Source: Halanaerobacter jeridensis | GTDB taxonomy: Bacteria; Bacillota; Halanaerobiia; Halobacteroidales; Halobacteroidaceae | DNA: 64,000 bases | NCBI RefSeq assembly: GCF_016908315.1 | Contig: NZ_JAFBDQ010000005.1 | Location: forward strand, 1 to 64,000 | Reading direction: 5' to 3' | In this document: positions 1 to 64,000 of the stretch, piece after piece | Numbering within the stretch: position 1 is the stretch's first letter | Layout: each line of letters opens with the position of its first letter | Made by a program: the position numbers and the translations under genes | The notes under the pieces: model-generated | Databases searched by the model: none | The model's input: the letters and a program-made list of their open reading frames with translations, nothing else | What the model was told of the DNA's origin: nothing

Positions 1-534
1 ACCACTAGAAGTGCTCTTATCCCTCAGCTGATTAATCGCCTTAAACTTATCAATCAACAGATTGAAGAAATCAAAGAACAATTAGCTGAAAAAATTGATG
101 ATAACCCCTATCAATTAACTACTATACCTGGATTAGGTTACACTTTAGCAGCTCAATTCATTGCTGAAATCGGTCATATTGACCGTTTTGATTCTGCTAA
201 TGAATTAGCTAGGTATGCTGGATTAGCACCAGCTGAATACAGCTCAGGCAAATCTCAGCAAAGTTCTAGGAAAAAATACGGCTGTCGTAACCTAAACCGG
301 GCTTTCTATCTACTAGCTTTACAACAAATTGGCACTACTAGAAATAACAGACCTAAAAATCCAGTTGCCTATAAATACTATCAGAAAAAATTAGCTGAGG
401 GTAAATCACGCAAAGCTGCTTTAGTCTGCTTAAAAAGACGCTTAGTTGATATTATTTATGCTATGATGCGAGACAAATCTACCTATGAATTACCTGAAAC
501 TCCTGAGTACGAAGTCTTAAATCAAGCCAGTTAA
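1..534 (+). CDS. IS110-family transposase, C-terminal part (5' end lies outside the window)
   Basis: Frame 1 is open from base 1 to the TAA at 532-534; it is absent from the ORF track because it has no start codon in the window. The translation ...TIPGLGYTLAAQFIAEIGHIDRFDSANELARYAGLAPAEYSSGKS...KAALVCLKRRLVDIIYAMMRD resembles the C-terminal helix-hairpin-helix module of IS110/IS1111-type transposases. Confidence 0.75.
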   Translation, partial: TTRSALIPQLINRLKLINQQIEEIKEQLAEKIDDNPYQLTTIPGLGYTLAAQFIAEIGHIDRFDSANELARYAGLAPAEYSSGKSQQSSRKKYGCRNLNRAFYLLALQQIGTTRNNRPKNPVAYKYYQKKLAEGKSRKAALVCLKRRLVDIIYAMMRDKSTYELPETPEYEVLNQAS

Positions 535-673
535 TTGATAATCTCTGAATTAGCTGCCATTAGTTAAAAAATCTATAATTATTGCTTTGGGGATTGCTAG
601 GTCAAATTAGTTTCCATTTTTTAACTTGTAAAACTTTTACTTGACATAAGACGTCTTATATTTCACTTTAAAT

Positions 674-1255
674 TCAAAATTTATTACACAACTCATCTAA
701 CTTATCTCTTAATTCTTTTACCTTTTCTTTACTAACTTCGAAATTAACCTTTTTACTTTCCCCATCATTACAAGCGATATCTAATTCAATTAAAGCTGTA
801 GTAATATTATGTCCTAATTCTTCTTTTTTTATTACTTGATAATTTAATGACCTTAACTTATCATTTAAACACGAAATATGAAATAATAATTTTTGTTTGA
901 ATTCATCAGTCAAAATAATTTCACGTAATTTTTCAATTAAGTATGAATTTAATTCAATAAAATCTTTATCAAAATTCTTTTCTCCTAAAGATTTTTTCTC
1001 TATAAATGCTTCAATAAGTTCAGTTAAAATATGTAACGTATATTTTAAATAAAATTCATTCAAATCATATTCTTCTATATATTCATTATATGAAGTCTCT
1101 GATACTCCTATTCCGTATGACATATAATTTACATCCAATCCTATAATCCCTTTTTTATTCATTTCATCTAAACAATTTACAATTTCATCACACTTTTCTT
1201 TATCTGTTAATAAATTTTCTATTTCTTCTTGTTTTTCAAAATTAATTTCTGACAT
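674..1255 (-). CDS. hypothetical acidic protein (193 aa)
   Basis: ORF-track ORF in which I recognise no family. It lies between attC-like site 1 and the IS110 fragment, so it may be the remnant of a further cassette whose own attC-like site is missing. Confidence 0.45.
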   Translation of the reverse strand: MSEINFEKQEEIENLLTDKEKCDEIVNCLDEMNKKGIIGLDVNYMSYGIGVSETSYNEYIEEYDLNEFYLKYTLHILTELIEAFIEKKSLGEKNFDKDFIELNSYLIEKLREIILTDEFKQKLLFHISCLNDKLRSLNYQVIKKEELGHNITTALIELDIACNDGESKKVNFEVSKEKVKELRDKLDELCNKF

Positions 1256-1500
1256 ATTATTCCTCCTCGCATAAGTTTATAATTTGAATTTTTTATAAAC
1301 TATACTCATATGTAAGTAATACTATATATAAGTATATTTTCCTGCATATATAGATAACTTTTTTATTTTCTTATTTTTAATAATAACAAAAATATTAATG
1401 AATTTACAGTTAAAATTATATTTTAAAAATAAAATTTTTATTAGAACCATTAATAAAAATATTCAAAACTACATAAAAAACAAAACTTCTAAAATAGGAT

Positions 1501-1636
1501 TTCGGATAACGTCCCTGCGATTCGCGACGTCTCGCTACTGCTCCTATACTTTGCCTATTCTCCTAAATTTCATAAGTCAGTGCTTAACCCTGCACTATCC
1601 TCTAGACCTAGATGTCGCTAATCGCATGTTATATGA
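1501..1636 (-). repeat. attC-like cassette recombination site, copy 1
   Basis: Plus-strand 5' arm TTCGGATAAC-GTCCC-TGCGATT-C-GCGACGTCT; 3' arm AGATGTCGC-T-AATCGCA-T-GTTATATGA. The heptads TGCGATT and AATCGCA are perfectly complementary. About 85 nt of pyrimidine-rich loop lies between the arms. Confidence 0.8.
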
Positions 1637-2522
1637 TGGAGCGACCCGGAACCACAAAGATAAAATTCTGCTTTTGCTATTATCTTAGCTAAAAATCATT
1701 TCTTACGCATCACAAAGCAGTTCTATTCCTAGCCCAAAACTATTTACCTGAGGGAAAGGGGGCGAAACTTCTATCTTCCTAATAAGTGAATCTTTTCTCT
1801 CAATTATGTAATTCTTGCTAATATGTATAAACCCTTCATAAAATAATCCAATTTTCAAAAAGATAAAAATGGGTTTTCAACTTTCACATTCAAAATGAAA
1901 TTAAGGAGTTAGCTAATACAATTTTGCCATGCTATTCCAAGTTTTTTATCGTCTATCACAATGCTCTTTACTAACAAATTAAAAAGCTCTCCATTTAGCC
2001 TAACTCCTGTCCAGCACCGCACTGGTTTTCCTAACGAAAAGACTAGCCTAATAATTCCTAATCAAGGATAAAGAAAGGTTTTCTTCTGCCCCCTTTCCCT
2101 TTTCCAATTTTCTCTGCAAGATAGAAGTTGACTACATCAATCTAGCCATGCTATACCACAGATTATTTAATAACTCTTATGCTCTTTATTCTGCATTGAA
2201 AATTTATAAGTAGTCACACTTCTATCCTAAGAATAATCCAAATAAATAAACTTGCACAATGATAAAGAGGTTAGGAAATGTTATAAAAATATTGCTGAAG
2301 CTTTTTTTGAATTGAATCTTTTACCTGAGGTTTTAATGAAAGATTTTTAACCCTAATTTGTTTTCTTTTTAAATAAGTAACTAAAAAAGCTCTATTATTT
2401 TCCCTAATTTGCTATTAAAAATCTTAAACCTATAAAAAAATCACTATTTCCTAACCTTCCCTCGAAAATAGTGATCTCTTACTGGTTGGATTCTATAACT
2501 GAAAATCAATATCTTAGCTCTT
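1637..2522 (-). other. ORF-poor cassette (886 bp between attC-like sites 1 and 2)
   Basis: No credible ORF of 60 aa or more. It contains two 12-nt complementarities: GGGAAAGGGGGC at 1752-1763 with GCCCCCTTTCCC at 2088-2099, and AACTTCTATCTT at 1766-1777 with AAGATAGAAGTT at 2118-2129. Confidence 0.5.
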
Positions 2523-2657
2523 TCATATAACGTCCCGCAGCTTCGCGACGTCCCATCAATGCTCTATAACCTAATCTAATGCAACCTTAATTTCATAAGT
2601 CAGTCCTAACCTCATTTATACTCTACAATTGGATGTCGCTAAGCTGCTGTTATGCGA
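2523..2657 (-). repeat. attC-like cassette recombination site, copy 2
   Basis: TCATATAAC-GTCCC-GCAGCTT-C-GCGACGTCC ... GGATGTCGC-T-AAGCTGC-T-GTTATGCGA. The heptads are complementary. The terminal pair has covaried (..GTCC/GGAT.. here versus ..GTCT/AGAT.. in the other copies). The 5' flank complements GTTATATGA of copy 1. Confidence 0.8.
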
Positions 2658-2679
2658 AGTGCTAAATCTCAGATAACAA

Positions 2680-4140
2680 CTATATATCACTTGAAAAATA
2701 ATTATCAATGATTTTCCGTAATTTCTTTACTCCCTTCTCTTTGGCTTTATTTCGAATTTCTTCTTTGGAAAAATAATTTATTTGATATTTATTAGTGCTT
2801 TGAGCGCGTTCTTTCAAATAATCTTCTGCTTCTTTTTCAAAACCACCAGTAGACCATAACTCAAAAATGAGCTCTTTATTTCTATGTTCATCTTCTTGAA
2901 AAGTCCAACTTCTTATTTTAGGAATATTATCTGTCACCCATTTTTTAGCAAACCCCTTTCCTATTGGGGCTTTCTTTCCCTTGCATTCAACAATCCTTAA
3001 TCTATCGGGATTATCATAAGCAAGAACATCAATTTCTCTTCTTTCCCCACTATCTTTATCAAGAACTACCTCATTGATTTTAATATATATAGATGATTGA
3101 GAATAATAATATCCTACAGCCAATTCAAAAAGTGCTCCTCTTAAATTAATAGACGCTCCTCTTAAATCAGATAATTTATCAAATAAATCAAAATATTTAT
3201 CAGGATTTTTACTAATAACTGCAGAAGCATTTTCGATTACATTTACTAATGACTTCAATACTTCAGTATATTGGTTATCAAATAATTCATTAACAAATCC
3301 AATAAATATTCCTCGAGATTTAAGCAACTGAAAAGCTTCCTTCTCTAAATCTTCTACTATAATAATAGGGATAAAAGAAGAAACATTATGATTCTGTTTG
3401 ATAATATCAATTTTATTTAAAAAATATTCAACATGCTCTTCTAATACTTCTTTTCCCAGTAAAATATCTGCCACAATAAATCCTGGTGAATCTTCATTTC
3501 TTAAATTAAGAATATAAGATGGAGCTGTAAAACCCCACTGAAATTTATAAAATTCCGCATTATTAGATAACTTTTCTGCATCATTATAAGAAGTGAAATT
3601 TATTTTTTTCGCCCAATCTTCAAAATTAGAAATAGTTAGTTCTTTTGCTAACTCAATTGCTTTAAATCTGGTATGAGTTGAACTAACTTCTATTAATGAA
3701 TTCAACTGATATATATCATCAGTATATTCAACTAAAACATCTAATTGTAGCAAATCATCAATAATAGAGCTAGCCGGTTTATGTCCTTTTAACTTTTTAA
3801 TCGGAGAACAAGTATAACTAGGTAATTGATTCATATCTATAAATCCATCATGAAATAATACTGCTTGTATAAAAAAATGATACGCTTTAGCATGAGTTTC
3901 AAAACTGTTTACTAAATTTTGATAAAAAAGTTGAGTCTTAAAATGATCACTTAAATAAATAAATTGTTGGTTATTATTAAAAGAAATAGTCTTCATTTTT
4001 TTCACAGGAGAATTTGCCCGGGAAATAGCTTTTCTAGCTGCATCATTAGTTATTTCATGTTTTTCTTCTAATTTTTTAGCTAATACTCCGGAAACCATTG
4101 GACCATCATCTTGAAGAATCTTTTCTATACGTGTTGTCAT
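2680..4140 (-). CDS. wHTH-like N-terminus plus Mrr/PD-(D/E)xK-like nuclease C-terminus (486 aa), single-gene cassette
   Basis: The C-terminal pattern GALFELAVGYYY...REIDVLAYD...LRIVECKGKK resembles the Mrr-type restriction endonuclease core. The N-terminus MTTRIEKILQDDGPMVSGVLAKKLEE... looks like a winged helix. It is the only ORF between sites 2 and 3. Confidence 0.55.
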   Translation of the reverse strand: MTTRIEKILQDDGPMVSGVLAKKLEEKHEITNDAARKAISRANSPVKKMKTISFNNNQQFIYLSDHFKTQLFYQNLVNSFETHAKAYHFFIQAVLFHDGFIDMNQLPSYTCSPIKKLKGHKPASSIIDDLLQLDVLVEYTDDIYQLNSLIEVSSTHTRFKAIELAKELTISNFEDWAKKINFTSYNDAEKLSNNAEFYKFQWGFTAPSYILNLRNEDSPGFIVADILLGKEVLEEHVEYFLNKIDIIKQNHNVSSFIPIIIVEDLEKEAFQLLKSRGIFIGFVNELFDNQYTEVLKSLVNVIENASAVISKNPDKYFDLFDKLSDLRGASINLRGALFELAVGYYYSQSSIYIKINEVVLDKDSGERREIDVLAYDNPDRLRIVECKGKKAPIGKGFAKKWVTDNIPKIRSWTFQEDEHRNKELIFELWSTGGFEKEAEDYLKERAQSTNKYQINYFSKEEIRNKAKEKGVKKLRKIIDNYFSSDI

Positions 4141-4316
4141 TTTATGTCACACCTCACTATTTATAAATAAACAATCAATCAAGCGATCAATTAATTTTTT
4201 TAGTTTTTCAATACCGACAATTCAATAGTTCATAGAGCTGGAAAAAAATACAATGTCACACTTTCCTTTTCAAACTAAAAAATTGTCACTAAAATATGTA
4301 ACTAAGATTTAGCATT

Positions 4317-4453
4317 TCGCATAACGTCCCTGGGCTTCGCGACGTCTAGGCACTGCTCCTATACTTTTGCCTATGCTCCTAAATTTCATAAGTCAGTGCT
4401 GCAACCCTGCCATATCCTCTGTGCCTAGATGTCGCTAAGCCCATGTTATCTGA
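4317..4453 (-). repeat. attC-like cassette recombination site, copy 3
   Basis: TCGCATAAC-GTCCC-TGGGCTT-C-GCGACGTCT-AGGCAC ... GTGCCT-AGATGTCGC-T-AAGCCCA-T-GTTATCTGA. An extra 6-bp stem (AGGCAC/GTGCCT) is present. The flank TAGCATTTCGCATAAC complements GTTATGCGAAGTGCTA of copy 2. Confidence 0.8.
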
Positions 4454-4489
4454 CGTAGCCATTGTCGAATAAAAACTACTGTACTTACA

Positions 4490-6280
4490 TCAAAAATTTT
4501 GGTTATAATTAAGATTAGGTAAGGCAATTAAACAACTTGCTTTTTTATGATATCCATAGCGATTAAGCCCCATATTAGCAAATAAAAACACATCCTTCTT
4601 GGCTCTGGTAATCCCAACATAAAAAATGCTAAGCACTTCTTCAAATTCTTCTCTTAAAGAAGACAAAAACTGGAATTTACAACATTTATCAAACTCTTCC
4701 TTCCCTTGTTTAGCACTACACAACTTGCAAAGTCCTTTTGAAGTAGGAAATGAGTATGCTGTAACTCTAGGAATGTATACATAATCCCATTCTAATCCTT
4801 TGGCACCATGTATTGTAGTTATTGTTATCCTTTCATCAATTTCATTCATTAAATGCTTTAAAGATTCATTTTCTAACACAAAAGAAATCTTTTCAAACTT
4901 TTTATTTTTTGATATATTTTCTGCTTTAGTTTTTTGAAACAATTTTTTTAATAACCTTAACAAGGAATTATATATATACATTGTATCATCTTCATATATA
5001 TCTTCAGTAAGCAATTCCTCCATTCTATCAACAACTCTACTTAGTACACGTTTTGCAATAGATTGATTGATACCACTTTCTTCCAAAAACACATCTAAAG
5101 CTTTCTCATGAAAAGCTACATATTCTCTGTCAGTATCATTGAATAATCCATTAAAATAGGAAATAGATTGTTCTTCTAATTTTTCAATTACCTCATTAGT
5201 ACAATAACTAGCTCGACACAAAATAGATACATCATCAGAATCACTAATCTTATCTTTAATATGTTCTACAATAAACTCGGCTTCTTTATGATTGCTCTTA
5301 AAAAATTTAAAATTCATTTCAGCTTCTTTATCAAAAGAATCCATCTCACTATAATTTAAAAAGATACTACGAATATAACTGTCTAATTTTTTCATCTTTT
5401 CATTATCATCAAATCTATGATTTGTTTTGAATCTCATTTCTTCCATATTAAATTCCTCAGCCATATGGTCAAACAAATCAGGAATAGCTCCAATAAAGCC
5501 ATAAATTTTCTGAATTTTATCTCCCATTAAAATAATTTCGTTTTCTCCCATTAATTTTGTAAGCAATCTATATGATAAATAATTAGTATCTTGAAATTCA
5601 TCAACAATAATCATTTTATAATATTGCTGATAAAAATTTCTAATTGATTTCTTATTTAATAAATAATAGGAAAAAAGCAATAATCCATTAAATGTAATAA
5701 CTTCATTAGGGATTAATATTTCGTTTAAAATCTCAAAATAATTGCTTTCTAACTTTTCAACATTATCAATATTTTCTTTTTCAAACCCATTAAAATTTTT
5801 AATACATTTGTCATACTCTGATAAAATGTCCATTTCCGAAGATGATAGATAATCCTTTAGCACTGCTGAATAATCGGATACTATTCTAAAAGAATCCATA
5901 GCCCCCAAATTTTTATTTAATAAATATCCATGTTTTTTTAACAAAATTCTTGCTAAATTATGATAATTTGCTACATCAAGTTTCTTGGATAAATCAACAT
6001 TTTCATCATCTAATAATTCAGGTAATAATTCATTAGTATCTTTTTTAATTTTATTAGCTGCATTTACGCTAAATGTAAGGGCTAATATTTTTTTATGATG
6101 TATTGTCGGATCTGTAACTATTTTGTAAGCAATTTTACTAATCATTGTTTTGGTTTTCCCATATCCAGCTGGAGCAGTTACAATTATTCTTTGTTTTTGA
6201 CTGAAAATAAAATCAAGTTGCTCTTCATCTTTTCCATGAATATCCTCAATTGATTTAGAAATAGCTTTTTTATTCTTCAT
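4490..6280 (-). CDS. gajB: UvrD/PcrA-like SF1 helicase, Gabija GajB-like (596 aa)
   Basis: Walker A VTAPAGYGKTKT, motif II IIVDEFQDTN, TIHGAKGLEWDYVYIP and YVGITRAKKDVFLF. It overlaps the upstream OLD-family gene by 11 nt. Confidence 0.8.
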   Translation of the reverse strand: MKNKKAISKSIEDIHGKDEEQLDFIFSQKQRIIVTAPAGYGKTKTMISKIAYKIVTDPTIHHKKILALTFSVNAANKIKKDTNELLPELLDDENVDLSKKLDVANYHNLARILLKKHGYLLNKNLGAMDSFRIVSDYSAVLKDYLSSSEMDILSEYDKCIKNFNGFEKENIDNVEKLESNYFEILNEILIPNEVITFNGLLLFSYYLLNKKSIRNFYQQYYKMIIVDEFQDTNYLSYRLLTKLMGENEIILMGDKIQKIYGFIGAIPDLFDHMAEEFNMEEMRFKTNHRFDDNEKMKKLDSYIRSIFLNYSEMDSFDKEAEMNFKFFKSNHKEAEFIVEHIKDKISDSDDVSILCRASYCTNEVIEKLEEQSISYFNGLFNDTDREYVAFHEKALDVFLEESGINQSIAKRVLSRVVDRMEELLTEDIYEDDTMYIYNSLLRLLKKLFQKTKAENISKNKKFEKISFVLENESLKHLMNEIDERITITTIHGAKGLEWDYVYIPRVTAYSFPTSKGLCKLCSAKQGKEEFDKCCKFQFLSSLREEFEEVLSIFYVGITRAKKDVFLFANMGLNRYGYHKKASCLIALPNLNYNQNF

Positions 6281-7997
6281 TATCTTCTACTCCATTCATT
6301 AATTCTTCTATAATATCTTTAAAAACTTCAGGCACATTAGTAACATATTTTGCTAAAAGAGAACCATTTAAAGCATTTTTTTTATTCCTTAATTGTTTTA
6401 TTTCTTCTTCTTGATAATTTAGCATAATTCTATTTTTAACTTCCTCAGGAACCTCATATTCTTCAGGAGCTTCTATAAAAAGTCTGGGACTAAATTCTTC
6501 CATCTCCTTTTTTAAATAATTTATAAAAGGAGTAATTTTATCTGCTTCCTTTTGATAAAGCAAATAATCATTAAAATCAAAACTATTATATATTTCTGCT
6601 TCAAAATCTATTTCATTTGTGAAAAATATTCCATCTTCATTTTTATATTTTTCTTCTTGATCTTTATCAATTATAGCTATAGCTCTAATATCATATGCAT
6701 CATAAAGTTTCATACATCTAAGAACACTACCAGCCCCATCAAGTTTTATAATTCCAATACTTTCTTCATCAATATCATATCCTATTCTTTCAATAAGTAC
6801 TGGTAAAGCTCCGAATTCTGTATCACCTTCTACAAGAACTACAGCTTTACTAAACATAGCTTCTTTAATATACATAAAACTTCTTATTAAGTGTTTATGA
6901 GTTTTATCATTAAAATCTATATTTCTACCACACTTTACATTAACTTTATCATTAACCTTATATAATCTAGTAATTTGTTTATAGTTATTTAATAATATAT
7001 TAGGAGAATGTGTAACAACAAACACTTGTCCAATCAAACCATCTATTTCAAATAATTCTTCGAGAAGTTTGATAAAGTCTTCATTCTTATTATCAATAAT
7101 TCTTTTTATACCTTTAATTAATGCTCTTTGTCTATATGGATGTTGGTGTATTTCAGGTTCATCTAAAGCAATTACAATTGGTAAATATCTATTTCCCTCA
7201 TCATCATTAATTAAAATATTATTAAATTTTTCTTCTTTCTTATTAGTTTTTAATTTTATTAACAAATCTAAAATATATAAAAATATATTAAATGAATATT
7301 GTAAGCCATCACCAAGTTCATTTAAACTTTTACCTGTATTGTCTCCTACCTCTAAAATTCGACTAACAATATTCTGCTCATCATCATCCACAAATGCTTC
7401 AATTACTTCTCCTTTTAACCCATTTATTTTATATATTTTTTTATTTAAATCATCAACAATTTCATTAACATCACTAATATTAATTAAATCTAAATTTTCT
7501 ATATCTCTTTCCTCCAAAATGTTTTCAACTAAGTAATTTAAAACTTTTCCAGTTCCAGTGTTTTTTGAAAAATCTATTTCTTTGCTAGGATTCCTTAATG
7601 ACGAATAATAAATAAAATTGATTTTTTTAATAGTTATTGGATTTATATATGTATCTGCCGGAGATGCATGTTTATATTCAATTCGACTATAAATATCTTC
7701 TTGAGTTGCTATAATAGTTAAACTATATTCATCATCAATATCAAAATTATTTTCAAAAAAACCCAATTCATCTTTATTGTAACTTATAGTGAATTTAACA
7801 GATATCTCCTTCTTTGTATCATCAAAATGTTCTTCATAGAATTTACCCTTACGTAATAAACAATTAAGCAACTCCATTACATTAGTTTTACCAACATTAT
7901 TTTCTCCAACTAAAAAATTAATTTCCTCATCAAATTTAAAATTTAGTCCGCTTAAATTCTTGAAATTTTTTACTTCTTTTATTTCACTTACAAACAT
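6270..7997 (-). CDS. gajA: OLD-family ATPase-TOPRIM nuclease, Gabija GajA-like (575 aa)
   Basis: N-terminal ABC-like ATPase (FLVGENNVGKTNVMELL; LDEPEIHQHP) and a C-terminal TOPRIM (AVVLVEGDTEFGALPVL; IAIIDKD). It is immediately followed by the UvrD-like gene, which is the class-2 OLD/Gabija arrangement. Confidence 0.8.
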   Translation of the reverse strand: MFVSEIKEVKNFKNLSGLNFKFDEEINFLVGENNVGKTNVMELLNCLLRKGKFYEEHFDDTKKEISVKFTISYNKDELGFFENNFDIDDEYSLTIIATQEDIYSRIEYKHASPADTYINPITIKKINFIYYSSLRNPSKEIDFSKNTGTGKVLNYLVENILEERDIENLDLINISDVNEIVDDLNKKIYKINGLKGEVIEAFVDDDEQNIVSRILEVGDNTGKSLNELGDGLQYSFNIFLYILDLLIKLKTNKKEEKFNNILINDDEGNRYLPIVIALDEPEIHQHPYRQRALIKGIKRIIDNKNEDFIKLLEELFEIDGLIGQVFVVTHSPNILLNNYKQITRLYKVNDKVNVKCGRNIDFNDKTHKHLIRSFMYIKEAMFSKAVVLVEGDTEFGALPVLIERIGYDIDEESIGIIKLDGAGSVLRCMKLYDAYDIRAIAIIDKDQEEKYKNEDGIFFTNEIDFEAEIYNSFDFNDYLLYQKEADKITPFINYLKKEMEEFSPRLFIEAPEEYEVPEEVKNRIMLNYQEEEIKQLRNKKNALNGSLLAKYVTNVPEVFKDIIEELMNGVEDNEE

Positions 7998-8128
7998 TTT
8001 TTTTGCCCCCGTTTCAATTTAAGTAATTAATCTTCTAATTTAAATAAAATTAGTTCATCGATTAAAATCAAGAAAAATTATATTTGATCTTAATCTCTTT
8101 GGATAACCTCTTTTTCAAAATGGCTATG

Positions 8129-8263
8129 TCAGATAACGTCCCTGGGGTTCGCGACGTCTCGGGACTGCTCCTCTATTCTGCTCATCATCCTAAATTTCAT
8201 AAGTCAGTGCTACAACCCTGCCCTATCCTCTTACCTAGATGTCGCTAAGCTCATGTTATGTGA
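8129..8263 (-). repeat. attC-like cassette recombination site, copy 4
   Basis: TCAGATAAC-GTCCC-TGGGGTT-C-GCGACGTCT ... AGATGTCGC-T-AAGCTCA-T-GTTATGTGA. The heptads pair with one G:T and one mismatch. The flank AATGGCTATGTCAGATAAC complements GTTATCTGACGTAGCCATT of copy 3. Confidence 0.8.
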
Positions 8264-8749
8264 TGTAGTTAGCAAAAGATATTTTCTATATTCTCCAAAA
8301 CCTATGCAAACACTTCTAAACTATGCTAAACCTATTCTACTCACCTTTGCTAATGAGACTTTTCTTTCACAATCCTTCCCAAACAGCTCTAATTAGAGTT
8401 CTCTTACAACTATAATTCTATAACTTTAAAAAAAGAATAAACCGAAAGAGATAGAGTAGATATCCTTCCCTAAAATGGTTTCTAAATGTGTTTTTAACTT
8501 CACTATACTCAAAAATTTGCCTCTAAACCTGAGCATTTTCGCCGAAAAATTATACCAACGCCCAAAATATAGCCTAGGCATCGCTACTGGACTAACTTCA
8601 AACAAATATACTTCCACATAACTTATATAAGCCTTAACTCTATATTTCTTTTCCTTAATATAAAAAAGCATCTACTCTATCTCTTGACCGGTTATAGAAT
8701 TCTGCAGCATTTTCTATTCTAATACAAACAAACCCATTTGCTAACTATG

Positions 8750-8886
8750 TCACATAACGTCCCTGGGCTTCGCGACGTCTCGGGACTGCTCCTATACTTT
8801 TGCTTATCCTCATAAATTTCATAAGTCAGTGCTGCAACCCTGCCCTATCCTCTATACCTAGATGTCGCTAAGCCCATGTTATCCGA
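8750..8886 (-). repeat. attC-like cassette recombination site, copy 5
   Basis: TCACATAAC-GTCCC-TGGGCTT-C-GCGACGTCT ... AGATGTCGC-T-AAGCCCA-T-GTTATCCGA. The flank TTTGCTAACTATGTCACATAAC complements GTTATGTGATGTAGTTAGCAAA of copy 4. Confidence 0.8.
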
Positions 8887-8923
8887 CGCCCGGCTTCTAT
8901 AAAAAATATATCCCTCTTTTAAC

Positions 8924-9781
8924 CTAGTAACTTTTTAATATATCTAAATATTCACTTTTTGTTTCATTATCATATAAACCCTTCGCTTCATTTAGAGTTT
9001 CTATAGCCCAGTCTACATATTTTTGATTTACTTTTTTACTATTTTCTATTTTTTCTATAAATCTTTCTATTTTATTTCTCAATTTATTGTTTACTGATTT
9101 TAATTTTTCTTCCAATTGTTCATTCTCTTCTGCTAGTTCTTCATTCTCTTCTGCTAGTTCTTCATTCTCTTGCTCTAATTGTTCTTCAATTTCTTTTAAC
9201 ATTTCTAATCTTTGTTTTAACCGTTGTGTTTCCTTCTTTTCTTGTTGTGTTTCCTTCTTTTCTTGTTGTGTTTCCTTCTTTTCTTGTTGTGTTTCCTTCT
9301 TTTCTTGTTGTAATTTCTTATCAGACTGCTCAACTGCCTCATCTAATGCACTTAACTCTTCATCACTCCATTCAGTACTTTCCTTACTACTCTCACCTTC
9401 ATTTAATATTTCTTTTATTTTGCTTTTAACCCAACTAGGAGCTTCTATAAAATCTTTTCTCAATCTTTTATTCTCTGATTTCAACAACTCTTTATAAGCT
9501 AAATCTAAATTAGAAAGATTATCTTTAGTCAATATATCTATTTCAATTAAATTTTCTGCGAATTCTCCTGGTTTCATAAATTTATCTTCTAATTTGCTTA
9601 TTTCTTCTAATTCGTCATATAATTTAGTTTTAGCCTTATTAGTACTTAATTCAGCTTGTTTTAGTTTCTCTTCTGTTAAACCATAATCCTCATTTAACTT
9701 AGTAGTTACATCATCTGCTAAAACATTCACTGTCAAAACCAATAGCAATACAATCAATAATAAAACACTTAACTTCTTCAT
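8924..9781 (-). CDS. secreted coiled-coil protein with tandem heptapeptide repeats (285 aa)
   Basis: N-terminal signal-like segment MKKLSVLLLIVLLLVLTVNVLA. It carries a QQEKKET x4 repeat and an ELAEENE repeat, is strongly charged and looks helical. It is the sole ORF of the cassette between sites 5 and 6. Confidence 0.6.
   Translation of the reverse strand: MKKLSVLLLIVLLLVLTVNVLADDVTTKLNEDYGLTEEKLKQAELSTNKAKTKLYDELEEISKLEDKFMKPGEFAENLIEIDILTKDNLSNLDLAYKELLKSENKRLRKDFIEAPSWVKSKIKEILNEGESSKESTEWSDEELSALDEAVEQSDKKLQQEKKETQQEKKETQQEKKETQQEKKETQRLKQRLEMLKEIEEQLEQENEELAEENEELAEENEQLEEKLKSVNNKLRNKIERFIEKIENSKKVNQKYVDWAIETLNEAKGLYDNETKSEYLDILKSY
9224..9307 (-). repeat. 4 x 21-bp perfect tandem repeat inside the coiled-coil gene
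   Basis: The unit ttgtgtttccttcttttcttg is repeated four times on the plus strand and encodes QQEKKET x4. A second 21-bp unit (ttcattctcttctgctagttc) is repeated just over twice at about 9121-9170. Confidence 0.85.
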
Positions 9782-9860
9782 AATCTGCCTCCCCTAAATT
9801 ATGGTTTTTAATGTTTTTAATATGTATTTCTTTCAATAAAAATAGCAGCTAAGCCGGGTT

Positions 9861-9994
9861 TCGGATAACGTCCCTAGGGTTCGCGACGTCTAGCTAAACC
9901 CTCCTATAACTTGTCCATCCTCTAAAACTCAATATTCAATTCCTAACCTTCCCTAACCTCTCAACCTAGATGTCGCTAACCCTATGTTAGACGA
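9861..9994 (-). repeat. attC-like cassette recombination site, copy 6 (divergent loop subfamily)
   Basis: TCGGATAAC-GTCCC-TAGGGTT-C-GCGACGTCT ... AGATGTCGC-T-AACCCTA-T-GTTAGACGA. The heptads are complementary. The loop differs from copies 1-5. The flank AAGCCGGGTTTCGGATAAC complements GTTATCCGACGCCCGGCTT of copy 5. Confidence 0.8.
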
Positions 9995-10014
9995 TGTTTG
10001 CTTGATAAAAATCA

Positions 10015-11046
10015 TTACCTTCTCTCTATTTCTTCAATTATTAATTTTGGGAATTTATATTCAATTACAGCAATAGCTTCTTTTAAAAGCGGATAAGAAA
10101 AATCTCCTTTTGAACTAGTAATCATTGACATCCAATGAGTTGGATAATATCGAACTAACATACCAATCGCATATGAAATAATGTAAATAGTTAATAAAGA
10201 AGAAAAATTTAAATTATCAGCTAAAGGGGCAACAGCAAATATATTATTTTTTCTATCATTTTTTACAAACGGAACTCTATTATAAAACTCTTCATTAGAA
10301 GAATGAATTATTCTAAAAGATATATTTTCTAAATTACCTGCAAAATTATGTTTTTCCTTCTTTCTCGTTTTAATGTCTTTTGGTAAACCAAAGTCATCTC
10401 TAACTAATTCCTTATTAGGTAACCCAATACTAGTTTCTAACACTGCAATATCTGTTTGTTCAGATAAACAAAAAACAATTGCATTATAACATTTAGAATA
10501 ATCATCAAAAGTATTCTCATATATATTTTGTAATTCCGGAATCCTCGCTAATATTTCTTTAATAGTAATTAAATTATTACTATCTTCTTTACCCCCATAT
10601 TGTTTTATTTTAGTTCGATTTGGATATGGAGCTATATATATTGAACTTCTCTCAATATTTTCTGTAACCTCCCATAACTTAGAAAATGTGCCAGAAGTAA
10701 TCTCAACATTCAAATTAGGTACTTCTTCTATTCCATCTGAAAGTTTTTGGGTCCAATTTTTCACTCTTAATCCATGAGATGGTTTAAGGCTAGTTACTCT
10801 TGCAAAAGGATCTAAAAATAAAATTAATCCACGACAAAATGCAACTACTCCGTAATAAAACAATAGAGGAGATACAACATTATCAGCCTGTTTTGCACTG
10901 GAAAAATATTCTCTTCCTTGAGTAATATGAGAAACTATTTCCTCTGCTTTTCCAGCCGAAAGTTCTCTATCATGCTTCTCTTCATAAAATTTTGAAACTA
11001 AATCTTTGCTTTCATACAAAGATATCTTAGACCAAACATTTTTCAT
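10015..11046 (-). CDS. YaaC-like protein (343 aa), second gene of a two-gene cassette
   Basis: The N-terminal region ...EIVSHITQGREYFSSAKQADNVVSPLLFYYGVVAFCRGLILFLDP... resembles my recollection of the B. subtilis YaaC family. The family assignment was not verified by any search. Confidence 0.45.
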   Translation of the reverse strand: MKNVWSKISLYESKDLVSKFYEEKHDRELSAGKAEEIVSHITQGREYFSSAKQADNVVSPLLFYYGVVAFCRGLILFLDPFARVTSLKPSHGLRVKNWTQKLSDGIEEVPNLNVEITSGTFSKLWEVTENIERSSIYIAPYPNRTKIKQYGGKEDSNNLITIKEILARIPELQNIYENTFDDYSKCYNAIVFCLSEQTDIAVLETSIGLPNKELVRDDFGLPKDIKTRKKEKHNFAGNLENISFRIIHSSNEEFYNRVPFVKNDRKNNIFAVAPLADNLNFSSLLTIYIISYAIGMLVRYYPTHWMSMITSSKGDFSYPLLKEAIAVIEYKFPKLIIEEIERR

Positions 11047-11069
11047 TATTTACCTCCCTTTTTCCCTTG

Positions 11070-11528
11070 TCACAAATTTACTTTTTCTAACTGTGTAGGC
11101 CAAGCTCCTTGACCATTTCCTCCTTTAAAATAAACTCTATAATTTTTTCCTATAGAAGAAACAACATGTTTAGTAATATACTTCTTTTCTTCACCATCAA
11201 TTTCAACTTTACTTTTCTTTTTAACTTTGTCTCCAGGCTTTAAATTTAATTCTTCAATTGCTTGCTTATTATTTTCTTTTAATTTATCCTCAATTTTTGC
11301 TGAGGCAACTCTCAACGAATTGTTTTTAAGATCTAAACCCAATTCTTCTCCAAATTCAATTTGTTTTTCAGTAGACTCATTAAATTCCATATTAGGATCA
11401 ATTGCTGGTTCAACTGCATCATAAATCCTTGCACTTGCTACATTACGAGTATCATTAGAAATATCAACTTCTAATTTAATTGCTATATTCTTTTGAAATG
11501 GTGTTGGTTTTTTATGAACATCATTCAC
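11070..11528 (-). CDS. hypothetical protein with an internal duplicated ~32-aa motif (152 aa), first gene of the two-gene cassette
   Basis: The two repeats are TPFQKNIAIKLEVDISNDTRNVASARIYDAV and STEKQIEFGEELGLDLKNNSLRVASAKIEDKL. The lysine-rich C-terminal segment ends in ...YRVYFKGGNGQGAWPTQLEKV. It lies 23 nt upstream of the YaaC-like gene. Confidence 0.5.
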   Translation of the reverse strand: MNDVHKKPTPFQKNIAIKLEVDISNDTRNVASARIYDAVEPAIDPNMEFNESTEKQIEFGEELGLDLKNNSLRVASAKIEDKLKENNKQAIEELNLKPGDKVKKKSKVEIDGEEKKYITKHVVSSIGKNYRVYFKGGNGQGAWPTQLEKVNL

Positions 11529-11573
11529 AAATAAATTTCCTCCTTTAAAAAATATAATATAACAAAAGCAAAT

Positions 11574-11709
11574 GTCGTCTAACGTCCCTGGGGTTCGCGA
11601 CGTCTAGCTCAACCCTCTTATAACTTGTCCTTCCTATAAAACTTTCATATGTAATCTCTACCTTCACCCATCCTCCTAGCCTAGATGTCGCTAACCCCAT
11701 GTTATGTGA
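11574..11709 (-). repeat. attC-like cassette recombination site, copy 7 (divergent loop subfamily)
   Basis: TCGTCTAAC-GTCCC-TGGGGTT-C-GCGACGTCT ... AGATGTCGC-T-AACCCCA-T-GTTATGTGA. Its CTAAC core matches the GTTAG of copy 6 rather than its own GTTAT. Confidence 0.8.
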
Positions 11710-11845
11710 TGCTTCTGATCGGTTAATAAAAAATAATCCCCAATAAAATTAAAACCCTCATTAAAATTTAGCATAATAATAAATACTCATATCAAACAAC
11801 TATAATTCGAATTATTTTATACTAATATTATATTCAACCTTACTT

Positions 11846-12648
11846 TTACTCCTCAATTTGCAACTCAACTCCTGGTATATAAACATTAATCCTTTCTATT
11901 TTAAATCTAATTCTATTTTCTAATTCTTTTTTCACAATATCTTGAATTGTTTGCCCTACTTTATAAACTTTTTTCTAGAATCAACAATTATATTTAAGTT
12001 AACAGTAATTCTTTCACCTTGTCTTTCAATCTCAACACCTTTAGATAAATCTTTTAAACCTAATATATCCTTAAGCGCATTCAAAAAACTACCTCCATTA
12101 GTATCTACTACCCCATCTATCTCTCTAACAACTATTCCCACTAACTCTTCTATCTTGTTATATTTTTCATCTTCAATACTAATTGAATTCAATTCAATAT
12201 TATTTTCATTTCCTAATTTATATTTAGGAAATAATCTATTACTTGGATCATCTGGTTCAGTATAATCAAATTTTTTTATATTAACTTTAACCTTGTTAAC
12301 TTCAATTCCTGTTTTATGTTTCAATCTATATTTTACAGTATCTCTTATTTCTTGGGCTACTATATTACTTTGCATTTCATCTTTTATTATTGCATTAATT
12401 TCAATAATAAATCCGTCATCAATTATTCTATATTCTATTCCCTTAGATAAATTATTTATTCCTAATAATACACGAATATCATCAAAAAAACTTCCCTGCG
12501 TATCAATTACTCCATCTATTTCTCTAACAATAACCCCAATTAAAATTTTTATTACTTCTTTAGAAATCCTAATCTTTCCTTTGTTATTTTTTTGTTCAAT
12601 ATCAATATCCTTAGATTTTTTCATAATTGTTTTGCTCTCCTTTTGCAA
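11846..12648 (-). pseudogene. tandem-domain Asp23/Gls24-like protein, frameshifted in a homopolymer (first cassette next to the attI-like site)
   Basis: There are two Asp23-like halves (VIKILIGVIVREIDGVIDTQG... and IEELVGIVVREIDGVVDTNGG...). The ORF-track ORF stops at 11956, but the second domain continues in another frame (KVYKVGQTIQDIVKKELENRIRFKIERINVYIPGVELQIEE, stop at 11846-11848). The frame change is at the T6 run at 11969-11974. Confidence 0.6.
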
Positions 12649-12675
12649 TATAGATAAAAAGTTTTATAAGAAGTT

Positions 12676-12760
12676 TCACATAACTTATTTTTTAACGACA
12701 CAAAAATCATAATTTATAGTTGTTCCTTATATTTACGATGATTGTGTCGTTAAAATCAGA
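12676..12760 (-). promoter_or_regulatory. attI-like primary recombination site abutting the recombinase stop codon
   Basis: TCACATAAC at 12676-12684 complements GTTATGTGA at the right end of copy 7. An inverted pair of boxes follows: TTAACGACACA at 12692-12702 and TGTGTCGTTAA at 12743-12753. The box TGTCGTTAA matches TGTCGCTAA of the attC-like arms at 8 of 9 positions. Confidence 0.6.
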
Positions 12761-13801
12761 TTAGTTGATTAAATTATCTAACGGACTTTCTATGTTTGCA
12801 ATATCTCTTTTGCTGACATGAGTATATATTTCAGTAGTAGTAGAACTCTTATGTCCTAATAATTTTTGGATGTATCGTAAATCAGTTCCTTGCTCTAATA
12901 AATGTGTTGCAAAAGAATGTCTTAAAGTATGTACAGAAACATCTTTAGTAATATTAGCTTTTCTACAGGCTTTTTTGAATATTCTTTGTACTGATCTTGT
13001 AGTTAAGTGTTCTCCTTCTTTGCCTCCAGGAAACAACCTCTTTTCGGGTTGATATAATTGATGATACATTTTTATCTGTTTCAGACAAGATTCTGATAAG
13101 ATCGTATAGCGATCTTTTCTCCCCTTCCCTTGATTAATTTTAATTAGCATTCTATCACTATTAATATCATCCATTTTTAGTTTAACAACTTCACTAACCC
13201 TTAATCCAGCAGAATAAACTACATACAAAATTGTTTTATGTTTGGGGTTATCTAGACTATCTAAAATCTTCGCTACTTCTTTTTTACTTAATACTTCCGG
13301 TAACTTTTTTTCTTTTTGTGGTCGTGATAAAACAACTGAAATATCTTTATTATCCAATACTTCCCGGGCCAAGAACTTAATAGCACTAATCCCCTGGTTA
13401 ACAAATGAATGTGATAAATCTTGGTCTAATAAATCCAACAAATAATCCTTAATCTCAGCATCAGTCACTCGTGATAACTTCTTATTAATAAATCGTGCAA
13501 ACTGCCTAATATGACTCATATAAACTTTTTCCGTCTTTTCACTATAACCTTCTAAATTTAACTGATTTTTTAGTTCATTAATTACTAGTTCATTTTCTAA
13601 AGCACTGGAAATTATAATTCTTTCATTAACAAATTTCTCTTTTAACTGTTCTAAAATATCATAATCATAAGGTACTAACCATGCTCTAGCTTTAGGGGCC
13701 CATTCCCGCTTATTAATTTCTTTAATTTTTTTAATTTTTCTTTCCGAATAATCAAATTTAACAGCTAGTTGTCCTTCTAACTTTTCAATTCTTAATGTCA
13801 T
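12761..13801 (-). CDS. tyrosine recombinase (Xer/integrase family, 346 aa) with a ~70-aa N-terminal extension; candidate cassette integrase
   Basis: Catalytic motifs are present: AGLRVSEV, HTLRHSFATHLL and LLGHKSSTTTEIYTHV. Only about 55 aa separate GKGRKDRYTIL from HTLRHSF, so the ~100-aa spacing I recall for IntI1 and VchIntIA is absent. The N-terminus is MTLRIEKLEGQLAVKFDYSERKIKKIKEINKREWAPKARAWLVPYDY... Confidence 0.85.
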   Translation of the reverse strand: MTLRIEKLEGQLAVKFDYSERKIKKIKEINKREWAPKARAWLVPYDYDILEQLKEKFVNERIIISSALENELVINELKNQLNLEGYSEKTEKVYMSHIRQFARFINKKLSRVTDAEIKDYLLDLLDQDLSHSFVNQGISAIKFLAREVLDNKDISVVLSRPQKEKKLPEVLSKKEVAKILDSLDNPKHKTILYVVYSAGLRVSEVVKLKMDDINSDRMLIKINQGKGRKDRYTILSESCLKQIKMYHQLYQPEKRLFPGGKEGEHLTTRSVQRIFKKACRKANITKDVSVHTLRHSFATHLLEQGTDLRYIQKLLGHKSSTTTEIYTHVSKRDIANIESPLDNLIN

Positions 13802-14036
13802 AAATTAGCTCCTCTCTCGCACGCATAAAATTAAATCTAACAAAAAATAGATTTTATAACATTATAACCAAATTTAAGAGCTAATATACATTAAAATATA
13901 TTTGCAACTAGCTTTTCTTATTATATTATTGATTATATACATTTATAGCATATTCTAGTTATACTTTTATTTTTCTCCACTAAAAAATATTTTCCTGCAC
14001 ATTCATCGTTAAAATCAATTTATTCTACTTATTTTT

Positions 14037-14073
14037 ACAAAAAAATAAAAGCTATCAAAATAATTTTGATAGC
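14037..14073 (-). terminator. intrinsic terminator after the MCP remnant
   Basis: Stem GCTATCAAAA (14051-14060) with TTTTGATAGC (14064-14073). On the minus strand it is followed by a T-run (A-run at 14037-14050 on plus). Confidence 0.6.
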
Positions 14074-14154
14074 AAATTAAAGTTTATATTCTTTTTTATC
14101 TATAAACTAGGGCCAACAACAAATAAGTTACTCAATCAAAATTAATATTTATTA

Positions 14155-14820
14155 TTAAACATCATTCTTCTGAACTAATTGATTTAAACCTTCAGCTACA
14201 TCTGCTAATTGCTGAGAAGAAGCTGCAATGTCATCAGACATATGAGTTATTTCTTGTGATACATCCAAAACTTCATCACTATTTTCAGCTAAAGTTTGGG
14301 TGGAATTGTTTATAGCTTCTATTGCTGCATTTAAAGCTAATAAATTAGTCTGTTCTGCTATATTATCAATCAATTTAATTATTTTCCCAACTTCTTCAGA
14401 ATTATGATCAAGCTGATTAATCGTTTTTACTGTTTGACTTACAGAATCAGTAATGTCTTCCATACTGTCAATTGCTTTTTGAACTTTTTTGCTACCCAAC
14501 TGAACTCTCTTATTAGTTTTTTGAGCAAATTCTGCTACTTCGTTAATACTATTAGATATACCGTGTATTTTAAGTGCCATTTTTTCAATCAAAGAAGAAC
14601 TAGTTTCAATTGAGGCATTCCCTTCTTCAGCAGCAGCTGATAATTGTTGACTAGTAGCAGTAACTTCTCCAACTTTTTCTTTTATATTATTAATAATGAT
14701 ATTTAAATTCTGACTTAAATCTAAAGCTTCAGCCTGTTTTTCTTCTGCCAAATTTATTAAATGAATTGATTTATTAATTAACAAAATAGCAACAATTCCA
14801 GTGAAAATAAAAATAACCAT
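14155..14820 (-). pseudogene. methyl-accepting chemotaxis protein remnant (221 aa)
   Basis: It aligns by eye to the signalling domain of the 531-aa MCP at 37424-39019 ([17 protein letters not shown]..., [16 protein letters not shown]). It lacks the sensor region and the conserved hairpin tip ([18 protein letters not shown]...). Confidence 0.6.
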
Positions 14821-14991
14821 AATTAAAATCTAAGTAGTAGGGCCAAACATAGCTAATATAGTATCTGTAATTATATAATATTCAACTAATAATTAGTGGA
14901 ATTAAGGTAATTGAGTTTAAAAATAGATATTGTTTTGTTACTAAGGATACTTGATAAGTTTTTAATTTATTCCCTTTAACTACTAAAAATA

Positions 14992-15780
14992 TTATTCTAT
15001 CATATCTTCTAATGATATTTGCTTATTATGATCTCTTTGTTTACCTATACTAACTTCTTGATATTGAATTGCTTCTTCTGGACACCACTGTATACAGGCA
15101 AAACACAATTCACAATCGTCTCCCCAGACTGGACTATCATCAACTAAACTAATATTACCTCTAGGACAAAGTTCTACGCACTTACCGCATAAATTACAAT
15201 CTTCAGTTGACCAAAAATCAGCTGCGGCTTCTTTGAATTGCTTAATTGCACCTTTATGGATCATTCCCCCCAAAAAATTAGCTAATTTTGAGCTAGTTTC
15301 TAATTTGTGCTGCTGCTTATTCTCAACTACCTCAATAATCTCTGATAATCGTTCTGCAAATGGAAGAGGCGGTTCTCCTGCAATATTCCTCATTATTTTC
15401 ATAAAAATATTTTCCTCTAAAAAAGTATAACTAGCCTCTCTTACTGCAAATCCCGCTTTTAAATCTCCTCCACTTTTATTCAACAACTCTTTTAGCTGAA
15501 TCAAAGTATTTCCTGGTGTTCCTCCACAAGTAGCTACAGCAAAAGTATACTCTTCCCCACTTAGTTTAATCTGTTTCACAAAATCTGCAACAATCCTCGG
15601 CAGACCCCAAGCATAAACTGGAAAGACAAAACCTATTCTTTCTGCTTCTAAACTATCACAATTATTCATAGCTTCAGAAATAGCTACTAACTCAACATTA
15701 TCAAGTTTCTCTACTATCTGACGAGCAGCAAATAAAGAATTCCCTGTTCCGGAAAAATAAAATATTTTGTTTAGCATCAT
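14992..15780 (-). CDS. flavodoxin-like plus 2x[4Fe-4S] ferredoxin-domain protein (EFR1-like, 262 aa)
   Basis: N-terminal IFYFSGTGNSLFAARQI and C-terminal cysteine clusters CNLCGKCVELCP and CELCFACIQWCP. Confidence 0.7.
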   Translation of the reverse strand: MMLNKIFYFSGTGNSLFAARQIVEKLDNVELVAISEAMNNCDSLEAERIGFVFPVYAWGLPRIVADFVKQIKLSGEEYTFAVATCGGTPGNTLIQLKELLNKSGGDLKAGFAVREASYTFLEENIFMKIMRNIAGEPPLPFAERLSEIIEVVENKQQHKLETSSKLANFLGGMIHKGAIKQFKEAAADFWSTEDCNLCGKCVELCPRGNISLVDDSPVWGDDCELCFACIQWCPEEAIQYQEVSIGKQRDHNKQISLEDMIE

Positions 15781-15811
15781 TGATCACCTTTATTCAATTA
15801 ATTTTACTACC

Positions 15812-16630
15812 TTATTTACTTTTTTCTCTTCCTTCCTGATCATAAACAATAGCTGTCTTATCAAACTCATACAACAAACCATCACCAGCAAAGGTTCTAT
15901 GTTCTTTTCCACTAATTTCACCAGCTAAAACTCCTTCTATTCCTATTATCAATTCATCAACTATATCTGCTTCTAAAGGGGTCCTTCTGTGCGCTGGTAA
16001 AACCATATCAAATTCATCTATTCTACTTTTTATCTTCTTGAGTCCGGCTAAAAATGTATTTAATGACTTTGAACTTCCTAACTGCAACCAAATGTGCCCC
16101 TCTACTATTGCATCTCCAGTAAATAATGCTTTATCTTCTTTATCAAGCAAACAAATACTACCTGCAGAATGACTAGGCAGGGCAATTACTTCAATATTTT
16201 TATCTCCCAAGTCAAATTGATGACCATCTTTTATGAAAATTAAATTATTATAATCTGCTTCAAGCCATCCCTCTACATCAAATTGTGGGGGATAAGGTCC
16301 CCGTTGTGCTTTCTCTAAAGCCCACTCCCTACTTTCTCGTTCAAAACATCCTTTTAATAATTTTGCATCAGCTTTAGTGATGTGAACATTATCAAATTGA
16401 TAAGCTCCACCTACATGGTCAGGATGACCGTGAGTATTAACTACTACTATTGGCAGTTCTGTCAATTCAGAAATTAATTCTTTTAAATCTCCTATACCCC
16501 AGCCAGTATCAATTAATAAAGCTCGCTTACTACCTCTAACTAAATAAATAGTATTATCACCATTATCATCAATTGCTAAAATATCATCTGTTATTTCTTG
16601 TACTTCAAACCACTGCTCTTTCGTCTTCAT
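15812..16630 (-). CDS. MBL-fold metallo-hydrolase (272 aa)
   Basis: VVNTHGHPDHVGG motif, with downstream His and Asp positions typical of the metallo-beta-lactamase fold. Confidence 0.8.
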   Translation of the reverse strand: MKTKEQWFEVQEITDDILAIDDNGDNTIYLVRGSKRALLIDTGWGIGDLKELISELTELPIVVVNTHGHPDHVGGAYQFDNVHITKADAKLLKGCFERESREWALEKAQRGPYPPQFDVEGWLEADYNNLIFIKDGHQFDLGDKNIEVIALPSHSAGSICLLDKEDKALFTGDAIVEGHIWLQLGSSKSLNTFLAGLKKIKSRIDEFDMVLPAHRRTPLEADIVDELIIGIEGVLAGEISGKEHRTFAGDGLLYEFDKTAIVYDQEGREKSK

Positions 16631-16716
16631 TGAAAAAAACCTCCACTAATTTAATTACTTTTAATCCAAGCAACAATATATTCCACTGAATTAATTTATT
16701 CTCCCTTACTAATATT

Positions 16717-16951
16717 TTATTCTTTGTTCTGGGCCAACAACTTACGAAATCCTCTTTCATCAAAATACGTTACTGCTTCAAAATTAGCCGGATGATTATA
16801 GGCACCTTCCTCAAAATATTCTGTCCTTCCCCTCTTGCTCCACTAAATATTGATTAACTGACCTTGATACAGTAGTCTTTCCTGCACTAGGCAGCCCTTC
16901 TACTAAAATTAAATTTTCTTCCCCTAACACTTCACCTCTCAGTTTTATCAC
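16717..16951 (-). pseudogene. remnant of a P-loop kinase/ATPase-like gene (frameshifted, truncated)
   Basis: The minus-strand translation gives VIKLRGEVLGEENLILVEGLPSAGKTTVSRSVNQYLVEQEGKDRIF, then a stop. It continues in another frame as EYFEEGAYNHPANFEAVTYFDERGFRKLLAQNKE. It is not in the ORF track. Confidence 0.4.
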
Positions 16952-17029
16952 ATAAAACTCTAATTACTATAATATTTCTCTGTAAAACTTAATTCTCATT
17001 CAATTGATTCAACTAAAACTGCACACCAG

Positions 17030-17260
17030 TTAATCAAATTCCGCAAAGTTCTGCGCAAAAACAAAATTTAGTATCGGCTCCCCTTCTTGAAACTCCAACA
17101 TTTCTAATTTTAATTCTTTTCCAGCTAGTTCTTGTCTCGTCTTAATTATTTCTTTTTCTGGGGGAGTATTACTCATTCCTAACAACAAAATAGCTATTAT
17201 TAACATCAATCCTAACAACAATATCTTATTTTTGTTTAACATTTTATTCCCTCCAGTCAT
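17030..17260 (-). CDS. small membrane-anchored protein (76 aa; the start is probably at the internal MLNKNK)
   Basis: One hydrophobic helix (ILLLGLMLIIAILLLG). It overlaps the stop of the TetR gene by 4 nt. Confidence 0.4.
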   Translation of the reverse strand: MTGGNKMLNKNKILLLGLMLIIAILLLGMSNTPPEKEIIKTRQELAGKELKLEMLEFQEGEPILNFVFAQNFAEFD

Positions 17261-17898
17261 TTTCTAATAGACCGCTTAGCAAAATCGAACATAGCTGTTA
17301 TGATCTCTTCTACTTCTCGCTGATGATATCCTTCTAAATAAGCTTTCTTTTTAGCCACCAAACTATTAACTCCCATAATATTGGCCCACAGAATTAATGC
17401 TGTATCAGTAACATCTATATCTTCTCTAATACTTCCATCTGCTATTCCTTCTTTTACCGCAGTAGTTAAAAACTCAAAAGCCTGTTCTCCCTTTTGATAA
17501 TACTCCTGCATCAACTGATCATCACTACTAAAATCTTCTTTTTGGGTTTCATAATTAGCGATTGCCTTAAAGTAATCGGGATATTCTTGATACAACTCTA
17601 AAAAACTACGGCCAATTGTCTCAATCTTGACCCAACCATTTTGTTCAGACATAGCTTCTAAATTCTGTTCTATCAACTTAATAAATTGTTCAAAAGCCCG
17701 AATAATCACTGCTAAATACAACTGCTGTTTACTATTGAAATAAACATAAATAGTTCGTTTACTAAATTATGCTTCTTGGGCTACTTCACTCATGGTAGTA
17801 TCTTCATAACCGTAGGCAAAAAATAATTTTTCTGCCGCATCAACAATCTCTGTTCTATTTATTTCTTTTGCTTTTTCTTTTCTTGATTCAACGCCCAT
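17257..17898 (-). pseudogene. TetR-family regulator with an in-frame TAA
   Basis: The reading frame is continuous from the ATG at 17896-17898 (MGVESRKEKAKEINRTEIVDAAEKLFFAYGYEDTTMSEVAQEA) to the stop at 17257. It is broken only by the TAA at 17767-17769, inside the HTH (..EVAQEA*FSKRTIYVYFNSK..). Confidence 0.75.
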
Positions 17899-17981
17899 AA
17901 TCTATCTCCTTTCATGAAAGTGTAATTAAATAAACTAATAGTTTACTTAATTACATTTTACTCTTTTTTTAATTATTATCA

Positions 17982-18018
17982 AGAAAAAAAGAACATATCT
18001 AATCTCAGACATGTTCTT
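17982..18018 (-). terminator. intrinsic terminator after the 1624-aa gene
   Basis: Stem AAGAACAT (17989-17996) with ATGTTCTT (18011-18018), followed on the minus strand by T7. Confidence 0.65.
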
Positions 18019-18034
18019 AATTACATATTAATTA

Positions 18035-21000
18035 TTAATTTTTTAAACTACTACCAATCAACTTTAAATTTTCTCCAATGTTATTTAATTCATTGACCAC
18101 TTGGATTACTTTTTGCCCGTCTTGATTGGACTTTTTCTTACGGTAGATTTCTTTTATTTCCTGCCATCTTTCTTCTTTCTCTGCTGTCATCCGTCCAGTA
18201 ATTTCATGAAACTTTAACAAACTAGCTTCAGCATGAGTTGCTAAGGTCTGAGCATCATTAATATAACTATTAACTATCAACTTATCCAATTCATCTTCAT
18301 TCATAATCGGGACTACTTTTTCTACAATTTTATTCATATTCCGGTAAGACCCCTGCAGTTTAAATGGTGGTTCTGTTCTATAATCATCATTTTGCGAAGC
18401 AGATTTGATATATTCCATATTAACTCTTAGCACTTCATCTCTAATCTGGAGACAACTTTCTAATACCTTTTGGGCTTCTTCTAACTCTTCTTCAGTATAA
18501 CTACCCTGCAAATTCATTTCTTCTTGCGTCTTAGTTGTAATATCCTCTAATAGTTGATAGATATCTGTTTGATTTTTCATATAAATATTATTTAAATATT
18601 GATTAGACGTGATAGCATTTTCAATATAACTAAGTTTAAAAGCCGATTCATTTTCTCTTAACATATCACCTAAATTATAGACATCAGCCCGATTGGCTAA
18701 CATATCAGGAATCTTAAATTTATCTCCACTTTCAGTATAAGGGTTACCGCCCATTACTACAGCTACCTTTTTACCTCTAAATTGATAAGTTTTACTTTGG
18801 CCTTGATAGACACCATCTATCTTTCTCTGACCGTCGCATAAAGAGATAAACTTCTGTAAAAACTCAGGGTTAGAATGCTGGATATCATCTAAATAAATCA
18901 TCACATTATTACCAATCTCCAGGGCCAAATTCAACTTCGCGAGTTCCTCCCTCGCACTAGCATTTTCAGCTTCCGCCGGATCAAGTGAGGTTACCCCATG
19001 CCCAATTGTCGGACAATTGACTTTAACCAGCATCATACTTAAGCGGTTAGCCACATATTCCACCAAAGTCGTCTTCCCATAACCCGGCGGAGAAATCATC
19101 AACAGCATTCCCATGTTATCAGTCCGCTTATCTTTACCAGCCGTTCCAATCTGTTTAGCTAGATTATCACCAATTAACGGCAGATAAACTTTATCGATTA
19201 ATTTATTGCGGACAAAAGAAGTCAGCACACTCGGCTTTAAATCCTCAAAATTAAACCTACTTTTAAGTTCCGCAATTTTAGCAAACTTTAACTGCTGAAA
19301 CTCCTGATACTGGGGCACAATATTGTTTTTAAAATTATCTAACTTAGCTAAAAAATCCGTTAAGCTAATTTGATACTGCCCATTATCAAGCTGAGGATGA
19401 GTACCTACTAAATTATCAATCTCAATTTGCGATTCTTCATTAATTATACGCCGCTGCTCATAATCATCAACCATTAAAATAGATAATACTTCATCAACAT
19501 AATGATTAAAACTCACTTCTTCTTCATGTAAATAAGACTGCAGCCATTCACTAATTAAAATATACTTTCCTTCCAAATCATCTGCTAATTTTTCCACTGA
19601 ACTATCAAAATCACTTTTAGCACTCTTAGCAATTAGAAAATCAGCAAACTGCTGGTGGATTTCTGCTGCTTCTTTACTAATTGCAAAAGCCTCATTTTGA
19701 CTTATTTCTTTGGCTAAATATTCTGCTGTTTTGTGATACTGACTACATTTAATCCATTCATTATCTGCTGTAAATGATTTGATTTCAGCCGCTAAGATAG
19801 GGATAAAACTAGCCACTAACTCCCGCTGCGAATACTTAGCTATGACATTAACTGTTTTTAATCTCCGCTGCAACTTTTCTTTTTTCTCTGATGCTAAACC
19901 AAACTCCCAAAACAAGTTTGCTACTGCTCTAACTTGAGGACTGTAAGCTGCTAATTCTAATTCACGGTATTTCTCTACTACTGCCTTTAGTATTTTTCGT
20001 CCATCATGATCGTGAACTCCAGTGGTATAATATTCATTAGAATGCTGCTGCATATAATCTTTAATGATTTTAGTTAAAGCCTGCTCATCTTTTTGATAGA
20101 GGTTATCTAATTGATTTTGCTCCTCATATTTTTTAAAGATATTATAGGCTAAAAACTCAGCTCGGTAAACTTCTTTATTTTCAGAAATTACTTCCTGCTC
20201 CCACACCTGCTCGTAAGCACTAAATTCTTCTTGTTCAATCGCTTCCCAAAAGTCAGTACCGGAAATGTGAAAATAAAAGCCGTCATCTTTACGCATTAAA
20301 CTTAACTCAGCTTCTTGATTATTAACTAAGAAATGATGATTGCCGAGCTTAATTGTATTCTCATCTAAAAATAATTCCTGCTTATCTTTTAACTGCTTGA
20401 TACTAGTTTCCCTTAACGATTTAAGTTTGTTTTCAATATCATCTGCTTTGGTGCTCGCTCCAAGGTCAATTAATTCTGCAATAATATCTCTTATCTTATC
20501 AACCATTGGACTAGTAGATAGTAGTTCATTAATCTCTGCTACTTCATCACAAGAATGAACCCGATTCTTTAAACTTTTAAAAATTCTATCCGCCGCATTA
20601 CCTAAAGAATCAATTTTTCGATTCTTCTGTTCCATTAGCTGCTGCTTTTTAGCTTCAAAAGTAGATACTATCTCTTCTCTTTTTTCAGTCAGTAGCACTA
20701 TAAACTCATCAAATTCAGAAAATTTACTCTCTAACTCATCAATTTGGATAATAATTTTAGACATATATGATTCAGTTTTCTCAACAGTAGTTGATAGTTC
20801 TAAATAATTAGCTACAGAATGAGTTAAAAGATTTAACTTAGAATAAAACTCAGCTTCTTTCTCCTGCGCACTTAAATTATCTATTTTGTTTTTGAGCTGT
20901 GACTTGTGCTGATTTAAATTAGAGAATAACGCCGAAATTTTATCAATAATCACTGAAGTTTTAGTCGCATCTTTGATCTTTAGATTATTAACTATATTAA

Positions 21001-22909
21001 TTAACATTTCTAATTCTTCAGAGACTTTTTTTATCTTTTTATTTAATTCTTCACCATCTACTACTTTCTCAATCTCCGGTAATTTATCCTTAATTTCTTG
21101 TACTTCTTCTTGATAGGGTTTTAAACTATTCTCCTGCAGCAGGAAGTTAATACAATCTTGGGCCAAGGTCTCCTGCTTTTCCTTAATCTCTTCCGCTAAT
21201 TCCTCCACCTGCTCTTCTTCCATAAACTGCAGGTCCTTTAGCCCCGCTATTTCGCCTCTCACCTGTCTAATTTGCGTTAGATATTTGACAAAGTCATTAA
21301 TATTCTCAAAACTAGCATAGCTAATTGCTTTTGTAATCTTAGTTACTTTTTCCTTAACTTGCTGATACTGCTGCTCGGTGTTTTCCTTGATTTTGCTGAC
21401 CTTATCAAACTCTTTAATCGCAATTGCTCCTGCTTCTTTAATCTTTAGGAGAGACTCTTTAATCTTAAAAGCTTCCGGTTTATCAAGCCAGAAATAGTTA
21501 TTAATAATATTTTCGGCATCATTAACTATATCTACATACAAACCATAGTAACTGTCATCTTTTTTAGATAAATTATACAGCGAATAACAATCTGCCATGA
21601 CCCTAACTATCTGCTTATTGCCGATATTATATAGAAATTCATCACTTTTCTCTGCAGCATCAGTGCCTACTTCTTTACCAAAAGGCGTTTCCCAAATTTG
21701 GATCGTATGGTTCCGTTTCGCCTCTTGAGCGGCAGTAAAAATTATCATCTCTCCATTATCAAAATGAGTGTAGCCATTACACATAATCGGCGTCTCAATA
21801 TCTTGATGAATAATATTATAATTATGAATTGAATATTCACCAGTTACGCGGTCATAAAAAATATACTGATAGTCTTCTCCATTGAGCGAAGCCTTTTTAT
21901 TTTGAAAAACCATATTGGCATAATTTAACTGAAAACGCTTGAATTCTCCTGACTGCAGAAAAATACCGTCAGGAAAGATCAAGCCTTGGTCTTCTGGTAA
22001 TAAAACCACTGATTTACCAATCGAGTCTATGCGCTCTACTTCTTCTGTCTTTTCATTAAAGACAATATAACGATAATTCTCTTCTTGATAAGGTTTAATC
22101 TTTAGTAAAATAAAGTTACCTACTACAGCGTAAAAGATAGTTGCATCATCAAGCTTTTGGTCTTTCCGTTCTACTTCATCAGAATAAATTCCCTTCCCTG
22201 AATTTGTATTATTCTCTATTTTTAGGGTTACATCGCCATTAATAGTTTCTACAAACAAACGATCGTCAATTGAAATATGGGGATAAAGACCAGCCACCTG
22301 GTCTTCTCTTGTCGTTTCAATCCATTCAATCTCCTGTTGAGGTGGATAAGAGATCTCATGACTAAATCTATTTCCTAAGTATTCTATAGTTTGATTATCT
22401 TTAACTAACCACTTGAAACTTTTAATATCATCTACATTATCCCCGGTTTGAAAGACCATATACAGAAAACCGTTCTTTTCATAAAACTTAGCAAAAAAAC
22501 TTTCTTTATAGTATTGATACAACTCTTTAAAGTCTGCTTTAAAACTCTCATCATCCAGCAGCGTATAATCCGATTTAACAAATCTAGTCCCATTATACTG
22601 ATAAAGAGAAAAGACATCGCTTAATTTAGTTTCAGATTTTAGGCCTAAGTGCACATTATAACCTAAAATAACCTGCTCCCCAACCGAAACTATATCACGC
22701 GGTATACAACTATTTTCTGTTACAATTGCTTCACTATTCTTTAATTTATTCTTTGTTTCTCCATAGATTTCTATTCGCTTTTCTTCTAATTTAGTTAATT
22801 TTTCTTGCAATTCTTCCGCTCGTTCTACTAACCGGTTTCTAATCACATTATAAGAAGCAAAACTATCCTGTTTTTCTTCTGTTGTAGATTCTTTAGCCAC
22901 TTTAACCAC
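18035..22909 (-). CDS. giant AAA+ ATPase-domain protein (1624 aa)
   Basis: The C-terminal third contains Walker A LLMISPPGYGKTTLVEY and Walker B NVMIYLDDIQH. A long central coiled-coil and an N-terminal beta-rich region are also present. The start lies 1 nt after the stop of the flotillin-like gene. Confidence 0.75.
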   Translation of the reverse strand: MVKVAKESTTEEKQDSFASYNVIRNRLVERAEELQEKLTKLEEKRIEIYGETKNKLKNSEAIVTENSCIPRDIVSVGEQVILGYNVHLGLKSETKLSDVFSLYQYNGTRFVKSDYTLLDDESFKADFKELYQYYKESFFAKFYEKNGFLYMVFQTGDNVDDIKSFKWLVKDNQTIEYLGNRFSHEISYPPQQEIEWIETTREDQVAGLYPHISIDDRLFVETINGDVTLKIENNTNSGKGIYSDEVERKDQKLDDATIFYAVVGNFILLKIKPYQEENYRYIVFNEKTEEVERIDSIGKSVVLLPEDQGLIFPDGIFLQSGEFKRFQLNYANMVFQNKKASLNGEDYQYIFYDRVTGEYSIHNYNIIHQDIETPIMCNGYTHFDNGEMIIFTAAQEAKRNHTIQIWETPFGKEVGTDAAEKSDEFLYNIGNKQIVRVMADCYSLYNLSKKDDSYYGLYVDIVNDAENIINNYFWLDKPEAFKIKESLLKIKEAGAIAIKEFDKVSKIKENTEQQYQQVKEKVTKITKAISYASFENINDFVKYLTQIRQVRGEIAGLKDLQFMEEEQVEELAEEIKEKQETLAQDCINFLLQENSLKPYQEEVQEIKDKLPEIEKVVDGEELNKKIKKVSEELEMLINIVNNLKIKDATKTSVIIDKISALFSNLNQHKSQLKNKIDNLSAQEKEAEFYSKLNLLTHSVANYLELSTTVEKTESYMSKIIIQIDELESKFSEFDEFIVLLTEKREEIVSTFEAKKQQLMEQKNRKIDSLGNAADRIFKSLKNRVHSCDEVAEINELLSTSPMVDKIRDIIAELIDLGASTKADDIENKLKSLRETSIKQLKDKQELFLDENTIKLGNHHFLVNNQEAELSLMRKDDGFYFHISGTDFWEAIEQEEFSAYEQVWEQEVISENKEVYRAEFLAYNIFKKYEEQNQLDNLYQKDEQALTKIIKDYMQQHSNEYYTTGVHDHDGRKILKAVVEKYRELELAAYSPQVRAVANLFWEFGLASEKKEKLQRRLKTVNVIAKYSQRELVASFIPILAAEIKSFTADNEWIKCSQYHKTAEYLAKEISQNEAFAISKEAAEIHQQFADFLIAKSAKSDFDSSVEKLADDLEGKYILISEWLQSYLHEEEVSFNHYVDEVLSILMVDDYEQRRIINEESQIEIDNLVGTHPQLDNGQYQISLTDFLAKLDNFKNNIVPQYQEFQQLKFAKIAELKSRFNFEDLKPSVLTSFVRNKLIDKVYLPLIGDNLAKQIGTAGKDKRTDNMGMLLMISPPGYGKTTLVEYVANRLSMMLVKVNCPTIGHGVTSLDPAEAENASAREELAKLNLALEIGNNVMIYLDDIQHSNPEFLQKFISLCDGQRKIDGVYQGQSKTYQFRGKKVAVVMGGNPYTESGDKFKIPDMLANRADVYNLGDMLRENESAFKLSYIENAITSNQYLNNIYMKNQTDIYQLLEDITTKTQEEMNLQGSYTEEELEEAQKVLESCLQIRDEVLRVNMEYIKSASQNDDYRTEPPFKLQGSYRNMNKIVEKVVPIMNEDELDKLIVNSYINDAQTLATHAEASLLKFHEITGRMTAEKEERWQEIKEIYRKKKSNQDGQKVIQVVNELNNIGENLKLIGSSLKN

Positions 22910-22910
22910 C

Positions 22911-24950
22911 TTACTCCATTATCTTTTTAATTGGAGTATTAGCTAGCCCTAGCTCTTTAGCTTTACTTAACACATGATTTAATACAGTTTTCTTAGTACC
23001 AGTGGCGTCATTCATATAATTCATAATTGCACTAGAAATAGTTAAGTTCTTAATTGCTTCTGAATCTAAATTAAAACTATCAATTAAAGATTTAACCTCT
23101 TGTTTAAACTCGTCTCTATCTCCACTGAAAAATGTATCTTTAACATCAGTTAAGACATCAGAATTATCAACTAATCTATCTACCTGTTTTCCTCTCGTAA
23201 TCGAATTAATTAAGTTATCAAAGAACATAGACTCGCCACCGACAATATCCACATTAGCATTCTGTAAGCCGTCTTTCAGGATTTCAGCCTGCGCTTGGGC
23301 AATTTGAGGTTGGATATTGATTTCGGCTAACTCTATTTCTTTATCTTTATTTAATCTCAACTTGAATTCTTCGTGTTCTTTACCAACAGAGTCTAATCGT
23401 TTCATTGCTTCCGCTTTCTTATTAATCCCCTCTGCCTCTGCTACAGCTTTGCCTTTAACTACCTCTGCTTCAGATTCTCCTGTTAACTTGATTGCTTTAG
23501 CTTCTGCTTCAGCCTGCATTTCTTTCACTTTAGCTTGAGTAGCACCTTCTTTTTCAGACGCTTCAGCTTTAGCCTTCATCACTCGAGCATCAGAAATACC
23601 TTCTACAGCAGATTCTTCGGCATTAGCATCAGCCATAATCTTAATCGATTCTGCCTTTTTGCGCGAAGTCTTTAATTCAGTATCAGCCTTAATAACCTCT
23701 TTTTCAGCTAATTCCGATTCACTTTGCTTCTCTGCTTCCGCTAATTTAATCTTTTGCAGTGCCTCTACTTCTGCATCACCTTCTGCAGTAGTAATATTCA
23801 CATCTTTAGCCCGCTTAGCTGCTGCTAATTCTTTAGTATCTTTGATCTTTTCTTCTTCCTCAGCTACCGACTTTTCCACCATCACTCGTTCGCGAATTAC
23901 TTCCTGCATATCTTTCTTTTCTTTCTCTAAGTTCTTATCTTTTTCTATTTGGGCCAAAGAAACTACCTTTTCTCGTTCCGTCTTTTCAATTTCTTGTTCC
24001 TTAGTCACCCGCTCTTCTTCCACAGCTTCAGTCGCCTCTTTAGACTTTTTGGCAACAATTATCTGACGATCCTTATTCTCTTCTGCAATTGCGATTTCTT
24101 CATCAGTTTTAATTCTCGCATTTTCAGACTTTAATCTCTCTTCTTCTTCCACAGTCTTGATTTGCGCACTTTCTCTAGACTTCATATTAGCAATTTCTCG
24201 CTTCTGTTTTTCCTCTGCTTCAGCCTGCTGGCGTTCTAATTCTAAAACTGCCTCTTTAGCACTGACATCCTGTTTGACAATTGTTTTTTCTTTGTTGCGC
24301 TGAATTTCATTTGCTTCCATAGCCTGCGTAGCAGTTAATTCTGTAATCTTTTTAATTCCTTCTGAATCAAGGACATTATTTTCATCTAAGTAATCCAATT
24401 TTGTCTGTTCTAAGTAATCAATCGCTGCATCATCTAAGACATAACCATTTAAATCAGTGCCAATCACCTGTAAAATTTCTTCTTTAAAGGTATCTCGTTC
24501 TGTATATAATTGAGTAAAATCAAACTTCTTTCCTACAGTTTTTAGAGCTTCAGAAAACTTAGCATCAAAAAATCTCATTAACGTATCCGTATCAGAAGCT
24601 TTTTTAGTCCCTAAAGACTTTGCTACCCGCAGCACATCTTCTTCAGTATGGTTAACCCGCACGAAAAAAGCTACTTTAATATCAGCTCGTAAATTATCTT
24701 TACAGACCAACCCATCTTTGCCGTCACGATGAATCTCTACTCTTTTTACTGAAACATCCATTGTCTCCCAGCGGTGCAGGATAGGAACCATCCAAGTTCC
24801 AGTGAAAGAAACTTTCGCTCCCCCAATTCCATTTCTGACAATTGCTGTTCCCTGACCTACTTTCTTGTAAAATAAGAGTAATAATAAAGGAAATCCAATA
24901 AAAACAAGAAATAAAATACCTCCTACTACATACAACACCATCTCTAACAT
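22911..24950 (-). CDS. flotillin-like SPFH/Band-7 protein (679 aa)
   Basis: N-terminal TM helix, then an SPFH-like core (GTAIVRNGIGGAKVSFTGTWMVPILHRWETMDVSVKRVEI...), then a long E/K/A-rich coiled-coil as in YqiK/FloT-type flotillins. Confidence 0.8.
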   Translation of the reverse strand: MLEMVLYVVGGILFLVFIGFPLLLLLFYKKVGQGTAIVRNGIGGAKVSFTGTWMVPILHRWETMDVSVKRVEIHRDGKDGLVCKDNLRADIKVAFFVRVNHTEEDVLRVAKSLGTKKASDTDTLMRFFDAKFSEALKTVGKKFDFTQLYTERDTFKEEILQVIGTDLNGYVLDDAAIDYLEQTKLDYLDENNVLDSEGIKKITELTATQAMEANEIQRNKEKTIVKQDVSAKEAVLELERQQAEAEEKQKREIANMKSRESAQIKTVEEEERLKSENARIKTDEEIAIAEENKDRQIIVAKKSKEATEAVEEERVTKEQEIEKTEREKVVSLAQIEKDKNLEKEKKDMQEVIRERVMVEKSVAEEEEKIKDTKELAAAKRAKDVNITTAEGDAEVEALQKIKLAEAEKQSESELAEKEVIKADTELKTSRKKAESIKIMADANAEESAVEGISDARVMKAKAEASEKEGATQAKVKEMQAEAEAKAIKLTGESEAEVVKGKAVAEAEGINKKAEAMKRLDSVGKEHEEFKLRLNKDKEIELAEINIQPQIAQAQAEILKDGLQNANVDIVGGESMFFDNLINSITRGKQVDRLVDNSDVLTDVKDTFFSGDRDEFKQEVKSLIDSFNLDSEAIKNLTISSAIMNYMNDATGTKKTVLNHVLSKAKELGLANTPIKKIME

Positions 24951-25163
24951 TAAATTTTCCTCCTCATAATAATATAGCTTTTATTTTTTAAGTTGATCCA
25001 ATTTATTTAAGGTTTAAATTTGCTTTAATTATTAAAACATAATTTTGCATATTTTTATATTTTATCCATTTAACATTAAAAAAATAATTAAATTAAATCA
25101 ACTTATTAACAGATATTCAAACTCTAGTTTTATTAAGAATCACCTTAACTCTTGTCCTAGAAT

Positions 25164-25778
25164 TTAATTAAGCAATTTTTCTTTAACTATATATAAATCC
25201 TTTTCTTCCACTTTAGATACTACCACCGCAGCACTACCTTTTAGGATTGTATCTCCTACAGATTTAACATTAATCACAATCGGATAGCCATCAACCATAA
25301 TTTCTGCCTGCCCTATATTTTCTGCATTAATAGTAGATTTCAACACACAATCTTTTCCCACTATCTCTACACTGCTGCTATCTTCCATGGCGGCAAAAAA
25401 TCCTGTTAACGGCTCAGTTAAAGCCTTGGTAAGCAAAACTGCTATAATTATATTTTGCCCAAAAATTAAAAATCCCCCGAACGATTGGGGAGAAATATTA
25501 GTATAATACACTAACATACTTAAGACCCACAATACAAGAAATAAAATAGTCCCATAAATCATAATTGGTACCGCACCAATATTAAGAAACTTAATTATTT
25601 TAACACCGCCGTCAAAATACAGATTCGAAGAACAATCCAGGTCGAAATCAAGATCAAAATCTATCACATTAACTGAAAAGACTCCTAATATCACTGACAG
25701 CCAATAAAAAATAACTATCATTAACAACATCGACGGCAGTATATTTATCCCACTAAACGCAAATGCAATATACTCCAT
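25164..25778 (-). CDS. NfeD/YqiJ-like membrane protein (204 aa)
   Basis: Several N-terminal TM helices and a C-terminal OB-like tail (GQAEIMVDGYPIVINVKSVGDTILKGSAAVVVSKVEEKDLYIV). It lies upstream of the flotillin-like gene, the usual NfeD-SPFH pairing. Confidence 0.7.
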   Translation of the reverse strand: MEYIAFAFSGINILPSMLLMIVIFYWLSVILGVFSVNVIDFDLDFDLDCSSNLYFDGGVKIIKFLNIGAVPIMIYGTILFLVLWVLSMLVYYTNISPQSFGGFLIFGQNIIIAVLLTKALTEPLTGFFAAMEDSSSVEIVGKDCVLKSTINAENIGQAEIMVDGYPIVINVKSVGDTILKGSAAVVVSKVEEKDLYIVKEKLLN

Positions 25779-25960
25779 AAACCTTCATTCTCCTTTTGGC
25801 TTAATGATATTCTCTTGTGTAACTTTCTCGTTACTCATAACTCATCATTGTTATTTTTGTTTTAATTACACTTGGCAGTATTGTAATAAAACCTACAACC
25901 TAGACTTGGCAATGCAAAGTCTCTACAACAGTTAGAATCTCCACAAAACCGGAGTTACTG

Positions 25961-26400
25961 TTTTTGTTTTTTCTGTTTTACTCTTCACTGATTATTATTT
26001 TTCTTGTTACTTTTTACTTGTTACTCTTTTCTTGTCACTGCTTTTTCTTGTTACTGCTTTACTCTTGCACTTGACTTTTATTTTGTGTCTCTTTACTGAT
26101 CACTGTTTTACTGTTTTTATGCTTTATTCTTGAATTTGACTTTTATCTTATCTCTTCACTGATTACTTGTTACTCATCACTGTTTTACTGTTGCACTTGA
26201 CTTTTATTTTGTGTCTCTTTACTGATCACTCATTACTCCTCACTTTTTTTTATCTCTTCACTGATTACTTATTATTGTTTTTCTATTTCACTGTCTTTTG
26301 TGTTTTTTACTGATTATTTGTTACTGATTACTCATCACTATTATTCTGCTTTACTCTTGTATTTGACTTTTATCTCTTCACTAGTCACTCATTACTAATT
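25961..26400 (-). repeat. strand-asymmetric modular degenerate repeat array (purine-rich on the minus strand)
   Basis: GCACTTGACTTTTATTTTGTGTCTCTTTACTGATCACT occurs at about 26067 and about 26192. TTTGACTTTTATCT..TCTCTTCACT(G/A)(A/G)T.AC occurs at about 26134, 26246 and 26362. The region is built from the words TCACT, TTACT and GATTAC. Stop codons are dense in all minus-strand frames. Confidence 0.7.
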
Positions 26401-27192
26401 ACTATTATTACCTTCGTATTTATTCAAACTAGCTGCCATTTTTCTCAAATTGACAATACTTAAATCTAATTCACTATCAGCATGTTGGGAAATTGTTTTT
26501 AACTTTGCTAATTTTATTTTCATATTATCTAAGTCTGTAATTGCTTGTTCATTAATTGAAAGATATTTATTAATTGCCTGCAATTCAGTTAAAATCATCT
26601 CTTTTTTCTCTTTTAATGAGTTAAGTTCATCTCCCATCTCTGCAGTTAACTCATCTTTAGTTTCTAGTAACTCAATTCTTGAATTAATATAATTAAGGTT
26701 AATATCCTCTATCGATTGATAAATATCTTTAACTTGGGCCAAATTATCTAAAATATTATAGTATACTTCTTCTGTGACCCTCATGAATTTTTGATAAGTA
26801 ATTCCGTTTTTATCTAATTTGATATCTAAAATATTCTTAAACTTTTCAAACTTTTCAATCACTCTTAATAATTGATTTAAAGCCAAACGAGCACTTTCCT
26901 GATAATGATTAGTATTTGTCAAATCACTAAATTGAGTCTTTAATTCAGCAATAAAGGAAATTATCTCCTGCTTATAAGAAACATTACCTGTTCGCATTTT
27001 ACTCTCATCTATATCTACTTTTAATTTTTCTTCTTTTTTATATCCATTGCTTAACGACAAATTTAGCACCTCCACTAATAAGGCACCTGCTAAAATCCCC
27101 CATCCAAACTGCTGCAGAGAGTCAACAAACAAAATGATTTCTACGCTCACTACAATTGGAACCAACTTTTGAATAAGCAATTTTTTAATCAA
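26395..27192 (-). CDS. membrane protein with a C-terminal coiled-coil (265 aa)
   Basis: Two N-terminal hydrophobic helices, then a helical region. The architecture reminds me of XpaC/TelA-associated proteins, but I cannot verify this. Confidence 0.45.
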   Translation of the reverse strand: MIKKLLIQKLVPIVVSVEIILFVDSLQQFGWGILAGALLVEVLNLSLSNGYKKEEKLKVDIDESKMRTGNVSYKQEIISFIAELKTQFSDLTNTNHYQESARLALNQLLRVIEKFEKFKNILDIKLDKNGITYQKFMRVTEEVYYNILDNLAQVKDIYQSIEDINLNYINSRIELLETKDELTAEMGDELNSLKEKKEMILTELQAINKYLSINEQAITDLDNMKIKLAKLKTISQHADSELDLSIVNLRKMAASLNKYEGNNSN

Positions 27193-27290
27193 CTTTACTC
27201 CCCTATCTTTTATTACATTATTTTGAAAAATATACTGTTTTTAGAATACCATTTAATATTTTAGATGTCAAGTAATATCTAAGTTACTGC

Positions 27291-27333
27291 AAAAATTCAA
27301 TAACTCCCTGTAATCAATGATTGCAGGGAGTTA
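27291..27333 (-). terminator. intrinsic terminator after the PfkB kinase gene
   Basis: Stem TAACTCCCTG (27301-27310) with CAGGGAGTTA (27324-27333), with a T-rich tail on the minus strand. Confidence 0.6.
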
Positions 27334-27362
27334 CATTAATATTATTATATTGCTGATAAAGG

Positions 27363-28253
27363 CTATTTATAATATTTATTATACTCTTCTTTTAATCTAG
27401 TAGGACTCAATTCTCCAGCAGTCAATTCTTTAGAAGTTACTGCTAATCCAGCAGCAATGGTTCCCAGTTTAGCTCCTTCAGCCCAACTGAAATTATTAAG
27501 ATAACCATATAATAAACCAGCAGTGAAATTATCTCCTGCTCCATTAGTATCTACTACCTCATAATCTAAACTAGATTCTTCTATCCACTCTCCTTTAGCT
27601 GACAAAAGAGTTGAGCCTGCTGCTCCATGAGTGCAGGCGACTAATTCTTTCCCTTCCTCTATCCAACTTTTCATAATTTCTCTATAATTATCAACTTTTT
27701 CAGAACTAAAGATTAATTTATCAGCACACTTGATAAAGGGCTCACAATAATCATCTTGATCATCATAAGAATGTAAATCACACCAAATTTCTGCCTCACA
27801 TTTTTCTATTAACGAAATAAATCTTTTACAATAGGGAGCTATATTTAATAATATGATATCACTATTCTTAATCATTTCTTCTATTCTTGCTTCATCTAAC
27901 TTTATATCGTATGGCGGTGTATGTAAAAAGATTGAAGTTCTTTCGGTATTTTGGTTAGTCATTAAATTAACATGTCGTTCTGTTCCTTCGGGATCAATAT
28001 CATAAATAAAATCAATTCCTTCCTCAATTAAATAATCTTCTACTATTCTTCCGTAACGATCATCTCCAATTACACCATGGAGAGTTAAATCTATTCCTAG
28101 TCTATTTAATGCTAAAGCCTTTCCAGCTCCAGTAGAACCAACTGTTTCATGATAATCTGCTGCTGATAACGAGCTTTGATTAAGAGTTACAGTTTCTCCT
28201 AACTCAACCATAGTATTATAAGAAACTCCACCAAAGACTAATACTTTTTTCAT
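27363..28253 (-). CDS. PfkB-family carbohydrate kinase (296 aa)
   Basis: N-terminal GG motif and the C-terminal signature VVDTNGAGDNFTAGLLYG. Confidence 0.8.
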   Translation of the reverse strand: MKKVLVFGGVSYNTMVELGETVTLNQSSLSAADYHETVGSTGAGKALALNRLGIDLTLHGVIGDDRYGRIVEDYLIEEGIDFIYDIDPEGTERHVNLMTNQNTERTSIFLHTPPYDIKLDEARIEEMIKNSDIILLNIAPYCKRFISLIEKCEAEIWCDLHSYDDQDDYCEPFIKCADKLIFSSEKVDNYREIMKSWIEEGKELVACTHGAAGSTLLSAKGEWIEESSLDYEVVDTNGAGDNFTAGLLYGYLNNFSWAEGAKLGTIAAGLAVTSKELTAGELSPTRLKEEYNKYYK

Positions 28254-28389
28254 TATTATTCTAACTCCTTTCTAAAATAGTTTTCTTACTTATATTATAA
28301 CGAACATTTGTTACTCTAGCGAATAAAATAAGCAATAATTGTTCAAACTATTATTATCCTTACAACTTTATTAAAAAGGAAGTGACCTT

Positions 28390-29434
28390 ATGAACAAAAA
28401 TCAAAAAAATAATTTTAATAAATTTAATTTTACTTTGCGGACTTACTGCTATAATCTTAATTGCTTGTTCTAATCATCAATCACCTAATCATTCTAATAA
28501 AAACAATAATCTCTCTCCTACCCCACAAACACCAGCTAAAATTATTACAGCCCAAAAAGAATATAACTACCAAAAAATGCAGCAGGATATTAAACAACTA
28601 AGCAAACACTACGATTCTCTAGCTCTAAGTTCCTTCGGTAGATCACTAACTAATAAAAAACTATACCTGCTCAAATTAGGTACAGGTCCTAAAAAAATTA
28701 CAGTTGTCGGCGGTGTTCACGGTCGTGAAAGTATCACTTCATTACTGATTCTAAAATTAATTGAAGATCATATCCAAAAAGACAACATTGCTAACTATAA
28801 ATTAGATAATATTTTAAAAGAAATTAGTTTTTATTTTATCCCGATGCTCAATCCCGACGGGATTGAAATAGCTACTCAGGGCCTCACTAATATAAATTTA
28901 AAAAGCAAAGAATTTTATCTGAAAGCTAATGAAGGGAGTAATGACTTTCAACGTTGGAAAGCTAATGGACGAGGTGTTGACCTCAATAAACAATTTCCAG
29001 CTCATTGGGGAGAACTTAAATCAAAAACAGAGCCTCATTTTGCTCATTACAAAGGACCACGCCCTGAAAGCGAGCCGGAAAGTAAAGCTTTAGCAAACCT
29101 CACGCGGCAAGAAGATTTTGCTGCAGTAGTTGCTTTTCACAGTAGTGGGCAGGTCATTTATTGGTACTATAATCAAAGCAAGCAGCAGTACCACCACGAT
29201 TATCAGTTGGCCCAGAAATTAAGCCAAGCTGCCGGTTATAAACTAGTCTCACCACAAGAAAGTGATAAGTACGCAGCTGGATATAAAGACTGGTTTATCA
29301 AAGAATTCAAACGCCCTGGTTTTACTATTGAAATTGGTGAAAAAAATGGGGATAAATCTTTACCCTTTGACAACCTAGAACAATACTGGCACAATACACG
29401 GACTATTTTGCTTACTTTAGCTGCTAATATCTAA
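28390..29434 (+). CDS. M14 zinc carboxypeptidase-family lipoprotein (gamma-D-glutamyl-diamino-acid peptidase-like) with an apparent frameshift in A7 near the start
   Basis: HGRESITS, NPDG and FHSSG zinc and fold motifs lie in the ORF at 28577-29434. The same frame continues upstream through a lipoprotein signal (..ILINLILLCGLTAIILIACSNHQ). The only ATG with a context (28390) is out of frame by one base across the A7 run at 28403-28409. Confidence 0.7.
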
Positions 29435-29732
29435 TAAAAATGTTCGTCTACCCATTTTTATCTTTTTTTAGTTTTTTCTTTTTAAATTTTGAATTTACTC
29501 TTTACTTTTTATTTTTTAATTGTCACTCTTCACTAATTACAACTGGGCACTACCAGTTTCTCATTCTTTAAGAATACTTTGCCCAGGAGCAACTATTTTT
29601 ATTTGACCGCCAGTAGAACACATTAATTTAGAACCTTCCAATAAAGCAGACTGTTGACCAACTTTCACGTTTTCTTTCACCTTAGTCCATGGTGAGGGAA
29701 GACTAGGCGTACAAGAGCTTTCAGTAATTTTG

Positions 29733-29925
29733 CAATGACCTACTTGAAGGGCAAGCCCGTTCAGGTTTCTTCATTCATTGAAACGAGCCTAATCTAAACC
29801 TACCGAAATGGTAAGACAAATCAGGTCTTACAGTTTCTAGACCAGCCAAAAGACTGGTTGAGGCAACTTACAATGCCTCCAGAAGCTTGAATTCCCGTCA
29901 GCCCGACGGTATGTATTATATTTTA
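29733..29925 (-). ncRNA. predicted TnpB omega/right-end RNA scaffold (orphan copy)
   Basis: Near-identity to the segment between the tnpB stop and the right end of the full IS. This is by analogy to the known origin of TnpB guide RNAs in the IS right end. Expression was not assessed. Confidence 0.45.
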
Positions 29926-30087
29926 ACCCTTTTCTAATTTTATAGAGCAGCTTGGTTGTCGCTTACTCTTTATCGTAGGGTTTCATTTTTTTGACTTATA
30001 TTTAGTATATCTTATTTTAGAAATAATATTCAATTATTTCTAAAATGTTGTCATTTAACCCAAAGGCAAGCCCATTAGGGTTTTCTG
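29733..30087 (-). mobile_element. non-autonomous IS200/IS605-derived miniature element (PATE/MITE-like, 355 bp)
   Basis: Bases 29733 to about 29925 are about 95% identical by eye to the right end of the full IS at 44814 to about 45005. The left-end hairpin CCCAAAGGCAAGCCCATTAGGG resembles CCCAAGGGCAAGCCCGTTGGG of the full copy. Both copies are inserted 3' of TTGT on the minus strand. Confidence 0.8.
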
Positions 30088-30906
30088 ACAACTAATGCAA
30101 TAACATTTGCAATTAAATTACCACAGACTTTAGAATTATGTCCTGATACTACTTGTAATTGACTGGGGGTACTTCCAGCGCTACATTTCAGCCTTGCACC
30201 AGAACAGACATACAACTGACCTCCTCCACTAGAACTTCCTTGACTATTACCGCCGCTATTATTTTTGCTCGTCTGACTATAACTTGCTCTATTATTACTG
30301 TTCCTATTAGTTGCTGCACCTTGTTTTCCTTTCTCTTTCTCACTACTGCTACCAACACTAGCAGCAACTTGACCTTGAGCTTTACTTTGTTCTTTGTTTT
30401 GCTGCTTTTTATTTTCTTCTTTTTCTTCCGGAAAGACTATCTTATCGCCTCGGTAAATCCATAAAAAATTATTTTTTATTCGTTTTTCTTCTTTTAAGTA
30501 TTGATTTTCTTTCACTCCTAGTACTGCACCTTTAGTATCTTCTTCTTCCGCACTTTGCTCAAATATCTTTCCTTGCTCTAAATAATAAGGAGCAGGTTTA
30601 TCTAGCCACAAACCATAATCCCCTTCTTTAAAATCATCAATTAAAGCCCAATTTAATTCATTATTCTGATCTAAATATAACATCACTAAGTTACCATCTT
30701 CTTTACGGTATTTATTATCATATTGATCTTTATAATCTATATCTTCTTCCTCTGTTTCTTTAATCCCCGGGCCAATCAAATTGCCATTAATCTTAATTTT
30801 AGTTTTTCTTTTTTCTAAATCAATATTAATTTCACGCTCATCTTTAGCTAGTTTAGTCTTTTGATATTCATTCTTTCCTGTCATTTTACCCCACCCTCAA
30901 ATAATT

Positions 30907-33900
30907 TTAAGCATAACAAATTAGTTTATCCCTTTCTTTACGATTGAATTTAGAATTAGCTCCAGCTATTTCATCAATCCTATTAAGCGGTAATTTAATT
31001 CCATAATCACCGTTCCGAAACTTCTTAATCATTATCTTCCACTGCTGATTCGAACCATATTTAATTACTAAATCATACTTGTCGTCATAACAATTTTGGC
31101 TATACTCACAATATAAAGTGGCCGTTTTATATTTCTTGACTTTAACTTCATAAAAAGTCTTTATTCCATAAGTATTACCATCTGAATTAGCTATTCTTTT
31201 CAGCTTAGGTAACTGCTTAAAATTAAGTTCAGCTAAATTATGCAGTTGTCCAAATAATTTTAGTAGGATCTTGCCGCTGCCGTCTGATTCCATAACGACG
31301 CCGTTAAAACTACTTGTTCCTTCATCTTCTCGTTTGTAAGTTGGAGTTGATTCTCCGTTATAAAATATATATTGGTCTGGTGACTGACCTCGGTTATCTT
31401 GAAACTTGAATTTAGCATGGTTCAGACCGTAGTCTCCATTTTCAAAACCATTAATTAATAAGGCATTGTTATAGTCACCAAAATTAATTACTAAATTGCC
31501 CAGCTCTTTTAGATAAGTAAAAGTGATCTTATCACCATTTAAACAGACATTTTTTTGCGTATCCTTTGCAACTTCAGTCTTACTTAATAAACTAGCTGCA
31601 TCCCTATAGTCCTGCTTTCCAAACTTCAGCAGTATCTTTCCACTGCCGTTACTTTCCTCTTCTACAGTATTATTATGCTGCCAAAAACCGCTGCTGCCTG
31701 CAGTAAATTTATATTCACAGTTACTTCTATCCAGTTGGACTACCAAATTCCGACTGCCGTAGAGGACTGTGGCATAATTAACTACTTCATCTTCAAGATC
31801 GTATCTTCTCCTACTACCGTATAACACATCTTCCGGCACGATAAATTCTAAACCAAAGTCACCATATTGATAGTTATCTATTATGACTTTACCGCCGTAC
31901 TTAGAAAAGTACTGTTTGTTATTGCCAAAACTTGCCCCATAACTATAATTAACTTCTACAGTAGACTCTTCAGGAATATAAGCATAATAAAAGCCGAACT
32001 TATCCGTGAATTCATACTTTAATTTATTCTCTATAAGTTCTACTTCATTTTTAAATTCTAAGTCTTGACCTAATAACTTCTGCTCGCCATTCGGTAGAGC
32101 AATTTTCAATCCATCACCACTAATTTTAGAGTTTTCCTGTTGGCGGTGGGCATAAATCTCATAATACTGCAGTTCTCTGATTCCATCATCAACTATCTCC
32201 GCCTCTAAACTACCTTCTACTCTATGTACACGCGGGAGATAGATGCCATAATCTCCATTCACAAACTCATCTATTCTTGTCCTATTTAACTTTTCTGTCG
32301 TAAATTCAGTCACACCATCTTTAGTTGCGCTTGGCCCGTAATAAGCAATCAGTACGTTTTCTTCTGGTTGACTAAAATTAGGCTGTAAGTGATATTCTAC
32401 TTTAAAATCTTGCTCTGCAAATACTTCTTCATATATTTCAGTGCCATAATACTTATCTTCATCTTCTTTTAGATTATTTAAATACTCCTCTTGAATCTCA
32501 ATTTTCTTTCCTAACTGTACTTCATTAATTATGATATCAGTCTGGGGATCACTGTCTTGATTATAAGTATCTATTTGGCCCATGCCCATCACAAACTCAA
32601 ACGGATCTCTTTGAGACTTACTATTCTCTTCTAGTTTACTGCTGCCAAATAAATTATGCCTATTTGGTGGAGCCGTAATGTTCATTTTTATCTGTTGGGA
32701 AGAATTAGTAATTGGAGTGCTGTGGTAGATTGTTTCTTCCTCCTGCGTTACCCCTGCTGTCCCTAAGAATAACTGCTTGATGTTTCCAGATGATGACCAG
32801 CGCCATAATTTTTTCCTGTCTTGTTCATCTATTTTCTTTAGTTGCGCTAAAATAGCAGTATCTAAGCTATACTCACTATTATTTTCATCAATTACTATTG
32901 TATATTTACATTCATTATAAATAGTTATTAATATTTTTAGCAAAGAAGACTCCTCTATTGTTATCCATTCTTCATTTAAATCCTGGTTAATATTATTTTT
33001 AGTAACTTCATCTAACTTCCGACCTTGCTGTTTAACACTATTAAATAAAGTTGCCTTAGATAATTTAAATAAATTATCTTGAAAAGTTTCTTCAGTCTTC
33101 TTTCTACTAGCTGATTTATATTTTAAATATAACTCTTCTAATTCTTTTAAATCATTACCATCATCAGTTATTTCTAAAATTATATATTTTATTATTGAAC
33201 GCAAATAATCATAACTCAAACTATCTGTTAACTCTCCGATTTCTGCTGTCCCGCCTTTATAATTTTCTGGTTCTCCTATGTTACCTTTCTTTTCTAATAA
33301 TATATAAGGGTAAAATATATTAACACCATGCTGCTTAGCTAATTCTAATTCTTCTCCTCCTATTTCACCTGCCCCATCTTTAAGAGAACCTTCTTCTATT
33401 AAATCCGAATATTTTATTTCGCTATTATCTTTAAATTCTTTATCTACTAAATAGCAGTTACCTACATGCTTAAAAATTGTTCCCGTAATATCATAAGAAT
33501 TAGCATAATTTTGGAGATTTGACTTATCCAATTTTTTATATTTTTCAGCAAAACGTAATTTTCTATTTGCAAGTTCAAATGCTATCTCTTCTAATTCCTC
33601 AGCCTCTTCAATCGGCATAATTAAAGATAAACCAGATTCTTTTATCAAACTATCCTCTATTAATGCTTGTTTATAATCTTTCTGCAGTGCTAATAACTGC
33701 TCAGTAAATTGATCAGTATCACTAATATCTTCAAATTGTTGATAACCCTCACTAAGCAACTCATCTTTTAAGTTGTCAATCTTACCTTGGAGTAAACTTT
33801 TTTTATTTAAATCATTATTCAACTCCATCTGATAAGTAAATTGATTATAATCTCCTGCTTCCATTCTCTCTTCAATTGCTTTGATTTCTTGCTTGAACTT

Positions 33901-35025
33901 TTTTACTTTATCTGCTGCTTCATCAATCATATCTAATCTATGTTTTACTAATTCTCTAATAAATTTAATCCTATCTATTTCCGGAATTCCTGCCTCATTC
34001 TTTTTTACAAATTTAGAATTTATACTAGTTCCTTGAATAATATCTGACTTTTGAATTTCCTGATAGACCCTCTTATCAAGTTCATCTCTTAAGTCTCTTT
34101 CCCCTATTAAAACTTTATTAACTAAAAAGAGCAAAGCATCCTTATAGCCTAAAAACTCATTACCATAGAAATTCTTAAAATGTTTAATTCCAATTCCATT
34201 CCACGTCTTACAATAAACATGATGACCATTCCCTTGAGCCATAACTGCTGCATACTGAGCTAATCCTCCAGCTAAGGAATGTCCAGTGAAAGTGAAAGAG
34301 TAATTCTTATATTCCGAATGATCTTTTAAAATAAGTTTATAAAAATTTTCTGCCTTATCAAATTGCTCACTAGGAATACCAGCAGCAATCAAAGAATTAG
34401 TCATTGTATGATCTCTAGTTTCATTTGTCCCCCGATAAGCAATGATTATTTCTTTATCACCTTCATTTACAAAAGCTGCTGCATAAAATCCATCGCCTGC
34501 ACCTAAATCTCCTTCCAAGAACTTATCTATTTTACTATAAACTAAATCTTCTAATTGATTGACCAACGCCCAATTAGTCAAATTAAAAGAAATTGCCGCT
34601 TTATTTAATTTTGCTAGCACAGGTAACAGAGGTACTTGTTTTATAACTAATGATAATACATCCGGGTCAGTTCCTGCATCGATCATAGGACCTGCTTGAC
34701 CCATTACAAAATTCATAATTACAGATTTTATTTTATAAAATAAATTATTTGGCTCTTCTTTTCTTTCTAAATTATTTTCTCCATCTTTCATTAAAAATTT
34801 CCAATTACTTAATTGATCATAGTTAGTATAATTAACTTCCAATCTATTCTTTCTATATTTGGGATCATCTTTAAATCTATTTTCCGCTGAATTAAAAAAT
34901 ATTTCTTCTATAGTAGAATTTTCATCTCCCCCATCCGCTTTTTTACCATTATAAAAATCTTCATAAACCATATCACTAAAAATCAAACTTAAATAATCAT
35001 TTGCTTTTGGCTTTTTTCCACTCAT
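30907..35025 (-). CDS. large class-3 lipase-domain protein with C-terminal GDYG repeat modules (1372 aa); toxin-like
   Basis: Alpha/beta-hydrolase serine motif FTFTGHSLAGGLAQYAAV, preceded by IIIAYRGTNETRD. No signal peptide. The repeated modules end in FVNGDYGIYL, YQYGDFGLEF, FENGDYGLNH and FRNGDYGIKL. The same module (FKEGDYGLWL) is in the downstream DUF4280 protein. Confidence 0.7.
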   Translation of the reverse strand: MSGKKPKANDYLSLIFSDMVYEDFYNGKKADGGDENSTIEEIFFNSAENRFKDDPKYRKNRLEVNYTNYDQLSNWKFLMKDGENNLERKEEPNNLFYKIKSVIMNFVMGQAGPMIDAGTDPDVLSLVIKQVPLLPVLAKLNKAAISFNLTNWALVNQLEDLVYSKIDKFLEGDLGAGDGFYAAAFVNEGDKEIIIAYRGTNETRDHTMTNSLIAAGIPSEQFDKAENFYKLILKDHSEYKNYSFTFTGHSLAGGLAQYAAVMAQGNGHHVYCKTWNGIGIKHFKNFYGNEFLGYKDALLFLVNKVLIGERDLRDELDKRVYQEIQKSDIIQGTSINSKFVKKNEAGIPEIDRIKFIRELVKHRLDMIDEAADKVKKFKQEIKAIEERMEAGDYNQFTYQMELNNDLNKKSLLQGKIDNLKDELLSEGYQQFEDISDTDQFTEQLLALQKDYKQALIEDSLIKESGLSLIMPIEEAEELEEIAFELANRKLRFAEKYKKLDKSNLQNYANSYDITGTIFKHVGNCYLVDKEFKDNSEIKYSDLIEEGSLKDGAGEIGGEELELAKQHGVNIFYPYILLEKKGNIGEPENYKGGTAEIGELTDSLSYDYLRSIIKYIILEITDDGNDLKELEELYLKYKSASRKKTEETFQDNLFKLSKATLFNSVKQQGRKLDEVTKNNINQDLNEEWITIEESSLLKILITIYNECKYTIVIDENNSEYSLDTAILAQLKKIDEQDRKKLWRWSSSGNIKQLFLGTAGVTQEEETIYHSTPITNSSQQIKMNITAPPNRHNLFGSSKLEENSKSQRDPFEFVMGMGQIDTYNQDSDPQTDIIINEVQLGKKIEIQEEYLNNLKEDEDKYYGTEIYEEVFAEQDFKVEYHLQPNFSQPEENVLIAYYGPSATKDGVTEFTTEKLNRTRIDEFVNGDYGIYLPRVHRVEGSLEAEIVDDGIRELQYYEIYAHRQQENSKISGDGLKIALPNGEQKLLGQDLEFKNEVELIENKLKYEFTDKFGFYYAYIPEESTVEVNYSYGASFGNNKQYFSKYGGKVIIDNYQYGDFGLEFIVPEDVLYGSRRRYDLEDEVVNYATVLYGSRNLVVQLDRSNCEYKFTAGSSGFWQHNNTVEEESNGSGKILLKFGKQDYRDAASLLSKTEVAKDTQKNVCLNGDKITFTYLKELGNLVINFGDYNNALLINGFENGDYGLNHAKFKFQDNRGQSPDQYIFYNGESTPTYKREDEGTSSFNGVVMESDGSGKILLKLFGQLHNLAELNFKQLPKLKRIANSDGNTYGIKTFYEVKVKKYKTATLYCEYSQNCYDDKYDLVIKYGSNQQWKIMIKKFRNGDYGIKLPLNRIDEIAGANSKFNRKERDKLICYA

Positions 35026-35178
35026 TGATCTCCTCCTCTGTAATTAAATAATTATTTCTATAACTATTTTTTATCTCTTCTATTTCTTTTTTATATCCCT
35101 CCCAACCAGTTTTTGAAATGCAATCCTCTTGAATATCACTAACAGAATTGATTTTTTTATAATCTTCACTTCTAATTT

Positions 35179-35934
35179 TTAAGTTATATTTTTTTCTGCC
35201 ATGTATATTCTAGCTCTACTATACTTTGCATGACCATCATAACCATCTTTCATTAAATCTATGTCATTACTAAATACATCTGTCGCATTCAGTAACCAAT
35301 TTACATCTATATCTTTAAATAATTCTCCTCTATATATATAAATATATATGCCTGACCTCTTTAAATCTTGTCCTTCTAGCTTTTCTTTGAGTCGTAAAAC
35401 ACTTCTTAAAAAATTTTCTTTATCTTTTTTTATTACATTTTTAAATATGTGAATATGCGGCAATATATAAGTGTTTTCGTGATCTTCTTCAAATAATTCT
35501 TTTTGGGAAGGAATATGGTCCCAATTTGAATAAGTACCCCCATTAACATAAAAAACTTTTTTTTCATAAGGAAAAAGGTCTTCAATCATATTTTCGTAAT
35601 ATTGATTAATATTGTGCCCTACTCGTCTTCTCCCATATCTATCCCAAACTGAATTACCGTATTTATGACCGCCTGTCCGAGCTTCAAATACAAATTCTTT
35701 ATCATCCACTGGATTACAATAAGCTACATAAACATTTGTCTCACTTATGTATCTCATCTTTTTCATCTCAAATTTTTCATGATAACCACTTTCTAAGTTT
35801 TCTTTTATCCGTTGATATATCTCAGGATAATCTCGCTTAGGATTTCTGGTGACACTTGGTTGAAAACTACAGCCCATAATGCTAATCATTAACAATAATA
35901 AAATCAACATTTTCTTTATTCCATTTACTTTCAC
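35179..35934 (-). CDS. lipoprotein of unknown function (251 aa)
   Basis: Signal peptide with lipobox MKVNGIKKMLILLLLMISIMGC. It lies directly upstream of the lipase-domain gene on the same strand. Confidence 0.6.
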   Translation of the reverse strand: MKVNGIKKMLILLLLMISIMGCSFQPSVTRNPKRDYPEIYQRIKENLESGYHEKFEMKKMRYISETNVYVAYCNPVDDKEFVFEARTGGHKYGNSVWDRYGRRRVGHNINQYYENMIEDLFPYEKKVFYVNGGTYSNWDHIPSQKELFEEDHENTYILPHIHIFKNVIKKDKENFLRSVLRLKEKLEGQDLKRSGIYIYIYRGELFKDIDVNWLLNATDVFSNDIDLMKDGYDGHAKYSRARIYMAEKNIT

Positions 35935-36146
35935 TTTATCACCTCATTACTCCAATTTTTTATCTCCCTTCAATTAACAGCAGACTCTCATTTATTAACG
36001 GATTCCTAAAATTACTGTGAACATGTTTCGCAGTGAATCTAAATTTGCTACCCAAAGAATAGTTCATTAAATTTATTTTACCATTTTATTCTAATCTTTT
36101 CAACTATAGTAAGTCATATATTGAGAGAACTTATGTGAAATAAAAA

Positions 36147-36404
36147 TTATAATTTAATTTTTGTTCCCAACATCTCTAAAAACTTAGCTAACCATTCCGG
36201 ATGAGCCGGCCACGCAGGAGCAGTAACTAAATTATCATCTACATGAGCAGCATCAACATCTTTATCTACCCAACTTCCTTTAGAATTAACAACTTCTGTT
36301 TTTACCGCAGGATAGGCAGTACACTCTTTATTTTCTAATACATTAGCAGCAGCTAATACTTGAATCCCATGACAAATAGCAGCTATCGGTTTATTAGTTT
36401 TCAT
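36147..36404 (-). pseudogene. DJ-1/PfpI-family C-terminal fragment (85 aa)
   Basis: KPIAAICHGIQVLAAANVL contains the nucleophile-elbow Cys-His. The roughly 100 N-terminal residues expected for the family are missing. Confidence 0.6.
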
Positions 36405-36482
36405 AATATGTATTTAAATACCATTCTTTGCATTCCTGCAAAGCTCAATTCTTTATTATTACCTAAATCCTTTGCTTTATAC

Positions 36483-36521
36483 AAAATAAAAATCTCCCGA
36501 GAATAATCTAGGAGATTTTTT
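36483..36521 (-). terminator. hairpin terminator after the Mut7-C gene (T/A runs on both sides)
   Basis: Stem AATCTCC (36491-36497) with GGAGATT (36511-36517). It is flanked by an A-run upstream and a T-run downstream on the plus strand. Confidence 0.55.
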
Positions 36522-36549
36522 AAACTTACTATTTACTTTTTATCTTTTG

Positions 36550-37293
36550 CTATTTCTTTAAACCAGCAATCCCTGCTAACATATTTTGATAATGCGACCC
36601 CTTCCAATATACTTTATTACACTGCTGACATAAATAAAACTCCTGATAATACTGCTTTGTTTTGGGTTCTAATTTATCAATTATTTTTTCTTTCTCTACT
36701 GCTTTTAGAAGCGTATTACATTCAGTACACCGGCCTCGCTGACCAACTTTGCCAAATAAATCATAGCGGCTTAAGACTGAATGCAGCTGCCGGCGCGGAT
36801 CATCTTCACGGACAAAGTAGCCGTAATTTACTCTACTTCTTTTCAATAGTCCATGGTCCCTAGTTAATAAAATCCTATCTTCTTCATCAGAAATTTGAGC
36901 CAATTCTGGATCATCATAATCATTGCGATACCAGCTATCAAAACCAAGCATTCTCATATAACGGGCCAATTTACCTAAATGAGCATCTAATACAAATTGA
37001 TACGGTGGCTCATATAGAGGGCGGAGCCTAATATCAGAAATAAGAGCAAAAGTTCTAAAAGCCGGATAAACACTAATCGAATCTTCAGCTTGGACATGAT
37101 AAGAAAAATCAACCGGTTCTCCATTACTCAAAATCAAACTCACCTCAGGGTGTGGTACACCAATACTCTCAATTCTATCTTTCACTGACTGGATACCTTT
37201 AAATTGATGATGATGCCAAGTTCCGGACTGTCCAGGTGGGAAGAAATCATTCAATTCAGCATAAAATCTAAAATAAGCCGTTTTCATCTTCAA
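36550..37293 (-). CDS. Mut7-C RNase-domain protein with a ubiquitin-like N-terminus (247 aa)
   Basis: FVLDAHLGKLARYMRMLGFD (PIN-like Mut7-C pattern) and a C-terminal zinc ribbon (CTECNTLL...CQQCNKVYWKGSH). Confidence 0.65.
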   Translation of the reverse strand: MKMKTAYFRFYAELNDFFPPGQSGTWHHHQFKGIQSVKDRIESIGVPHPEVSLILSNGEPVDFSYHVQAEDSISVYPAFRTFALISDIRLRPLYEPPYQFVLDAHLGKLARYMRMLGFDSWYRNDYDDPELAQISDEEDRILLTRDHGLLKRSRVNYGYFVREDDPRRQLHSVLSRYDLFGKVGQRGRCTECNTLLKAVEKEKIIDKLEPKTKQYYQEFYLCQQCNKVYWKGSHYQNMLAGIAGLKK

Positions 37294-37371
37294 TACGCCC
37301 TCCTTAATACAATTTACATATTTTCTCTGTATTATTATAACTTCTAGCTAATAATTAATTCTTCCTCTTGC

Positions 37372-37405
37372 AAATAAAAAACTTCTGGAGTTCAACCCCC
37401 AGAAG
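37372..37405 (-). terminator. intrinsic terminator after the MCP gene
   Basis: Stem CTTCTGG (37382-37388) with CCAGAAG (37399-37405), followed on the minus strand by TTTTTTATTT. Confidence 0.65.
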
Positions 37406-37423
37406 TAACTCTGCTTATCTTGA

Positions 37424-39019
37424 TTAAATTTTAAAGTAAGCAACTTCTTCTTGTAATTCTTGCGACATGGTTGCTAATTCTTGTGCTGATTCAGAAACTT
37501 CTTCTGACATAGTATCGATATCTTCAGCAGCATTCATCACTTCATCAGTATCTTTAACTAATGTCTGAGAAGCATGAGCAGTTTCTTCAATTTGAGCAGA
37601 AGTTTCTCCACTAGCATTTTTTATCTCAGCAAAAACTTCTCCTGTATTTTCAGCAATAGTTTGTCCTGTTTGGGCTTTTTCTTCTACTTCTCTAATAGCC
37701 TTAAGGCCAACTTTAGTTTTACTCTGTGTCTTATCAATTAGATTAGCAATCTTATCCGTAGCTTGAGAAGTTTCTTGAGCTAATTCTCTAATTTCATCCG
37801 CTACTACAGCAAATCCCTGTCCGTGTTCTCCGGCTCGAGCAGCTTCAATAGCAGCATTTAAAGCTAATAAATTAGTTTGCTCAGCAATACTATTAATTAA
37901 ATTAATTATATTCTCAATCTCTTCAGAATTATTATCTAAATCATCAATAGCATTTACTGCTTTAGAAACTAACTGATTAATATTATTTACATTAGTAATT
38001 GTGTCTTGAATATTTTTATCTCCTGTTTCTGTTTGGGCATTAGCTTCTTGAGCAAAACCAGCTACTTCTTCTGTACTAGCTGAAATCTGTTGAATACTAG
38101 AAGCCATCTTTTCAATTAAGTGTTTCGTAGTATCAATTGAAGCATTCCCCTCTTCTGCCGCAGCTGATAATTGCTGGCTATAAGCTGATAAATCTTCTGT
38201 CTTATCTAATAAATTAGTAATAATCTTTTTTAACTTATCCTGCATTTGAGTTAAAGCAGTTACTAAATCACTAACTTCATCATTAGATTTAACTTCTATC
38301 GCCTCTATAGTTAAATTACCCGATGCTATTTCATCAGCAAAATTAACAGCTTTATTTATAGGGCCAGAAATTCTTTTATTAATCAATAATGCAATTCCTA
38401 ATCCAATTATAATTGCTATAATAGTACTAATTAATATCACCTTTTGAGCTAAATTAACTTTCGTTTTTGCTATATTAAGGTTTCTTTCTTGCTCAGTAGT
38501 TAAATAATTTTGATATTGATTAAAATTGCTTTGTACTTTCTTTAAACTTTCATGCGTTTGATTATTATAAATTTCTAAGGCTAATTGATAGCCTTGCCCA
38601 TTTTGTATCCCTTGATTTTCTTTAATCTCAATAATTTTTTTAGCTGACTGATGAAGTTCTTTATGAGGCTGTTCAATATCTTTTAAAGTTTTCTGTATTT
38701 CAGACGGCATTTTCTTAAATTCTTCTGTATCCAATAATTGATAATATGTTTTCCCGAAAGCACATTGAGTATGGTCTAATTCTCCCGAAAAATCTTCTTG
38801 ATGTAAAATTACATCTGCTAAAGAATTCACCCATTCTAAATGATCAATCTCTCTTTCTAAAACATTTATTTTTTCAGCAGTTGAATTTTCCGCTTTTGAA
38901 TTAAAATTTTCAATTTCACCTATAAAATAAAAAGAAACTCCTCCCATAATTACCATCAATAACAAAACAATACCAAAACCACCTAAAATCTTTTGTTTAA
39001 TAGTTAATCTCATTATCAA
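37424..39019 (-). CDS. methyl-accepting chemotaxis protein (531 aa)
   Basis: Two TM segments, a HAMP-like region and a conserved signalling hairpin ([36 protein letters not shown]). The sensor region contains a [12 protein letters not shown] motif. Confidence 0.85.
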
Positions 39020-39228
39020 CCCTCCAACACTTCCAATTTATTTAATAATTTTATTGGCCTTAACAAAAATAATAATCATTATCATAATTATATCATAAAT
39101 TACATAAAATTTCAGCAATTATTTTTTAAATTTAAGTTAAATTATAATAATTAACAGGAATTTTTGTTATCTATAACGAAATTAAGATAATGAACTCTTA
39201 AACCAAATCATTTATGGAGGTGGCAATT

Positions 39229-40907
39229 TTGAAGAAAAAACACTTTTATTGTCCTTAGTCCTTTGTTTATTAGTATCTTTTTCTGTGACTGCAGCAGCAG
39301 ACGACTTACAGCTGAAAATTTTCCACACAAATGATACTCATGCCCGAGTGGAAGCAGGCAAATATGCTGGTATGGGATTTGCCAAAATTTCTAGTCTAGT
39401 CAAAGAAGCTCGCAATGAATCCGATAATGTTTTCGTTATTGATGCGGGAGATGCTTTTCACGGTCAAATCATTGCTAATCTAGTCGAAGGAAAAAGTATT
39501 GCTCAAATTTATAATGCTATTGGCTATGATGTGATGACACCTGGTAATCATGATTTCAACTATGGTGTTAAACGATTAAAAGAATTAAATGAAATGACTG
39601 ATTTTCCAGTTATCGCTGCTAATATTACTAACAAAGATGACACTCAAGACTATCCCTTCCCTCCAGGAGAAATTAAAACAATTGATGGAGTTAAAATTGC
39701 CTTTATTGGTTTAGCTACTCCAGAAACTGCTTATAAAACTCATCCAAAAAATGTACAAGGTATTACTTTCCAAGATCCAATTCAATCAGCTCAAAAGATG
39801 GTAGATAGACTACAAAAACAAGAAAATCCCGATATTATTATTGCTGTCAGCCATTTAGGTTTAAGTGAAGGTAGTAAATATACTAGTGCTGATGTAGCTA
39901 AAAAAGTAGATGCCATTGATTTAATTGTTGATGGTCACAGCCATCATGAATTAAAAGAAGGACGAGTCATCAATGATACCCCAATTGTTATGGCAGGAGA
40001 ACATACTAAGAACTTAGGTGTTGTTAACTTAACTATTGAGAATAAAAAATTAGTTAATAGCGAAGCCAATCTAATTACTAAAAAAGAAGCTGCAGATGTT
40101 AAGCCTGATCCAGAAATTACAAAGCTAGTCCAAGAAATCAAACAAGAACAGGACAAAATCACTTCTGAAGTGATTGGTAAAACTGCCGTAGAACTAAATG
40201 GAGCCCGGGCAAATATTCGGACTGGTGAAACTAACTTAGGTAATTTAGTTGCCGATGCAATGTTAAGTGCAGCTGATGCTGACGTGGCACTTACTAACAG
40301 TGGAGGTATTAGAGATTCTATTGCTCAAGGTGAAATAACTAAAGGTGATATCATCCGCGTCTTACCACTTGGTAACTATGTAGTTGTTAAGAAAATGAAA
40401 GGTAAAACTCTAATGGAAGCAGTTGAACACGGTTTAACACAATATCCAGCTCACGAAGGATTATTCCCACAAGTTGGCAATATGTCTATTATCTTTAACC
40501 GTTCTAAGCCAGCGGGAGATAGAGGGATGTTTCTTCACGTAAATGGAGAGTTTGTTAAACCTAATAAATACTACCGCGTAGCTACCAATGACTTTATGGC
40601 TGCTGGTGGGGATGGATATGATATGCTTAAAGACACAGAAACAGTGCAAGAAGCAGACGGTTTAGCAGAAATAGTAATTGATTATATTAAAGACAAAGGT
40701 ACTATAGCCCCTACTCAAAATGGAAGAATTCTATCTGTAGCTAAAGATAATAACCACTATATTTACAAAGTTGAAGCAGGAGATACATTATCAGAAATTT
40801 CTAACTGGTTTGGTGTTGAAATGTCTAAGATCATTAAATTAAATAATATTGAAAATCCAAATTTAGTTTATCCAGATACTAAAATAAAATTACCTCCAGC
40901 ACAATAA
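39229..40907 (+). CDS. secreted 5'-nucleotidase/metallophosphoesterase with a C-terminal LysM; apparent frameshift in A6 near the start
   Basis: NDTHAR, GDAFHG and GNHDFN motifs and a C-terminal LysM (YKVEAGDTLSEISNWFGVEMSKIIKLNNI). A TTG at 39229 is well spaced from GGAGGTG. It would give MKKKTLLLSLVLCLLVSFSVTAAAD only if the A6 run at 39235-39240 had one more A. The ORF-track start is the TTG at 39249. Confidence 0.75.
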
Positions 40908-40918
40908 ATACTAATCTC

Positions 40919-40950
40919 GGGATAAGTCTTTACGGCTTATCCCTTTTTTT
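40919..40950 (+). terminator. intrinsic terminator after the 5'-nucleotidase gene
   Basis: Stem GGGATAAG (40919-40926) with CTTATCCC (40936-40943), followed by T7. Confidence 0.7.
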
Positions 40951-41950
40951 AACAAAGACGCGGTAATAATTGCTTTTGCAATGGCCTTAAAATTCTCGTC
41001 CCTCCTAAATTAGTTGTCAAGCAGACTCTTGATTTATCTCCTGTAACTTCTCCAATTACTGCAGTGCCTGTTCCTATAGGGCTATCTTTCATAGCATTAA
41101 CTACTGCTTCCGCTTCTTCTGCAGCAGCAACACATAACACCCGCCCTTCACTTGCTAAATAAAGTGGATCGATTCCTAAGATTCCTCCTAAGCCTTGGAC
41201 CTCTTTTTTTATCGGTAGTATTTCTTCTTCTAAATTAATCGTAACCTGCTTTTGCTGAGCTATTTCATGTAGTGCAGTAGCTAATCCACCTCGTGTTGGA
41301 TCAGTTAAAAATTTAATTCCACCACTAGAGCTTAAAATTTGAGCAGTTAAATTATTTAATAAAGCACAGTCACTCGTTAATGCACTACTCACTTCAAATT
41401 CTTCTCGGCTAGCTAAAATAGCTGCTCCATGATCACCTATAGAACCACTAATTATTATTTTATCCCCTGTTTCTATTTTAGCATCTTGTAAATTGATATC
41501 CGGGCCAACTACTCCTAATCCAGTAGTATTAATATAAATCCCTCCTCCTTTACCCTGCGGCACTACCTTAGTATCTCCTGCTGCTATCTTAACCCCTGCC
41601 TTCCGTGCAGTTTCAGCTACTGACTTAATAATACGTTTTAATTTATCTATCTCCAACCCTTCTTCCAAAATCAATCCCAAAGTTAAATATAACGGGTGCG
41701 CTCCATTCACAGCCAAATCATTAACAGTACCGCAGACAGCTAATTTACCAATATCCCCCCCAGGAAAAAAGATGGGATCAACGACAAAAGAATCTGTAGT
41801 AGTTACTAATTCCCCTTCTACTTCAGGCAAATAAGCAGCATCATCCTGCTGCAATAAGATATCATTACCGCAATAATAATAAATAATATCTTTAATTAAC
41901 TCCTGCATTAACTCCCCACCATTACCGTGGGCCAAAGTTATCGTTTTCAC
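40949..41950 (-). CDS. hypE: hydrogenase maturation protein HypE
   Basis: ITLAHGNGGELM near the N-terminus and a C-terminal ...LLPRLC. The likely start is the GTG at 41950, after AGGAAAGGAG; the ORF-track start at 41989 is probably too far upstream. Confidence 0.85.
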   Translation of the reverse strand: MKTITLAHGNGGELMQELIKDIIYYYCGNDILLQQDDAAYLPEVEGELVTTTDSFVVDPIFFPGGDIGKLAVCGTVNDLAVNGAHPLYLTLGLILEEGLEIDKLKRIIKSVAETARKAGVKIAAGDTKVVPQGKGGGIYINTTGLGVVGPDINLQDAKIETGDKIIISGSIGDHGAAILASREEFEVSSALTSDCALLNNLTAQILSSSGGIKFLTDPTRGGLATALHEIAQQKQVTINLEEEILPIKKEVQGLGGILGIDPLYLASEGRVLCVAAAEEAEAVVNAMKDSPIGTGTAVIGEVTGDKSRVCLTTNLGGTRILRPLQKQLLPRLC

Positions 41951-42008
41951 TTTGCTCACTCCTTTCCTAAATTCTATATAAATCTTCACTTTTTAGTGAA
42001 GATTTATA

Positions 42009-42150
42009 GTAATTAGTAACAAGTAAAGAGTGATGAGTAGAAAATCAAAAACAAAGTCAAAACCAAGTTCAAAAACTATAATCTTAGTGGTTGTGTCTTT
42101 TTTAAGATTTTGATTTTATGGTTTTGACTCATTACTGATTACTCTTTACT
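42009..42150. repeat. imperfect inverted copy pair of the AGTRA-word repeat family in the hypD-hypE spacer
   Basis: The left arm AGTAATTAGTAACAAGTAAAGAGTGATGAGTAGAAAATCAAAAACAAAGTCAAAACC and the right arm GATTTTGATTTTATGGTTTTGACTCATTACTGATTACTCTTTACT share their vocabulary (AGTGATGAGTA, GTAATCAGTAA, AAAGTCAA) with 25961-26400. Confidence 0.6.
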
Positions 42151-43263
42151 ATAAAGTTTCATTTTCACTGAAACTTTATATAGGTACGCCGCGCAACTCC
42201 CCTCCTGCGAGACCATACATGGGCCCAGAGGATGTGATGGAGTACATTTTGTCCCAAATAACTCACAATCAGTTGGCTTTTTTATTCCCATCAACACCTC
42301 TCCACAACTACACCCCGACTGTTTTGCTACTTTACCAGTTGCAGAAGCAAAATCAAATTTATTCTCAGCAGCAAATTCTTGATATTCCGGCCTTAATTCT
42401 AACCCTGAATTAGTTATCTTTCCCAAACCACGCCACCGACTTACAGTAGAGGTGAAAACTTGCTCCATAATCTTTAAAGCCTTTGGATTTCCTTTCTGTT
42501 CGACAACTCTAGGATAGGCATTGACTACTTTAGCTTCCTGTCTTACAATCATCTCCATAATTTGCTCTAAAGCAAAGAGAATATCACCTACTTCAAAACC
42601 AGCTACAACAGCAGGTAAATCATATTCTTTAGCCAAAAACTGAAAAGGTTCTACTCCAATGATACTAGCTACATGCCCCGGACACAAAAAGCCATCTATA
42701 TCTAAGTACTGATTTAAAACTAACTCTTCCATCACCGGCGGCATTGTTTTGAGAGCTTGTAACAAAGAATAGTTAGTCAGATTCTTTTTTTGCGCGTCTA
42801 AAATACTTAACGCAATCACAGGCGCAGTAGTTTCAAAACCAACAGCTAAAAATACAACTTCTTGTTCAGGATTATTTTCAGCAATCTTGACAGCATCTAG
42901 CGGTGAATATACTGTTTTAACATTTGGCCCCTGGGCTTGTTCTAATTCCAAAGTACTGTTACTACCCGGCACTTTTAAAAAATCAGCAAAAGTTGCTACC
43001 ATTACTCCTTCTTGCTGAGCCAAACTAATAGCAGTATCTATATAACTAAACGGCGTTACACAAATTGGGCAGCCTGGACCTGTCAATAATTCTACATTAG
43101 ACGGCAGTAGTTCCCGCAGCCCAATCTTCGAGATAGCCTGCGTATGAGTACCGCAAACTTCCATTATTTTAATCTTTCCTTTAACTACTGTGAATTCTTG
43201 CTGCAATTTTTCTAAGAGTTTACTGTTTATCTTTGCAGCCCTAAATTGTTCTAAGTAATTCAT
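42139..43263 (-). CDS. hypD: hydrogenase maturation protein HypD
   Basis: 374 aa with the CGTHT-type motif (EVCGTHTQAI), GPGCPICVTP and FLCPGHVASIIG. Confidence 0.85.
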   Translation of the reverse strand: MNYLEQFRAAKINSKLLEKLQQEFTVVKGKIKIMEVCGTHTQAISKIGLRELLPSNVELLTGPGCPICVTPFSYIDTAISLAQQEGVMVATFADFLKVPGSNSTLELEQAQGPNVKTVYSPLDAVKIAENNPEQEVVFLAVGFETTAPVIALSILDAQKKNLTNYSLLQALKTMPPVMEELVLNQYLDIDGFLCPGHVASIIGVEPFQFLAKEYDLPAVVAGFEVGDILFALEQIMEMIVRQEAKVVNAYPRVVEQKGNPKALKIMEQVFTSTVSRWRGLGKITNSGLELRPEYQEFAAENKFDFASATGKVAKQSGCSCGEVLMGIKKPTDCELFGTKCTPSHPLGPCMVSQEGSCAAYLYKVSVKMKLYSKE

Positions 43264-43493
43264 CTTTCTTCCCCCGCATCTTGGGCCAAATCTCTAAAAG
43301 CAGCTAAAGTTTCCTGGGCTGCAGATTGATTTAACTTTTGAATCGCACATCCCGAATGAAGCAGCACATAGTCTCCTACCTCTACTTCCGAAATCAAAGT
43401 AATATTGACTGTCTTTCTAACTCCTTTTACTGCTCCTACAGCCTCTGTATCATTAACAATTTCTATAACTTTAACCGGCACAGCAATACACAT
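43260..43493 (-). CDS. hypC: hydrogenase maturation protein HypC
   Basis: 77 aa beginning MCIAVPVKV. It overlaps hypD by 4 nt. Confidence 0.85.
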   Translation of the reverse strand: MCIAVPVKVIEIVNDTEAVGAVKGVRKTVNITLISEVEVGDYVLLHSGCAIQKLNQSAAQETLAAFRDLAQDAGEER

Positions 43494-44813
43494 TACAAAT
43501 GACCCCTCTCTTGATAATTAGCTACTGCTAATTGTCCTACTGCTAAGCCCTCATCAGTACAAGGAATCTTATGAGGTAGATGAACTTTAAATCCCCCAGC
43601 TGTTAACTTGCGATAAACCTCAATCAATAAGATCTGATTCTGCCATACCCCTCCACTTAATACTACATGATCTAATTTGAATTGTAGTCGCAATATCTCA
43701 CATAACCTAACACTAAAATTAATCACTGTATTATGAAATTTACGAGCAATCATACCTGCATCTACTCCCGCTCTTAAATCAGCAGCAATTTCTTTTATCA
43801 AAGTGGTAATCAAAATCTGATACTGACCTGCTCTCTTGCTGATTTGATAATTATAACTATCATTATTATTAACAGTTTGAGCTGCAGTTTCTAACTTAAG
43901 AGCAGCCTGCCCTTGATAACTCCTTTTTAAACACAATCCTAATAGAGCTGCTACTGCCGCAAATAATCGTCCAAGACTAGAAGTAAGAGGACAATTAATA
44001 TCTTGTTCTAACATTTGCTCTACTGCAGCTAATTTATCAGGCTTTATTTGAGACATATTTTGAGTAAAGATTTCAGTTACTTCTATTCCCGCCTGGTGGA
44101 GATAACTAACTGCCATCCGCCATGGTTCCTTAACTGCTTGATCTCCGCCGGGTTGAGCTACATACTGCAAATGACCTACACGCATAAAATCACTATAATC
44201 ACAAATAAAAAACTCCCCCCCACAAGTGACCATCAGTTCCTAAACCTACTCCATCAAAAGCAATTCCAATCACCGGTTGTTGGAGTTGATGTTCAACCAT
44301 AGAACTGACTAAATGGGCATGATGATGCTGCACTGCTATCTTCTCACCTGGTAATTGCTGAGCATAATGAGTAGAATAATAACCCTCATGTAAATCATGA
44401 ACAATTAACTCCGGTTCTATATCATACAACTGCTCTAAATGTTCAATATTATCTTGATAACGTTGGTAAGTCTCTAAGTTACTTAGACTGCCTGTGTACT
44501 GACTTACAAAAGCAAATTCTCCTTTGCTGAGACAGAATGTATTCTTTAAATCTCCTCCACAGGCCAAAGTAGCTACCTCTGAGCTTACTTTAATCACTTG
44601 TGGTGCAAAACCACGGCCGTGTCTAATTACTCGTTCATGACCAAGGGCTACATTGGTTACTGCATCATCTACCGGCACCTCTATCTTGCGATTATGTAAT
44701 AAACAGTAGTCAGCTACTGCAGTTAATTCTTCTCCTGCTCTTTGATTAGTATATTCTAACGGTAGTCCACTTAAATTTCCACTTGTCGCTACTAATACAT
44801 CAAGTCCATGGGC
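43493..44813 (-). pseudogene. hypF: hypF, C-terminal (Kae1-like) part, itself frameshifted
   Basis: ..AHGLDVLVATSGNLSGLPLEYTNQRAGEELTAVADYCLLHNRKIEVPVDDAVT.. then ..GLGTDGHLWGG, with a frame change in the C7 run at 44215-44221 (G7 on minus), then EFFICDYSDFMRVGHLQYVAQPGGDQAVKEPWRMAVSYL... The first codons of the ORF-track ORF 44199-44855 derive from the IS right end. Confidence 0.8.
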
Positions 44814-45047
44814 CAATGACCTACCTGAAGGGCAAGCCCGTTCAGGTTTCTTCATTCATTGAAACGAGCCTAATCTGAACCTACCGTAAATGGCAAGACA
44901 AATCAGGTCTTACAGTTTCTAGACCAGCCAAAAGACTGGTTGAGGCAACTTACAACGCCTCCAGAAGCTTGATTTCCCGTCAGCCCGACGGTAAATATGT
45001 TTTTTATGAGCTTCACGAAAAGTCCGTTAGGACTTGTAGGATGTGGA
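44814..45047 (-). ncRNA. predicted TnpB omega/right-end RNA region
   Basis: A structured, comparatively GC-rich 234 bp lies between the tnpB stop and the IS right terminus, and is conserved in the orphan copy. By analogy to characterised TnpB systems the guide would be read from the flank beginning at 44813. The boundaries are not determined. Confidence 0.45.
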
Positions 45048-46181
45048 CTAACCTGCTAACAGTTTCTTTCCTTCTTGGAGGATATTCAAACTTGCGTTAA
45101 GGTCACGATCATGTTCAGCACCACATTCACAGGTCCAGTTTCTTACAGATAGATCTTTAACATTTGGATTTTTAGTTCCACATTCGTTGCAAGTTTGAGA
45201 ACTTGCGAAAAATCTATCTACCTTTTGAATGATACAATTATACCAGTCACCTTTATATTCTAGCATATCTGTAAATTTGCCCCAAGATACATCTGTTATA
45301 TGTTTGCCAAGTTTGCTGTTTTTGACCATACCTTCAATGTTTAAGTTTTCAAGACAGATAAATTGATTTTCTTTAACTAGTCTTGTACTTAATTTATGGA
45401 GGAAATCAGTTCGTACATTTTTGATCTTTTCATGTACTTTAGCAATCTTATGTTTGAGCTTTTGCCAGTTATTAGAACCTTCTTTTTTACGAGCTAATTG
45501 TTTTTGTAATCTGGCTAGTTTATTTTCATATTTAGAAAGATGTTTAGGATTTTCTATCTTTTCGCCCTCTGATGTAATAGCAAAATCTTTGAGACCTAGA
45601 TCAATTCCTATCTGACCATCATTGGAATAATTAACTTCTACAACTTTAATTTTTTCAACATTGATAGAGATATAATACTTTCCTGTTCTTGATTTAGAGA
45701 CTGTAACATTATTTAATTTACCTCCAATATTTTCTTCACTATAATTAGAAAATTTGATCCAAGAAACTTTAGGAAGTTTGATTTTATTTCCTTTGATTTC
45801 TATACTTTCAGTTCCGCTAGATCGTTTAAAATATTCGGTACGATATGATAGTCGAGAACCTTTCTTGCTTTTGAAATTAGGGAATCCTTTATCACCGTTA
45901 AAGAAATCTTGGAAAGCTTTATCTAGATCTCTAATTGATTGCTGCAAAGCTATAGAATCAGCATTTTTAAGCCATGAAGTTTCTTCCTGATTTTTAAGTT
46001 TAGGAAGATCTTTAATATATTGAGTTTTATTTGCATAGCCATTTTGTTTAGCTTTGTCTAAAAAATAATTATATACCCATCGGCTAGACCCTATAGTTTG
46101 GTTGATTATATCTTTTTGCTTTTGATTTGGATATATCCGACATTTATATCCCCGTTCGATAGGAACAAATCGCTTAATCAT
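45048..46181 (-). CDS. tnpB: TnpB (RuvC-like RNA-guided nuclease family, 377 aa)
   Basis: RuvC motifs IGIDLGLKDFA, ICLENLNIEGM and DRDLNASLNI, and the zinc ribbon CNECGTKN...CECGAEHDRD. Confidence 0.9.
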   Translation of the reverse strand: MIKRFVPIERGYKCRIYPNQKQKDIINQTIGSSRWVYNYFLDKAKQNGYANKTQYIKDLPKLKNQEETSWLKNADSIALQQSIRDLDKAFQDFFNGDKGFPNFKSKKGSRLSYRTEYFKRSSGTESIEIKGNKIKLPKVSWIKFSNYSEENIGGKLNNVTVSKSRTGKYYISINVEKIKVVEVNYSNDGQIGIDLGLKDFAITSEGEKIENPKHLSKYENKLARLQKQLARKKEGSNNWQKLKHKIAKVHEKIKNVRTDFLHKLSTRLVKENQFICLENLNIEGMVKNSKLGKHITDVSWGKFTDMLEYKGDWYNCIIQKVDRFFASSQTCNECGTKNPNVKDLSVRNWTCECGAEHDRDLNASLNILQEGKKLLAG

Positions 46182-46197
46182 AATTTGACCTCATTCC

Positions 46198-46602
46198 CTA
46201 TTTAAGGTTTTGATTTTTTATATAATTTCTAATAGTTTCAATATTAGCATTACCTACTGTATCTACAAAATATCCTTTGCTCCACAAAGAACCACAACGA
46301 TCATAAAAAATCTTTAATTTAGGATGTTCCTTGAAAAGTTTAATTGCTGATATGCTTTTAATAGTTCTTACTATATCAGTAGGAGCAACTGTGGGTCTAG
46401 CAGATACAAAAATATGAATGTGATCTGGCATTACTTCTAACTCTAATATTTTATAGTTATATCTGTTACAAATATTAATGATAATATCTTTTAAAGATAA
46501 AGCTATATCGCCATTTAAAACTTCAAATCTGAATTTAGGACACCAAACTAAATGATATTTGATGGAATATTTACAATGGTTAGTAGAATTATATTCATTC
46601 AT
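46198..46602 (-). CDS. tnpA: IS200-type Y1 (HUH) transposase TnpA (134 aa)
   Basis: HUH motif PDHIHIFVS and a C-terminal catalytic-Tyr region (ETIRNYIKNQ). Confidence 0.9.
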   Translation of the reverse strand: MNEYNSTNHCKYSIKYHLVWCPKFRFEVLNGDIALSLKDIIINICNRYNYKILELEVMPDHIHIFVSARPTVAPTDIVRTIKSISAIKLFKEHPKLKIFYDRCGSLWSKGYFVDTVGNANIETIRNYIKNQNLK

Positions 46603-46756
46603 TTAAATCATACTTTTCTTTGATACTTCTACGCATTAAATCTAAATAGCTTAGTGTAGTCTCTTCTTCAACTGAATAAATACTAGCTAAATTTTCTAAT
46701 TCCCGATCAAAAGGAATTGCAATATTAATTTTAGTATTATCTTTACTTGAAGACAT
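46595..46756 (-). CDS. small ORF inside the IS left end, possible ribbon-helix-helix protein (53 aa)
   Basis: MSSSKDNTKINIAIPFDRELENLASIYSVEEETTLSYLDLMRRSIKEKYDLNE. It overlaps the tnpA start by 8 nt. A beta-strand-like INIAIPFD is followed by helical segments. It is below the ORF-track size cut-off. Confidence 0.35.
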   Translation of the reverse strand: MSSSKDNTKINIAIPFDRELENLASIYSVEEETTLSYLDLMRRSIKEKYDLNE

Positions 46757-46854
46757 TTTATTTGCTCCTTTAACACATATTATCCCACAATAGATTATAT
46801 ATTATGTGAATAGTTGTGTTCTTGACCCAAGGGCAAGCCCGTTGGGTTTTTTAC

Positions 46855-47434
46855 ACAAAAACAATAACTGTGGCCCACAATCAGGGCAGGCATTTGGCTG
46901 AGCATGAAAGCGCCTGCTAGTCGGATCTTGATATTCACTAAGGCAATCTTCACACATACTAAAATCAGACATAGTAGTTGACTCCCTGTCATATGGTATA
47001 CTCTCAATAATTGAAAAGCGTGGGCCGCAGTTCGTGCAATTAATAAACGGATATCTATATCTTCTATCATCTCCATCTAATAATTCCTCTTGGCATTGTG
47101 AACATAAAGCTGCATCTGGAGTCACAAAGGTTAACTGTTCATTATCATCTGTACTATCTTTGATTTTAAAATGTTGATAATTCGTAGATTGCAGCTGGTT
47201 GATTATTATCTCTTCTATTTGGGCCAAGGTTGGCGGATTAGATTTAATTTGATTAATCAAATTAGTTACTCCCCGCAGCGAGCCCTGCACATCAATTTCT
47301 ACCCCCTGCTGAGTATTATTAACTTCTCCTTGTACATCATAATGCTGAGCTAAATTATAAACAAAGGGTCTAAAGCCAACTCCTTGTACTATGCCCTTTA
47401 CTATCACAAACTTACGAATTACTTGCTCATTCAT
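46855..47434 (-). pseudogene. hypF: hypF, N-terminal part (acylphosphatase plus zinc fingers)
   Basis: VIVKGIVQGVGFRPFVYNLA (acylphosphatase-like), then CSQC...CTNCGPRFSII...CEDC...CPDCGPQLLF, where the IS begins. The tail of ORF 46802-47434 is IS-derived. Confidence 0.8.
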
Positions 47435-48080
47435 TTTGCTTAATCCTTTCTTTTAAATAACTGCAAAATTCTTTTAATCCCTGCTGATTACTACAAGAAA
47501 CAGGAAACACTCTTAACTCCGGCTGCAGAGATCTCAAATCAGATTCAACTTCGGAAAGAGAAAAATTGCTCTGCTCTAATAAATCCAACTTGTTGATGAC
47601 TACTGCATCAGATTGCTGGAATAAAGCAGGATACTTAAGCGGTTTATCATTACCTTCTGGAACGCTAAGTACAGTAATTGTCATTGCCGTACCTAGAGCA
47701 AATGAAGCAGGGCAGACTAAGTTACCTACGTTTTCAATAATTAAACAATCTAACTGCTATAAATCCAATTTTTTTAATACCTGTTGAATTGATAATGCTT
47801 CTAAATGACACGCCCCCTGCGTATTAATTTGAATTACTTGACTACCATAACCCTCTAGTCGCTCGGCATCTCTTCTCGTATATAAATCCCCTTCAATTAC
47901 TGCTAGATTAATCTCTTGACCTAATTCACTTAATAAATATTCTAATAAAGTCGTCTTACCACAGCCAGGAGAACCAACTATATCAAAAGCAAAAACATCT
48001 GCTTGCTCTAAAATGCTTTTATTTTCTTGTGCCCTTTGCTCATTTTTAGCTAATAAATTTTTCTCTACTTCTACTTTCAT
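47427..48080 (-). pseudogene. hypB: hypB with a single in-frame TAG
   Basis: GSPGCGKTTLLEY P-loop upstream; ..QQVLKKLDL-TAG-QLDCLIIENVGNLVCPASFALG.. downstream. The TAG at 47757-47759 is in frame with both ORF-track fragments (47757-48080 and 47427-47684). Confidence 0.8.
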
Positions 48081-48424
48081 GCTGATTCCCCCTCAATGGT
48101 ACTTAAATATAATTCATCCCCCGATAACAATTGTTGACAAAAACTATTACAATTAGGGCAATATTTATTTCGCTTCTTCACTTTAAACTGAGTCCCACAA
48201 TTTTTACACTTAGCTTGAGCCGTGACCCACTCTATCTTCAATTCAGCCTCCTCCATTCCAGTACTAGCAGCAAAAGCAGAAAAGGCAAATCTTAATGCAC
48301 TTTCTTCTATACAAGTTAGTTGGCCTATTTTTAATTCTACACTATTAATTTTTTCTAACTGCTGCTCAACTTTAGTCGCAGTTATAATTTCAAATACCCG
48401 AGCCATAATTGACATTTCATGCAT
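48077..48424 (-). CDS. hypA: hydrogenase nickel-insertion protein HypA
   Basis: MHEMSIM start and the zinc motif CKNCG...CPNC. It overlaps hypB by 4 nt. Confidence 0.85.
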   Translation of the reverse strand: MHEMSIMARVFEIITATKVEQQLEKINSVELKIGQLTCIEESALRFAFSAFAASTGMEEAELKIEWVTAQAKCKNCGTQFKVKKRNKYCPNCNSFCQQLLSGDELYLSTIEGESA

Positions 48425-48502
48425 CTTAATCACCCTTTATTTCCTATTAACATTTCAAACAATAATTTTTTCTATTCTCCATTATTAATTTTCAATTATC
48501 AA

Positions 48503-49894
48503 TCAAAACGTAACCTTTTCTTCTATCTCTCCTTCAACATTAAGCACATGAGTAGCACAGGAAATACAAGGATCAAAAGAGCGAATAATCCGTCCTAAAA
48601 TCGTAGTTAATAAATTAGCATTAGGAATTTTAGTTCCGACTAAAGCATTTTCTACTGGTTCCCGCCGGCCCAATTTATCTTTAGGAGAAAAATTCCAAAC
48701 GGTAGGCGTTATAATTTGATAACTTGATACTTCTTCTCCTTCAATTTCTGCCTGATGCAATAGCGCTCCCCGCATCGCATCAGTAGTAGCTGTGACCTTA
48801 GTCTTAACTGGCTTTTCACTTTGACTAATTGGAGGTGGACCAGGTTCTAATTGAGCCAACCATTTCTCCATTAATTCTGCAATCTGCAGTGTTTCTCGTG
48901 AGCGGGCTACAATACGATCCATAGTTGAAGTCTTTAACGGATAGTCACCTCTGATAATTGCCCGCGCTAAAGGACCAGTTTCAAAAAAATCTCCGTCATA
49001 CTACACAGATTTAGTCCAACTATAAGCTCCTGGTTTATCTGGAGCCGGCTCTAACTGACCATCTTCTTCTTCAAACCAAGAATTAGCTACTGTTTCTTCA
49101 ATTTTATCCACATCAGGCTGGGCAAACTGCCGCCCGTTAATTACTCCCCTAGGCCAAAAATCATCTTGATTCTGTTCACCAAACTTAAATAAGCCACAAG
49201 AAATTAACCGCTTAGGAGTAACCCCAATCTTAAAATAATCATTATAAACTTGGGCCAACAATTCTGTATCTGGAATCAGTTTTTCTCTAATAAATTGCAA
49301 AATATTAGCTAATAATGCTTGAGCTCGATTAATCTTATCAGCAGTAGGAGCTACTGCTACACCACCTTGCACAAAACTATGTTGATGCGGTGCTTTCCCG
49401 CCAAATAAAGCTAATATCTCATGCGCTTCCTGCGCAACCTTGACAGCATCAAAGTAATGACCTACTAAGCGCTGATTATCTTTAGGCTTCAAACGCCCAT
49501 CAACAAGATTTTGATTTTGCCACGGAGGCCGATTAGGAAACTCAACAAAATCAGGCAAGCTAAAAAAATAAAAATGGCGGATATGATTTTGTAAGAAATC
49601 AGCAACCAGCATAATATTTCTTAAATACTGAGCCCGCTGAGATAAAGTACTACCATATAACTCATCTAATAAATAACTACCCACTGCTCCATGGGCCAAA
49701 GAACAAATCCCACATACCCGCTGCGTCAGATATACAGCATCAGTTACTTTCCGGCCCTGCATAATTTTTTCATAACCTCTAAACATCGTACCTTTAGCAT
49801 TAGCCTCTTTGATCCAACCATCATCTATAACTACCTTGACTGATAGTAATCCACTTAATCGCGTAACAGGACTAAAATTAATCGTCTGACTCAT
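48503..49894 (-). pseudogene. [NiFe]-hydrogenase large subunit with a single in-frame TAG
   Basis: N-terminal RVCGICSLAHG and C-terminal DPCISCATH. The two ORF-track fragments are joined in frame by ..YSWTKSV-TAG-YDGDFFETGPLARAIIRG.. (TAG at 49001-49003). Total length is 464 codons. Confidence 0.8.
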
Positions 49895-49978
49895 ATTCTC
49901 TAACCCCCTTCTTTAATATAATAAAGATTGAGTTTAAGTCTAAGAATTAGGCTTTATCTTCTCTTTTGTCTTGACTGT

Positions 49979-50899
49979 TTATTCATTACTGTTTTCAGAT
50001 AGCGGAGTAAAAAATGGCGTCGAACCATCGGGAAAATCGGGATTAGTACAGCCGATACAAGGAGTATTAGCTTCGACTGGCCAATTAACATTAATCCACT
50101 TCCGATAAGGGCAATCTGCTCTAGTTTTAGGCCCTACACATCCTTGACTGAACATACATTCAATCTCACCTAAATTTTCAGCAAAGTTACCATTATCAAA
50201 ATAAGAGCGACGCTGACAATGGCGGTGAATAGTATAACCATAAAATAAAGTTGGTCGATTGCGGTTATCAAGTTCTGGCCGTCCATACATTAATAAATGC
50301 GCTAAAGTTCCAACAAACCAATCAGCATTCACCGGGCAACCACTGACATTAATAACTTCCCGGTCTAATACCTCACTGACTGCTACACTTTGACTGAGAT
50401 TAGGTCGAGCTGCACTAGGGCCACCGAAACTAGCACAAGTTCCTAGTGCTACTACATATTTAGCCAAGCCACCTAACCACTTTACTGCTTCTAAAGCACT
50501 AACTTCTCCTTGGGAAGTAATGAAGACAACATTGTACTCTTCTTGTAAAGGAATTGCTCCTTCTACTACTAAAGTAAATTGACCGGCTTTTTTATTAGCA
50601 GCAGCTTTGAGATTATTAACCGCATCTTGGCCCTGGGCAGCCATAAAAGTATTACTGTATAACAAATCAATTGTTTCCTCCAAAAATCGGTCTAAATAGG
50701 GATATGTTGTATTCATGATTGAAATATTATTATCACAACTACAATTTGTTTCTAACCAAATTACAGGTAATTTTTCAGTTTGAGAATCATGATAACTACT
50801 TACTTCTGCTAAGATTTTATGAGTTAAAGAACTATGCCCTTTATTACCTTGGTAAGGAGAATAATTCTGACAAAGATTGATAAACTCATTTCGCTTCAC
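49979..50899 (-). CDS. [NiFe]-hydrogenase small subunit (306 aa, no obvious Tat signal)
   Basis: Cysteine pattern for the proximal, medial and distal FeS clusters (..NCSCDNNIS.., GTCASFGG, ..CPYRKW..CIGCTNPDFPD). It lies directly upstream of the large subunit. Confidence 0.8.
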   Translation of the reverse strand: MKRNEFINLCQNYSPYQGNKGHSSLTHKILAEVSSYHDSQTEKLPVIWLETNCSCDNNISIMNTTYPYLDRFLEETIDLLYSNTFMAAQGQDAVNNLKAAANKKAGQFTLVVEGAIPLQEEYNVVFITSQGEVSALEAVKWLGGLAKYVVALGTCASFGGPSAARPNLSQSVAVSEVLDREVINVSGCPVNADWFVGTLAHLLMYGRPELDNRNRPTLFYGYTIHRHCQRRSYFDNGNFAENLGEIECMFSQGCVGPKTRADCPYRKWINVNWPVEANTPCIGCTNPDFPDGSTPFFTPLSENSNE

Positions 50900-51270
50900 A
50901 AATATACCTCCCCTTTTTATGTCTCTAATAATATTATGTTTTCAAATTATCTATTATTAAAATTATTTATACTCTATTTTAGTAACGAAAGAACATTTAT
51001 CTAATATGCTGTATTAAAAAGCTTATGGGGGGAGTCTAACTTGAAAAGTATAAAAACAATATTCAAAAATATGAAGACAAATATAATACATATAGCAATT
51101 CTACAATTAACTCTGACTGCTTAATCAATTGTTTATCACTATTAATTGATTATAGTCTTAAAAAACGAAAATTTTCCAAGCAAAAATAAAAGAGACAAAA
51201 AATATTAACTTTATTTATTAATTGACGCTAGCAATGTATAATTAATTCAACTTATTAATAAATATTAACT

Positions 51271-51747
51271 ATGGAAAAAATCAATTATAAAGTTACAATT
51301 ATAGGACTTGGTAATATCTTAATGTCAGATGATGGTTTAGGAGCAACTGTAATTAAACAATTAAAGCAAGAAACCTGGAGTAGAGAAATTTTAATTGTAG
51401 ACTGCGGTACTTGTCCCCTAGTTTATCTTGAACAATTGAGTACATCGCAGCACGTAATTGTAATTGATGCTATTAAAAAAGGTAAACCGGCTGGGACCAT
51501 TTATCACTTTAATTTAGCAAAACACAGATCAAAAAATAGACTTAAAAGAACCACTCATAATTATTCTTTACCTCAAGTTATTGCCTTAGCTCGCGAAATT
51601 AACAATTTACCTCACACAGTAATCTATTATGGCATTGAACCTGCTAATCTAAATTTAGGAACAGAACTTTCTCATCCACTAAGACAGTCTATCCCCAAAT
51701 TAATTAGACTGATTAAAAAACAAATCAATCAGTTAAGCAAAAAATAA
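51271..51747 (+). CDS. hydrogenase maturation endopeptidase (HyaD/HybD family, 158 aa)
   Basis: VTIIGLGNILMSDDGLG N-terminal motif and DAI..G..G pattern. It is divergent from the hydrogenase operon. Confidence 0.8.
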   Translation: MEKINYKVTIIGLGNILMSDDGLGATVIKQLKQETWSREILIVDCGTCPLVYLEQLSTSQHVIVIDAIKKGKPAGTIYHFNLAKHRSKNRLKRTTHNYSLPQVIALAREINNLPHTVIYYGIEPANLNLGTELSHPLRQSIPKLIRLIKKQINQLSKK

Positions 51748-51807
51748 TCCAGGAGCAGCTCAAGGCTACTCCTGGATTATGCTAGTTATTATGAACTTTT
51801 AAAATTA

Positions 51808-51848
51808 CAAAAAATTAAAAAAGCTCTGGGGAAATTCCCCAGAGCTTT
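51808..51848 (-). terminator. intrinsic terminator after the cold-shock gene
   Basis: Stem AAAGCTCTGGGG (51820-51831) with CCCCAGAGCTTT (51837-51848), with a T-rich tail on the minus strand. A second hairpin, TAATCCAGGAG/CTCCTGGATTA at 51745-51779, follows the plus-strand peptidase gene. Confidence 0.65.
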
Positions 51849-51881
51849 GTAAGGTCGCAATTTATGTTAGTTAGAGCTTAT

Positions 51882-52085
51882 TTACAGCTTAACAACATCT
51901 TCAGCTTGCAATCCACGATCGCCTTCTACTACTTCAAATTCTACCTCTTGATCTTCTTCTAAAGTTTTGTAACCTTCTTCTTCAATTGCAGAAAAGTGAA
52001 CGAATACGTCATCTCCTGCTTCTCTTTCGATAAATCCATAACCTTTTTTCCCGTCAAACCATTTTACATTACCTTGTTCTTTCAT
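51882..52085 (-). CDS. cold-shock protein (CspA family, 67 aa)
   Basis: [34 protein letters not shown] contains the RNP1/RNP2-like motifs. The ORF-track start at 52139 is probably upstream of the real ATG at 52085. Confidence 0.9.
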
Positions 52086-52228
52086 TATAAAATTCCTCCT
52101 AAGTTTTTTAAAACAGTTGATAAGAAGTTTTTTTATCAACCTAAATAAATAATAGCACAGGATTAGCTATTTGTCAAAGGATTTATTCATTAATTATAAA
52201 TTATTACAACTGCTATAATAATAATTAC

Positions 52229-53416
52229 TTAATTTTCACCATCAGCCAACCATCTCTCTCCTGTTAACTTAATACCTAATGCTCCTAGAGGTGAAGTTAC
52301 TACAATCGATAAGACTGCTAATGCTAAAATTAATTCCCCCGACTCAACTCCTGCAGCTAACGGTACTGCCCCTACAGCAGCCTGTACTGTTGCTTTAGGT
52401 AGATAAGCGATCACACAAAATAATCTCTCTTTCCACTCTAAATTAGTATTAATTAATGAAATTAAAACCCCAATCGATCTAGCTAAAAGACCAACCGCAA
52501 TAATTACTAGCCCGACTAAGCCTGATTGTAAAGCCACCTCAATATTAACCTCAGCACCAATTAACACAAATAATAATAATTCAGCAAACACCCAGATTTT
52601 ATTAAACTTAGCCGCTAACCTCTGCCCTACTTCCTTATATTTTTCCATAATTACAAAACCAATTGTCATTACTCCCAATAAACTAGCAATTGATATAATT
52701 CCTTCGAGCGCTTCTTTAGATACATCCAGAAATATAGCCACACTTAAAATCAACAATACCTTTTTAGTATCACGCATATGATACTTTTTAAACAAATAAA
52801 TCAAGAATAAAGCTACCACAACTCCAATTGCTACTCCTAGGATAATTGAAATCGGAATATTTAAAAGTTTCCAAGTTAAATTAACACTCTGTCCCCCATA
52901 AAATCCTAGAAAAGTAGAAAATAGAGTAATTGCGACTATATCATCGATTGATGCTCCCGCTAAAACTAAAGTTGGAATCCCCTTAGCTGCTCCTTTACCC
53001 CGATCAATCAAATTTAACATTTGAGGAACTATTACAGCAGGAGATACAGCAGCAATAATAAAAGCTAAAATTCCTGCTTCAATTAACGAGATATCTAATA
53101 AATAATTAGCCACAAACAAAATCGTAAAACCTTCCATTAGCCCCGGAATAAAACTCATCTTAACTGCAGGAACTCCTATTTTCTTTAGCGTTTCTTTCTT
53201 TAAGCCTAGTCCGGCTCGAATTAAAATAATAATCAAGGCTATTTTTCTTAAATCCGGCGAAACCTGCAGTAATTCTTGACTCATTACATCAAAACCATAC
53301 GGACCAATTGCTACTCCCAAAATCAACATTCCTAATAACCCTGGTAAACTAACATGGTCAAAAGCCTTATTAAGTATTAGACCAAACAAAATTATAATTG
53401 CTAAACTTAACGCCAT
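52229..53416 (-). CDS. cation:proton antiporter (Na+/H+ exchanger family, 395 aa)
   Basis: A polytopic membrane protein (about 10-12 predicted helices by eye) with the glycine-rich and charged loop patterns typical of CPA-type antiporters. Confidence 0.7.
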   Translation of the reverse strand: MALSLAIIILFGLILNKAFDHVSLPGLLGMLILGVAIGPYGFDVMSQELLQVSPDLRKIALIIILIRAGLGLKKETLKKIGVPAVKMSFIPGLMEGFTILFVANYLLDISLIEAGILAFIIAAVSPAVIVPQMLNLIDRGKGAAKGIPTLVLAGASIDDIVAITLFSTFLGFYGGQSVNLTWKLLNIPISIILGVAIGVVVALFLIYLFKKYHMRDTKKVLLILSVAIFLDVSKEALEGIISIASLLGVMTIGFVIMEKYKEVGQRLAAKFNKIWVFAELLLFVLIGAEVNIEVALQSGLVGLVIIAVGLLARSIGVLISLINTNLEWKERLFCVIAYLPKATVQAAVGAVPLAAGVESGELILALAVLSIVVTSPLGALGIKLTGERWLADGEN

Positions 53417-53662
53417 TTTTTATCCCACTCCCTTTTCTATATAAGTAAGACAGTTAAAGTTAAAAGAATCTTTGCTAAAGATATTTTCTTTTAAAAGAGA
53501 ATATCTCTATAAGACCATTCCTGCCCCACACTATTAAAGTAAGATTACCTTAGATGTAGATGAAATTTTTTCGCAGCGACTTTAAATCTAGTTTGCAATA
53601 AGTCTTAACGCAGAATAATAAAAAATCATTTTATCTACATCTGGAAAGCTACACTTTATATA

Positions 53663-53714
53663 AAAAAGACCCCTACTCGCTGAGAAGATAAAGTAATCCC
53701 CAAGCAAGTAGGAG
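53663..53714 (-). terminator. intrinsic terminator after LysM paralogue 1
   Basis: On the minus strand, CCTACTTGCTTGGGGATTACTTTATCTTCTCAGCGAGTAGGGG is followed by TCTTTTTT. Confidence 0.6.
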
Positions 53715-53835
53715 CCATCAATTGCTATATTTAGCAATAGTTAAAGGCGAGCTCCATCGCCTACCATTTAATTTTAGCAGATTAATTATAAGATTGCAAT
53801 CAAAATTTGTAGACTAATTATTTTACTGCCTTTTT

Positions 53836-54990
53836 TCACCTTTTACATTTCCCCAACATACCATCTAACAAAGGATTAGTTCGTACCCCAGTATCTCTAG
53901 AATACGGCATGACAGATATTCTAGTTCCCGGCACAGCAAATGGATCTTCAGGAATAACTTTTGTTCCACTCCAGGTTGATTGCTCCCCAGAAAAAGTTGA
54001 TTCTTCTAAAATAATAGAATAACTCCGCCCTTCGCCAGTACCAATGCCAATTCCCACTCCAGCTACATAAGAATCAAACTGCCCATCAAATATTGATTCT
54101 GGAGCCGGCAAACCAGTAGCACCAACAGTCAGAGCATAGCTGTTTTCTGCTAATTTCTGCACTAAAACAACACCACCTCGTCGAGCAGGCACAGGTCTCA
54201 AATATTCAGGTGCAGTCAGTATCACAACACATTTTTCCGGTACGATTGCTTCTGTAGGTATACATATCTTTTCTCCCACAGAAATTTGGTTAGGATTTTC
54301 TATTTGAGGATTAGCAGCAATTAAATTATCTACCGTAATTCCATATCTTTGGGCTATTTCATATAAAGTATCTCCTGCTTGGACAGTATAAGTTTTCCCT
54401 ACACAATCAGTTGTTTGATCGGCTGAATACTGATTTTCTACTAACACAAAAGAGCCCGGCACAAAAGCAACTGAATCATAAGGCACAATTCCTACTATTT
54501 TTGTATTAGACAAATTTATTCCACCTAAAGCCAAACTCCAGGTTGGTTCTTGATTTCCCACAGCAGTCTGCTTTAATTCAGAGTAAAAAGTTCCTCCGCG
54601 TTCTCGACTAAAAAATCTAGTCATGACTGCATAGGAATCAAAATCAAGCTGAGATTCTAGCAATTCTGGTTCCGGCAGCCCAGCAGCAAAAACAGTCACA
54701 TCATAACTATCTTCTGTTAGCTGCTGTAGTAAAATCACTCCTCCAGCTCGGTTTGAAACTGAAGGATATTCAGTATTTTGAGGTCGAGTTAGTACTGTTG
54801 ACCATTTTTCACTTCCCTCAATTTCTTCAATTGGAATACAGATTACCTGACCAACAAAAATAAAATTAGGATTTTCTATCTGCGGGTTAGCAGCCAGTAA
54901 ATCATCTACTGCAACTTCATATTTCTGAGCTATCTTGTTTAAAGTATCGCCCGGCTGCACAGTATATCTAGTCCCTGGACAATCATTCAT
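53836..54990 (-). CDS. double [LysM + ~130-150-aa unknown domain] protein, paralogue 1
   Basis: The LysM repeats are YTVQPGDTLNKIAQKYEVAVDDLLAANPQIENPNFIFVGQVICIP and YTVQAGDTLYEIAQRYGITVDNLIAANPQIENPNQISVGEKICIP. The likely start is the ATG at 54990 (MNDCPG) after AGCAGGA; the ORF-track start is 55044. Confidence 0.75.
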   Translation of the reverse strand: MNDCPGTRYTVQPGDTLNKIAQKYEVAVDDLLAANPQIENPNFIFVGQVICIPIEEIEGSEKWSTVLTRPQNTEYPSVSNRAGGVILLQQLTEDSYDVTVFAAGLPEPELLESQLDFDSYAVMTRFFSRERGGTFYSELKQTAVGNQEPTWSLALGGINLSNTKIVGIVPYDSVAFVPGSFVLVENQYSADQTTDCVGKTYTVQAGDTLYEIAQRYGITVDNLIAANPQIENPNQISVGEKICIPTEAIVPEKCVVILTAPEYLRPVPARRGGVVLVQKLAENSYALTVGATGLPAPESIFDGQFDSYVAGVGIGIGTGEGRSYSIILEESTFSGEQSTWSGTKVIPEDPFAVPGTRISVMPYSRDTGVRTNPLLDGMLGKCKR

Positions 54991-55179
54991 ATAATTCCTG
55001 CTTATAATATAAAATCCTATGCATAATGCATAGACCACAATCATACAAGATTAGATTGTGTTAGCTATAATCCTATGCACAGTTTTTCTTATAAGCAGGA
55101 TTTTCACCACCTTTCTTTTTGTTTGAATTAAAATTTTTACTAAAAGTCAATTTATCTAACCTTTAATCAGGTCATAATC

Positions 55180-56367
55180 CTAAAATTCCTCCGCTATCTT
55201 GCCAGATAATAAAATTTCTGCTCCTGATATCTCATCCGGTTGATAATATGGTCTAATATTGACCTCCGCTCCCTGCACACTATATGGCAATTCCGGAGGT
55301 AAAATTACTGTTCCTGCCCAGATTGAACCCTGGACTGGAGTAACAACTCGTTCTAAAACAGCATAATAAGAAAGCTGCTGTTCAAACCCAAGTTGAATAT
55401 TGATCGTAGCTAAATAGCTATCATACTCTAACTCATCACCTATAACCTCAGGCACAGGCGGTATCCCCACTGCACCAAATGTTACAACATATCCTCTGTC
55501 AGGTGTATATTGAGCTAAAACTACTCCCCCAGTCCAAGGTGGAACAGGCTTAAAATAATCTGAAGCAGTCATTACTGCCGTATATTTTCTCGGTATAGAA
55601 GCTTCCGGCGGCAGCACAATCGTTTGACCTACAAAAATTTGGCTTGGATCTCCTATATCAGGATTTACAGCTAGTAATTGGTCCAAAGTCAAATTATATT
55701 TTTCTGCTACTTTACTTAAAGTATCTCCGGCTTGAATTCGATAAGTTGTTCCATATTCAGAATAATCTTCCTCAATTAAAATATTTCCTTCTGATGTTCG
55801 ACCAGTGGTCTGATGTAAAGCAAAAACCCTGATCAAATATTCCTCCGGATCTATCGTACCTAAAGTTCCTGACCAAACTGGTTGCAGAGAACCACCAGCT
55901 GTTCGGGTAGTTTTTTTCAAAACTTTAGTATATCTATAGTTTCCAATTTCCGGAGGAGAATCATATTCATTCATCCTAGTTACTAAAGTCACATAAGAAT
56001 CAAAATTTCCTAACTCTTCTAAACTAGGCAGCCCTGTAGCAAATATGACTGCCTCATAAGCATCATCATCTATCTGCTGTAACAACATTGTTCCGCCTAA
56101 ATCATAGGGGATAGGAAGATTATTTTCTTCAAGAGTAGGCAACATTGGCGGCAGCAGTAATACCGCTTCTTTTATAAACTCATCACCCCCATTGGCAGTA
56201 GGAATACAGAGTTTCTGCCCTACATCAATCTGACTAGAACCTCCCAACTGTGGATTAGCTGCATACAAACTTTCTAGGGTAATTCCATATCTTTGAGCAA
56301 TTTTATATAATGTATCTCCTGCTCTCACAAGTATAACTTCTCCTTTACACTTTCTGCCGTCACTCAT
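55180..56367 (-). CDS. double [LysM + unknown domain] protein, paralogue 2
   Basis: Same architecture as paralogue 1 and the shared motifs GG.(L/V)L.Q, A.G(L/I)P, (F/Y)DSY and W(S/A)GT. The likely start is the ATG at 56367, after AGAGGTGA. Confidence 0.75.
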   Translation of the reverse strand: MSDGRKCKGEVILVRAGDTLYKIAQRYGITLESLYAANPQLGGSSQIDVGQKLCIPTANGGDEFIKEAVLLLPPMLPTLEENNLPIPYDLGGTMLLQQIDDDAYEAVIFATGLPSLEELGNFDSYVTLVTRMNEYDSPPEIGNYRYTKVLKKTTRTAGGSLQPVWSGTLGTIDPEEYLIRVFALHQTTGRTSEGNILIEEDYSEYGTTYRIQAGDTLSKVAEKYNLTLDQLLAVNPDIGDPSQIFVGQTIVLPPEASIPRKYTAVMTASDYFKPVPPWTGGVVLAQYTPDRGYVVTFGAVGIPPVPEVIGDELEYDSYLATINIQLGFEQQLSYYAVLERVVTPVQGSIWAGTVILPPELPYSVQGAEVNIRPYYQPDEISGAEILLSGKIAEEF

Positions 56368-56552
56368 TTCAATCACCTCTAACTAGTAGTTTATATTATT
56401 ATATGCCTGATAAAATATTTTGGTTATTGCATTGATAGGCAGAAACTGCTAATAGGCTCCCCACTGAGCTGAATAACAACAGTTTAGAAACAATTTGATA
56501 TTATTTCTAAACTGTGATGAAAGTAAAAACTACTTATTTATCATTTTTAAAT

Positions 56553-57755
56553 TTATAAATTTCGGATGATCTTCTGCCTATCAGCAGTTCCACTTAAGAT
56601 AACATCACCTCTAGATTTAGTTATCTTATTAACCGGAAACACGTTTAATCTACTATTTTGAGGCTCCACAGACTGATTATTGGAAATCACAACTACTCCC
56701 GCCCAAGTTGGTTCTTGGTTGCTGGAAGTAGTCTTTTTCAGAATACTAGTATATTCTTCCCCAGCAATTTCGACTACAGCTAAATAATCATTAAACTCAG
56801 CAGTTTCCAATTCTTCCGGAGCAGGCACTCCAGTAACAACAAAGGTTGCAGCATAATTATTCTCCTCTAATTTATCCAGCAAAGCTACTCCACCAGCTAA
56901 AGAAGACAATTCTCTACCTGCAGGAGGAGCTAATACTACAGCCCATTTGCTCAGCGGAACAACTCCTTCTGGAATACAAAGCGGCTGCCCAATATAAAGT
57001 TGACTAGGGTCTTCTAACTGTGGATTAGCTGTAAGTAACATTTCAACTGAAATATTAAGTTTCTGAGCTATCTGATAAAGCGTATCTTCTGGTTGAATAA
57101 CATAACTTATTCCTTCACAGCTATGCTTTAGTTCATCTTTAATTACTCTACCTACTAATAAAGAATCAGACATTACCCTTTCAACTTGATTATAGAGCTT
57201 AATGGCTATTTTGCTTTTAAATACAGCAAACGGATTATCCGGAATGACTATTGTTCCCACTAAAATCGGCTTCTCAATAGTAATTGTTCCGCTCTGAATA
57301 AAATAACTAAATTCTTCTATCACAATCTCTAAATTAGCAAAATAACGTTCATCAGCAATATTTATCTCGCCTAAATAAGAATCAAACGCATCTCCTTTTA
57401 ATTCTTGGGGAGCAGGTAACCTGGCACCAAAAAAAGTCACAACCGCTTTCCCATTTTCTAACTCCTGCACTAAAACCAATCCTTCAACTGTGCGAGCAAT
57501 AAATTGAGAAATAGATGCTAAATATTCAGTATAAGTCATTAAAATTATATTTTTTTTAGGTACTACAGCTACACTTGGAATACAAATTATCTGACCAACA
57601 AAAATAAGATTAGGATTTTCTATTTGCGGATTAACAGCTAATAATTCCTCTAAAGTTACCCTATATTTTTGCGCTATCTGATTTAAAGTATAGCCCGCTT
57701 GAACAGTATAAGTTTCTCCTTTACAATTAACTTCTTGCTCACTCAAACCAACCAC
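56553..57755 (-). CDS. double [LysM + unknown domain] protein, paralogue 3
   Basis: Same architecture as paralogues 1 and 2. The start is ambiguous: the GTG at 57755 lies inside the Shine-Dalgarno-like GAGGTGG, and a TTG follows at 57746. Confidence 0.7.
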   Translation of the reverse strand: MVGLSEQEVNCKGETYTVQAGYTLNQIAQKYRVTLEELLAVNPQIENPNLIFVGQIICIPSVAVVPKKNIILMTYTEYLASISQFIARTVEGLVLVQELENGKAVVTFFGARLPAPQELKGDAFDSYLGEINIADERYFANLEIVIEEFSYFIQSGTITIEKPILVGTIVIPDNPFAVFKSKIAIKLYNQVERVMSDSLLVGRVIKDELKHSCEGISYVIQPEDTLYQIAQKLNISVEMLLTANPQLEDPSQLYIGQPLCIPEGVVPLSKWAVVLAPPAGRELSSLAGGVALLDKLEENNYAATFVVTGVPAPEELETAEFNDYLAVVEIAGEEYTSILKKTTSSNQEPTWAGVVVISNNQSVEPQNSRLNVFPVNKITKSRGDVILSGTADRQKIIRNL

Positions 57756-58448
57756 CTCAATTAATATGATATAGTACTCTCGGCTAAATTAGTTGCTTAA
57801 TTCATAGTCTTGAGCCCAACTACTAACATTTTAAATATGAAAATTATTATAAATTTAGCCGAGAATCCTTATGATTTATTATATAATATATGTGCTTGAG
57901 ATGATTATAGTAGAGAAAAGTGGTTTATTACCCGTTATAAATCTATTGGACCAAATAATTTTCTGCATAGTTTAGTTGTTTAAATGAAAATTATGTTGCT
58001 CATATCTTCTCTGTGACCAGAATAATTAATAGCTATTTTAAAAATTAATATTCTTTCTTCCACTAGAGAATAATATTCAAGTTCTATTTTAAACGCTCAA
58101 GAAATAATTAATACTACTTCACTAACCCTAGTTTTATATTATTTATCCGCTACACTGTATGGCATGATTGCCGCTTATATTTTAAATTTAATCTACCAAA
58201 AATGCGGTCCAGTGAATTAAATCTTAGTTTAACCTACACTTTATTTTTAATAAATTGCAGGTTTTTCACTGCTTATCAGCAATTTATTAGTTACAAGGAC
58301 ATTAATCTTTGTTTTTTATTTCGAATATAATTTTCGGTTAAAAGCAAAATATTATAGTTGCTATCTGTAATCATTTCATTTTTTGCTTTTAATGGTCTTG
58401 AATTTAATTATCTATTATCCATTATTACTTAAACCTGGAGGTGAAATT

Positions 58449-59504
58449 TTGCTTTACACACAAAAAGATTATATGAAATTTGCTTTAATTGTGAGCGATT
58501 ATGAACAGAAAAAATATCCGCAGTCAAAATTAAGTTTGCACCTTTTAACTACTATCTTTCAGCATTCACTCAGGCAAGAAATAAATATTTTTTCCTGTAG
58601 CAAACAGCAGCGTGAAAATATAATCACCACTGCTTTTGATCATAATCAATACTATGAAAGCCGCGTTAAAAAGGCTAAGCAGGTGTTTTTAAATCAAGAA
58701 TATCTCAACAAATTAACATCTCAAGTAGAAACCGAATTAGAACTTTGTCAAAAAAATAATATCAATTTTTTAGAATATGAAAGCAAAGATTATCCGGCAC
58801 CACTGCAAGAAATTGCTACGCCACCTGTAGTCTTATTTTACCAGGGCCAACTCCCATCTGATGCCGCCCTGCAGCAATCCTTAGCCGTAGTAGGCTCGCG
58901 CGACTGTGAACAGTACGGTCAGAATATTGCCCATTCAGCCGGCAGAATCTTAAGTGAACACGGTTGGTGGAATATCAGCGGTTTAGCCGCTGGGTGTGAC
59001 ACGAATGGTCACTGGGGGTCACTAGAAGCCAACGGTTTAACCGGGGCAGTCTTGGCCCACGGCTTGGCAGCAGATATTTATCCCCCGGAAAATAAAGATT
59101 TAGCTGCAGAAATTATAAGTAGCGGCGGTTTTTTATTGTCCGAAGTTGCTCCTTCAACCTCCACAGCCCCCCACTTTTTCAAATGGCGGGATAGACTGCA
59201 GAGTGGGTTAACTAAAGGTATCTTTGTTGTAGAAACTGGCCGAACTGGAGGTACACTACACACAACTAACTATGCACTGCGGCAGGGAAAGCAAGTTTAT
59301 GTCTGGGAACCGACTACGCCAAGTATTTTACCTGAAGAAAAAATTGAAGGTAATTTGATGTTAGTCGGCCTTAAAGAACCAAATGACAATTTTAAGATTA
59401 AATCACAACAGCGCTTAGATAAAATTAACTCCCTTTCTTGTCCTCGGGAGTTAATAGACGAGTTTGAAAGATTACAGCAAGAAGAATTAACGTTTCAGTT
59501 TTAG
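58449..59504 (+). CDS. DprA/Smf-like Rossmann-fold DNA-processing protein
   Basis: LAVVGSRDCEQYGQNIAHSAG, ISGLAAGCDTNGHWGSL, YPPENKDLAAEI and FFKWRDRLQSGL match the DprA core pattern. The likely start is the TTG at 58449, 5 nt after GGAGGTG; the ORF-track start is 58383. Confidence 0.65.
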   Translation: MLYTQKDYMKFALIVSDYEQKKYPQSKLSLHLLTTIFQHSLRQEINIFSCSKQQRENIITTAFDHNQYYESRVKKAKQVFLNQEYLNKLTSQVETELELCQKNNINFLEYESKDYPAPLQEIATPPVVLFYQGQLPSDAALQQSLAVVGSRDCEQYGQNIAHSAGRILSEHGWWNISGLAAGCDTNGHWGSLEANGLTGAVLAHGLAADIYPPENKDLAAEIISSGGFLLSEVAPSTSTAPHFFKWRDRLQSGLTKGIFVVETGRTGGTLHTTNYALRQGKQVYVWEPTTPSILPEEKIEGNLMLVGLKEPNDNFKIKSQQRLDKINSLSCPRELIDEFERLQQEELTFQF

Positions 59505-59685
59505 AATCTGTCAGCGTTCAGTTGTCAACCTTCAACGGTTAGACGAAGACTCTATGAGCTCTGAGCAGTGAGGCAGGAGTTGAAATATTACTAGTTGAAA
59601 GCTCTTAGTTGTCAGCTCTCAGCACTTAGAAGAAAAGATAGGATATTGAAGTTAAGAACATAAAGGCAAACTCTTTTTAAGACAA

Positions 59686-59718
59686 AGAAGCCATGCCCTT
59701 TCGGGCATGGCTTCTTTT
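59686..59718 (+). terminator. intrinsic terminator between the convergent DprA-like and ATPase genes
   Basis: Stem AGAAGCCATGCCC (59686-59698) with GGGCATGGCTTCT (59703-59715), followed by TTT. Confidence 0.65.
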
Positions 59719-59779
59719 AGCTAGTTCTTTTTTAGCTTTTAGCTGACTACTACTGATAGTTGACAGCTAATTACAGCTA

Positions 59780-62485
59780 TTAAGTGCTGCTTTGTCTAAT
59801 CTTCAGTACCTGAATTATTACATTCGGAATAATAAATCCTAGTGAAATAGCCGGCCACATTCCTAACGGAATAGCCGTAGTCTTTAAAACTGTCTGTAAA
59901 AACGGATTATAAATAGCTAGTATCTGTAATAGAAAACTAACTACAATCGACAAGATCAAATATGGATTTTCTAATACTGACTTGTCATATCCAGTTCCCT
60001 TTTGCCGTCGAACATTAAAGGCATGCAGCAACTGGGTAAAGGAGAACACAGCAAAACTAATGGTGCGACTTAACTCCACACTATATCCGCTGTTTAAGAC
60101 TATTAAATAAGTAACCAAGGCTCCAGCAGCAATCAAACTACTGTGCAGCAAAATTTCTTTCTTAAAATCATCATGTAAAATCGGCTTATCAGGGTCACGC
60201 GGTGACCTGCTCATGACATTAGGTTCTGCTACTTCCCATCCTAAAGATAAAGCTGGGAAGACATCAATTACTAGGTTTAACCATAAAATCTGTAACGCTA
60301 ACATTGGAACAGGCACTTGTAGTACTATACCTAAGAAAATAAGAATAATTTTACTTAAGTTACTTGAAAAGAGATAGTACATAAACTTCTTAATATTATC
60401 AAAAATAATTCGCCCTTGCTTAATAGCACTAACAATTGTACTAAAGCTGTCATCAAGCAGGACTATATCTGCCGTATTCTTAGCTACAGAAGTACCGCGT
60501 TGGCCCATAGCTACTCCAATATCAGCTTTTTTCAAAGCTGGAGCATCATTAACGCCGTCACCAGTCATAGCCGTAATCTCATTATTTTGATTTAAAGCAT
60601 CAATAATTTCTAATTTATTTTCCGGCGACACTCTCGTAAATACCGAATGAGTCTTAATTGCACTACTACGCTCTGCTGTCGTCATAGCATCAAATTCTTG
60701 CCCTGATAAATCAGAGTTGCTATCTTTGCTAATCCCAACTTTTTCAGCAATAGAAACAGCAGTATCGCGTTGATCACCAGTAATCATTTTAGTTTCAATT
60801 CCTGCTGCTTGCGCTTCTTGAATTGCATTAGCTGCTTCTTGCCGCGGGGGATCCATAATACCAGCTAATCCTGCAAAAACCAAACTAGATTCAATTGCTT
60901 CCTCAATTTCAGCTTCAGTTTCCGCCCTCACATCGGCTCGATAAGCAACAGCTAAGACACGCAGGCCATTTTGGGCCAAGGCTTGATTGCGCTCGGTTAG
61001 CTCATCAATCCTCTGTTCGGTTAGTTCTTTCTTTCCGTCAGTAGTTAATTCCTGATCACACATTTCTAAAACTACATCCGGCGCACCTTTAACAAAAATA
61101 TAATCGCCGTCGGGAATCTCATAAGAGACAGCCATATATTTCAATTCCGAGCTAAAAGGAATCTCTTCTAAACGTTGATAATCATTATCTTCCATTTTTT
61201 CTTTATCATAACCAGCCTTGTGGGCAGCAGTTACTAATGCCCCTTCAGTTGGATCGCCTACTACTTTCCAAGCTCCTGTTTCATCTTGATTAATCGCAGC
61301 ATTGCTGCATAAAGCTCCTGACTGTAAAAAGAGATCTAAATTCTTTTTCTCAGTTGCAGTTAACTGACTACCGTCTGCATCTTCAAACTCACCCTGCGGC
61401 TCATAGCCCGTGCCCGTTACATTTATCTCAGCATCAGGCAGTATAATCTGGCGTAAAGTCATTTGATTTTCAGTAATTGTACCTGTTTTATCAGTACAAA
61501 TAGTAGTCGTTGAACCCAGTGTTTCTACTGCCGACAAACGCCTAACTAAGGCATTTTTATCTACCATTTTGTTCATGCCAATTGCTAAAGTGATAGTTGC
61601 TACAATTGGTAATCCCTCAGGCACAGAAGCAATTGCTAAGGCAATACCTGTTTTAATCATTTCTTTGATTGGCTGTCCGACCAAAATTCCAATCCCTGTC
61701 ACAATCACTGCCACTACCAAAGTGATTTTAACTAAGGCTTTACCCATTGTATCCAATCTTTCTTCGAGCGGAGTTTCTTCTTGTTCAGTCTCTTGCAGCA
61801 TGTCACTAATTTGGCCCATTTCAGTGTCAGTACCGGTTCCAGTTACCAGTACTTCCGCATTACCTCTGGTCACTGAAGTTCCCATATAGACCATATTCTC
61901 TCTTTCAGCTAAAGCTATCTCTTCATCAACCGTGAAATTATGGTCTTTCGCTACCGTCTCCGATTCTCCTGTTAAAAGTGATTCGTTAATCTGCAGTTTA
62001 TCCGCATCAAGCAGTCGACCATCAGCCGCAACCCGGTCCCCTTCTTCAATTACTAAGATATCACCAGGGACTACTTCAGTTGCTTCAATTTCAATCGTTT
62101 TTCCGCCGCGGATTACTTTTGCAGTTGGTGAAATCACCTCTTTTAAAGCGGCAAGAGATTTTTCAGCTTTATACTCAGTAATAAATCCAAAGGCTCCATT
62201 AAATATAATAACTGCTAACACAGCCGCCCCTTCTATTACATCACCAATCGCAAAAGCAGCAATTGCAGCAACTAACAAAATTAATACAATTATATCTTTA
62301 AACTGCTCTAATAGTACTTCCCAAATTGAGACTTCACTTTTTTCTTCTAACTTATTTGGCCCATATTCTTTTAATTTTTGTTGAGCTTCACTACTGCTCA
62401 GACCAGTTTCTGTATCAACTGCGAAGTTCTCTATTAATTGCTCTAAATCCTGTTGATAATAATCTTCAGTAGATTTAGATATAAT
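59780..62485 (-). CDS. P-type cation-transporting ATPase (Ca2+/type II-like, about 901 aa), apparent non-ATG start
   Basis: ICTDKTGTITENQM, MITGDQRDTA and TGDGVNDAPALKKADIGVAMG. The frame stays open upstream of the ORF-track start (..STEDYYQQDLEQLIENFAVDTETGLSSSEAQQKLKEYGPNKLEE..) back to ATT/ATA codons at 62485/62482, 4-7 nt after AAGGAGGG. There is no in-frame ATG, GTG or TTG there. Confidence 0.8.
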   Translation of the reverse strand: MISKSTEDYYQQDLEQLIENFAVDTETGLSSSEAQQKLKEYGPNKLEEKSEVSIWEVLLEQFKDIIVLILLVAAIAAFAIGDVIEGAAVLAVIIFNGAFGFITEYKAEKSLAALKEVISPTAKVIRGGKTIEIEATEVVPGDILVIEEGDRVAADGRLLDADKLQINESLLTGESETVAKDHNFTVDEEIALAERENMVYMGTSVTRGNAEVLVTGTGTDTEMGQISDMLQETEQEETPLEERLDTMGKALVKITLVVAVIVTGIGILVGQPIKEMIKTGIALAIASVPEGLPIVATITLAIGMNKMVDKNALVRRLSAVETLGSTTTICTDKTGTITENQMTLRQIILPDAEINVTGTGYEPQGEFEDADGSQLTATEKKNLDLFLQSGALCSNAAINQDETGAWKVVGDPTEGALVTAAHKAGYDKEKMEDNDYQRLEEIPFSSELKYMAVSYEIPDGDYIFVKGAPDVVLEMCDQELTTDGKKELTEQRIDELTERNQALAQNGLRVLAVAYRADVRAETEAEIEEAIESSLVFAGLAGIMDPPRQEAANAIQEAQAAGIETKMITGDQRDTAVSIAEKVGISKDSNSDLSGQEFDAMTTAERSSAIKTHSVFTRVSPENKLEIIDALNQNNEITAMTGDGVNDAPALKKADIGVAMGQRGTSVAKNTADIVLLDDSFSTIVSAIKQGRIIFDNIKKFMYYLFSSNLSKIILIFLGIVLQVPVPMLALQILWLNLVIDVFPALSLGWEVAEPNVMSRSPRDPDKPILHDDFKKEILLHSSLIAAGALVTYLIVLNSGYSVELSRTISFAVFSFTQLLHAFNVRRQKGTGYDKSVLENPYLILSIVVSFLLQILAIYNPFLQTVLKTTAIPLGMWPAISLGFIIPNVIIQVLKIRQSST

Positions 62486-62567
62486 TAATCCCTCCTTAGT
62501 AATTAGTAATTAAACATTATTAAGGAAATATATCTTTTTATTATTTTCTCTATCTGACAGAAATACT

Positions 62568-64000
62568 TTAATTCAAACTTTCTTCTATCCTTCGTTTGAG
62601 CTGCCTTTTGCACTGTTCAGCATTAAGGTAAAAACTAGCCCCCTGCAGGTTATAAATATCCCAGCCAACTCTAATTAACTGCCGCTGTTTTCTCTTATCC
62701 TCCCACCATTGTTCAGGCGAATAAAATTGATCACCAGCACACTCAATCGCCATTCGATTTTGTTCTCCTTTAACTACTAGGTCAAGCACATGATTGCCGA
62801 TTTGTTCCTTAACCGTTACATTGTATCCTTCAGCTTTTAACCACTGATAAACATCCTTTTCTAACTGTGTTTCACACTTAACGCTTCTGTTTTTCTGCTC
62901 TAAGTACTGATGATTTTTAATATAATCTAATAATTTATAGCGCATATCATCTTCATTATCTAATTCCTGCTCTAATTTAACCGAATGCACTAAAATCACT
63001 TGATCTCTAGCTCGACTAACTGCTACATTAAAACGCTGCCGGGCACTACTTCGCGTTAAAGCTCTAAAGCGCCGATTACTAGCAACCACCATTGATAATA
63101 GCATTACATCTCTTTCGTCTCCCTGGAATGTATAAGCATCACCAGCTAAAAATTTATGCTCTTCTTGCTCTTGGGGAGTTAGATAATCATCAATTTTAGC
63201 AGCAATATATTCCGCCTGCTTCTTTCCTTTAAGAGAGACAACCCCAAAAGTTTTATCCTGATACATTGGATCTTGGCTTAATTCCTTCACTTTCTCACAA
63301 ATAACTTCTGCTTCTCGTTTATTTACTTTACCCTTACTATCAATTTCTCCCTCTTTGAGGTAAATATTTTCTAAAGTTGGCTTTAATCTTTGCTCTTCGC
63401 GTACATTACGCAGCGGTAATATCTTTCCTTCATAGAAATTTTGATTGCTAAATTCAATAATTTCAGGCAGTGAGCGGAAATGTTCTTTTAACATTAAATT
63501 ATAGCGTCCGTCAAAGGTAGCTTTAGCAATATCATAAAGACTCGTCTTTAAATCCATCATATTTTTATTAGCTAAATCTTTTAAATGCTGTTCAATAAAG
63601 ACCTCAATCTTATCCCGAGAAATTCCTACTACGCTAGGGCTAATCTGTTTTTCATCTCCCACAACAATCACCTTTTTAGCCCGGGCCAAAGCCAATAATG
63701 CTGTGATATTCGACTGGCTAGCTTCATCAATGATTAGCACATCAAAAGAATTCATCTCCCGCGTAATCGTCTCCGACACACGATAAAGCGGCATAATCCA
63801 CGTGGGAACAGCATTTTTAGCCTTTTTCATATACTTTTGCGCTTCTTTACTCCATTTAGCAGCATTCTTCCCCGTACCTTTACCAATTCTATTAACTGCA
63901 TGTTTCCATTTCTTCAAGGCATTAATATCAGCCTGTGAAGTATTTTCTTTTAATTTCAATTTCACTTTAGCTAAAACTAATTTACGCTTTAAATTAGTTA
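62568..64000 (-). CDS. SF1 (Upf1/DNA2-like) helicase C-terminal half fused to a Vsr/DUF559-like endonuclease domain (5' end outside the window)
   Basis: VLIIDEASQSNI, VVGDEKQISP and RFNVAVSRARDQVILV helicase motifs. The C-terminal EKDVYQWLKAEGYNVTVKEQIGNHVLDLVVKGEQNRMAIECAGDQFY has a PD-(D/E)xK-like pattern. The frame is open to base 64000. Confidence 0.7.
   Translation of the reverse strand, partial: TNLKRKLVLAKVKLKLKENTSQADINALKKWKHAVNRIGKGTGKNAAKWSKEAQKYMKKAKNAVPTWIMPLYRVSETITREMNSFDVLIIDEASQSNITALLALARAKKVIVVGDEKQISPSVVGISRDKIEVFIEQHLKDLANKNMMDLKTSLYDIAKATFDGRYNLMLKEHFRSLPEIIEFSNQNFYEGKILPLRNVREEQRLKPTLENIYLKEGEIDSKGKVNKREAEVICEKVKELSQDPMYQDKTFGVVSLKGKKQAEYIAAKIDDYLTPQEQEEHKFLAGDAYTFQGDERDVMLLSMVVASNRRFRALTRSSARQRFNVAVSRARDQVILVHSVKLEQELDNEDDMRYKLLDYIKNHQYLEQKNRSVKCETQLEKDVYQWLKAEGYNVTVKEQIGNHVLDLVVKGEQNRMAIECAGDQFYSPEQWWEDKRKQRQLIRVGWDIYNLQGASFYLNAEQCKRQLKRRIEESLN

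Follow-up and report, generated by a model that had tools for sequence, protein, structure and literature searches.

An integron-like gene-cassette array beside a non-IntI tyrosine recombinase with a HARP/UvsW-like N-terminal domain in Halanaerobacter jeridensis

Organization of the locus

The window analyzed here is a stretch of 64,000 nucleotides from Halanaerobacter jeridensis. On one strand it carries, in order, a gene for a tyrosine recombinase (12761..13801, minus strand), an attI-like site and a run of cassettes, each consisting of an ORF segment and its own attC-like site of about 133 nt. The preliminary description of this DNA had placed an array of sites next to the gene, and the array is real: the 64-kb window holds exactly seven imperfect palindromes of about 133 nt (ATAAC...GTTAT), all of them between positions 1503 and 11708, on the strand of the gene and 3' of it only, with none found elsewhere in the window. 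Upstream of the recombinase gene lie housekeeping genes that are syntenic between relatives.

The recombinase

The product of the gene is a 346-aa protein with an Xer/IntI-like core and an RKHRHY catalytic set, in which an additional N-terminal domain is present and the IntI-specific insertion is absent. Its RHRY-type motifs are intact, exactly as had been quoted from the ORF, and R201, K229, H291, R294, H317 and Y326 are invariant or nearly so across 30 homologues. Pfam models place a core-binding domain (Phage_int_SAM_4) at residues 75–151 (13349..13579, minus strand) and the catalytic domain (Phage_integrase) at residues 170–331 (12809..13294, minus strand). The catalytic Lys229-to-His291 spacing is 62 aa in this protein and 61–64 aa across its family, as against 65 aa in E. 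coli XerC, 69 aa in XerD, and 103 aa in both IntI1 and three environmental IntIs. The contrast of some 55 with about 100 residues drawn in the preliminary description was therefore right. When aligned with phmmer to VchIntIA (2a3v), the recombinase matches in two parts, the query advancing from residue 244 to 264 while the chain advances from 178 to 240, which leaves it about 42 aa shorter at the split; the alignment with the archaeal XerA (4a8e) runs unbroken. Similarly, 315 aa of IntI1 align to 272 aa of the query (residues 73–344), i.e., IntI1 is 43 aa longer. These alignments and the spacing bear out the earlier reading that the IntI-specific insertion is missing.

Among family models, the protein falls short of the integron-integrase model TIGR02249, matching it in two stretches (218 bits versus a cut-off of 265), of the IntI1 equivalog NF011946 (144.7 versus 435), and of the XerC and XerD equivalogs (201.1 versus 335 and 208.3 versus 330, respectively). 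It passes NF040815 ("site-specific tyrosine recombinase/integron integrase", XerA-type; 227.8 versus 220), and it is because of this match that PGAP names the protein as it does; the match spans residues 77–336 only, so the N-terminal domain lies outside the model. NF040815 is itself silent on function in bacteria. In a neighbour-joining tree with bootstrap (computed with a numpy script), IntI1 and the IntIs L072 and L074–L076 form a clade with 100% support that excludes the recombinase family, and a second clade, supported at 96%, unites E. coli XerC with XerD; from this one, too, the family stands apart. The enzyme is thus a tyrosine recombinase that is neither an IntI nor an XerC/XerD, and the suggestion that it sits on a branch other than that of IntI is upheld. 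The epithet "Xer-like" is only approximate, because the tree does not settle the deep branching order of Xer, IntI and the recombinase family. A C-terminal SPLD motif is common to the recombinase and the IntIs. A LexA (Cheo) box was looked for upstream of the gene and not found.

The N-terminal domain

The extension that had been noticed ahead of the SAM-like core-binding domain proves to be a real and conserved domain of 64 aa (residues 1–64; 13610..13801, minus strand). Among 30 homologues, W34 and W41 never vary, and F16, Y18, P44 and F57 hardly do. Structure prediction for residues 1–64 yields a compact β-β-α-β-β-α-β unit (pLDDT 84–90) resembling the HARP, UvsW N-terminal and XPB damage-recognition domains, and on this modeled structure the domain shares the three-dimensional fold of these structure-specific DNA-binding modules. 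Its sequence similarity to them is under family thresholds: Pfam HARP (PF07443), the sole Pfam match, scores 15.2 bits (E 0.016) with the domain alone and 23.6 bits (E 3.6e-5) with a multi-domain relative, against a cut-off of 25. A further difference is that those domains are fused to helicases or translocases, whereas here the fusion partner is a tyrosine recombinase. No array was found in the full 10-kb flanks of four homologues that carry the N-domain, at about 40% identity, from Bacteroidota and Spirochaetota (L006, L013, L017 and L019), one of which (L017) has a Lys-to-His spacing of 62 aa; thus, the N-domain alone does not predict an array.

The attC-like sites

The seven attC-like sites, all on the minus strand, lie at 11576..11708 (site 1, which ends cassette 1), 9862..9993, 8751..8885, 8130..8262, 4318..4452, 2524..2656 and 1503..1635 (site 7). 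The last of these is the last in the window, and the array may run past position 1. In each arm a central region of 6 nt separates an R box (ATAAC/GTTAT) from an L box (TTAGCGAC/GTCGCGAA), and the cores fit RYYYAAC/GTTRRRY. The stems covary: 94% of the cells are paired, as against 23–53% in slid controls, eight pairs show compensatory double changes, and the observed values were reached in 0/500 shuffles. A 4-nt central spacer varies among the sites of one array and yet is complementary inside each site. Four conserved bases (a GGGA/TCCC bulge) are extruded on the L'-R' arm beside the crossover core, the L box carries a conserved mismatch, and the loop contains a motif, CTGACTTATGAAAT, that is kept across genera. 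Both strands of a site fold with about equal energy, so that the reactive strand cannot be told apart on this basis; the polarity of the sites is set by the IS91 cassettes described below and by the attI-like site.

Cassettes, junctions and the attI-like site

Counting from the recombinase gene, and with all coordinates on the minus strand, cassette 1 (1101 bp, 11583..12683) bears an Asp23-family gene with a frameshift; an in-frame stop had been considered for this gene and was rejected. Cassette 2 (1714 bp, 9869..11582) codes for a 152-aa ORF and a 343-aa YaaC-like ORF, cassette 3 (1111 bp, 8758..9868) for a 285-aa coiled-coil protein with a signal-peptide-like N-terminus, and cassette 4 (621 bp, 8137..8757) for an 81-aa ORF. 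Cassette 5 (3812 bp, 4325..8136) holds a complete Gabija defence system (GajA, 6270–7997, E 6e-158; GajB, 4490–6280, E 1e-178). Cassette 6 (1794 bp, 2531..4324) has a 486-aa ORF with no family match, and cassette 7 (1021 bp, 1510..2530) lacks any ORF of at least 30 aa on the cassette strand. The window then runs into the start of an eighth cassette (1..1509), with a 193-aa ORF bearing a COMM-like domain (674–1255), the terminal site of which lies beyond the window. Across the loci of the family, the cargo includes Gabija, Shedu, toxins, acetyltransferases and DinB; this is cargo typical of chromosomal integrons.

The joints between the cassettes bear a signature in which the 3' flank of one site is the reverse complement of the 5' flank of the next, over a mean of 8.9 nt for adjacent sites (n=25, four arrays) versus 5.4 nt for non-adjacent pairs (n=192; p=2e-13). 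Every inter-site segment in the window has such a signature of 9–10 nt, as left by the insertion of a circular cassette; in canonical cassettes the junction pairing is 9–11 nt (PMC2727003). For the first cassette, the sequence that pairs with the 5' flank is located 77 nt past the stop codon of the integrase gene in the window (9 nt) and 77–144 nt past it in 6/6 loci. It comes directly 3' of a GTCGTTAA-type box and a 6–7-nt spacer, which is the R-spacer-L layout of an attC arm. This attI-like site (12676..12754, minus strand) consists of a 13-nt inverted repeat, TTTAACGACACAA (12754–12742) and TTGTGTCGTTAAA (12703–12691), and, after the 6–7-nt spacer, a crossover core G|TTATGTGA (12684–12676). 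More generally, attI-like sites have one or more TTAACGAC/GTCGTTAA boxes, a 6–7-nt spacer and the core G|TTAT, and the design of box, spacer and GTTA is present at seven loci. Boxes are held in common by the attI-like and attC-like sites. Judged by these sequence features, a putative attI with a G|TT crossover point for the first cassette adjoins the recombinase gene.

Recurrence and turnover of the arrays

A scan of genome contigs with the family alignment returned at least 600 matches, with identities of up to 46% among the matches listed; the loci of close relatives were found by exact-protein look-up. Where at least 1 kb of sequence is available downstream of the gene, arrays are present at 12/12 family loci from Halanaerobiales, Clostridia and Bacilli, always downstream and on the same strand. 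These are the window, L081 and L084 (87% and 73% identity), Natroniella (L086), Orenia (L087), Halonatronum (L088), Caldalkalibacillus (L089), Gracilibacter (L090), Tindallia (L094), Marinisporobacter (L095), L096 and L001. Halonatronum has a single site only and L001 a half-site at the contig end. Thus, the survey that the preliminary description had proposed finds the homologues systematically beside hairpin arrays. The generic hairpin scan was calibrated on upstream flanks and misses the long Caldalkalibacillus sites, which were found by direct-repeat analysis. Among the matches listed, many contigs end less than 2 kb past the recombinase gene, as repeat arrays would cause. Between genomes the sequence of the sites diverges while the layout stays.

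Comparison of close relatives reveals turnover of the arrays. The L081 locus occupies the same chromosomal position as the window, with upstream synteny, and carries different cassettes, tandem identical ones included; among them are duplicated 623-bp cassettes related to cassette 4. In Natroniella, four 100%-identical segments with an IS91 transposase gene all have an identical B-type site behind them, irrespective of the site that lies in front, which fixes the unit of the cassette as an ORF with its downstream site.

A model for the platform and its alternatives

Taken together, the locus is probably an integron-like platform for gene cassettes, sedentary and chromosomal, that is operated by a non-IntI tyrosine recombinase. 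The junction signatures and the turnover of the arrays suggest that it is this recombinase that moves the cassettes. In the mechanism we propose, one strand of a site would fold into a hairpin in which the R box, the 6-nt central region and the L box mimic a duplex core site, with the four extruded bases and the L-box mismatch marking its polarity. The recombinase would bind this folded structure and exchange one strand at G|TT with attI or another attC, and replication would resolve the intermediate, so that circular cassettes could be inserted at attI, excised or shuffled between sites. The HARP/UvsW-like N-terminal domain may read the folded or bulged DNA in place of the I2 insertion of IntI. 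Promoter-like sites are not enriched (22 versus a shuffle expectation of 17.6 +/- 4.7); the cassettes point the same way as the recombinase gene and would probably be expressed by transcription entering from its end.

The nearest competitor retains the platform and has it recombine as double-stranded DNA: each repeat of about 133 nt would be two inverted dif-like core sites, moving in the manner of pdif modules with both strands exchanged. Such a reading would fit the layout of every arm as a duplex core site (R box, 6 nt, L box), repeated at attI as plain duplex, and the fact that the recombinase is without the I2 domain, on which the single-strand pathway of canonical IntIs relies (PMC4792948); moreover, Xer-flanked resistance modules exist (PMC7399989). 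We nevertheless regard it as unlikely, since the central spacers are unlike among the sites of one array, which would block a homology-dependent second strand exchange, and since their covariation between the arms of each site is explained only by intramolecular pairing. The conserved 4-nt bulge and the fixed mismatches, too, impose an asymmetry of the arms for which a duplex site has no need.

It is very improbable that the repeats are unrelated intergenic structures (terminators, REP/MITE-like elements or ncRNAs) with an ordinary Xer or the remnant of a mobile element nearby by chance. The sites do lie 3' of ORFs, like terminators; however, no T-tract follows the stems, the sites have no Rfam match at E up to 1, and the one terminator-like match in 11500–14200 is upstream of the gene. 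Likewise, NF040815, the best NCBIfam match over its cut-off, is an Xer-type model, but the XerC and XerD models score far below theirs. Chance is further opposed by the association at all 12 loci across orders, by the co-divergence of site sequence with the recombinase, by the confinement of the sites to the region downstream of the gene, and by the junction signature with its attI partner and the boxes common to attI and attC.

There is even less to recommend a canonical integron whose IntI, now degenerate or inactive, lost or shortened its additional domain. VchIntIA and XerA resemble the recombinase equally strongly (E 1e-39), the SPLD motif is shared with IntIs and the attC cores fit the RYYYAAC/GTTRRRY consensus, but the short spacing is uniform at 61–64 aa throughout the family, which argues against a one-off deletion, and the family lies outside the fully supported IntI clade with a conserved extra domain instead. 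The bulge, for its part, is on the arm opposite the canonical extrahelical bases (PMC2727003), and arrays that turn over between close relatives do not belong to a dead system. Equally implausible is an integrase of a prophage, ICE or IS91-associated element with the downstream genes as its cargo: Natroniella and Gracilibacter do have IS91-type Y2 transposase genes downstream, accompanied in Gracilibacter by a short second integrase, but no phage, conjugation or IS91 genes were found in the window array (nor Y2_Tnp among its cassette ORFs), the genes upstream are housekeeping and syntenic, the Natroniella IS91 genes are themselves cassettes bounded by attC-like sites, and the short IS91-linked integrases (L090b, L007) have no N-domain and branch elsewhere.

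Significance

Integrons are the model for on-demand gene capture and a main vehicle of antibiotic resistance. They are defined in the field by the IntI-specific domain, and on that definition the conclusion has been that Firmicutes are essentially without them. The remark in the preliminary description that canonical integrons are described mainly outside low-GC Gram-positive lineages agrees with the literature: Cury et al. 2016 found no complete integrons in Firmicutes, and IntegronFinder 2.0 records a single one, in Limnochorda. The view of the field is that non-IntI recombinases near attC sites do not count as integron integrases. The cassette design of the window is found again across the Firmicutes, a group in which integrons had been considered nearly absent.

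The chances seem to us slightly better than even that these loci represent a second, separate lineage of integron type, in which the recombinase never had I2 and reads attC-like hairpins by an N-terminal HARP/UvsW-like domain, which occurs in one to four copies in about 3,000 protein clusters. Such a lineage would be widespread in Firmicutes (Halanaerobiales, Clostridia and Bacilli) and would probably extend to some Bacteroidota; it would escape the standard integron finders, since these demand the IntI-specific domain and canonical attC geometry. No description of such a system was found in the searchable literature, most subscription journals lying outside the search. If the lineage is real, it would account in large part for the "missing integrons" of Gram-positives and offer a natural comparator for the co-evolution of attC hairpins and the I2 domain.

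If the platform itself works as proposed, cassette capture would extend to a major phylum with many anaerobes and spore-formers, and the I2 domain would not be the sole route to recombining folded hairpin sites, which bears on the "chicken-and-egg" problem of I2/attC co-evolution (Escudero et al.). There would also be a reservoir of cassettes, Gabija and Shedu defence systems among them, that current tools do not index, and a new pair of recombinase and site, obeying other structural rules, with which cassettes could be shuffled synthetically in Gram-positive hosts.

Comparison with known systems

A close parallel is with canonical integrons, both class 1 and the sedentary chromosomal ones of Vibrio. 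In common with them, the locus has a recombinase gene, an adjacent attI with G|TT and a row of cassettes that share one orientation and mostly hold a single gene, every cassette being closed by an imperfect palindrome with AAC/GTT cores. Further shared traits are pairing of 9–10 nt past the cores, sites more similar within than between arrays, duplication and turnover of cassettes, cargo of defence and toxin genes and a chromosomal, syntenic location. The differences begin with the enzyme: IntI has the I2 insertion and a Lys-to-His spacing of 103 aa, whereas the recombinase here, with 62 aa, is under the cut-off of the IntI model, outside the IntI clade and furnished with the HARP/UvsW-like N-domain. 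The unpaired bases also differ: here four conserved bases bulge out of the L'-R' (crossover) arm, whereas canonical sites have single extrahelical bases on the R''-L'' arm (PMC2727003). Moreover, the loop motif is kept across genera here, the recombinase gene has the same orientation as the cassettes, and the hosts are Firmicutes.

An integrase gene upstream of the array and co-oriented with it is also a feature of the inverted-integrase integrons of Treponema, other Spirochaetes and some Chlorobi and Cyanobacteria. Their enzymes are bona fide IntIs with the additional domain, unlike the recombinase of the window. A comparable arrangement appears at L076 (an Eisenbacteria MAG), where an integrase with the canonical 103-aa spacing is co-oriented with six hairpins downstream. 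IS91-family elements with a tyrosine recombinase have a related Phage_int_SAM_4-type core, and one such pair lies inside the Gracilibacter array (L090, 11399–13403); their integrases are about 276 aa long, lack the N-domain, sit beside a Y2 transposase and form a separate branch.

XerC and XerD, for their part, act at a single dif near the terminus and usually as a pair; the locus described here has seven sites and an attI-like site. The pdif (Xer) modules of Acinetobacter plasmids are similar in that Xer-type sites bound gene modules thought to be mobile by site-specific recombination (PMC7399989); however, these are 28-bp duplex sites used by the host XerC/D, with no hairpin covariation and no dedicated recombinase beside an attI. 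Integration of the CTX phage is a single event at dif, catalyzed by the housekeeping Xer pair of the host and involving no dedicated enzyme, attI or cassette array. Even so, XerC/XerD, which are without I2, exchange one pair of strands between a folded ssDNA hairpin and a duplex, and replication completes the process (PMC3442271), providing a precedent for an Xer-type enzyme lacking I2 that operates on folded single-stranded DNA.

An array of attC-like sites and its cassettes

The window contains exactly seven ~133-nt palindromic repeats, all within 1503-11708, downstream of the recombinase gene, and none in the remainder of the 64 kb. On the recombinase strand, the 5' arm of these attC-like sites reads ATAAC-AT-NNNN-TTAGCGAC-ATCTAG and is followed, after about 70 nt, by the 3' arm CTAGAC-GTCGCGAA-N'N'N'N'-AGGGAC-GTTAT. 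A long hairpin is predicted from either strand of each, with a terminal R-box stem, a conserved 4-nt bulge, a 7-bp stem, a fixed L-box mismatch and a further stem; the four variable bases of the 7-bp stem are complementary within each site. Fold energies are equal for the two strands and hence give no pointer to the reactive one. In an alignment of 24 sites from four genomes, 94% of the cells are paired, as against 23-53% when partners were slid by 1-3 columns, and eight pairs display compensatory double changes; none of 500 shuffles reached the observed values. The Rfam search matched no family to the sites. Within the 'variable' loop, the motif CTGACTTATGAAAT (columns ~55-70 of the alignment) is kept in Halanaerobacter, Orenia and Natroniella (e.g., in the site at 8751-8885 (-)), and could be a binding site for an accessory protein, for example for the N-domain, i.e., residues 1-64 of the recombinase.

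The sequence after the 3' GTTA of a site is the reverse complement of that before the 5' TAAC of the next. The match spans 9-10 nt in the window and, across four arrays, averages 8.9 nt (n=25) versus 5.4 nt for non-adjacent junctions (n=192; Mann-Whitney p=2e-13); in canonical cassettes it spans 9-11 nt (PMC2727003). Such a signature is expected if a segment and one site had once been circular and recombined at G|TT, and the array units can accordingly be read from their sequence as probable present or former mobile cassettes. The partner of cassette 1, the one nearest the recombinase gene, is GTTATGTGA at 12684-12676, 77 nt past the recombinase stop; there are only three copies of it on that strand of the window, one inside site 3. 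A first-cassette partner lies 77-144 nt past the stop in 6/6 loci tested, and across genera this integrase-proximal region (12676-12754 (-) in the window) consists of 1-3 palindromic TTAACGAC/GTCGTTAA boxes and, 6-7 nt further on, GTTA. It is termed attI-like because it has the R-box/spacer/L-box layout of the attC 5' arm (ATAAC-N6-TTAGCGAC).

The flank relation at the junctions is symmetric and is therefore silent on which neighboring site a segment owns. In Natroniella, however, four 100%-identical segments encoding an IS91 transposase all have the same B-type site after them, and the sites before them are of types A, A, B and B; in Caldalkalibacillus, the similarity of two paralogous DinB cassettes extends into their downstream sites; and the segment directly after attI has a site at its downstream end only. 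Thus, a cassette comprises an ORF and its downstream site, which puts the crossover in the 3' core, as read along the coding strand, and consequently the four extra bases on the crossover (L'-R') arm. Canonical attC sites have their extrahelical bases on the R''-L'' arm and cross over at R' (PMC2727003), i.e., the unpaired bases are on the opposite arm, a real geometric difference.

A search for a LexA box upstream of the recombinase gene found none, and promoter-like sites were not enriched. Nearly throughout 1-64000, the + strand shows negative GC skew, and almost all of the genes lie on the (-) strand; by the leading-strand rule, we infer that the + strand, which is presumed to be the bottom one at the sites, would be the leading-strand template, an orientation reported for the bottom strand in 25/30 sedentary chromosomal integrons (PMC5371416).

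Distribution of the recombinase-array association

The survey proposed in the preliminary description, of whether homologs adjoin similar hairpin arrays, came out positive, with sites in all 12 family loci that have at least 1 kb of downstream sequence. A covariance model based on the 24 sites gave matches downstream of the recombinase gene alone, and exclusively on its strand. With recombinase identity in brackets, there are 7 sites in the window (100%), 9 in a metagenome contig (L081; 87%), 1 within the 1.2 kb downstream in a Bacillota MAG (L084; 73%), 7 in Orenia (L087; 58%), 6 in Natroniella (L086; 57%), 1 in Halonatronum (L088; 56%), 2-3 short (~78-nt) ones in Gracilibacter (L090; 53%), at least 5, as weaker matches, in Tindallia (L094; 50%) and at least 7 in Marinisporobacter (L095; 50%). 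Direct-repeat analysis recovered about 9 longer sites in Caldalkalibacillus (class Bacilli; 49%) and 7 of about 180 nt each in L096, which keep the layout with diverged sequence (e.g., ATAAC-AT...AAGAAC-GTTAT and CTAAC-AA...GAGAC-GTTAG). Locus L001 has a half-site at the end of its contig, and two Bacteroidales MAG contigs terminate in a hairpin with identical bulge geometry. For 9/13 loci with the N-domain among the genome-scan matches listed, and for L097 as well, the contig breaks <2 kb past the gene, as repeat arrays would make it do.

L081 retains the genes upstream of the platform in the window (for a DUF3686 protein and an MBL-fold hydrolase) with different cassettes, some tandemly duplicated, and the array thus turns over at a fixed chromosomal site. 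The syntenic 1624-aa protein (18035-22909 (-) in the window, 1-4419 in L081), with DUF3686, DUF7902 and an AAA-type motif, marks this position in both. Beside ~40%-identity N-domain homologs of Bacteroidota and Spirochaetota, no array was found in full 10-kb flanks, and here lies the limit of the recombinase-array association.

The recombinase, its N-domain and its lineage

The ORF at 12761-13801 (-) encodes a 346-aa product with the catalytic motifs earlier quoted for it, and with the Pfam domains Phage_int_SAM_4 (residues 75-151) and Phage_integrase (170-331). The 100%-identical protein of Halanaerobacter jeridensis (Halanaerobiales, Bacillota) is named 'site-specific tyrosine recombinase/integron integrase' at NCBI because it passes NCBIfam NF040815 (XerA-type; 227.8 vs cut-off 220), the sole model passed. 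The integron-integrase model TIGR02249 matches in two stretches and below threshold (218 vs cut-off 265), and an identity as XerC or XerD was rejected, with scores far under both model cut-offs. The IntI-specific insertion is indeed absent, as first described: the alignment to VchIntIA (2a3v) splits at that point, where 20 query residues face 62 of the chain, and that to archaeal XerA is a single unbroken piece; 272 recombinase residues correspond to 315 aa of IntI1. Between the catalytic Lys and His, the spacing of this protein is 62 aa and that of the family as a whole 61-64, compared with 65 in E. coli XerC, 69 in XerD and 103 in IntI1 as well as in three environmental IntIs.

The N-terminal extension noticed earlier proved to be a conserved domain rather than a start-codon artifact, with W34 and W41 invariant and F16, Y18, P44 and F57 nearly so among 30 homologs of 49-87% identity. 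Pfam HARP matches it weakly (E 0.016 here, 3.6e-5 in a relative). A profile search retrieved 3,119 cluster representatives out of 1.84 billion proteins; 9/9 of those checked proved to be tyrosine recombinases built around a Phage_int_SAM_4 core, several with 3-4 tandem copies of the domain. Many of the homologous proteins P0121-P0148 are 580-790-aa tyrosine recombinases with 3-4 tandem N-domains before the same core. Another N-domain homolog (42% identity over query residues 9-344) is on Chryseobacterium plasmid NZ_CP041688.1 (16035-17039), so that the wider family includes plasmid-borne members. By analogy with the I2 helix, the structure-reading element of IntI (PMC4792948), we hypothesize that the N-domain may do that job in this recombinase.

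In a neighbor-joining tree (267 core columns, 200 bootstraps), canonical IntIs form one clade (100% bootstrap), E. coli XerC/D with one Staphylococcaceae sequence a second (96%), and the array-associated Firmicutes family a third (76%). The proposed separate branch of tyrosine recombinases holds with respect to IntI and XerC/D; the deep nodes lack the resolution to tell whether the family is sister to IntI. The IS91-linked short integrases are placed elsewhere, outside the family. In Gracilibacter (L090, 11399-13403), a short integrase without the N-domain and a Y2 transposase follow the main recombinase. An Eisenbacteria MAG (L076, 10001-19709) has an IntI of canonical spacing (Lys-His 103 aa) with six same-strand TAAC...GTTA hairpins downstream, an arrangement suggestive of a conventional integron whose integrase is co-oriented.

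Cargo and comparison with integrons

Cassette 5 (4325-8136 (-)) carries a complete Gabija anti-phage system of two genes (4490-7997 (-); GajA E 6e-158, GajB E 1e-178); the cassette's length of 3.8 kb is far above that of a typical integron cassette. The remaining cassettes of the window code for YaaC-like, Asp23-family (frameshifted) and COMM-like proteins or nothing recognizable. The Asp23-family gene of cassette 1 (11840-12648 (-)) is frameshifted around 11975, at or near a six-A run, its C-terminal part (GQTIQDIVKKELENRIRFKIERINVYIPGVELQIEE) running on in another frame, which would make it a pseudogene or else point to a sequencing error. The ORF of cassette 3 (8924-9781 (-)) has 21-nt tandem repeats at 9107-9327 (heptads QQEKKET and EENEELA), its product being a putatively secreted, coiled-coil-like protein. 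Related arrays carry Shedu (SduA_C), PD-(D/E)XK and nSTAND NTPase genes, as well as ParE, acetyltransferases, an aminoglycoside phosphotransferase and DinB. In Natroniella (L086, 12576-20952), IS91-family Y2 transposase genes are themselves in-array cassettes, as the four identical segments of 1493 nt, all of which end in an attC-like site of their own. This cargo is similar to the profile of sedentary chromosomal integrons, as given in bioRxiv 10.1101/2024.07.02.601686.

Cury et al. found few non-IntI recombinases near attC sites, none of them with as many as three sites, and concluded that these were not IntI; the same authors recorded no complete integrons in Firmicutes, and IntegronFinder 2.0 a single one, in Limnochorda. 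Smyshlyaev et al. hold the insertion to be essential to integron function. A literature search, with most subscription journals outside its reach, found no account of this recombinase family, and an earlier description is possible. Compared with IntI-defined integrons, the recombinase of the window has neither the IntI-specific domain, nor a passing score against the curated IntI model, nor a place in the IntI clade, and the sites differ in the position of the extrahelical bases, whereas the attI and cassette-array features are both present. The platform is integron-like in layout and probably also in function.

Follow-up and report, generated by a model that had tools for sequence, protein, structure and literature searches.

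The YqiJ/NfeD-type gene, the flotillin gene and the gene for a giant AAA+ ATPase that follow each other in the analyzed DNA of Halanaerobacter jeridensis (a stretch of 64,000 nucleotides, further called the window) form a genuine three-gene unit, the flotillin-operon triad. On balance, we lean towards the view that the block encodes a membrane-associated scaffold-plus-motor module, probably for envelope or membrane stress. The triad as such is not a new discovery but was already known from comparative genomics: the passages of Ravi et al. 2024 (mSystems, PMC11237479) that deal with it describe an operon composed of CesT/Tir-PspA, YqiJ/YuaF, a band-7/flotillin protein and a beta-propeller/coiled-coil AAA+ protein, and in addition an 'abbreviated' form of this operon that lacks PspA. 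The initial annotation had called the coupling of the three genes much less understood. In experimental terms this is true, and a literature search yielded no experimental study of the family of the giant (DUF3686/PF12458); the operon and the architecture of the giant, however, had already been described in those passages.

Organization of the locus

The four genes of the block had been described before, and all were recovered as co-oriented ORFs on the minus strand with exactly the same boundaries. They encode a homologue of NfeD of the YqiJ/YuaF type (25164..25778, 204 aa), a flotillin of the YqiK type (SPFH2; 22911..24950, 679 aa), a giant soluble ATPase of the DUF3686 family (18035..22909, 1624 aa, with a GTG start) and, upstream of these three, a lineage-specific accessory membrane protein (26395..27192, 265 aa). 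The YqiJ-like gene and the flotillin gene are 213 nt apart, and the latter has a strong ribosome binding site (GGAGG) ahead of its ATG. In the flotillin gene, the stop codon TAA (22911-22913) is separated by a single base from the GTG of the giant, which starts at 22909, and a GGAG is located within the final flotillin codons. The tight coupling of flotillin and giant by 1 nt, to which attention had been drawn before, does not hold throughout; the median gap between the two ORFs is ~120 nt, and at 20 of 62 loci it exceeds 400 nt. The idea that a further gene is conserved between the two was considered and rejected, as the inserts of these 20 loci are unrelated to each other. The inserts include IS200-like transposases, DUF559-like genes, toxin-antitoxin-like genes and lipoproteins.

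A terminator had been proposed downstream of the block. Indeed, an intrinsic-terminator-like hairpin followed by a T-run closes the operon at 18018-17989 on the minus strand (17989..18018), 17 nt past the stop codon of the giant (13-bp stem, 4-nt loop, then the T-run; TTTTTTCTT). At the other end, the spacer of ~0.6 kb that had been described as ORF-free (25779-26394, 616 nt) is without any ORF of at least 60 aa, and is made of degenerate tandem repeats of ~63-65 nt. Within this spacer, ~100 nt upstream of the start of the YqiJ-like gene, lies an element (TTGCCAAGTCTAGG..TAGGTTTT..CTGCCAAG; 25871..25916, minus strand) that is near-identical between the window and the related locus L085, whereas the flanking spacer diverges. 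The conservation is absent in more distant Halanaerobiales. The element might serve the triad as promoter or operator. A scan for consensus promoters was uninformative (60 sites observed versus 49 expected), and an Rfam scan of the whole window gave no match within the operon or its spacers.

Conservation of the gene order

A survey of gene neighbourhoods, as suggested in the initial annotation, revealed that the homologues of the giant do co-localize with SPFH and NfeD genes. The flotillin gene is found just upstream of the giant and on the same strand at 62 of the 65 loci with enough upstream DNA, and an NfeD-like (YqiJ-like) gene is present at 56 of these 62 flotillin-bearing loci. Ten further loci all carried the full triad (10/10). 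The exceptions are three of the 65 loci, where the giant occurs without flotillin, and three more loci without a recognizable YqiJ-like gene. The triad is conserved in at least 11 bacterial phyla and its carriers include the cultivable and well-studied genera Flavobacterium, Bacteroides, Proteus and Streptomyces, as well as a Pseudomonas megaplasmid. Dozens of genomes of distant relationship show the same arrangement, which is far beyond chance, and the comparison supports the view that the three genes are a functionally linked unit.

The distribution bears directly on the suggestion that the block could be an abortive-infection-type system, in which the flotillin/YqiJ pair would sense the perturbation of the membrane by a phage and the giant would act as effector or switch. 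Defence systems commonly contain large ATPases that bear repeat sensor domains, and one copy of the triad resides on the megaplasmid pQBR103. Homologues of the giant were nevertheless absent from 50,697 phage records, and the 72,556 plasmid records yielded 13, most of them in records larger than 0.4 Mb; two Proteus plasmid records with the giant measure ~4.1 Mb and are thus chromosome-sized. A few loci adjoin genes that resemble those of restriction-modification or toxin-antitoxin systems, and small selfish elements have been inserted between flotillin and giant; the genes that flank the block in the window are ordinary chromosomal genes. A precedent is B. subtilis DynA, a membrane-remodelling protein that is reported to give protection from phage (PMC8844932). 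Against this, none of the four proteins matched a PADLOC-DB v2 family at E<=0.01, and searches of Pfam and NCBIfam revealed no effector domain of the nuclease, protease, TIR, Sir2 or pore-forming kind. Moreover, the conservation is extreme for a defence gene, with a mean pairwise identity of 49% over ~1600 aa across phyla and 646 clusters for the N-terminal domain of the giant (at 50% identity, among 1.84 billion). Considering the absence from phages, the near-absence from plasmids, the missing PADLOC match and the very high conservation, we regard an anti-phage role as improbable.

The YqiJ-like protein and the flotillin

The product of the first gene of the triad contains three hydrophobic segments, the first of which is followed by an acidic, D-rich loop, and a conserved soluble C-terminal domain. 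A family profile of 41 orthologues matched E. coli YqiJ with an hhalign probability of 96.9% (E 2e-10, 184 columns), the conserved C-terminal block aligning with the C-terminus of YqiJ. Of these orthologues, 13 matched the Pfam model YqiJ_N (best E 3.6e-8) and one matched NfeD (PF01957; E 0.005). The window protein on its own stayed below the curated YqiJ_N model (E 0.1; 13.2 bits versus a cut-off of 23) and gave no match to NfeD, and because it fails these curated models it is by the profile comparison that the protein is assigned to the YqiJ/NfeD family. Both YqiJ and YuaF count as NfeD homologues of the SPFH2 group (PMC2636767). The comparison with E. coli YqiJ thereby confirms the NfeD-like label that had been given to 25164-25778.

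The flotillin that is encoded directly downstream is composed of an N-terminal membrane segment (aa 1-32, its one hydrophobic segment), an SPFH domain, a long helical region rich in Ala, Glu and Lys, and a conserved C-terminal part. When the whole protein was scanned with Pfam no match was obtained, and a search of PDB sequences gave none that was meaningful. Presumably, the low-complexity helical region is the reason that the whole-protein scans miss the domain: scanned alone, aa 1-229 matched Band_7 with an E-value of 1.1e-10 (42.3 bits versus a cut-off of 23.6), which places the SPFH/Band_7 domain at aa 32-171 (24438..24857, minus strand). Together with the BLASTP match to E. coli YqiK (E 3e-41, 28% identity over 451 aa) this bears out the earlier SPFH/flotillin-like label. 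The homology to YqiK reaches past the SPFH domain into the helical region, and the alignment ends around residue 441 of the window flotillin. The NCBIfam FloT model matched weakly (E 1.6e-4; 20.8 bits, cut-off 700), and the flotillin-family profile found among PDB sequences only a weak QmcA match, in the helical part. The protein is 50-60% identical to orthologues of other phyla. Its C-terminal part (~aa 520-679) is conserved among triad-linked flotillins, and the residues that are invariant among them include G523, H526, E527, E528, K530, G571, G572 and F576.

The giant ATPase

The giant has no hydrophobic segment. It matches Pfam DUF3686 (PF12458; E 1.3e-166) and DUF7902 (PF25472; E 3.9e-24) and, weakly, AAA/AAA_5. 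At least 859 homologues were found that are 44-76% identical over the full length, and homologues of the giant occur in at least 584 species genomes; among the 120 homologues listed, the alignment covered 98-100% of the giant with the same range of identity. The protein falls in the same 90% cluster as WP_338035325.1 of Halanaerobacter jeridensis. Nearly all of the listed full-length relatives carry DUF3686 N-terminally in a protein of roughly 1500-2040 aa, and the giant shares the family layout of an N-terminal DUF3686, DUF7902 in the middle and a single C-terminal AAA+ module in ~1600-1900 aa. Its combination of beta-propeller repeats, coiled-coil and AAA+ module is also that of the operon of Ravi et al. 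2024.

The models of the DUF3686 module (aa 33-473; 21491..22813, minus strand) show a roughly 7-bladed beta-propeller inside a helix bundle: some seven four-stranded beta blades (aa 55-407) are predicted to be held by a helix (aa 10-49) and further helices (aa 416-499). The propeller has many invariant polar residues, which could mean that it binds a ligand or is catalytic instead of serving simple docking. The middle region (~aa 500-1230), which includes DUF7902 (aa 595-676; 20882..21127, minus strand), is near-free of Pro and Gly (0-6% per 50-aa window in aa 501-1150), and its composition suggests that it is helical. The AAA+ module (~aa 1266-1460; 18530..19114, minus strand) is followed by a helical C-terminal domain up to aa 1624. 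The motifs PPGYGKTT (aa 1274-1281) and IYLDDIQH (aa 1338-1345) that had been noticed before were recovered, and none of their key residues varies in 15-32 homologues. They constitute a Walker A (GYGKTT, K1279) and a Walker B (LDD, D1341 and D1342). In addition, the module has a beta-hairpin (aa 1363-1376) before sensor 1 (N1389 in GNP) and a conserved R1407. As Walker B carries DD rather than DE, the rate of ATP hydrolysis could be low.

In the modelled structures the AAA+ module is closest to the MoxR ATPases (NorQ, CbbQ), its structural neighbours being MoxR, midasin and dynein. The corresponding sequence models hardly recognize it: AAA_5 is barely over threshold (22.1 bits versus 22), and AAA_3 of Pfam does not match. 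The giant is thus MoxR-like in structure but not a canonical MoxR system. The structural neighbours also weigh against the name 'DNA repair ATPase', under which such proteins are found in the databases. If the name were right, the giant would be a true repair enzyme and its position next to a flotillin gene incidental. Besides the database names there is a weak similarity to the P-loop of RuvB (Pfam RuvB_N, E 5e-4 over 47 residues; NCBIfam RuvB, E 8e-5), but this is limited to the Walker A region and amounts to 20-22 bits versus curated cut-offs of 282-299. Searches of Pfam, NCBIfam and PDB revealed no repair domain in the giant, nor did they yield one of the DNA-binding, nuclease, SMC or Rad50 kind, and all matches to PDB sequences have E>0.09; repair genes do not recur in the neighbourhoods, and an adjacency to flotillin and a YqiJ-like gene that is kept in ~95% of loci across eleven phyla is not incidental. 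A role in DNA repair is therefore very hard to maintain, and the initial annotation was correct in its belief that such giants often receive this name automatically and without evidence. The name is misleading, has been propagated and should be corrected.

Lineage-specific neighbours

The triad adjoins different membrane-stress genes in different lineages. In the Bacteroidota its neighbours are CesT/Tir-PspA, in the order divergent HTH gene, CesT_Tir, PspA, YqiJ-like, flotillin and giant. On the Pseudomonas plasmid pQBR103 it adjoins a PspA/DUF350 cluster, and in the Halanaerobiales it is accompanied by the 265-aa membrane protein and in some species by TelA. The earlier suggestion of a membrane-stress or membrane-remodelling machine gains support from these associations, since PspA/CesT, PspA/DUF350 and TelA adjoin the triad in different lineages. 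The link to PspA itself may be lineage-specific. Most loci outside the Bacteroidota are without a nearby PspA gene, HMMs of the PspA, CesT and HTH neighbours of the Bacteroidota gave no match in the window, and TelA was not found in the window.

The membrane protein encoded upstream had been tied to the block as well. The two are linked, but only within the Halanaerobiales. The gene lies directly upstream of the triad at L085 (70% identity), L088 (Natronospora, 55% identity), L089 (Orenia marismortui) and L090, with TelA (PF05816) preceding it at L089 and L090, and it is absent at all 80 other loci, including that of Orenia metallireducens. Two hydrophobic segments lie at the N-terminus of the protein, whose cytoplasmic part is helical. 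It belongs to an orphan family with only 13 clusters in 5.8 billion proteins, of which the two that bear a species name are Orenia marismortui and Natronospora cellulosivora. That it would be a disguised PspA was rejected (hhalign probability 0.2), as was the possibility of a TelA/XpaC-type protein, for it has no relatives in Pfam or PDB.

Another explanation is that the giant is a MoxR-kind assembly chaperone on a flotillin scaffold. One specific membrane protein complex within the flotillin microdomain would then receive a cofactor from the giant or be matured by it, and the giant would neither remodel the scaffold nor take part in membrane repair. No client gene is conserved with the triad: the flanks vary by lineage except for PspA/CesT or TelA, and these recurrent neighbours are stress proteins and not enzymes. 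MoxR ATPases normally work with a VWA-domain partner, and no gene for such an adaptor was seen among the genes scanned. We consider the chaperone explanation unlikely.

A probable scaffold-plus-motor module

The preferred reading, that of a scaffold combined with a motor, would work as follows. The YqiK-type flotillin, anchored at its N-terminus, would form an oligomeric scaffold of the SPFH type on the cytoplasmic face of the membrane, which the three-TM YqiJ/YuaF-type NfeD partner would join as in other SPFH/NfeD pairs. The soluble giant would be made from the same transcript, in the window presumably by translational coupling to the flotillin (1 nt from stop to start), and would dock on the scaffold via its N-terminal beta-propeller/helix-bundle module and the long helical arm. 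On the flotillin it may bind to the conserved C-terminal ~160 aa, which fall outside the BLASTP alignment to E. coli YqiK. The giant would oligomerize through its MoxR-like AAA+ module and would spend ATP on the flotillin lattice, its clients or a PspA/IM30 polymer, which it would build up, take apart or turn over. The gene for the PspA partner would be adjacent in the Bacteroidota and on pQBR103, and elsewhere or absent in the present genome. To this module the Halanaerobiales add the 265-aa membrane protein and some of their species TelA as well.

Current thinking on the organization and repair of bacterial membranes gives a central place to flotillins and PspA/IM30 proteins. According to a 2025 review, Vps4 appears to be absent in bacteria and no Vps4-like ATPase that remodels flotillin or PspA assemblies has been found in them (PMC7619361). 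The triad provides a concrete, widespread and strongly conserved candidate for such a remodeller. It is tempting to speculate, and we put this forward tentatively, that the giant is the missing energy-consuming partner of flotillin and PspA (ESCRT-III-like) scaffolds: a MoxR-like AAA+ ring with six long helical arms tipped with beta-propellers that would grip the conserved flotillin C-terminus or PspA and drive the disassembly or turnover of the lattice in membrane repair. If true, the giant would be the functional counterpart of Vps4, in one module that is found in at least 11 phyla.

Comparison with known systems

The operon treated in the passages of Ravi et al. 2024 (PMC11237479) has the same three core genes as the window, in the same order and with the same architecture of the giant. 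The Bacteroidota loci found here have the layout given for Dokdonia donghaensis ANH61663.1 in the supplement of that paper, whereas the window, without CesT/Tir-PspA in 64 kb, corresponds to the 'abbreviated' form. What the window adds is the 265-aa protein that is confined to the Halanaerobiales (together with TelA in sister species), which those passages leave unmentioned. They treat the operon in one paragraph of contextual inference, without a structure model, an assignment to an AAA+ clade or an experiment.

The two upstream genes are homologous to the pairs YqiJ-YqiK of E. coli and YuaF-FloT of B. subtilis, in both of which the NfeD-type gene comes first, and the topology is shared: the partner has three TM segments and the flotillin a single anchor at its N-terminus. 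The yqiJ-yqiK operon of E. coli differs in that it lacks the giant ATPase, yqiK being followed by sibD/ibsD. The window flotillin exceeds E. coli YqiK by 126 aa, and its later part bears the residues that are invariant among triad-linked flotillins.

On the side of the ATPase, the modules of the MoxR family (NorQ, CbbQ, RavA) and those of midasin and dynein share only 14-16% sequence identity with the AAA+ module of the giant. The latter sits at the C-terminal end of 1624 aa, whereas MoxR-family proteins have 250-500 aa; its Walker B has DD and theirs DE; and a VWA/MIDAS partner gene of the MoxR type was not seen among the window genes scanned. Among the closest known systems are also SPFH cages that are paired with an AAA+ protease, such as HflK/C-FtsH. 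Finally, the functional logic would be the same as in ESCRT-III/Vps4 and in PspA-YdjGHI of B. subtilis, where an SPFH protein links PspA to the membrane: a membrane polymer or scaffold is combined with a remodelling ATPase, and it is PspA/IM30 genes that adjoin the triad in the Bacteroidota and on pQBR103.

Organization of the block

All four minus-strand ORFs of the initial annotation were recovered at exactly the positions it had given: the gene for a 265-aa membrane protein (26395-27192), a NfeD-like, here called YqiJ-like, gene (25164-25778; 204 aa), a flotillin-like gene (22911-24950; 679 aa) and the ORF of a giant AAA+ protein (18035-22909; 1624 aa, GTG start). The co-oriented block ends in a 13-bp hairpin with a trailing T-run (18018-17989, minus strand), as had been proposed. 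One base separates the flotillin TAA stop (22911-22913) from the giant's GTG at 22909, and a GGAG lies within the final flotillin codons, ahead of the giant start; the junction is therefore compatible with translational coupling. Degenerate ~63-65-nt tandem repeats make up the 616 nt that separate the 265-aa gene from the YqiJ-like gene, a stretch in which no ORF reaches 60 aa. The flanks hold ordinary chromosomal genes, for a pfkB kinase, an M14 peptidase, a metallo-beta-lactamase-fold protein, a flavodoxin/Fe-S protein and a disrupted TetR.

The spacer at 25980-26394 (minus strand) is purine-rich, with a recurring motif CAGTGAAGAGATAA in its repeats; the core array (26024-26244) has three copies with 74% matches. 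A relative, L085, lacks this array; its spacer measures 385 nt, and its giant shows 92% identity. A 46-nt element (25871-25916, minus strand), located ~100 nt 5' of the YqiJ-like start, reads TTGCCAAGTCTAGG..TAGGTTTT..CTGCCAAG and includes a TGCCAAG direct repeat. It is near-identical between the window and L085, the remaining spacer being divergent, was not found in more distant Halanaerobiales, and is a candidate promoter or operator.

Directly downstream of the terminator, the TetR-family gene (17257-17898, minus strand) has an in-frame TAA (17767-17769) inside the HTH (EVAQEA*FSKRTIY), so that only a C-terminal ORF of 154 aa stays; it is either a pseudogene or the result of a sequencing error. 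A tyrosine recombinase gene (12761-13801, minus strand; Phage_integrase and SAM-like N domains) lies ~4 kb beyond the downstream end of the operon; the enzyme may be of the Xer type or that of an integrated element. L085 has a similar gene (15395-16435) at a comparable position, adjoining a metallo-beta-lactamase-fold gene. Elsewhere in the window, a second very large ORF (30907-35025, minus strand; 1372 aa) had a marginal Lipase_3 hit as its sole match (E 9e-5), and a fluoride riboswitch (53702-53770, minus strand) matched Rfam RF01734 with 48.7 bits (gathering score 34).

Conservation of the gene order

A scan of one genome per species yielded giant homologues in at least 584 species, and the neighborhood was analyzed for 80 loci. 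The initial annotation had staked its reading on the giant lying beside SPFH and NfeD genes elsewhere, and this is what was found. A flotillin orthologue precedes the giant on the same strand in 62 of the 65 loci with more than 2.3 kb of upstream sequence, and the YqiJ-like gene is present in 56 of the 62 loci with more than 3.2 kb. The giant stands alone at L026, L040 and L060; the YqiJ-like gene was not recognisable at L039, L075 and L077. Ten further loci (Proteus, Pseudomonas pQBR103, Halomonas, Vibrio, Streptomyces, Deinococcus and four Halanaerobiales) all had YqiJ-like gene, flotillin and giant in that order. The triad occurs in Bacillota, Fusobacteriota, Bacteroidota, Planctomycetota, Verrucomicrobiota, Desulfobacterota, Kiritimatiellota, Omnitrophota, Pseudomonadota, Actinomycetota and Deinococcota. 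The three proteins have correlated distance matrices (r ~0.72, Mantel p 0.001), reflecting a shared evolutionary history. The view of the triad as one functional unit holds.

The 1-nt junction is no general feature: the ORF gap has a median of ~120 nt, and at 20 loci flotillin and giant are separated by small, unrelated inserts. Those at L016, L030, L045, L050, L039 and L047 include IS200-like Y1 transposases, DUF559-like and toxin-antitoxin-like genes. In other phyla the intergenic region thus looks like an insertion hotspot that leaves the gene order intact.

The three proteins

The proposed NfeD-SPFH pair proved to be, more exactly, a YqiJ-YqiK pair. The flotillin had no Pfam match when scanned whole, and residues 1-229 alone matched Band_7 (E 1e-10); its alignment with E. 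coli YqiK spans 451 residues (E 3e-41). The NfeD-like protein on its own gave a weak YqiJ_N match (E 0.1), a family matched by 13 of its 41 orthologues, and the profile of these 41 matched E. coli YqiJ with 96.9% probability. In the literature, YqiJ and YuaF count as the NfeD-type partners that go with SPFH2 flotillins (PMC2636767). By hydropathy, the YqiJ-like protein has three hydrophobic segments and the flotillin a single N-terminal one, while the giant has none.

In Pfam the giant matched DUF3686 (aa 33-473, E 1e-166) and DUF7902 (aa 595-676) and gave weak AAA signals; residues ~500-1230 are nearly devoid of Pro and Gly and presumably helical. Its N-terminal domain is essentially confined to the start of giants of this kind, with 646 clusters (50% identity) among 1.84 billion proteins. 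Both ATPase motifs that had been claimed (PPGYGKTT and IYLDDIQH) are present. Since Walker A K1279, Walker B D1341/D1342 (an unusual DD), N1389 and R1407 are invariant in the homologues, the giant is expected to be an active ATPase. The database name "DNA repair ATPase" was rightly suspected to lack evidence: the resemblance to RuvB amounts to a P-loop match scoring 20-22 bits versus cut-offs near 290, and domain and PDB sequence scans found no DNA-related domain, which makes a true DNA repair function very improbable.

Between phyla the giant is 44-50% identical over its full length (mean pairwise identity 49%). This very slow divergence, together with the absence of PADLOC matches and of phage copies and the presence of the giant in 13 of 72,556 plasmid records, argues against the suggested abortive-infection role, and we consider an anti-phage system unlikely. 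A 1711-aa homologue labelled dinoflagellate (P0081, EukProt, Durusdinium trenchii) is 45% identical over the full length and could represent horizontal transfer or bacterial contamination.

Genomic context and function

The neighbors of the triad vary between lineages. In Bacteroidota (~20 loci) CesT_Tir_1 (E 5e-56) and PspA_IM30 (E 9e-41) genes lie upstream, and a divergent HTH gene is also found. On pQBR103 the order is PspA/IM30, rhomboid, DUF2491, DUF350, DUF1190, a glutathionylspermidine-synthase-family gene, a hypothetical gene matching the YqiJ-like HMM, the SPFH gene and the giant. The 265-aa gene directly precedes the triad in four other Halanaerobiales genomes with differing outer flanks, and is absent from the other 80 loci; its product, a member of an orphan family with 13 clusters, resembled neither PspA nor any Pfam family or PDB chain. 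In Orenia marismortui (L089, 7814-8989) and a metagenomic relative (L090, 7819-8964) a TelA gene precedes it directly, making a five-gene block. The 64-kb window contains no PspA, CesT or TelA gene. Because these changing partners point to membrane stress and recur in different lineages, the membrane-stress reading put forward initially holds.

As to the mechanism, the balance tips slightly towards a model in which flotillin and the YqiJ-like protein would form a membrane-bound scaffold, on which the soluble giant may dock via its propeller/helix-bundle module. The giant would oligomerise by its MoxR-like AAA+ domain and spend ATP on remodelling the scaffold, its clients or PspA. That it is a MoxR-style maturation chaperone for one specific membrane client seems rather doubtful.

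Relation to described systems

According to a 2025 review, bacteria appear to lack a Vps4-like ATPase (PMC7619361). No mention of DUF3686 or PF12458 and no experimental work on the giant was found in the papers searched. PspA has also been tied to Band7/FloT and NfeD by Popp et al. 2022 (PMC9239133), where no mention of the giant was found. An operon that joins CesT/Tir-PspA to three further genes, for a 3TM YqiJ/YuaF protein, a band-7/flotillin protein and an AAA+ ATPase with beta-propeller and coiled-coil, was described by Ravi et al. 2024 (mSystems, PMC11237479), along with more widely distributed abbreviated operons without PspA, which may work with PspA encoded elsewhere; no mention of the five-gene TelA/265-aa block was found in the available portions of that paper. 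The triad is a good experimental target, and its existence will not surprise the specialist. The supplementary Dokdonia entry of Ravi et al. has the same layout as our Bacteroidota loci. The block is a further example, in a Halanaerobacter-like genome, of a conserved operon described computationally and never characterised, and the Halanaerobiales-specific TelA/265-aa extension is its only locally new element.

Follow-up and report, generated by a model that had tools for sequence, protein, structure and literature searches.

A degenerate heptanucleotide repeat array with a higher-order unit in an intergenic spacer of Halanaerobacter jeridensis

Heptamer arrays are among the commonest and least understood noncoding features of bacterial genomes. 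Here, an array of AGTRANN heptamers was analyzed in a 64-kb stretch of the Halanaerobacter jeridensis genome (33% GC), which is referred to below as the window. The array is probably a degenerate, hierarchically duplicated heptanucleotide SSR that evolves by slippage and unequal recombination, is carried as a read-through transcript tail, and needs no specific function. It is a mixed-unit relative of the LSSR and STRR-type heptamer repeats of many bacteria. The locus provides a clear example from Halanaerobiales, with a 7-nt period nested in a 63- to 66-nt period and with unit-sized indels between near-identical strains.

Setting and structure of the array

The minus strand carries nearly all genes in the window and the plus-strand GC skew is negative throughout; thus, the minus strand is probably both the leading and the sense strand. 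A replication origin or iterons were rejected as an identity for the array, since no DnaA boxes occur nearby and the skew is uniformly negative over the window. The gap that holds the array (25779-26394) separates a 265-aa gene from a 204-aa membrane protein gene, both on the minus strand (Table 1). Homologues of the 265-aa protein were found in Halanaerobiales only, namely, in Orenia marismortui (61%), in Natronospora, and in metagenomic relatives (99%, 75%, and 70%). HypD of the window is 100% identical to the NCBI protein of H. jeridensis; with this match and the protein homology to Halanaerobiales, a cyanobacterial origin, which the STRR-like look had suggested at first, was refuted. The 204-aa protein had been called NfeD-like in the original prediction; its sole match, to YqiJ_N, is faint, which leaves this label weakly supported.

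The gap had been described as ORF-free; the only ORFs in it are short ones on the plus strand, 43 and 48 aa long, which start with TTG or ATG and lie in T-rich DNA. A coding reading of the gap was rejected, since no frame is open on the sense strand and the plus strand offers these two ORFs alone. As predicted, the minus strand of the array holds stop codons in all frames, at 15 to 20 per frame compared with 3 to 8 per frame on the plus strand. The predicted purine richness of this strand was also recovered, at 75% compared with a window mean of 56% (standard deviation, 5%), almost 4 standard deviations above the mean. The array abuts the upstream gene directly, with the TAG stop codon of the 265-aa gene (26395-26397) lying inside the first heptamers and followed by in-frame TAA and TGA codons.

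On the minus strand, AGT occurs 38 times in the 443-nt core of the array (25961-26403), 32 times as AGT[AG]A, whereas composition shuffles gave 7.5 ± 2.6 AGT words. Successive AGT words are spaced by exactly 7 nt in 16 of 42 intervals. The autocorrelation is highest at lag 7 (0.52), with other peaks at lags 14, 21, 63, 95, and 126. Seven chains of at least four AGT-phased heptamers occur in the window, compared with 0.06 in shuffles, and a search for four consecutive AGTRANN units with at most one mismatch returned 11 matches in the window and none in 100 shuffles. A head-to-tail 7-nt period beyond chance, as in the LSSR class, is therefore a feature of the main array. This underlying period was absent from the original prediction.

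Segmentation at AGT gave the heptamers AGTAATC, AGTGATG, AGTAATG, AGTGATC, AGTAACA, and others. No single near-perfect unit, as in a strict SSR, dominates the main array. The 16 exact-7 units fall into 10 types, and the period-7 row from TRF reaches just 63% matches; thus, the array is degenerate and mixed. Besides heptamers, it contains 8-mers and longer inserts.

Above the heptamers stands a higher-order unit of 63 to 66 nt, which consists of three or four AGTRAnn heptamers followed by AGAGAYA..AAAAGTCAARTNCAAGAGTAAAGC, so that heptamer runs alternate with this longer module. Within 25955-26244, TRF reported periods of 63 to 65 (about 3 copies, 74% matches), 14, 29, and 7. A repeat search returned a 61-nt family with four copies, of which those at 26044 and 26170 are 90% alike; their last 40 nt are the identical stretches listed in Table 1. 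The same search returned a 37-nt family with six copies (25999, 26148, 26211, 26250, 26299, and 26370). Recurrent unit structure was thus recovered by repeat-finding software (TRF and the repeat search), and the units of 38 nt and about 35 nt described earlier have their match in the 61-nt and 37-nt families. Neither terminal inverted repeats nor a target duplication was found at the main array.

Table 1. Positions of the array, its flanking genes, and related features in the window
Feature	Position	Strand	Remarks
204-aa membrane protein gene (YqiJ/NfeD-like)	25164-25778	minus	Faint YqiJ_N match, E = 0.1
Small heptamer-phased patch (ATGAGTTATGAGTAACGAGAAA)	25824-25849	minus	In 5' leader of 204-aa gene
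Conserved block at array boundary, outside repeat	25869-25925	minus	Near-palindrome CTTTGCATTGCCAAG, then TAGGTTTT, then TACTGCCAAG
Main array	25961-26403	minus	Degenerate AGTRANN heptamers; 63- to 66-nt higher-order unit
Exact 40-nt duplicate, copy 1	26065-26104	minus	B-type unit core; minus strand AGTGATCAGTAAAGAGACACAAAATAAAAGTCAAGTGCAA
Exact 40-nt duplicate, copy 2	26191-26230	minus	126 nt (two higher-order units) from copy 1
265-aa gene	26395-27192	minus	No Pfam family
Short degenerate patch	29455-29545	minus	AGTGAAG AGTGACA ... AGTAAAG AGTAAAT, between two convergent gene ends
Minor patch (AAGTAAATAGTAAG)	36526-36548	minus	Contains stop codon of 247-aa gene
hypD-hypE spacer, composite inverted repeat	41974-42183		Inverted AGT-heptamer arms and two flanking hairpins
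Different, weaker word set (TAGTTGNNAGCT, TGTCAGCNNTCAG)	59505-59780		Three copies of each word; flanks perfect 15-bp hairpin, 59684-59717

The downstream boundary of the array was placed near 25925, where it is marked by a block shared with a relative of 70% identity. The shared block (CTTGGCATTGCCAAG, then TAGGTTTT, then TACTGCCAAG) is near-palindromic and located just upstream of the 204-aa gene. It looks like a putative promoter/operator region for the downstream YqiJ/NfeD-like gene. The stretch around the small patch in the leader of this gene is without a counterpart in relative L001.

Strains, relatives, and other repeat sites

Comparison of unit number among strains, a check proposed along with the original prediction, revealed whole-unit differences. 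In the strain represented by contigs L007 and L008, in which the neighboring protein is 99% identical, the array aligns throughout with few substitutions. It differs from the array in the window by a 66-nt block, one 7-nt unit, and a 1-nt indel. L007/L008 carry the 66-nt block directly after the GGTAAT codons of the gene, together with one extra AGATAAA heptamer. As a result of the array indels, the stop codon of the 265-aa gene is shifted, and the product has 264 aa in L007/L008 versus 265 aa in the window. Copy number thus changes in unit steps (7 and 66 nt) between close strains, as it does in LSSRs. Short-read contigs, both L007/L008 and the Logan contigs of the window's own strain, end inside such arrays.

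More distant relatives lack the array. The orthologous spacer of the 70% relative is 384 nt long and has loose AGT words at its ends only, and that of Orenia marismortui is 185 nt long and without such words. No phased AGTRA dimers were found in about 45 kb of related sequence (about 32 kb from the 70 to 76% relative and about 13 kb from Orenia marismortui). As judged from the sequences compared, the array is restricted to its lineage.

The original prediction held that the same short words recur at other intergenic sites, and this was borne out within the 64-kb window. AGTRAnnAGTRA dimers occur 25 times, 23 of them in the noncoding 20% of the window, while the other two overlap gene 3' ends; a mostly intergenic location is again a feature of LSSRs. 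Beyond the main array, dimers are located at 42008-42042 (plus), 42125-42150 (minus), 29495 and 29523 (minus), 36526 (minus), and 62498 (plus). The pair at 29495 and 29523 accounts for the short patch that had been noted at about 29490-29545. The minor patch at 36526-36548 lies just upstream of a terminator-like hairpin. As for the word set at 59505-59780, which is located between convergent genes, the claim that it is a different one stood insofar as three-copy words of 12 to 13 nt surround a perfect 15-bp hairpin, and it makes a weaker case. These words are not AGTRA-phased. At four of five sites in the window (26395, 42139, 36550, and near 29561), AGT words are on the sense strand, at or just after a stop codon. 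The same words are antisense at 42008-42042 and 62498.

The longer modules behave differently from the short words. Probes of 33 and 22 nt from the modules, allowing up to three mismatches, matched inside the main array only when run against the whole window. When metagenomes were scanned with the head of the higher-order unit (AGTRATSAGTRAAGAGAYA), 120 loci were returned, and just 2 of these were heptamer arrays, each from an unrelated organism with a higher GC content; the remaining loci look like chance matches. A dispersed higher-order unit was therefore rejected, as these matches are essentially at chance level. Instead of a conserved element, it is the 7-nt register and a loose set of AGTRA words that recur.

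The most elaborate of the other sites is the hypD-hypE spacer. An AGT-type arm on the minus strand (42119-42150) overlaps the hypD stop codon (42139-42141), and its inverted copy lies at 42008-42053 on the plus strand. The inverted pair claimed for 42008-42150 was recovered as 54-nt arms with 76% complementarity, and small perfect hairpins flank it at 41977-42008 and 42150-42180. The RNA fold of this spacer is far better than that of shuffles (z = -6.6). The inverted arrangement creates a strong hairpin, and it also lengthens hypD by 10 codons. HypD of relatives with 96% and 76% identity ends in ...AYLYKV*, whereas HypD in the window runs 10 codons further, into the AGT arm. In these relatives, the DNA downstream of hypD holds another element, with a long hairpin. 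In the window, the 3' arm is pyrimidine rich and aligns with a T-rich, heptamer-like tract upstream of hypE in a relative; since this tract is already present there, we read the structure as what looks like a local inverted duplication. In addition, hypF is disrupted by an IS200/IS605 copy, so the hyp operon may be under relaxed constraint, and its decay fits relaxed constraint on the hypD-hypE spacer.

Comparison with known repeats

Among the long SSRs of prokaryotes, heptamers are overrepresented the most, and prokaryotic LSSRs have been proposed to originate by polymerase slippage (Mrazek 2007, as cited in PMC4679880 and PMC4692102). Heptamer SSRs are intergenic, differ by 7-nt steps between strains, sometimes form inverted pairs, and break assemblies (PMC4679880; PMC4692102); inverted pairs are also found among GGGAATC and GGGGAYT repeats (PMC4692102). 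The array in H. jeridensis resembles LSSRs in its 7-nt period, intergenic location, unit-step length change, sporadic and lineage-specific occurrence, occasional inverted pairs, and proposed slippage origin. However, an LSSR is a pure tract, whereas this array mixes at least 10 heptamers with 8-mers, longer inserts, and a 63- to 66-nt higher-order repeat. In the literature search, no report of such arrays was found for Halanaerobiales and none on repeats of Halanaerobacter.

TAACTGA repeats have been described in Beggiatoaceae, Cyanobacteria, and Bacteroidetes, where they are mixed with other heptamers (MacGregor 2015, PMC4679880). They show 7-nt indels between strains, are missing from repeat-free relatives, and cause contig breaks (PMC4679880). 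Seen from the plus strand, the units TTACTGA and TCACTGA of the H. jeridensis array are one base off TAACTGA. This array is also intergenic, mixed with other heptamers as in Microcystis, located where contigs end in repeats, and matched by shorter repeat-free spacers in relatives. However, the window contains no tandem TAACTGA or TNACTGA dimer, which sets the array apart from the TAACTGA family. Furthermore, TNACT reads in the antisense direction relative to the two flanking genes, and what the array adjoins is a stop codon; the TAACTGA repeats of BOGUAY, in contrast, are forward and immediately upstream of start codons, a pattern absent here.

The STRRs of Calothrix and Nostoc, as cited in PMC4692102, are likewise tandem intergenic heptamers. 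The array differs from them in unit sequence and in phylum, and STRRs form numerous fairly pure tracts at scattered sites. AGT is contained in two of the three classical STRR units (CCCCAGT and CAACAGT).

The BOX elements of Streptococcus pneumoniae, to which the array had originally been compared, share with it an intergenic location, a modular look, and a Gram-positive lineage. In BOX elements, the modules are conserved, occur in many scattered copies, and form stable stem-loops. Here, by contrast, the long modules are confined to one locus in the 64-kb window and the main array lacks a stable stem-loop. The comparison was thus not upheld, as the long modules occur in this array alone, its fold is not significant, and the metagenome matches are at chance level. 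Taken with the lack of an Rfam family and of an own promoter or terminator (see below), these results leave a BOX-like dispersed modular element unsupported.

The wider occurrence of AGT-phased heptamers was examined by a scan for four consecutive AGTRANN units in one genome per species, and the figures given here hold among the matches listed. Arrays were found in Planctomycetota, Acidobacteriota, Bacteroidota, Cyanobacteria, Chloroflexota, Cloacimonadota, Bacillota, and candidate phyla, with a host GC of 31 to 67%. Among these matches, the units in use included AGTGATG, AGTAATG, AGTGACA, AGTAAAA, and AGTAATC, often as inverted pairs around a hairpin. About 187 arrays were among the matches listed; 88% of them lie outside long ORFs, compared with 83% of sampled DNA that lies in long ORFs, and, with respect to the upstream ORF, the two orientations occur nearly equally often (83 to 68). 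Among the matches listed, control cores ATG, GAT, and TAG also match in viral contigs, and a quasi-random sample of 0.76 Mb contained two perfect heptamer arrays, which is too small a number to judge AGT. Thus, specificity for AGT cannot be claimed, and the matches across phyla partly mirror the pattern that was chosen.

Origin of the array and alternative explanations

A probable history of the array can be drawn from these observations. It would have arisen in place, in noncoding DNA, and would have grown, shrunk, and diverged by slipped-strand mispairing in the 7-nt register. A second route would be unequal recombination or slippage between the 63- to 66-nt higher-order units. Since no terminator-like site was found to separate the array from the 265-aa gene's stop codon, transcription probably reaches the array solely by read-through, as a 3' tail. 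The RNA of this tail would be purine rich, unstructured, and provided with stop codons in every frame; such properties may account for the array being tolerated immediately behind stop codons, and its presence would be close to neutral. The effects seen on the host locus are limited to a longer, hypervariable spacer, a rewriting of the last codons and the stop of the adjacent gene, and the breakage of short-read assemblies. Slippage alone leaves one feature unaccounted for, namely, the retention of AGTRA while positions 6 and 7 drift.

Several identities for a transcribed array were examined at the RNA level. In the Rfam search at the gathering threshold over the whole window, no family was found on the array, and one fluoride riboswitch was found elsewhere. 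A permissive search of 25600-26600 returned sub-threshold matches to CrcZ and SpF11 only; a known RNA family was therefore rejected. The RNA fold of the main array is not significant on either strand (z = -1.7 for the minus strand and -0.3 for the plus strand), and a structured RNA was rejected on this basis. An independent transcription unit was rejected as well, since the minus strand of 25779-26400 showed neither a promoter-like nor a terminator-like site.

Against this background, we consider it unlikely, although it is the best placed of the rival readings, that the array acts as an RNA platform or sponge. Its roughly 32 AGU(A/G)A motifs, in a 3' untranslated region (UTR) or a processed RNA, would titrate or recruit a putative RNA-binding protein of the Hfq, KH, or S1/Csp type. 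Such an RNA would resemble CsrB/RsmZ or CrcZ, which likewise repeat a short motif tens of times over hundreds of nucleotides. Both flanking genes lie on the purine-rich strand, the array is not preceded by a terminator-like site and is predicted to be essentially unstructured as RNA, and its motif is dense (38 AGT versus 7.5 expected). The sense-strand placement after stop codons at four of the five sites and the weak CrcZ match (22.8 bits versus a gathering score of 95) point the same way, and S1, Csp, or CsrA-like binders have been proposed for TAACTGA repeats (PMC4679880). However, the array fails to show what marks a CsrB/RsmZ/CrcZ-like sponge sRNA, namely, its own promoter and terminator, the family motif, and a model match. 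It contains a single GGA, with none displayed in hairpin loops, and the CrcZ match is far under the threshold. Moreover, whole units differ between near-identical strains, relatives do without the array, the words are antisense at 42008-42042 and 62498, and the orientation in other genomes is nearly balanced among the matches listed.

A broader functional reading, to which we give a little less credence still, is that the AGU(A/G)A arrays of Halanaerobacter are a functional RNA feature rather than slippage debris, namely, long, unstructured tracts in 3' UTRs or between cistrons, located on the sense strand directly after stop codons. These tracts would recruit or titrate a putative single-stranded-RNA-binding protein or serve as ribosome stops in all frames, with copy number tuning expression. 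The post-stop, sense-strand placement at four of five sites could reflect selection, for example, for a 3' UTR function or for a multiframe stop backstop, rather than mere tolerance. If a functional RNA were indeed involved, the regulatory role proposed for TAACTGA repeats would have a counterpart in a Gram-positive lineage.

Improbable to a further degree is a role at the DNA level, in which the phased array (3 × 7 = 21 bp, about two helical turns) would offer serial binding sites to a putative nucleoid or regulatory protein or form a bent or insulating region upstream of the YqiJ/NfeD-like promoter. The array ends about 35 to 45 bp upstream of the conserved promoter/operator-like block, autocorrelation peaks are present at 14 and 21 as well, and in a bioRxiv study, deletion of heptamer repeats is reported to alter the promoter response at Nostoc recO (10.1101/2022.06.06.494920). 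On the other hand, relatives in which the array is much shorter or missing still have the conserved block, an array 440 bp long and of different length between strains poorly suits a spaced operator array, and a candidate binding protein is lacking.

Slightly less probable again is a mobile modular repeat of the BOX, ERIC, or MITE kind, whose modules would have spread through intergenic DNA by transposition or recombination. This reading draws on the occurrence of the word family at several intergenic sites, on the breakage of short-read contigs at these sites, and on the hypD-hypE copy, which combines inverted arms, flanking hairpins, and a strong fold (z = -6.6) where relatives have a different hairpin element. 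Of the features of a MITE, the hypD-hypE copy shows the inverted arms, with no duplication recognized and no second copy in the window. In our reading, the alignment of its 3' arm with the T-rich tract of the relative points instead to a local inverted duplication. The long modules occur nowhere else in the window and do not form a family in metagenomes. The main array is without terminal inverted repeats, target duplication, or a significant fold, and strains differ by unit-sized indels within it rather than by the presence or absence of a defined element.

The least probable of these readings, and a very doubtful one, is a translational backstop, in which heptamers containing TAA, TGA, or TAG offer stops in all frames within three units (7 = 2 × 3 + 1) and end read-through or frameshifted translation; the density of sense-strand stops (15 to 20 per frame), the in-frame TAG-TAA-TGA end of the 265-aa gene, and the presence of the stop codons of three genes within AGTRA words agree with it, but two or three units would suffice, which leaves 440 nt unexplained, relatives manage without the array, and the expected pattern is indistinguishable from mere tolerance of stop-rich repeats.

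The reading of the array as a degenerate heptanucleotide SSR thus remains the probable one. If it is mere slippage debris, the array is an ordinary one. Such arrays can rewrite the 3' ends of genes, as seen in the 265-aa gene, at its stop codon, and in hypD, with its 10-codon extension. On the practical side, they interrupt short-read assemblies and might be used as markers for strain typing. Apart from the repeats, a DUF4280 gene in the window is split by a nonautonomous IS200/IS605 derivative.

An IS200/IS605-related insert in the DUF4280 gene

The DUF4280 (PAAR-like) domain was interrupted by an ORF-free, GC-richer insert of approximately 310 to 350 nt. The N-terminal half of the domain forms the end of a 269-aa ORF and the C-terminal half is still readable at approximately 29766-29561; once joined, the two halves matched PF14107 over its full length (1-109/109; E = 6e-20). 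The 3' part of the insert (~176 nt) was almost the same as the region immediately 3' of tnpB in the IS200/IS605 copy (44830-45010), with a mean column identity of 92% over all 228 columns, diverged flanks included. In addition, a GGGCTTGCC hairpin was common to the 5' end of the insert and the left end of the IS200/IS605 copy. Together, the near-identical 3' part and the common hairpin mark the insert, judging from its sequence, as a non-autonomous IS200/IS605 derivative. It likely carries the omega-RNA/right-end region, and an Rfam search of the insert returned no match at E<=1. A Logan contig (short-read assembly) from the same strain breaks at the insert.

Features of the window and their positions
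Feature	Position	Strand	Details
Interrupted DUF4280 region	29561-30884	minus	
DUF4280 insert	29738-30084	minus	
269-aa ORF	30075-30884		
Disrupted hypF with the IS200/IS605 element	43493-46860		
tnpB	45048-46181		OrfB_IS605 + Cas12f1-like TNB
tnpA	46198-46602		Y1_Tnp
Fluoride riboswitch	53702-53770	minus	RF01734, 48.7 bits, E = 2e-10
285-aa ORF	8924-9781	minus	
Perfect 21-nt tandem repeats in the 285-aa ORF	9119-9171 and 9223-9311		2.5 and 4.2 copies, 100% identical
Block 5' of the 204-aa YqiJ/NfeD-like gene	25869-25925	minus	

The hyp genes in the window and in relatives

In the window, hypF was disrupted: a 246-aa piece with HypF_C_2 and a 218-aa piece with the Sua5 end and HypF_C overlap out of frame, and the IS200/IS605 element lies upstream of both. 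HypF was intact (758 to 771 aa) in two relatives whose HypD proteins are 96% (L251) and 76% (L252) identical to that of the window. The hypD-hypE spacer of these relatives, 423 nt long in L252, held a different element of approximately 250 nt (L252 4100-4345; L251 4096-4195), with long, almost perfect inverted arms (GGAAGTGAGATGC...GCATCTCACTTC).

Gene order and the putative operator beside the main array

In relatives, a TelA gene (391 to 392 aa) was found directly 5' of the 265-aa gene (L001 4811-5989; L004 4814-5989). The window (at 27193-27362) and the strain with a 99% identical 265-aa protein are without TelA, and PfkB immediately precedes the 265-aa gene. Downstream, a 1,624-aa DUF3686/DUF7902/AAA ATPase and a 679-aa protein that matched no Pfam family form a conserved cluster. 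On the other side of the array, the block 5' of the 204-aa gene contained CTTKGCATTGCCAAG, a near-palindrome that is conserved, together with ACTGCCAAG, which forms a third half-site, and TAGGTTTT. This block, common to the window and the relative with 70% identity in the 265-aa protein and absent from O. marismortui, looks like an operator/promoter.

Other repeats

The 285-aa ORF, which matched no Pfam family, contained two perfect 21-nt tandem repeats, and this stretch was the other most purine-rich minus-strand stretch of the window. The repeats probably encode a 7-residue protein repeat able to vary in copy number. In a Cloacimonadota MAG contig (L018), an AGTGAAC/AGTGACA heptamer array was observed at approximately 4870-4935, about 40 nt beyond the 3' end of an apparent 5S rRNA gene, providing one example from other phyla of heptamer arrays closely adjoining RNA or gene ends.

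What the first reader, a model, noticed from the sequence alone, without database searches (positions are those of the whole stretch)
29561..30884. A 355-bp IS605-derived miniature element with an omega-RNA-like scaffold splits a DUF4280 gene; precise excision restores the ORF
Bases 29733-30087 have the left-end and right-end hairpins of the full IS at 44814-46854, and about 190 bp nearly identical to its right end. There are no transposase genes. Deleting exactly 29733-30087 joins ..ANVIALVV to KITESSCTP.. in frame, giving 323 codons with a complete DUF4280 pattern. Both copies sit 3' of TTGT on the minus strand, which defines the likely target or TAM-like motif. The orphan right end would, by analogy with TnpB systems, encode a guide RNA whose guide is read from the flanking DUF4280 sequence.
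Basis: partly seen in the sequence, partly recalled or inferred. Interest (0 to 1): 0.55.

Follow-up and report, generated by a model that had tools for sequence, protein, structure and literature searches.

The report
Decayed gene-less IS605 mini-element with guide-RNA scaffold
A 365-bp gene-less remnant of an IS200/IS605 transposon that keeps the TnpB guide-RNA scaffold sits inside a DUF4280 gene of Halanaerobacter jeridensis; this is a known kind of element, and removing it would not repair the gene.

Summary
The element is real. About 178 bp are 96.6% identical to the right end (RE) of the full arc-like/tnpA/tnpB IS 15 kb away. It has a related left end (LE) and no genes.

1. **Ends.** Six related copies show the LE is always preceded by GTTAT. 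The RE always ends ...GGTCAT, and flanks diverge right after it. The mini-element is therefore 29735-30099 (365 bp) and the full IS is 44816-46863. The target/TAM is (G)TTAT. TTGT lies inside the LE.

2. **Repair.** True excision gives AATGTTAT|TGCAAAATT. That is 40 nt short of intact homologues, so the frame is shifted. It matches only half of Pfam DUF4280.

The omega-RNA idea holds up. A covariance model built on the RE finds the same structure directly after tnpB in about 80 relatives, with strong covariation. Whether the RNA is made or used was not tested.

Gene-less IS200/IS605 derivatives (PATEs) carrying omega RNAs that act in trans are already described. This is a new member of a known kind, probably decaying. 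One loose end remains: both copies sit at host-gene deletions flush with the target motif.

The parts
29735..30099 (-). Miniature IS200/IS605 derivative (PATE-like), 365 bp, no ORF. Made of an LE part, about 75 nt that cannot be aligned, and a complete RE.
   Evidence: Boundaries come from comparison with six other copies or relatives. Similarity to the full IS. No internal ORF.
30100..30104 (-). Transposon-adjacent target motif GTTAT (TTAT core) flanking the LE of the mini-element.
   Evidence: GTTAT precedes the LE in the mini-element, the window's full IS, L128, L219 and the solo LE at 56424. Contigs L124-L126 and L221 start there. Sequence further upstream differs in every copy.
30058..30081 (-). 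LE subterminal hairpin of the mini-element (ACCCTAATGGGCTTGCCTTTGGGT), preceded by the DNA-guide tetranucleotide AAAA.
   Evidence: Core GGGCTTGCC. DNA fold -4.9 kcal/mol, against -8.5 for the full IS LE.
30015..30045 (-). 13-bp perfect palindrome (TTTTAGAAATAAT-TGAAT-ATTATTTCTAAAA) in the LE part. It is also present in the LE of sister IS copies L124, L128 and L219, but deleted from the window's full IS.
   Evidence: Alignment A3; sequences.
29735..29911 (-). Omega-RNA-type scaffold (177 nt). It has a 5' stem-loop, a long-range helix, variable inner stems, a terminal hairpin (29743-29765) and the 8-nt tail UAGGUCAU.
   Evidence: Covariance model R1 scores 96.4 bits, E 5.5e-27. RNA fold -58.7 kcal/mol, z -3.1. 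Covariation.
29735..29738 (-). RE terminal cleavage motif (TEM) TCAT.
   Evidence: Flanks diverge immediately after GGTCAT in six copies. The guide/TEM pairing GAAA/TCAT fits the family-wide rule, which holds in 68 of 73 sequences.
29715..29734 (-). RE-flanking DUF4280 sequence TGCAAAATTACTGAAAGCTC. This is the predicted guide portion of an RNA read through the RE.
   Evidence: Position only (inference). The 16-mer is unique in the window.
30100..30884 (-). 5' part of the disrupted DUF4280 gene (annotated as a 269-aa hypothetical protein of H. jeridensis).
   Evidence: (P0001, 100% identity).
29561..29734 (-). 3' part of the DUF4280 gene (C-terminal half of the domain). After true excision it is out of frame with the 5' part.
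44816..46863 (-). Full IS200/IS605 element (2048 bp). Contains a 53-aa ORF at 46595-46756, tnpA at 46198-46602, tnpB at 45048-46181 and the omega-RNA scaffold at 44816-44993. It is flanked by GTTAT at 46864-46868.
   Evidence: TnpB keeps D194/E278/D360. TnpA keeps HIH and the catalytic-region GYF.
56424..56511 (+). Solo LE-like remnant of the same LE lineage as the mini-element. It is preceded by GGTTAT and has no RE.
   Evidence: blastn 76% identity over 84 nt, E 2e-11. Sequence. No R1 hit there.

Best explanation
This is a non-autonomous, gene-less derivative of an IS200/IS605 (IS605-type) insertion sequence. Such elements are called palindrome-associated transposable elements (PATEs).

**Structure (shown).** It spans window 29735-30099 on the minus strand. 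It lies 3' of the target motif (G)TTAT in a DUF4280 (PAAR-like) gene of Halanaerobacter jeridensis and has the same orientation as the gene. It has an LE with the TnpA-binding hairpin and its AAAA DNA guide. It also has a complete RE ending in TCAT. That RE is the structured RNA scaffold found directly downstream of tnpB throughout this TnpB clade.

**Mechanism (inferred from published TnpB work).**
- An RNA read through the scaffold into the flank (UGCAAAAUUACUGAAAGC...) could load into TnpB made by the intact IS 15 kb away.
- The transcript could start at the host gene's promoter or at an element-internal promoter.
- The complex would cut any allele carrying TTAT followed by that flank, which is the empty donor joint.
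- That would favour retention of the element.
- TnpA from the full copy could in principle excise the mini-element.

**State of the copy (shown).**
- Both hairpins are weakened by point mutations.
- The host gene has lost 40 nt between two TTAT sites next to the LE. Excision would leave a frameshifted pseudogene, not a restored gene.

The locus is most likely a decaying PATE in a dead gene.
For: **Homology**
- 178 nt are 96.6% identical to the full IS RE.
- The hairpin core occurs 4 times, only at element ends.
- The organism follows from a 100% protein match.

**Ends**
- The LE is preceded by GTTAT in five independent contexts, each with a different upstream flank.
- Repeat-collapsed Logan contigs start at GTTAT.
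- The RE ends at GGTCAT. The following bases are TG, TG, TA, TT, AA and AT in six copies.
- Across 73 distinct relatives, the base just 5' of the RE hairpin is complementary to the last RE base in 68. The combinations are GAAT/TCAA 54, GAAC/TCAG 6, GAAA/TCAT 5 and GAAG/TCAC 2.

**Empty site**
- Intact homologues read ..GGTTATTGTAAGATT.. (L001) and ..GGCTATTGTAAAATC.. (L002), so their right flank matches the mini-element's.

**Gene not restorable**
- Alignment.

**RNA scaffold**
- The MAFFT/RNAalifold consensus has 13 of 17 pairs with compensatory changes.
- Model R1 hits immediately 3' of tnpB on the same strand in nearly all of 85 related loci. It hits only the two RE copies in the window.
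- 91% of cells are paired, against 68% in shuffles and 33-51% in slid controls. All 17 pairs show double changes.

**Trans factors**
- Intact TnpA (HUH, Tyr) and TnpB (D194/E278/D360) are present in the window.

**Literature**
- PATEs that encode omega RNAs acting in trans with TnpB: PMC10055086.
- TTAT as a TnpB TAM has a precedent in IsDge10: PMC11589281.
Against: - There is no evidence of transcription, processing or TnpB binding.
- No Rfam family matches.
- Only one mini copy is known. It was absent from the metagenome DNA scan, and the genome-wide census failed. Mobility as a mini-element is therefore unproven.
- Both hairpins fold much more weakly than in the full IS: -4.9 vs -8.5 and -3.4 vs -7.7 kcal/mol, with z about -0.5. 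One substitution puts a C.A mismatch in the terminal stem of the scaffold.
- The alignment used was fitted to the model.
- The TAM (TTAT) and TEM (TCAT) differ at one base only. How TnpB would avoid cutting the occupied site is not shown.
Confidence: 0.75

Rival explanations
1. The element is 355 bp (29733-30087) and inserted 3' of TTGT. Its precise excision rebuilds a complete, functional 322-aa DUF4280 gene, so the insertion is a reversible switch.
For: - Deleting 29733-30087 is in frame.
- TTGT is adjacent to that boundary in both window copies.
- TTGT would also fit a TTNT code predicted from the AAAA LE guide (my inference from the IS608 rule).
Against: - In L128, L219 and the window's full IS, which have different upstream flanks, the 10-12 nt between GTTAT and TTGT are near-identical. 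These bases therefore belong to the element.
- The 'restored' ORF lacks 10 aa and the MDY..N...FG.C motif, and matches only half of PF14107.
- With TTGT boundaries the hypF junction is out of frame (read).
Confidence: 0.03
2. Inert fossil. The element is neither mobilisable nor a source of functional guide RNA. It is a decaying remnant in a dead gene with no present activity.
For: - Both TnpA-binding hairpins are weakened.
- Only a single copy is known.
- The host gene has lost 40 nt as well.
- A further solo LE remnant at 56424-56511 shows this lineage is decaying in the genome.
- hypF next to the full IS is also degraded.
Against: - The scaffold is 96.6% identical to the resident active-looking copy, whereas the LE is only about 77% identical to the LEs of sister IS copies (Logan contigs L124-L126).
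- All three conserved helices remain formable.
- It has the same orientation as the host gene.
- A perfect TATAAT lies 3 nt upstream of the scaffold start (29915-29920, read from the sequence).
Confidence: 0.35
3. The mini-element never transposed as a mini-element. A full-length IS inserted in the DUF4280 gene and later lost arc/tnpA/tnpB by an internal deletion in place.
For: - No second copy of the mini-element was found anywhere.
- About 75 nt between the LE and RE parts cannot be aligned to any copy, as might follow a messy internal deletion.
- Deletions are frequent around these elements here.
Against: - Nothing direct.
- Orphan scaffolds next to or apart from tnpB occur in relatives (L170, L150, L157), and PATEs are common in the family (PMC10055086, PMC7290912).
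- The census of the H. jeridensis genome could not be done.
Confidence: 0.3

Closest known systems
PATE-like, gene-less IS200/IS605 derivatives of Geobacillus stearothermophilus that encode omega RNAs used in trans by TnpB (Meers et al. 2023, PMC10055086)
   Same: - LE and RE of an autonomous IS, with no protein genes.
- The RE carries the omega-RNA scaffold.
- There is a TAM next to the LE and a TEM at the RE end.
- DNA guide and TAM/TEM covary.
- TnpA and TnpB are supplied in trans.
   Different: - Different host order (Halanaerobiales), TnpB clade and scaffold sequence.
- The TAM is (G)TTAT and the TEM is TCAT.
- Here there is a single copy with weakened hairpins, and no expression or activity data.
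PATE-like element of Halanaerobium hydrogeniformans IS605 (PMC7290912)
   Same: - Same bacterial order.
- About 271 nt, made of a short LE with hairpin plus the entire RE.
- Found in a genome with many decayed IS605 copies.
   Different: - That element keeps the last 58 nt of tnpB and has an unrelated LE and RE sequence.
- The paper predates the omega-RNA concept and does not discuss an RNA.
IS608 of Helicobacter pylori (TnpA recognition code: target TTAC, RE end TCAA, DNA guides 5' of the hairpin feet). The code is from my own knowledge of Barabas et al. 2008 and He et al.; the principle is restated in PMC10055086.
   Same: - Hairpins of similar sequence at both ends.
- The cleavage site lies 17-19 nt 5' of the LE hairpin and 8 nt 3' of the RE hairpin.
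- Most relatives of this element literally carry GAAT/TCAA as in IS608. The window copies carry the compensated GAAA/TCAT.
   Different: - Different target (TTAT).
- An extra small ORF lies upstream of tnpA.
- Different TnpB clade.
ISDra2 TnpB/omega RNA (PMC8612924, PMC10097598) and IsDge10 TnpB with TTAT TAM (PMC11589281)
   Same: - The guide RNA is derived from the RE and reads into the flank.
- The TAM equals the transposon target site. A TTAT TAM has a precedent.
   Different: - No detectable sequence similarity of the scaffold was tested or found (Rfam negative).
- In this clade the conserved scaffold starts after the tnpB stop codon rather than inside the ORF.

Membership tests
IS200/IS605 non-autonomous element (PATE) | LE and RE with subterminal hairpins homologous to those of an autonomous family member | tested here: met
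   The RE is 96.6% identical over 178 nt to the full IS. The LE is about 77% identical to sister copies. The shared hairpin core occurs 4 times, only at element ends. The hairpins are weaker than in the full IS.
IS200/IS605 non-autonomous element (PATE) | No transposase or other protein-coding gene | tested here: met
   No ORF of 40 aa or more lies within 29735-30099. Only the read-through tail of the DUF4280 ORF enters it.
IS200/IS605 non-autonomous element (PATE) | Inserted 3' of a specific tetra- or pentanucleotide, without target-site duplication or terminal inverted repeats | tested here: met
   (G)TTAT flanks the LE in all copies. The RE ends in TCAT. The empty site in homologues ends in ..GGTTAT|TGT or ..GGCTAT|TGT before the shared right flank.
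IS200/IS605 non-autonomous element (PATE) | Mobilised in trans (several copies at different sites) | tested here: inconclusive
   Only one copy in the window and none in the metagenome DNA scan. The genome-wide scan was wasted on a pattern that was too short.
TnpB omega RNA | Encoded at or downstream of the 3' end of tnpB on the same strand, ending at the RE boundary | tested here: met
   R1 matches start about 10-55 nt after the tnpB stop, on the + strand, in nearly all related loci. They end at the TEM.
TnpB omega RNA | Conserved secondary structure supported by covariation | tested here: met
   13 of 17 pairs are compensatory on an unfitted MAFFT alignment. On the fitted alignment 17 of 17 are, with 91% paired against 68% in shuffles and 51% or less in slid controls. 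Helices 1 and 2 have no known role in TnpA DNA recognition.
TnpB omega RNA | Match to a curated RNA family | tested here: not met
   Rfam 15 gave no hit at gathering threshold over the whole window. At E up to 10 on 29600-30200 it gave only two weak hits to unrelated families, SL1 RNA and ciliate telomerase RNA, both far below their gathering scores.
TnpB omega RNA | Transcribed, processed, bound by TnpB and guiding TAM-dependent DNA cleavage | not testable with these tools
   No expression or biochemical data are available. Only orientation (same as the host gene) and promoter-like hexamers are seen (TATAAT at 29915-29920).
Intact DUF4280 (PF14107) gene after excision | Full-length match to the domain profile and collinearity with intact homologues | tested here: not met
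The true excision product has no hit. Intact P0003 and P0008 match 1-109. There is a 10-aa gap and loss of near-invariant M, D, N, F, G and C, and a 40-nt deficit at DNA level.

The most novel reading that the evidence does not exclude
Both IS copies in the window sit exactly at a host-gene deletion whose end is flush with the GTTAT target motif.
- In DUF4280, 40 nt are missing between two TTAT sites.
- In hypF, about 390 nt are missing, between CGPQ-L and LL-AHG.
- A relative (L220) has an LE-internal deletion that is also flush with GTTAT.

This could be the footprint of TnpA choosing an alternative TAM at variable distance and rejoining. That would be a transposase-catalysed, TAM-to-TAM adjacent deletion that erodes host genes while keeping the element in place. 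It would also make excision irreversible for the host.
Probability: 0.15. Interest if true: 0.5.

Novelty: new member of a known kind. Interest (0 to 1): 0.2.

Why it matters
- It adds a clean example from Halanaerobiales of a gene-less IS200/IS605 derivative that keeps the whole TnpB guide-RNA scaffold.
- It defines (G)TTAT/TCAT as the likely TAM/TEM pair of this TnpB clade.
- It yields a covariance model of that clade's scaffold, supported by about 80 loci.
- It shows that an in-frame result after a hand-picked excision is weak evidence. End definition needs several copies and an empty site.
- Nothing here changes current understanding of TnpB systems. The only open thread is the repeated deletion flush with the target motif.

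Tried and rejected
- **Genome-wide census.** It returned 120 chance hits in unrelated taxa and none from Halanaerobacter. The pattern was too short, so the census was lost.
- **Metagenome DNA scan.** A 25-mer from the RE found nothing.
- **Rfam.** No family reached its gathering score at either threshold; the E-value scan listed only two weak hits to unrelated families.
- **Exact look-ups of TnpA and TnpB.** These gave only short repeat-collapsed Logan contigs. They were still useful because the contigs start at GTTAT.
- **Native hypF DNA.** A search for a close intact hypF, to read the native DNA at the full IS, failed. The best homologues are about 53% identical, so only the protein-level gap could be measured.
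- **Rejected: TTGT as target.** See the rival explanations.
- **Rejected: GTTAT as part of the element.** The target would then be the bases upstream, which are CACA, TGGA, AAAT, GTTG and TTTG. These are not conserved. In addition, intact DUF4280 homologues carry GGTTAT or GGCTAT exactly at the empty site.
- **Rejected: the 53-aa ORF as a Pfam-recognisable Arc.** No hit at E up to 0.1. It remains a candidate by position only.
Full report
**What is there**

The window comes from Halanaerobacter jeridensis. The truncated 269-aa ORF at 30075-30884 is 100% identical to a hypothetical protein of that species. The TnpA and TnpB of the full IS are WP_204701126.1 and WP_204701125.1 of the same genome, each seen on a single 257-kb contig.

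On the minus strand, the full IS carries three genes: a 53-aa ORF (46595-46756), tnpA (46198-46602; Pfam Y1_Tnp, 1.5e-40) and tnpB (45048-46181; HTH_OrfB_IS605, OrfB_IS605 and Cas12f1-like_TNB). TnpB keeps the RuvC residues D194, E278 and D360. These are invariant in an alignment of 25 relatives. TnpA keeps its HUH motif and its catalytic-tyrosine region.

The mini-element shares 178 nt at 96.6% identity with the RE of this IS (alignment). The nonamer at the hairpin core, GGGCTTGCC, occurs exactly four times in 64 kb, once at each end of the two elements. Chance expectation is 0.05. No ORF lies inside the mini-element. The basic observation is therefore sound and far beyond chance.

**Where the element really ends**

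Closely related copies were recovered through exact and near-exact TnpA/TnpB look-ups. The junctions below are on the top strand, which is the tnpB sense strand.

| Copy | LE junction |
|---|---|
| mini-element | TGCAAAT-GTTAT\|TGCATTAGTTGTCAGAAAACCC |
| window full IS | GGGCCACA-GTTAT\|TGTTTTTGTGTAAAAAACCC |
| L128 | GATTGGA-GTTAT\|TGCTTTTGTGTGGAAAACCC |
| L219 | TTAAGTTG-GTTAT\|TGTTTTTGTGTTAAAAACCC |
| solo LE remnant, window 56424 (+) | ATATTTTG-GTTAT\|TGCATTGATAGGCAG |

Four repeat-collapsed contigs (L124, L125, L126, L221) begin within 3 nt of GTTAT.

Conservation therefore reaches GTTAT.

At the other end every copy reads ...GGTCAT. The next two bases are TG (mini-element), TG (full IS), TA (L212), TT (L219), AA (L220) and AT (L221). 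The RE therefore ends at TCAT. The TG shared by the two window copies is flank.

A family rule supports this. In 73 distinct relatives, the base just 5' of the RE hairpin foot is complementary to the last base of the RE in 68 cases. All four Watson-Crick combinations occur: GAAT/TCAA 54, GAAC/TCAG 6, GAAA/TCAT 5 and GAAG/TCAC 2. This is the DNA-guide/cleavage-site pairing known from IS608 (my knowledge of that literature). Meers et al. describe the same covariation of TAM/TEM with DNA guides (PMC10055086).

The LE guide AAAA fits a TTNT target. The spacing of 17-19 nt between cleavage site and LE hairpin resembles IS608.

The resulting coordinates are:

| Element | Coordinates | Length |
|---|---|---|
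| mini-element | 29735-30099 | 365 bp |
| full IS | 44816-46863 | 2048 bp |

The TAM is (G)TTAT and the TEM is TCAT. TTAT is already known as the TAM of another TnpB, IsDge10 (PMC11589281).

**Does excision restore the gene? No.**

Two intact homologues (79% and 78% identical at protein level) were found, and their DNA was fetched.

- Homologues read GCAAAT-ATTATGGATTAYCAAGCAATGACYAATGTGCA..TTYGGYTATTGT-AARAT.
- The window reads GCAAAT-GTTAT|[element]|TGCAAAATT.

The right flank, and the pentanucleotide just before it (GTTAT in L001, CTAT in L002), match the homologues' site. However, 40 nt upstream of that motif are absent.

True excision gives ..AATGTTATTGCAAAATTACTG... This is frameshifted, and the product has no Pfam hit.

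That happens to bring the deficit to 30 nt, which is in frame. The resulting protein lacks 10 residues. It deviates at six near-invariant columns (M, D, N, F, G, C) exactly at the junction. It matches only positions 61-109 of PF14107 (56.7 bits), whereas intact homologues match 1-109 (88.9 and 95.8 bits).

**hypF and the full IS**

With the corrected ends the hypF junction is in frame (CGPQLL|AHGLDV). However, the YrdC-like domain starts at profile position 110 of 178. About 125-135 residues are missing relative to homologues. A further frameshift lies near 44200-44233. Both host genes are therefore pseudogenes that excision cannot rescue.

**The RNA scaffold**

RE regions downstream of tnpB were taken from 80 metagenomic relatives and from Acetohalobium, Orenia, Halanaerobium and closer metagenome copies. 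They share one architecture:

- a 5' stem-loop (TACCGYNGGGCNRCGG);
- a long-range helix (AGCTTCT...GAAGAA in the window; AGCCCCT...GGGGAA in Acetohalobium; AGCTTGT...ACAAGAA in many relatives);
- variable inner stems;
- the terminal hairpin;
- an 8-nt tail.

An unfitted MAFFT alignment of 14 sequences gave an RNAalifold consensus in which 13 of 17 pairs show compensatory changes.

A covariance model built from that alignment matched immediately 3' of tnpB, on the tnpB strand, in nearly every related locus. In the window it matched only the two RE copies, at 97.0 and 96.4 bits.

On the 73 distinct matches:

- 91% of cells pair, against 68% in column shuffles and 33-51% when partners are slid;
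- all 17 pairs show double changes;
- helices 1 and 2 are 99% paired.

That alignment is fitted to the model, which favours it, but the margins are large and the unfitted result agrees.

Helices 1 and 2 lie outside anything TnpA is known to need. G-U pairs occur on this strand. This is what an omega RNA looks like.

The mini-element retains the whole scaffold, with five substitutions and one loop indel relative to the full IS. One substitution creates a C.A mismatch in the terminal stem. As RNA it folds at -58.7 kcal/mol, z -3.1. No Rfam family matches.

**How it most likely works**

Shown:
- anatomy, ends, target motif and scaffold conservation;
- intact TnpA and TnpB nearby;
- same orientation as the host gene.

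Inferred from the published TnpB mechanism (PMC8612924, PMC10055086):
- An RNA through the scaffold into the flank would carry the guide UGCAAAAUUACUGAAAGC.
- It would load into TnpB made by the full IS.
- It would direct cleavage of TTAT-flanked empty sites, biasing retention of the element.
- Transcription could come from DUF4280 read-through or from element-internal promoter-like hexamers. A perfect TATAAT lies 3 nt before the scaffold (29915-29920).

Against current activity:
- Both DNA hairpins are markedly weaker than in the full IS.
- Only one copy is known.
- A solo LE of the same lineage at 56424-56511 shows decay.

I put about 0.75 on the identification and the corrected anatomy. I put roughly 0.4 on the RNA still being functional.

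**Comparison with what is known**

Gene-less IS200/IS605 derivatives (PATEs) are well known. Meers et al. state that they often encode omega RNAs that must be used in trans by TnpB from other elements. A PATE-like element has been described in another member of Halanaerobiales. The TAM/TEM/DNA-guide logic is that of IS608.

The finding is therefore a new member of a known kind. Two of its specific claims (TTGT as target, and restoration of the gene) are wrong.

**Unexplained residue**

Both elements in the window lie exactly at host-gene deletions whose end is flush with GTTAT.

- In DUF4280 the missing 40 nt lie between two TTAT sites of the intact gene.
- In hypF the homologues have ..LL.. 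just before the right-flank equivalent, compatible with a second TTATTG. No close DNA was available to test this.
- L220 has an LE-internal deletion that also abuts GTTAT.

Meers et al. report flexible spacing and alternative boundary choice by TnpA. A TnpA-mediated TAM-to-TAM deletion is therefore conceivable. Recombination between two nearby insertions, or slippage between GTTAT repeats, would also explain it. I rate the TnpA-mediated reading at about 0.15.

**Dead ends**

- The single genome-contig scan was wasted on a 15-mer that hit by chance.
- The metagenome DNA scan found nothing.
- Rfam was negative.
- No close hypF was found.

Noticed in passing
window 56424-56511 (+): A solo LE-like remnant, 76% identical to the mini-element's LE and preceded by GGTTAT. 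It has a degenerate hairpin and no RE. It lies between two paralogous ORFs of about 400 aa.
   Followed up: partly
window 43493-47434 (-): hypF is a pseudogene. About 125-135 aa (most of the YrdC-like domain) are missing exactly at the full IS. A further frameshift lies near 44200-44233.
   Followed up: partly
window 46595-46756 (-): A 53-aa ORF upstream of tnpA, overlapping its start. It is conserved in sister copies (55-69 aa in L124, L219). By position it is a candidate Arc-like repressor of IS605 elements (bioRxiv 10.64898/2026.09.24.754181). It has no Pfam hit.
   Followed up: partly
window 30015-30045 (-); L124, L128, L219 LE: A 13-bp perfect palindrome in the LE of the mini-element and of sister IS copies. 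It is absent from the window's full IS, which has a 28-nt deletion there. It may be a promoter or operator region.
   Followed up: no
window 53702-53770 (-): Fluoride riboswitch (Rfam RF01734, 48.7 bits, E 1.9e-10).
   Followed up: no
window 1499-11714: A family of 5-6 dispersed repeats of about 70-140 nt (ATAACGTCCCTGGGNTTCGCGACGTCT...GATGTCGCTAA...). A 21-nt tandem repeat lies at 9202-9327.
   Followed up: no
window 53836-57755 (-): Three tandem paralogous ORFs of about 400 aa with internal repeats (repeat families D1 and D2).
   Followed up: no
window 30907-35025 (-): A 1372-aa protein with a weak Lipase_3 match lies directly upstream of the DUF4280 (PAAR-like) gene. This could be an effector plus spike-tip pair. 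In relative L001 a 765-aa ORF with no Pfam match occupies the equivalent position directly upstream of the DUF4280 gene, and a phospholipase-like gene and another tnpB lie further upstream.
   Followed up: no
L170 1645-1761; L150 1888-2002; L157 1620-1738: Extra scaffold copies not attached to the tnpB that brought the locus in. These may be orphan omega-RNA or PATE-like units in distant relatives.
   Followed up: no
L220 about 2340-2360: An IS copy whose LE lacks its first 75 nt or so (hairpin included). GTTAT directly abuts internal LE sequence.
   Followed up: no
window 45000-45045 (-); L213, L219: A conserved small hairpin AAGTCCTAAYGGACTT followed by TTTTC lies between the tnpB stop and the scaffold start. 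It looks like a terminator and is absent from the mini-element.
   Followed up: no
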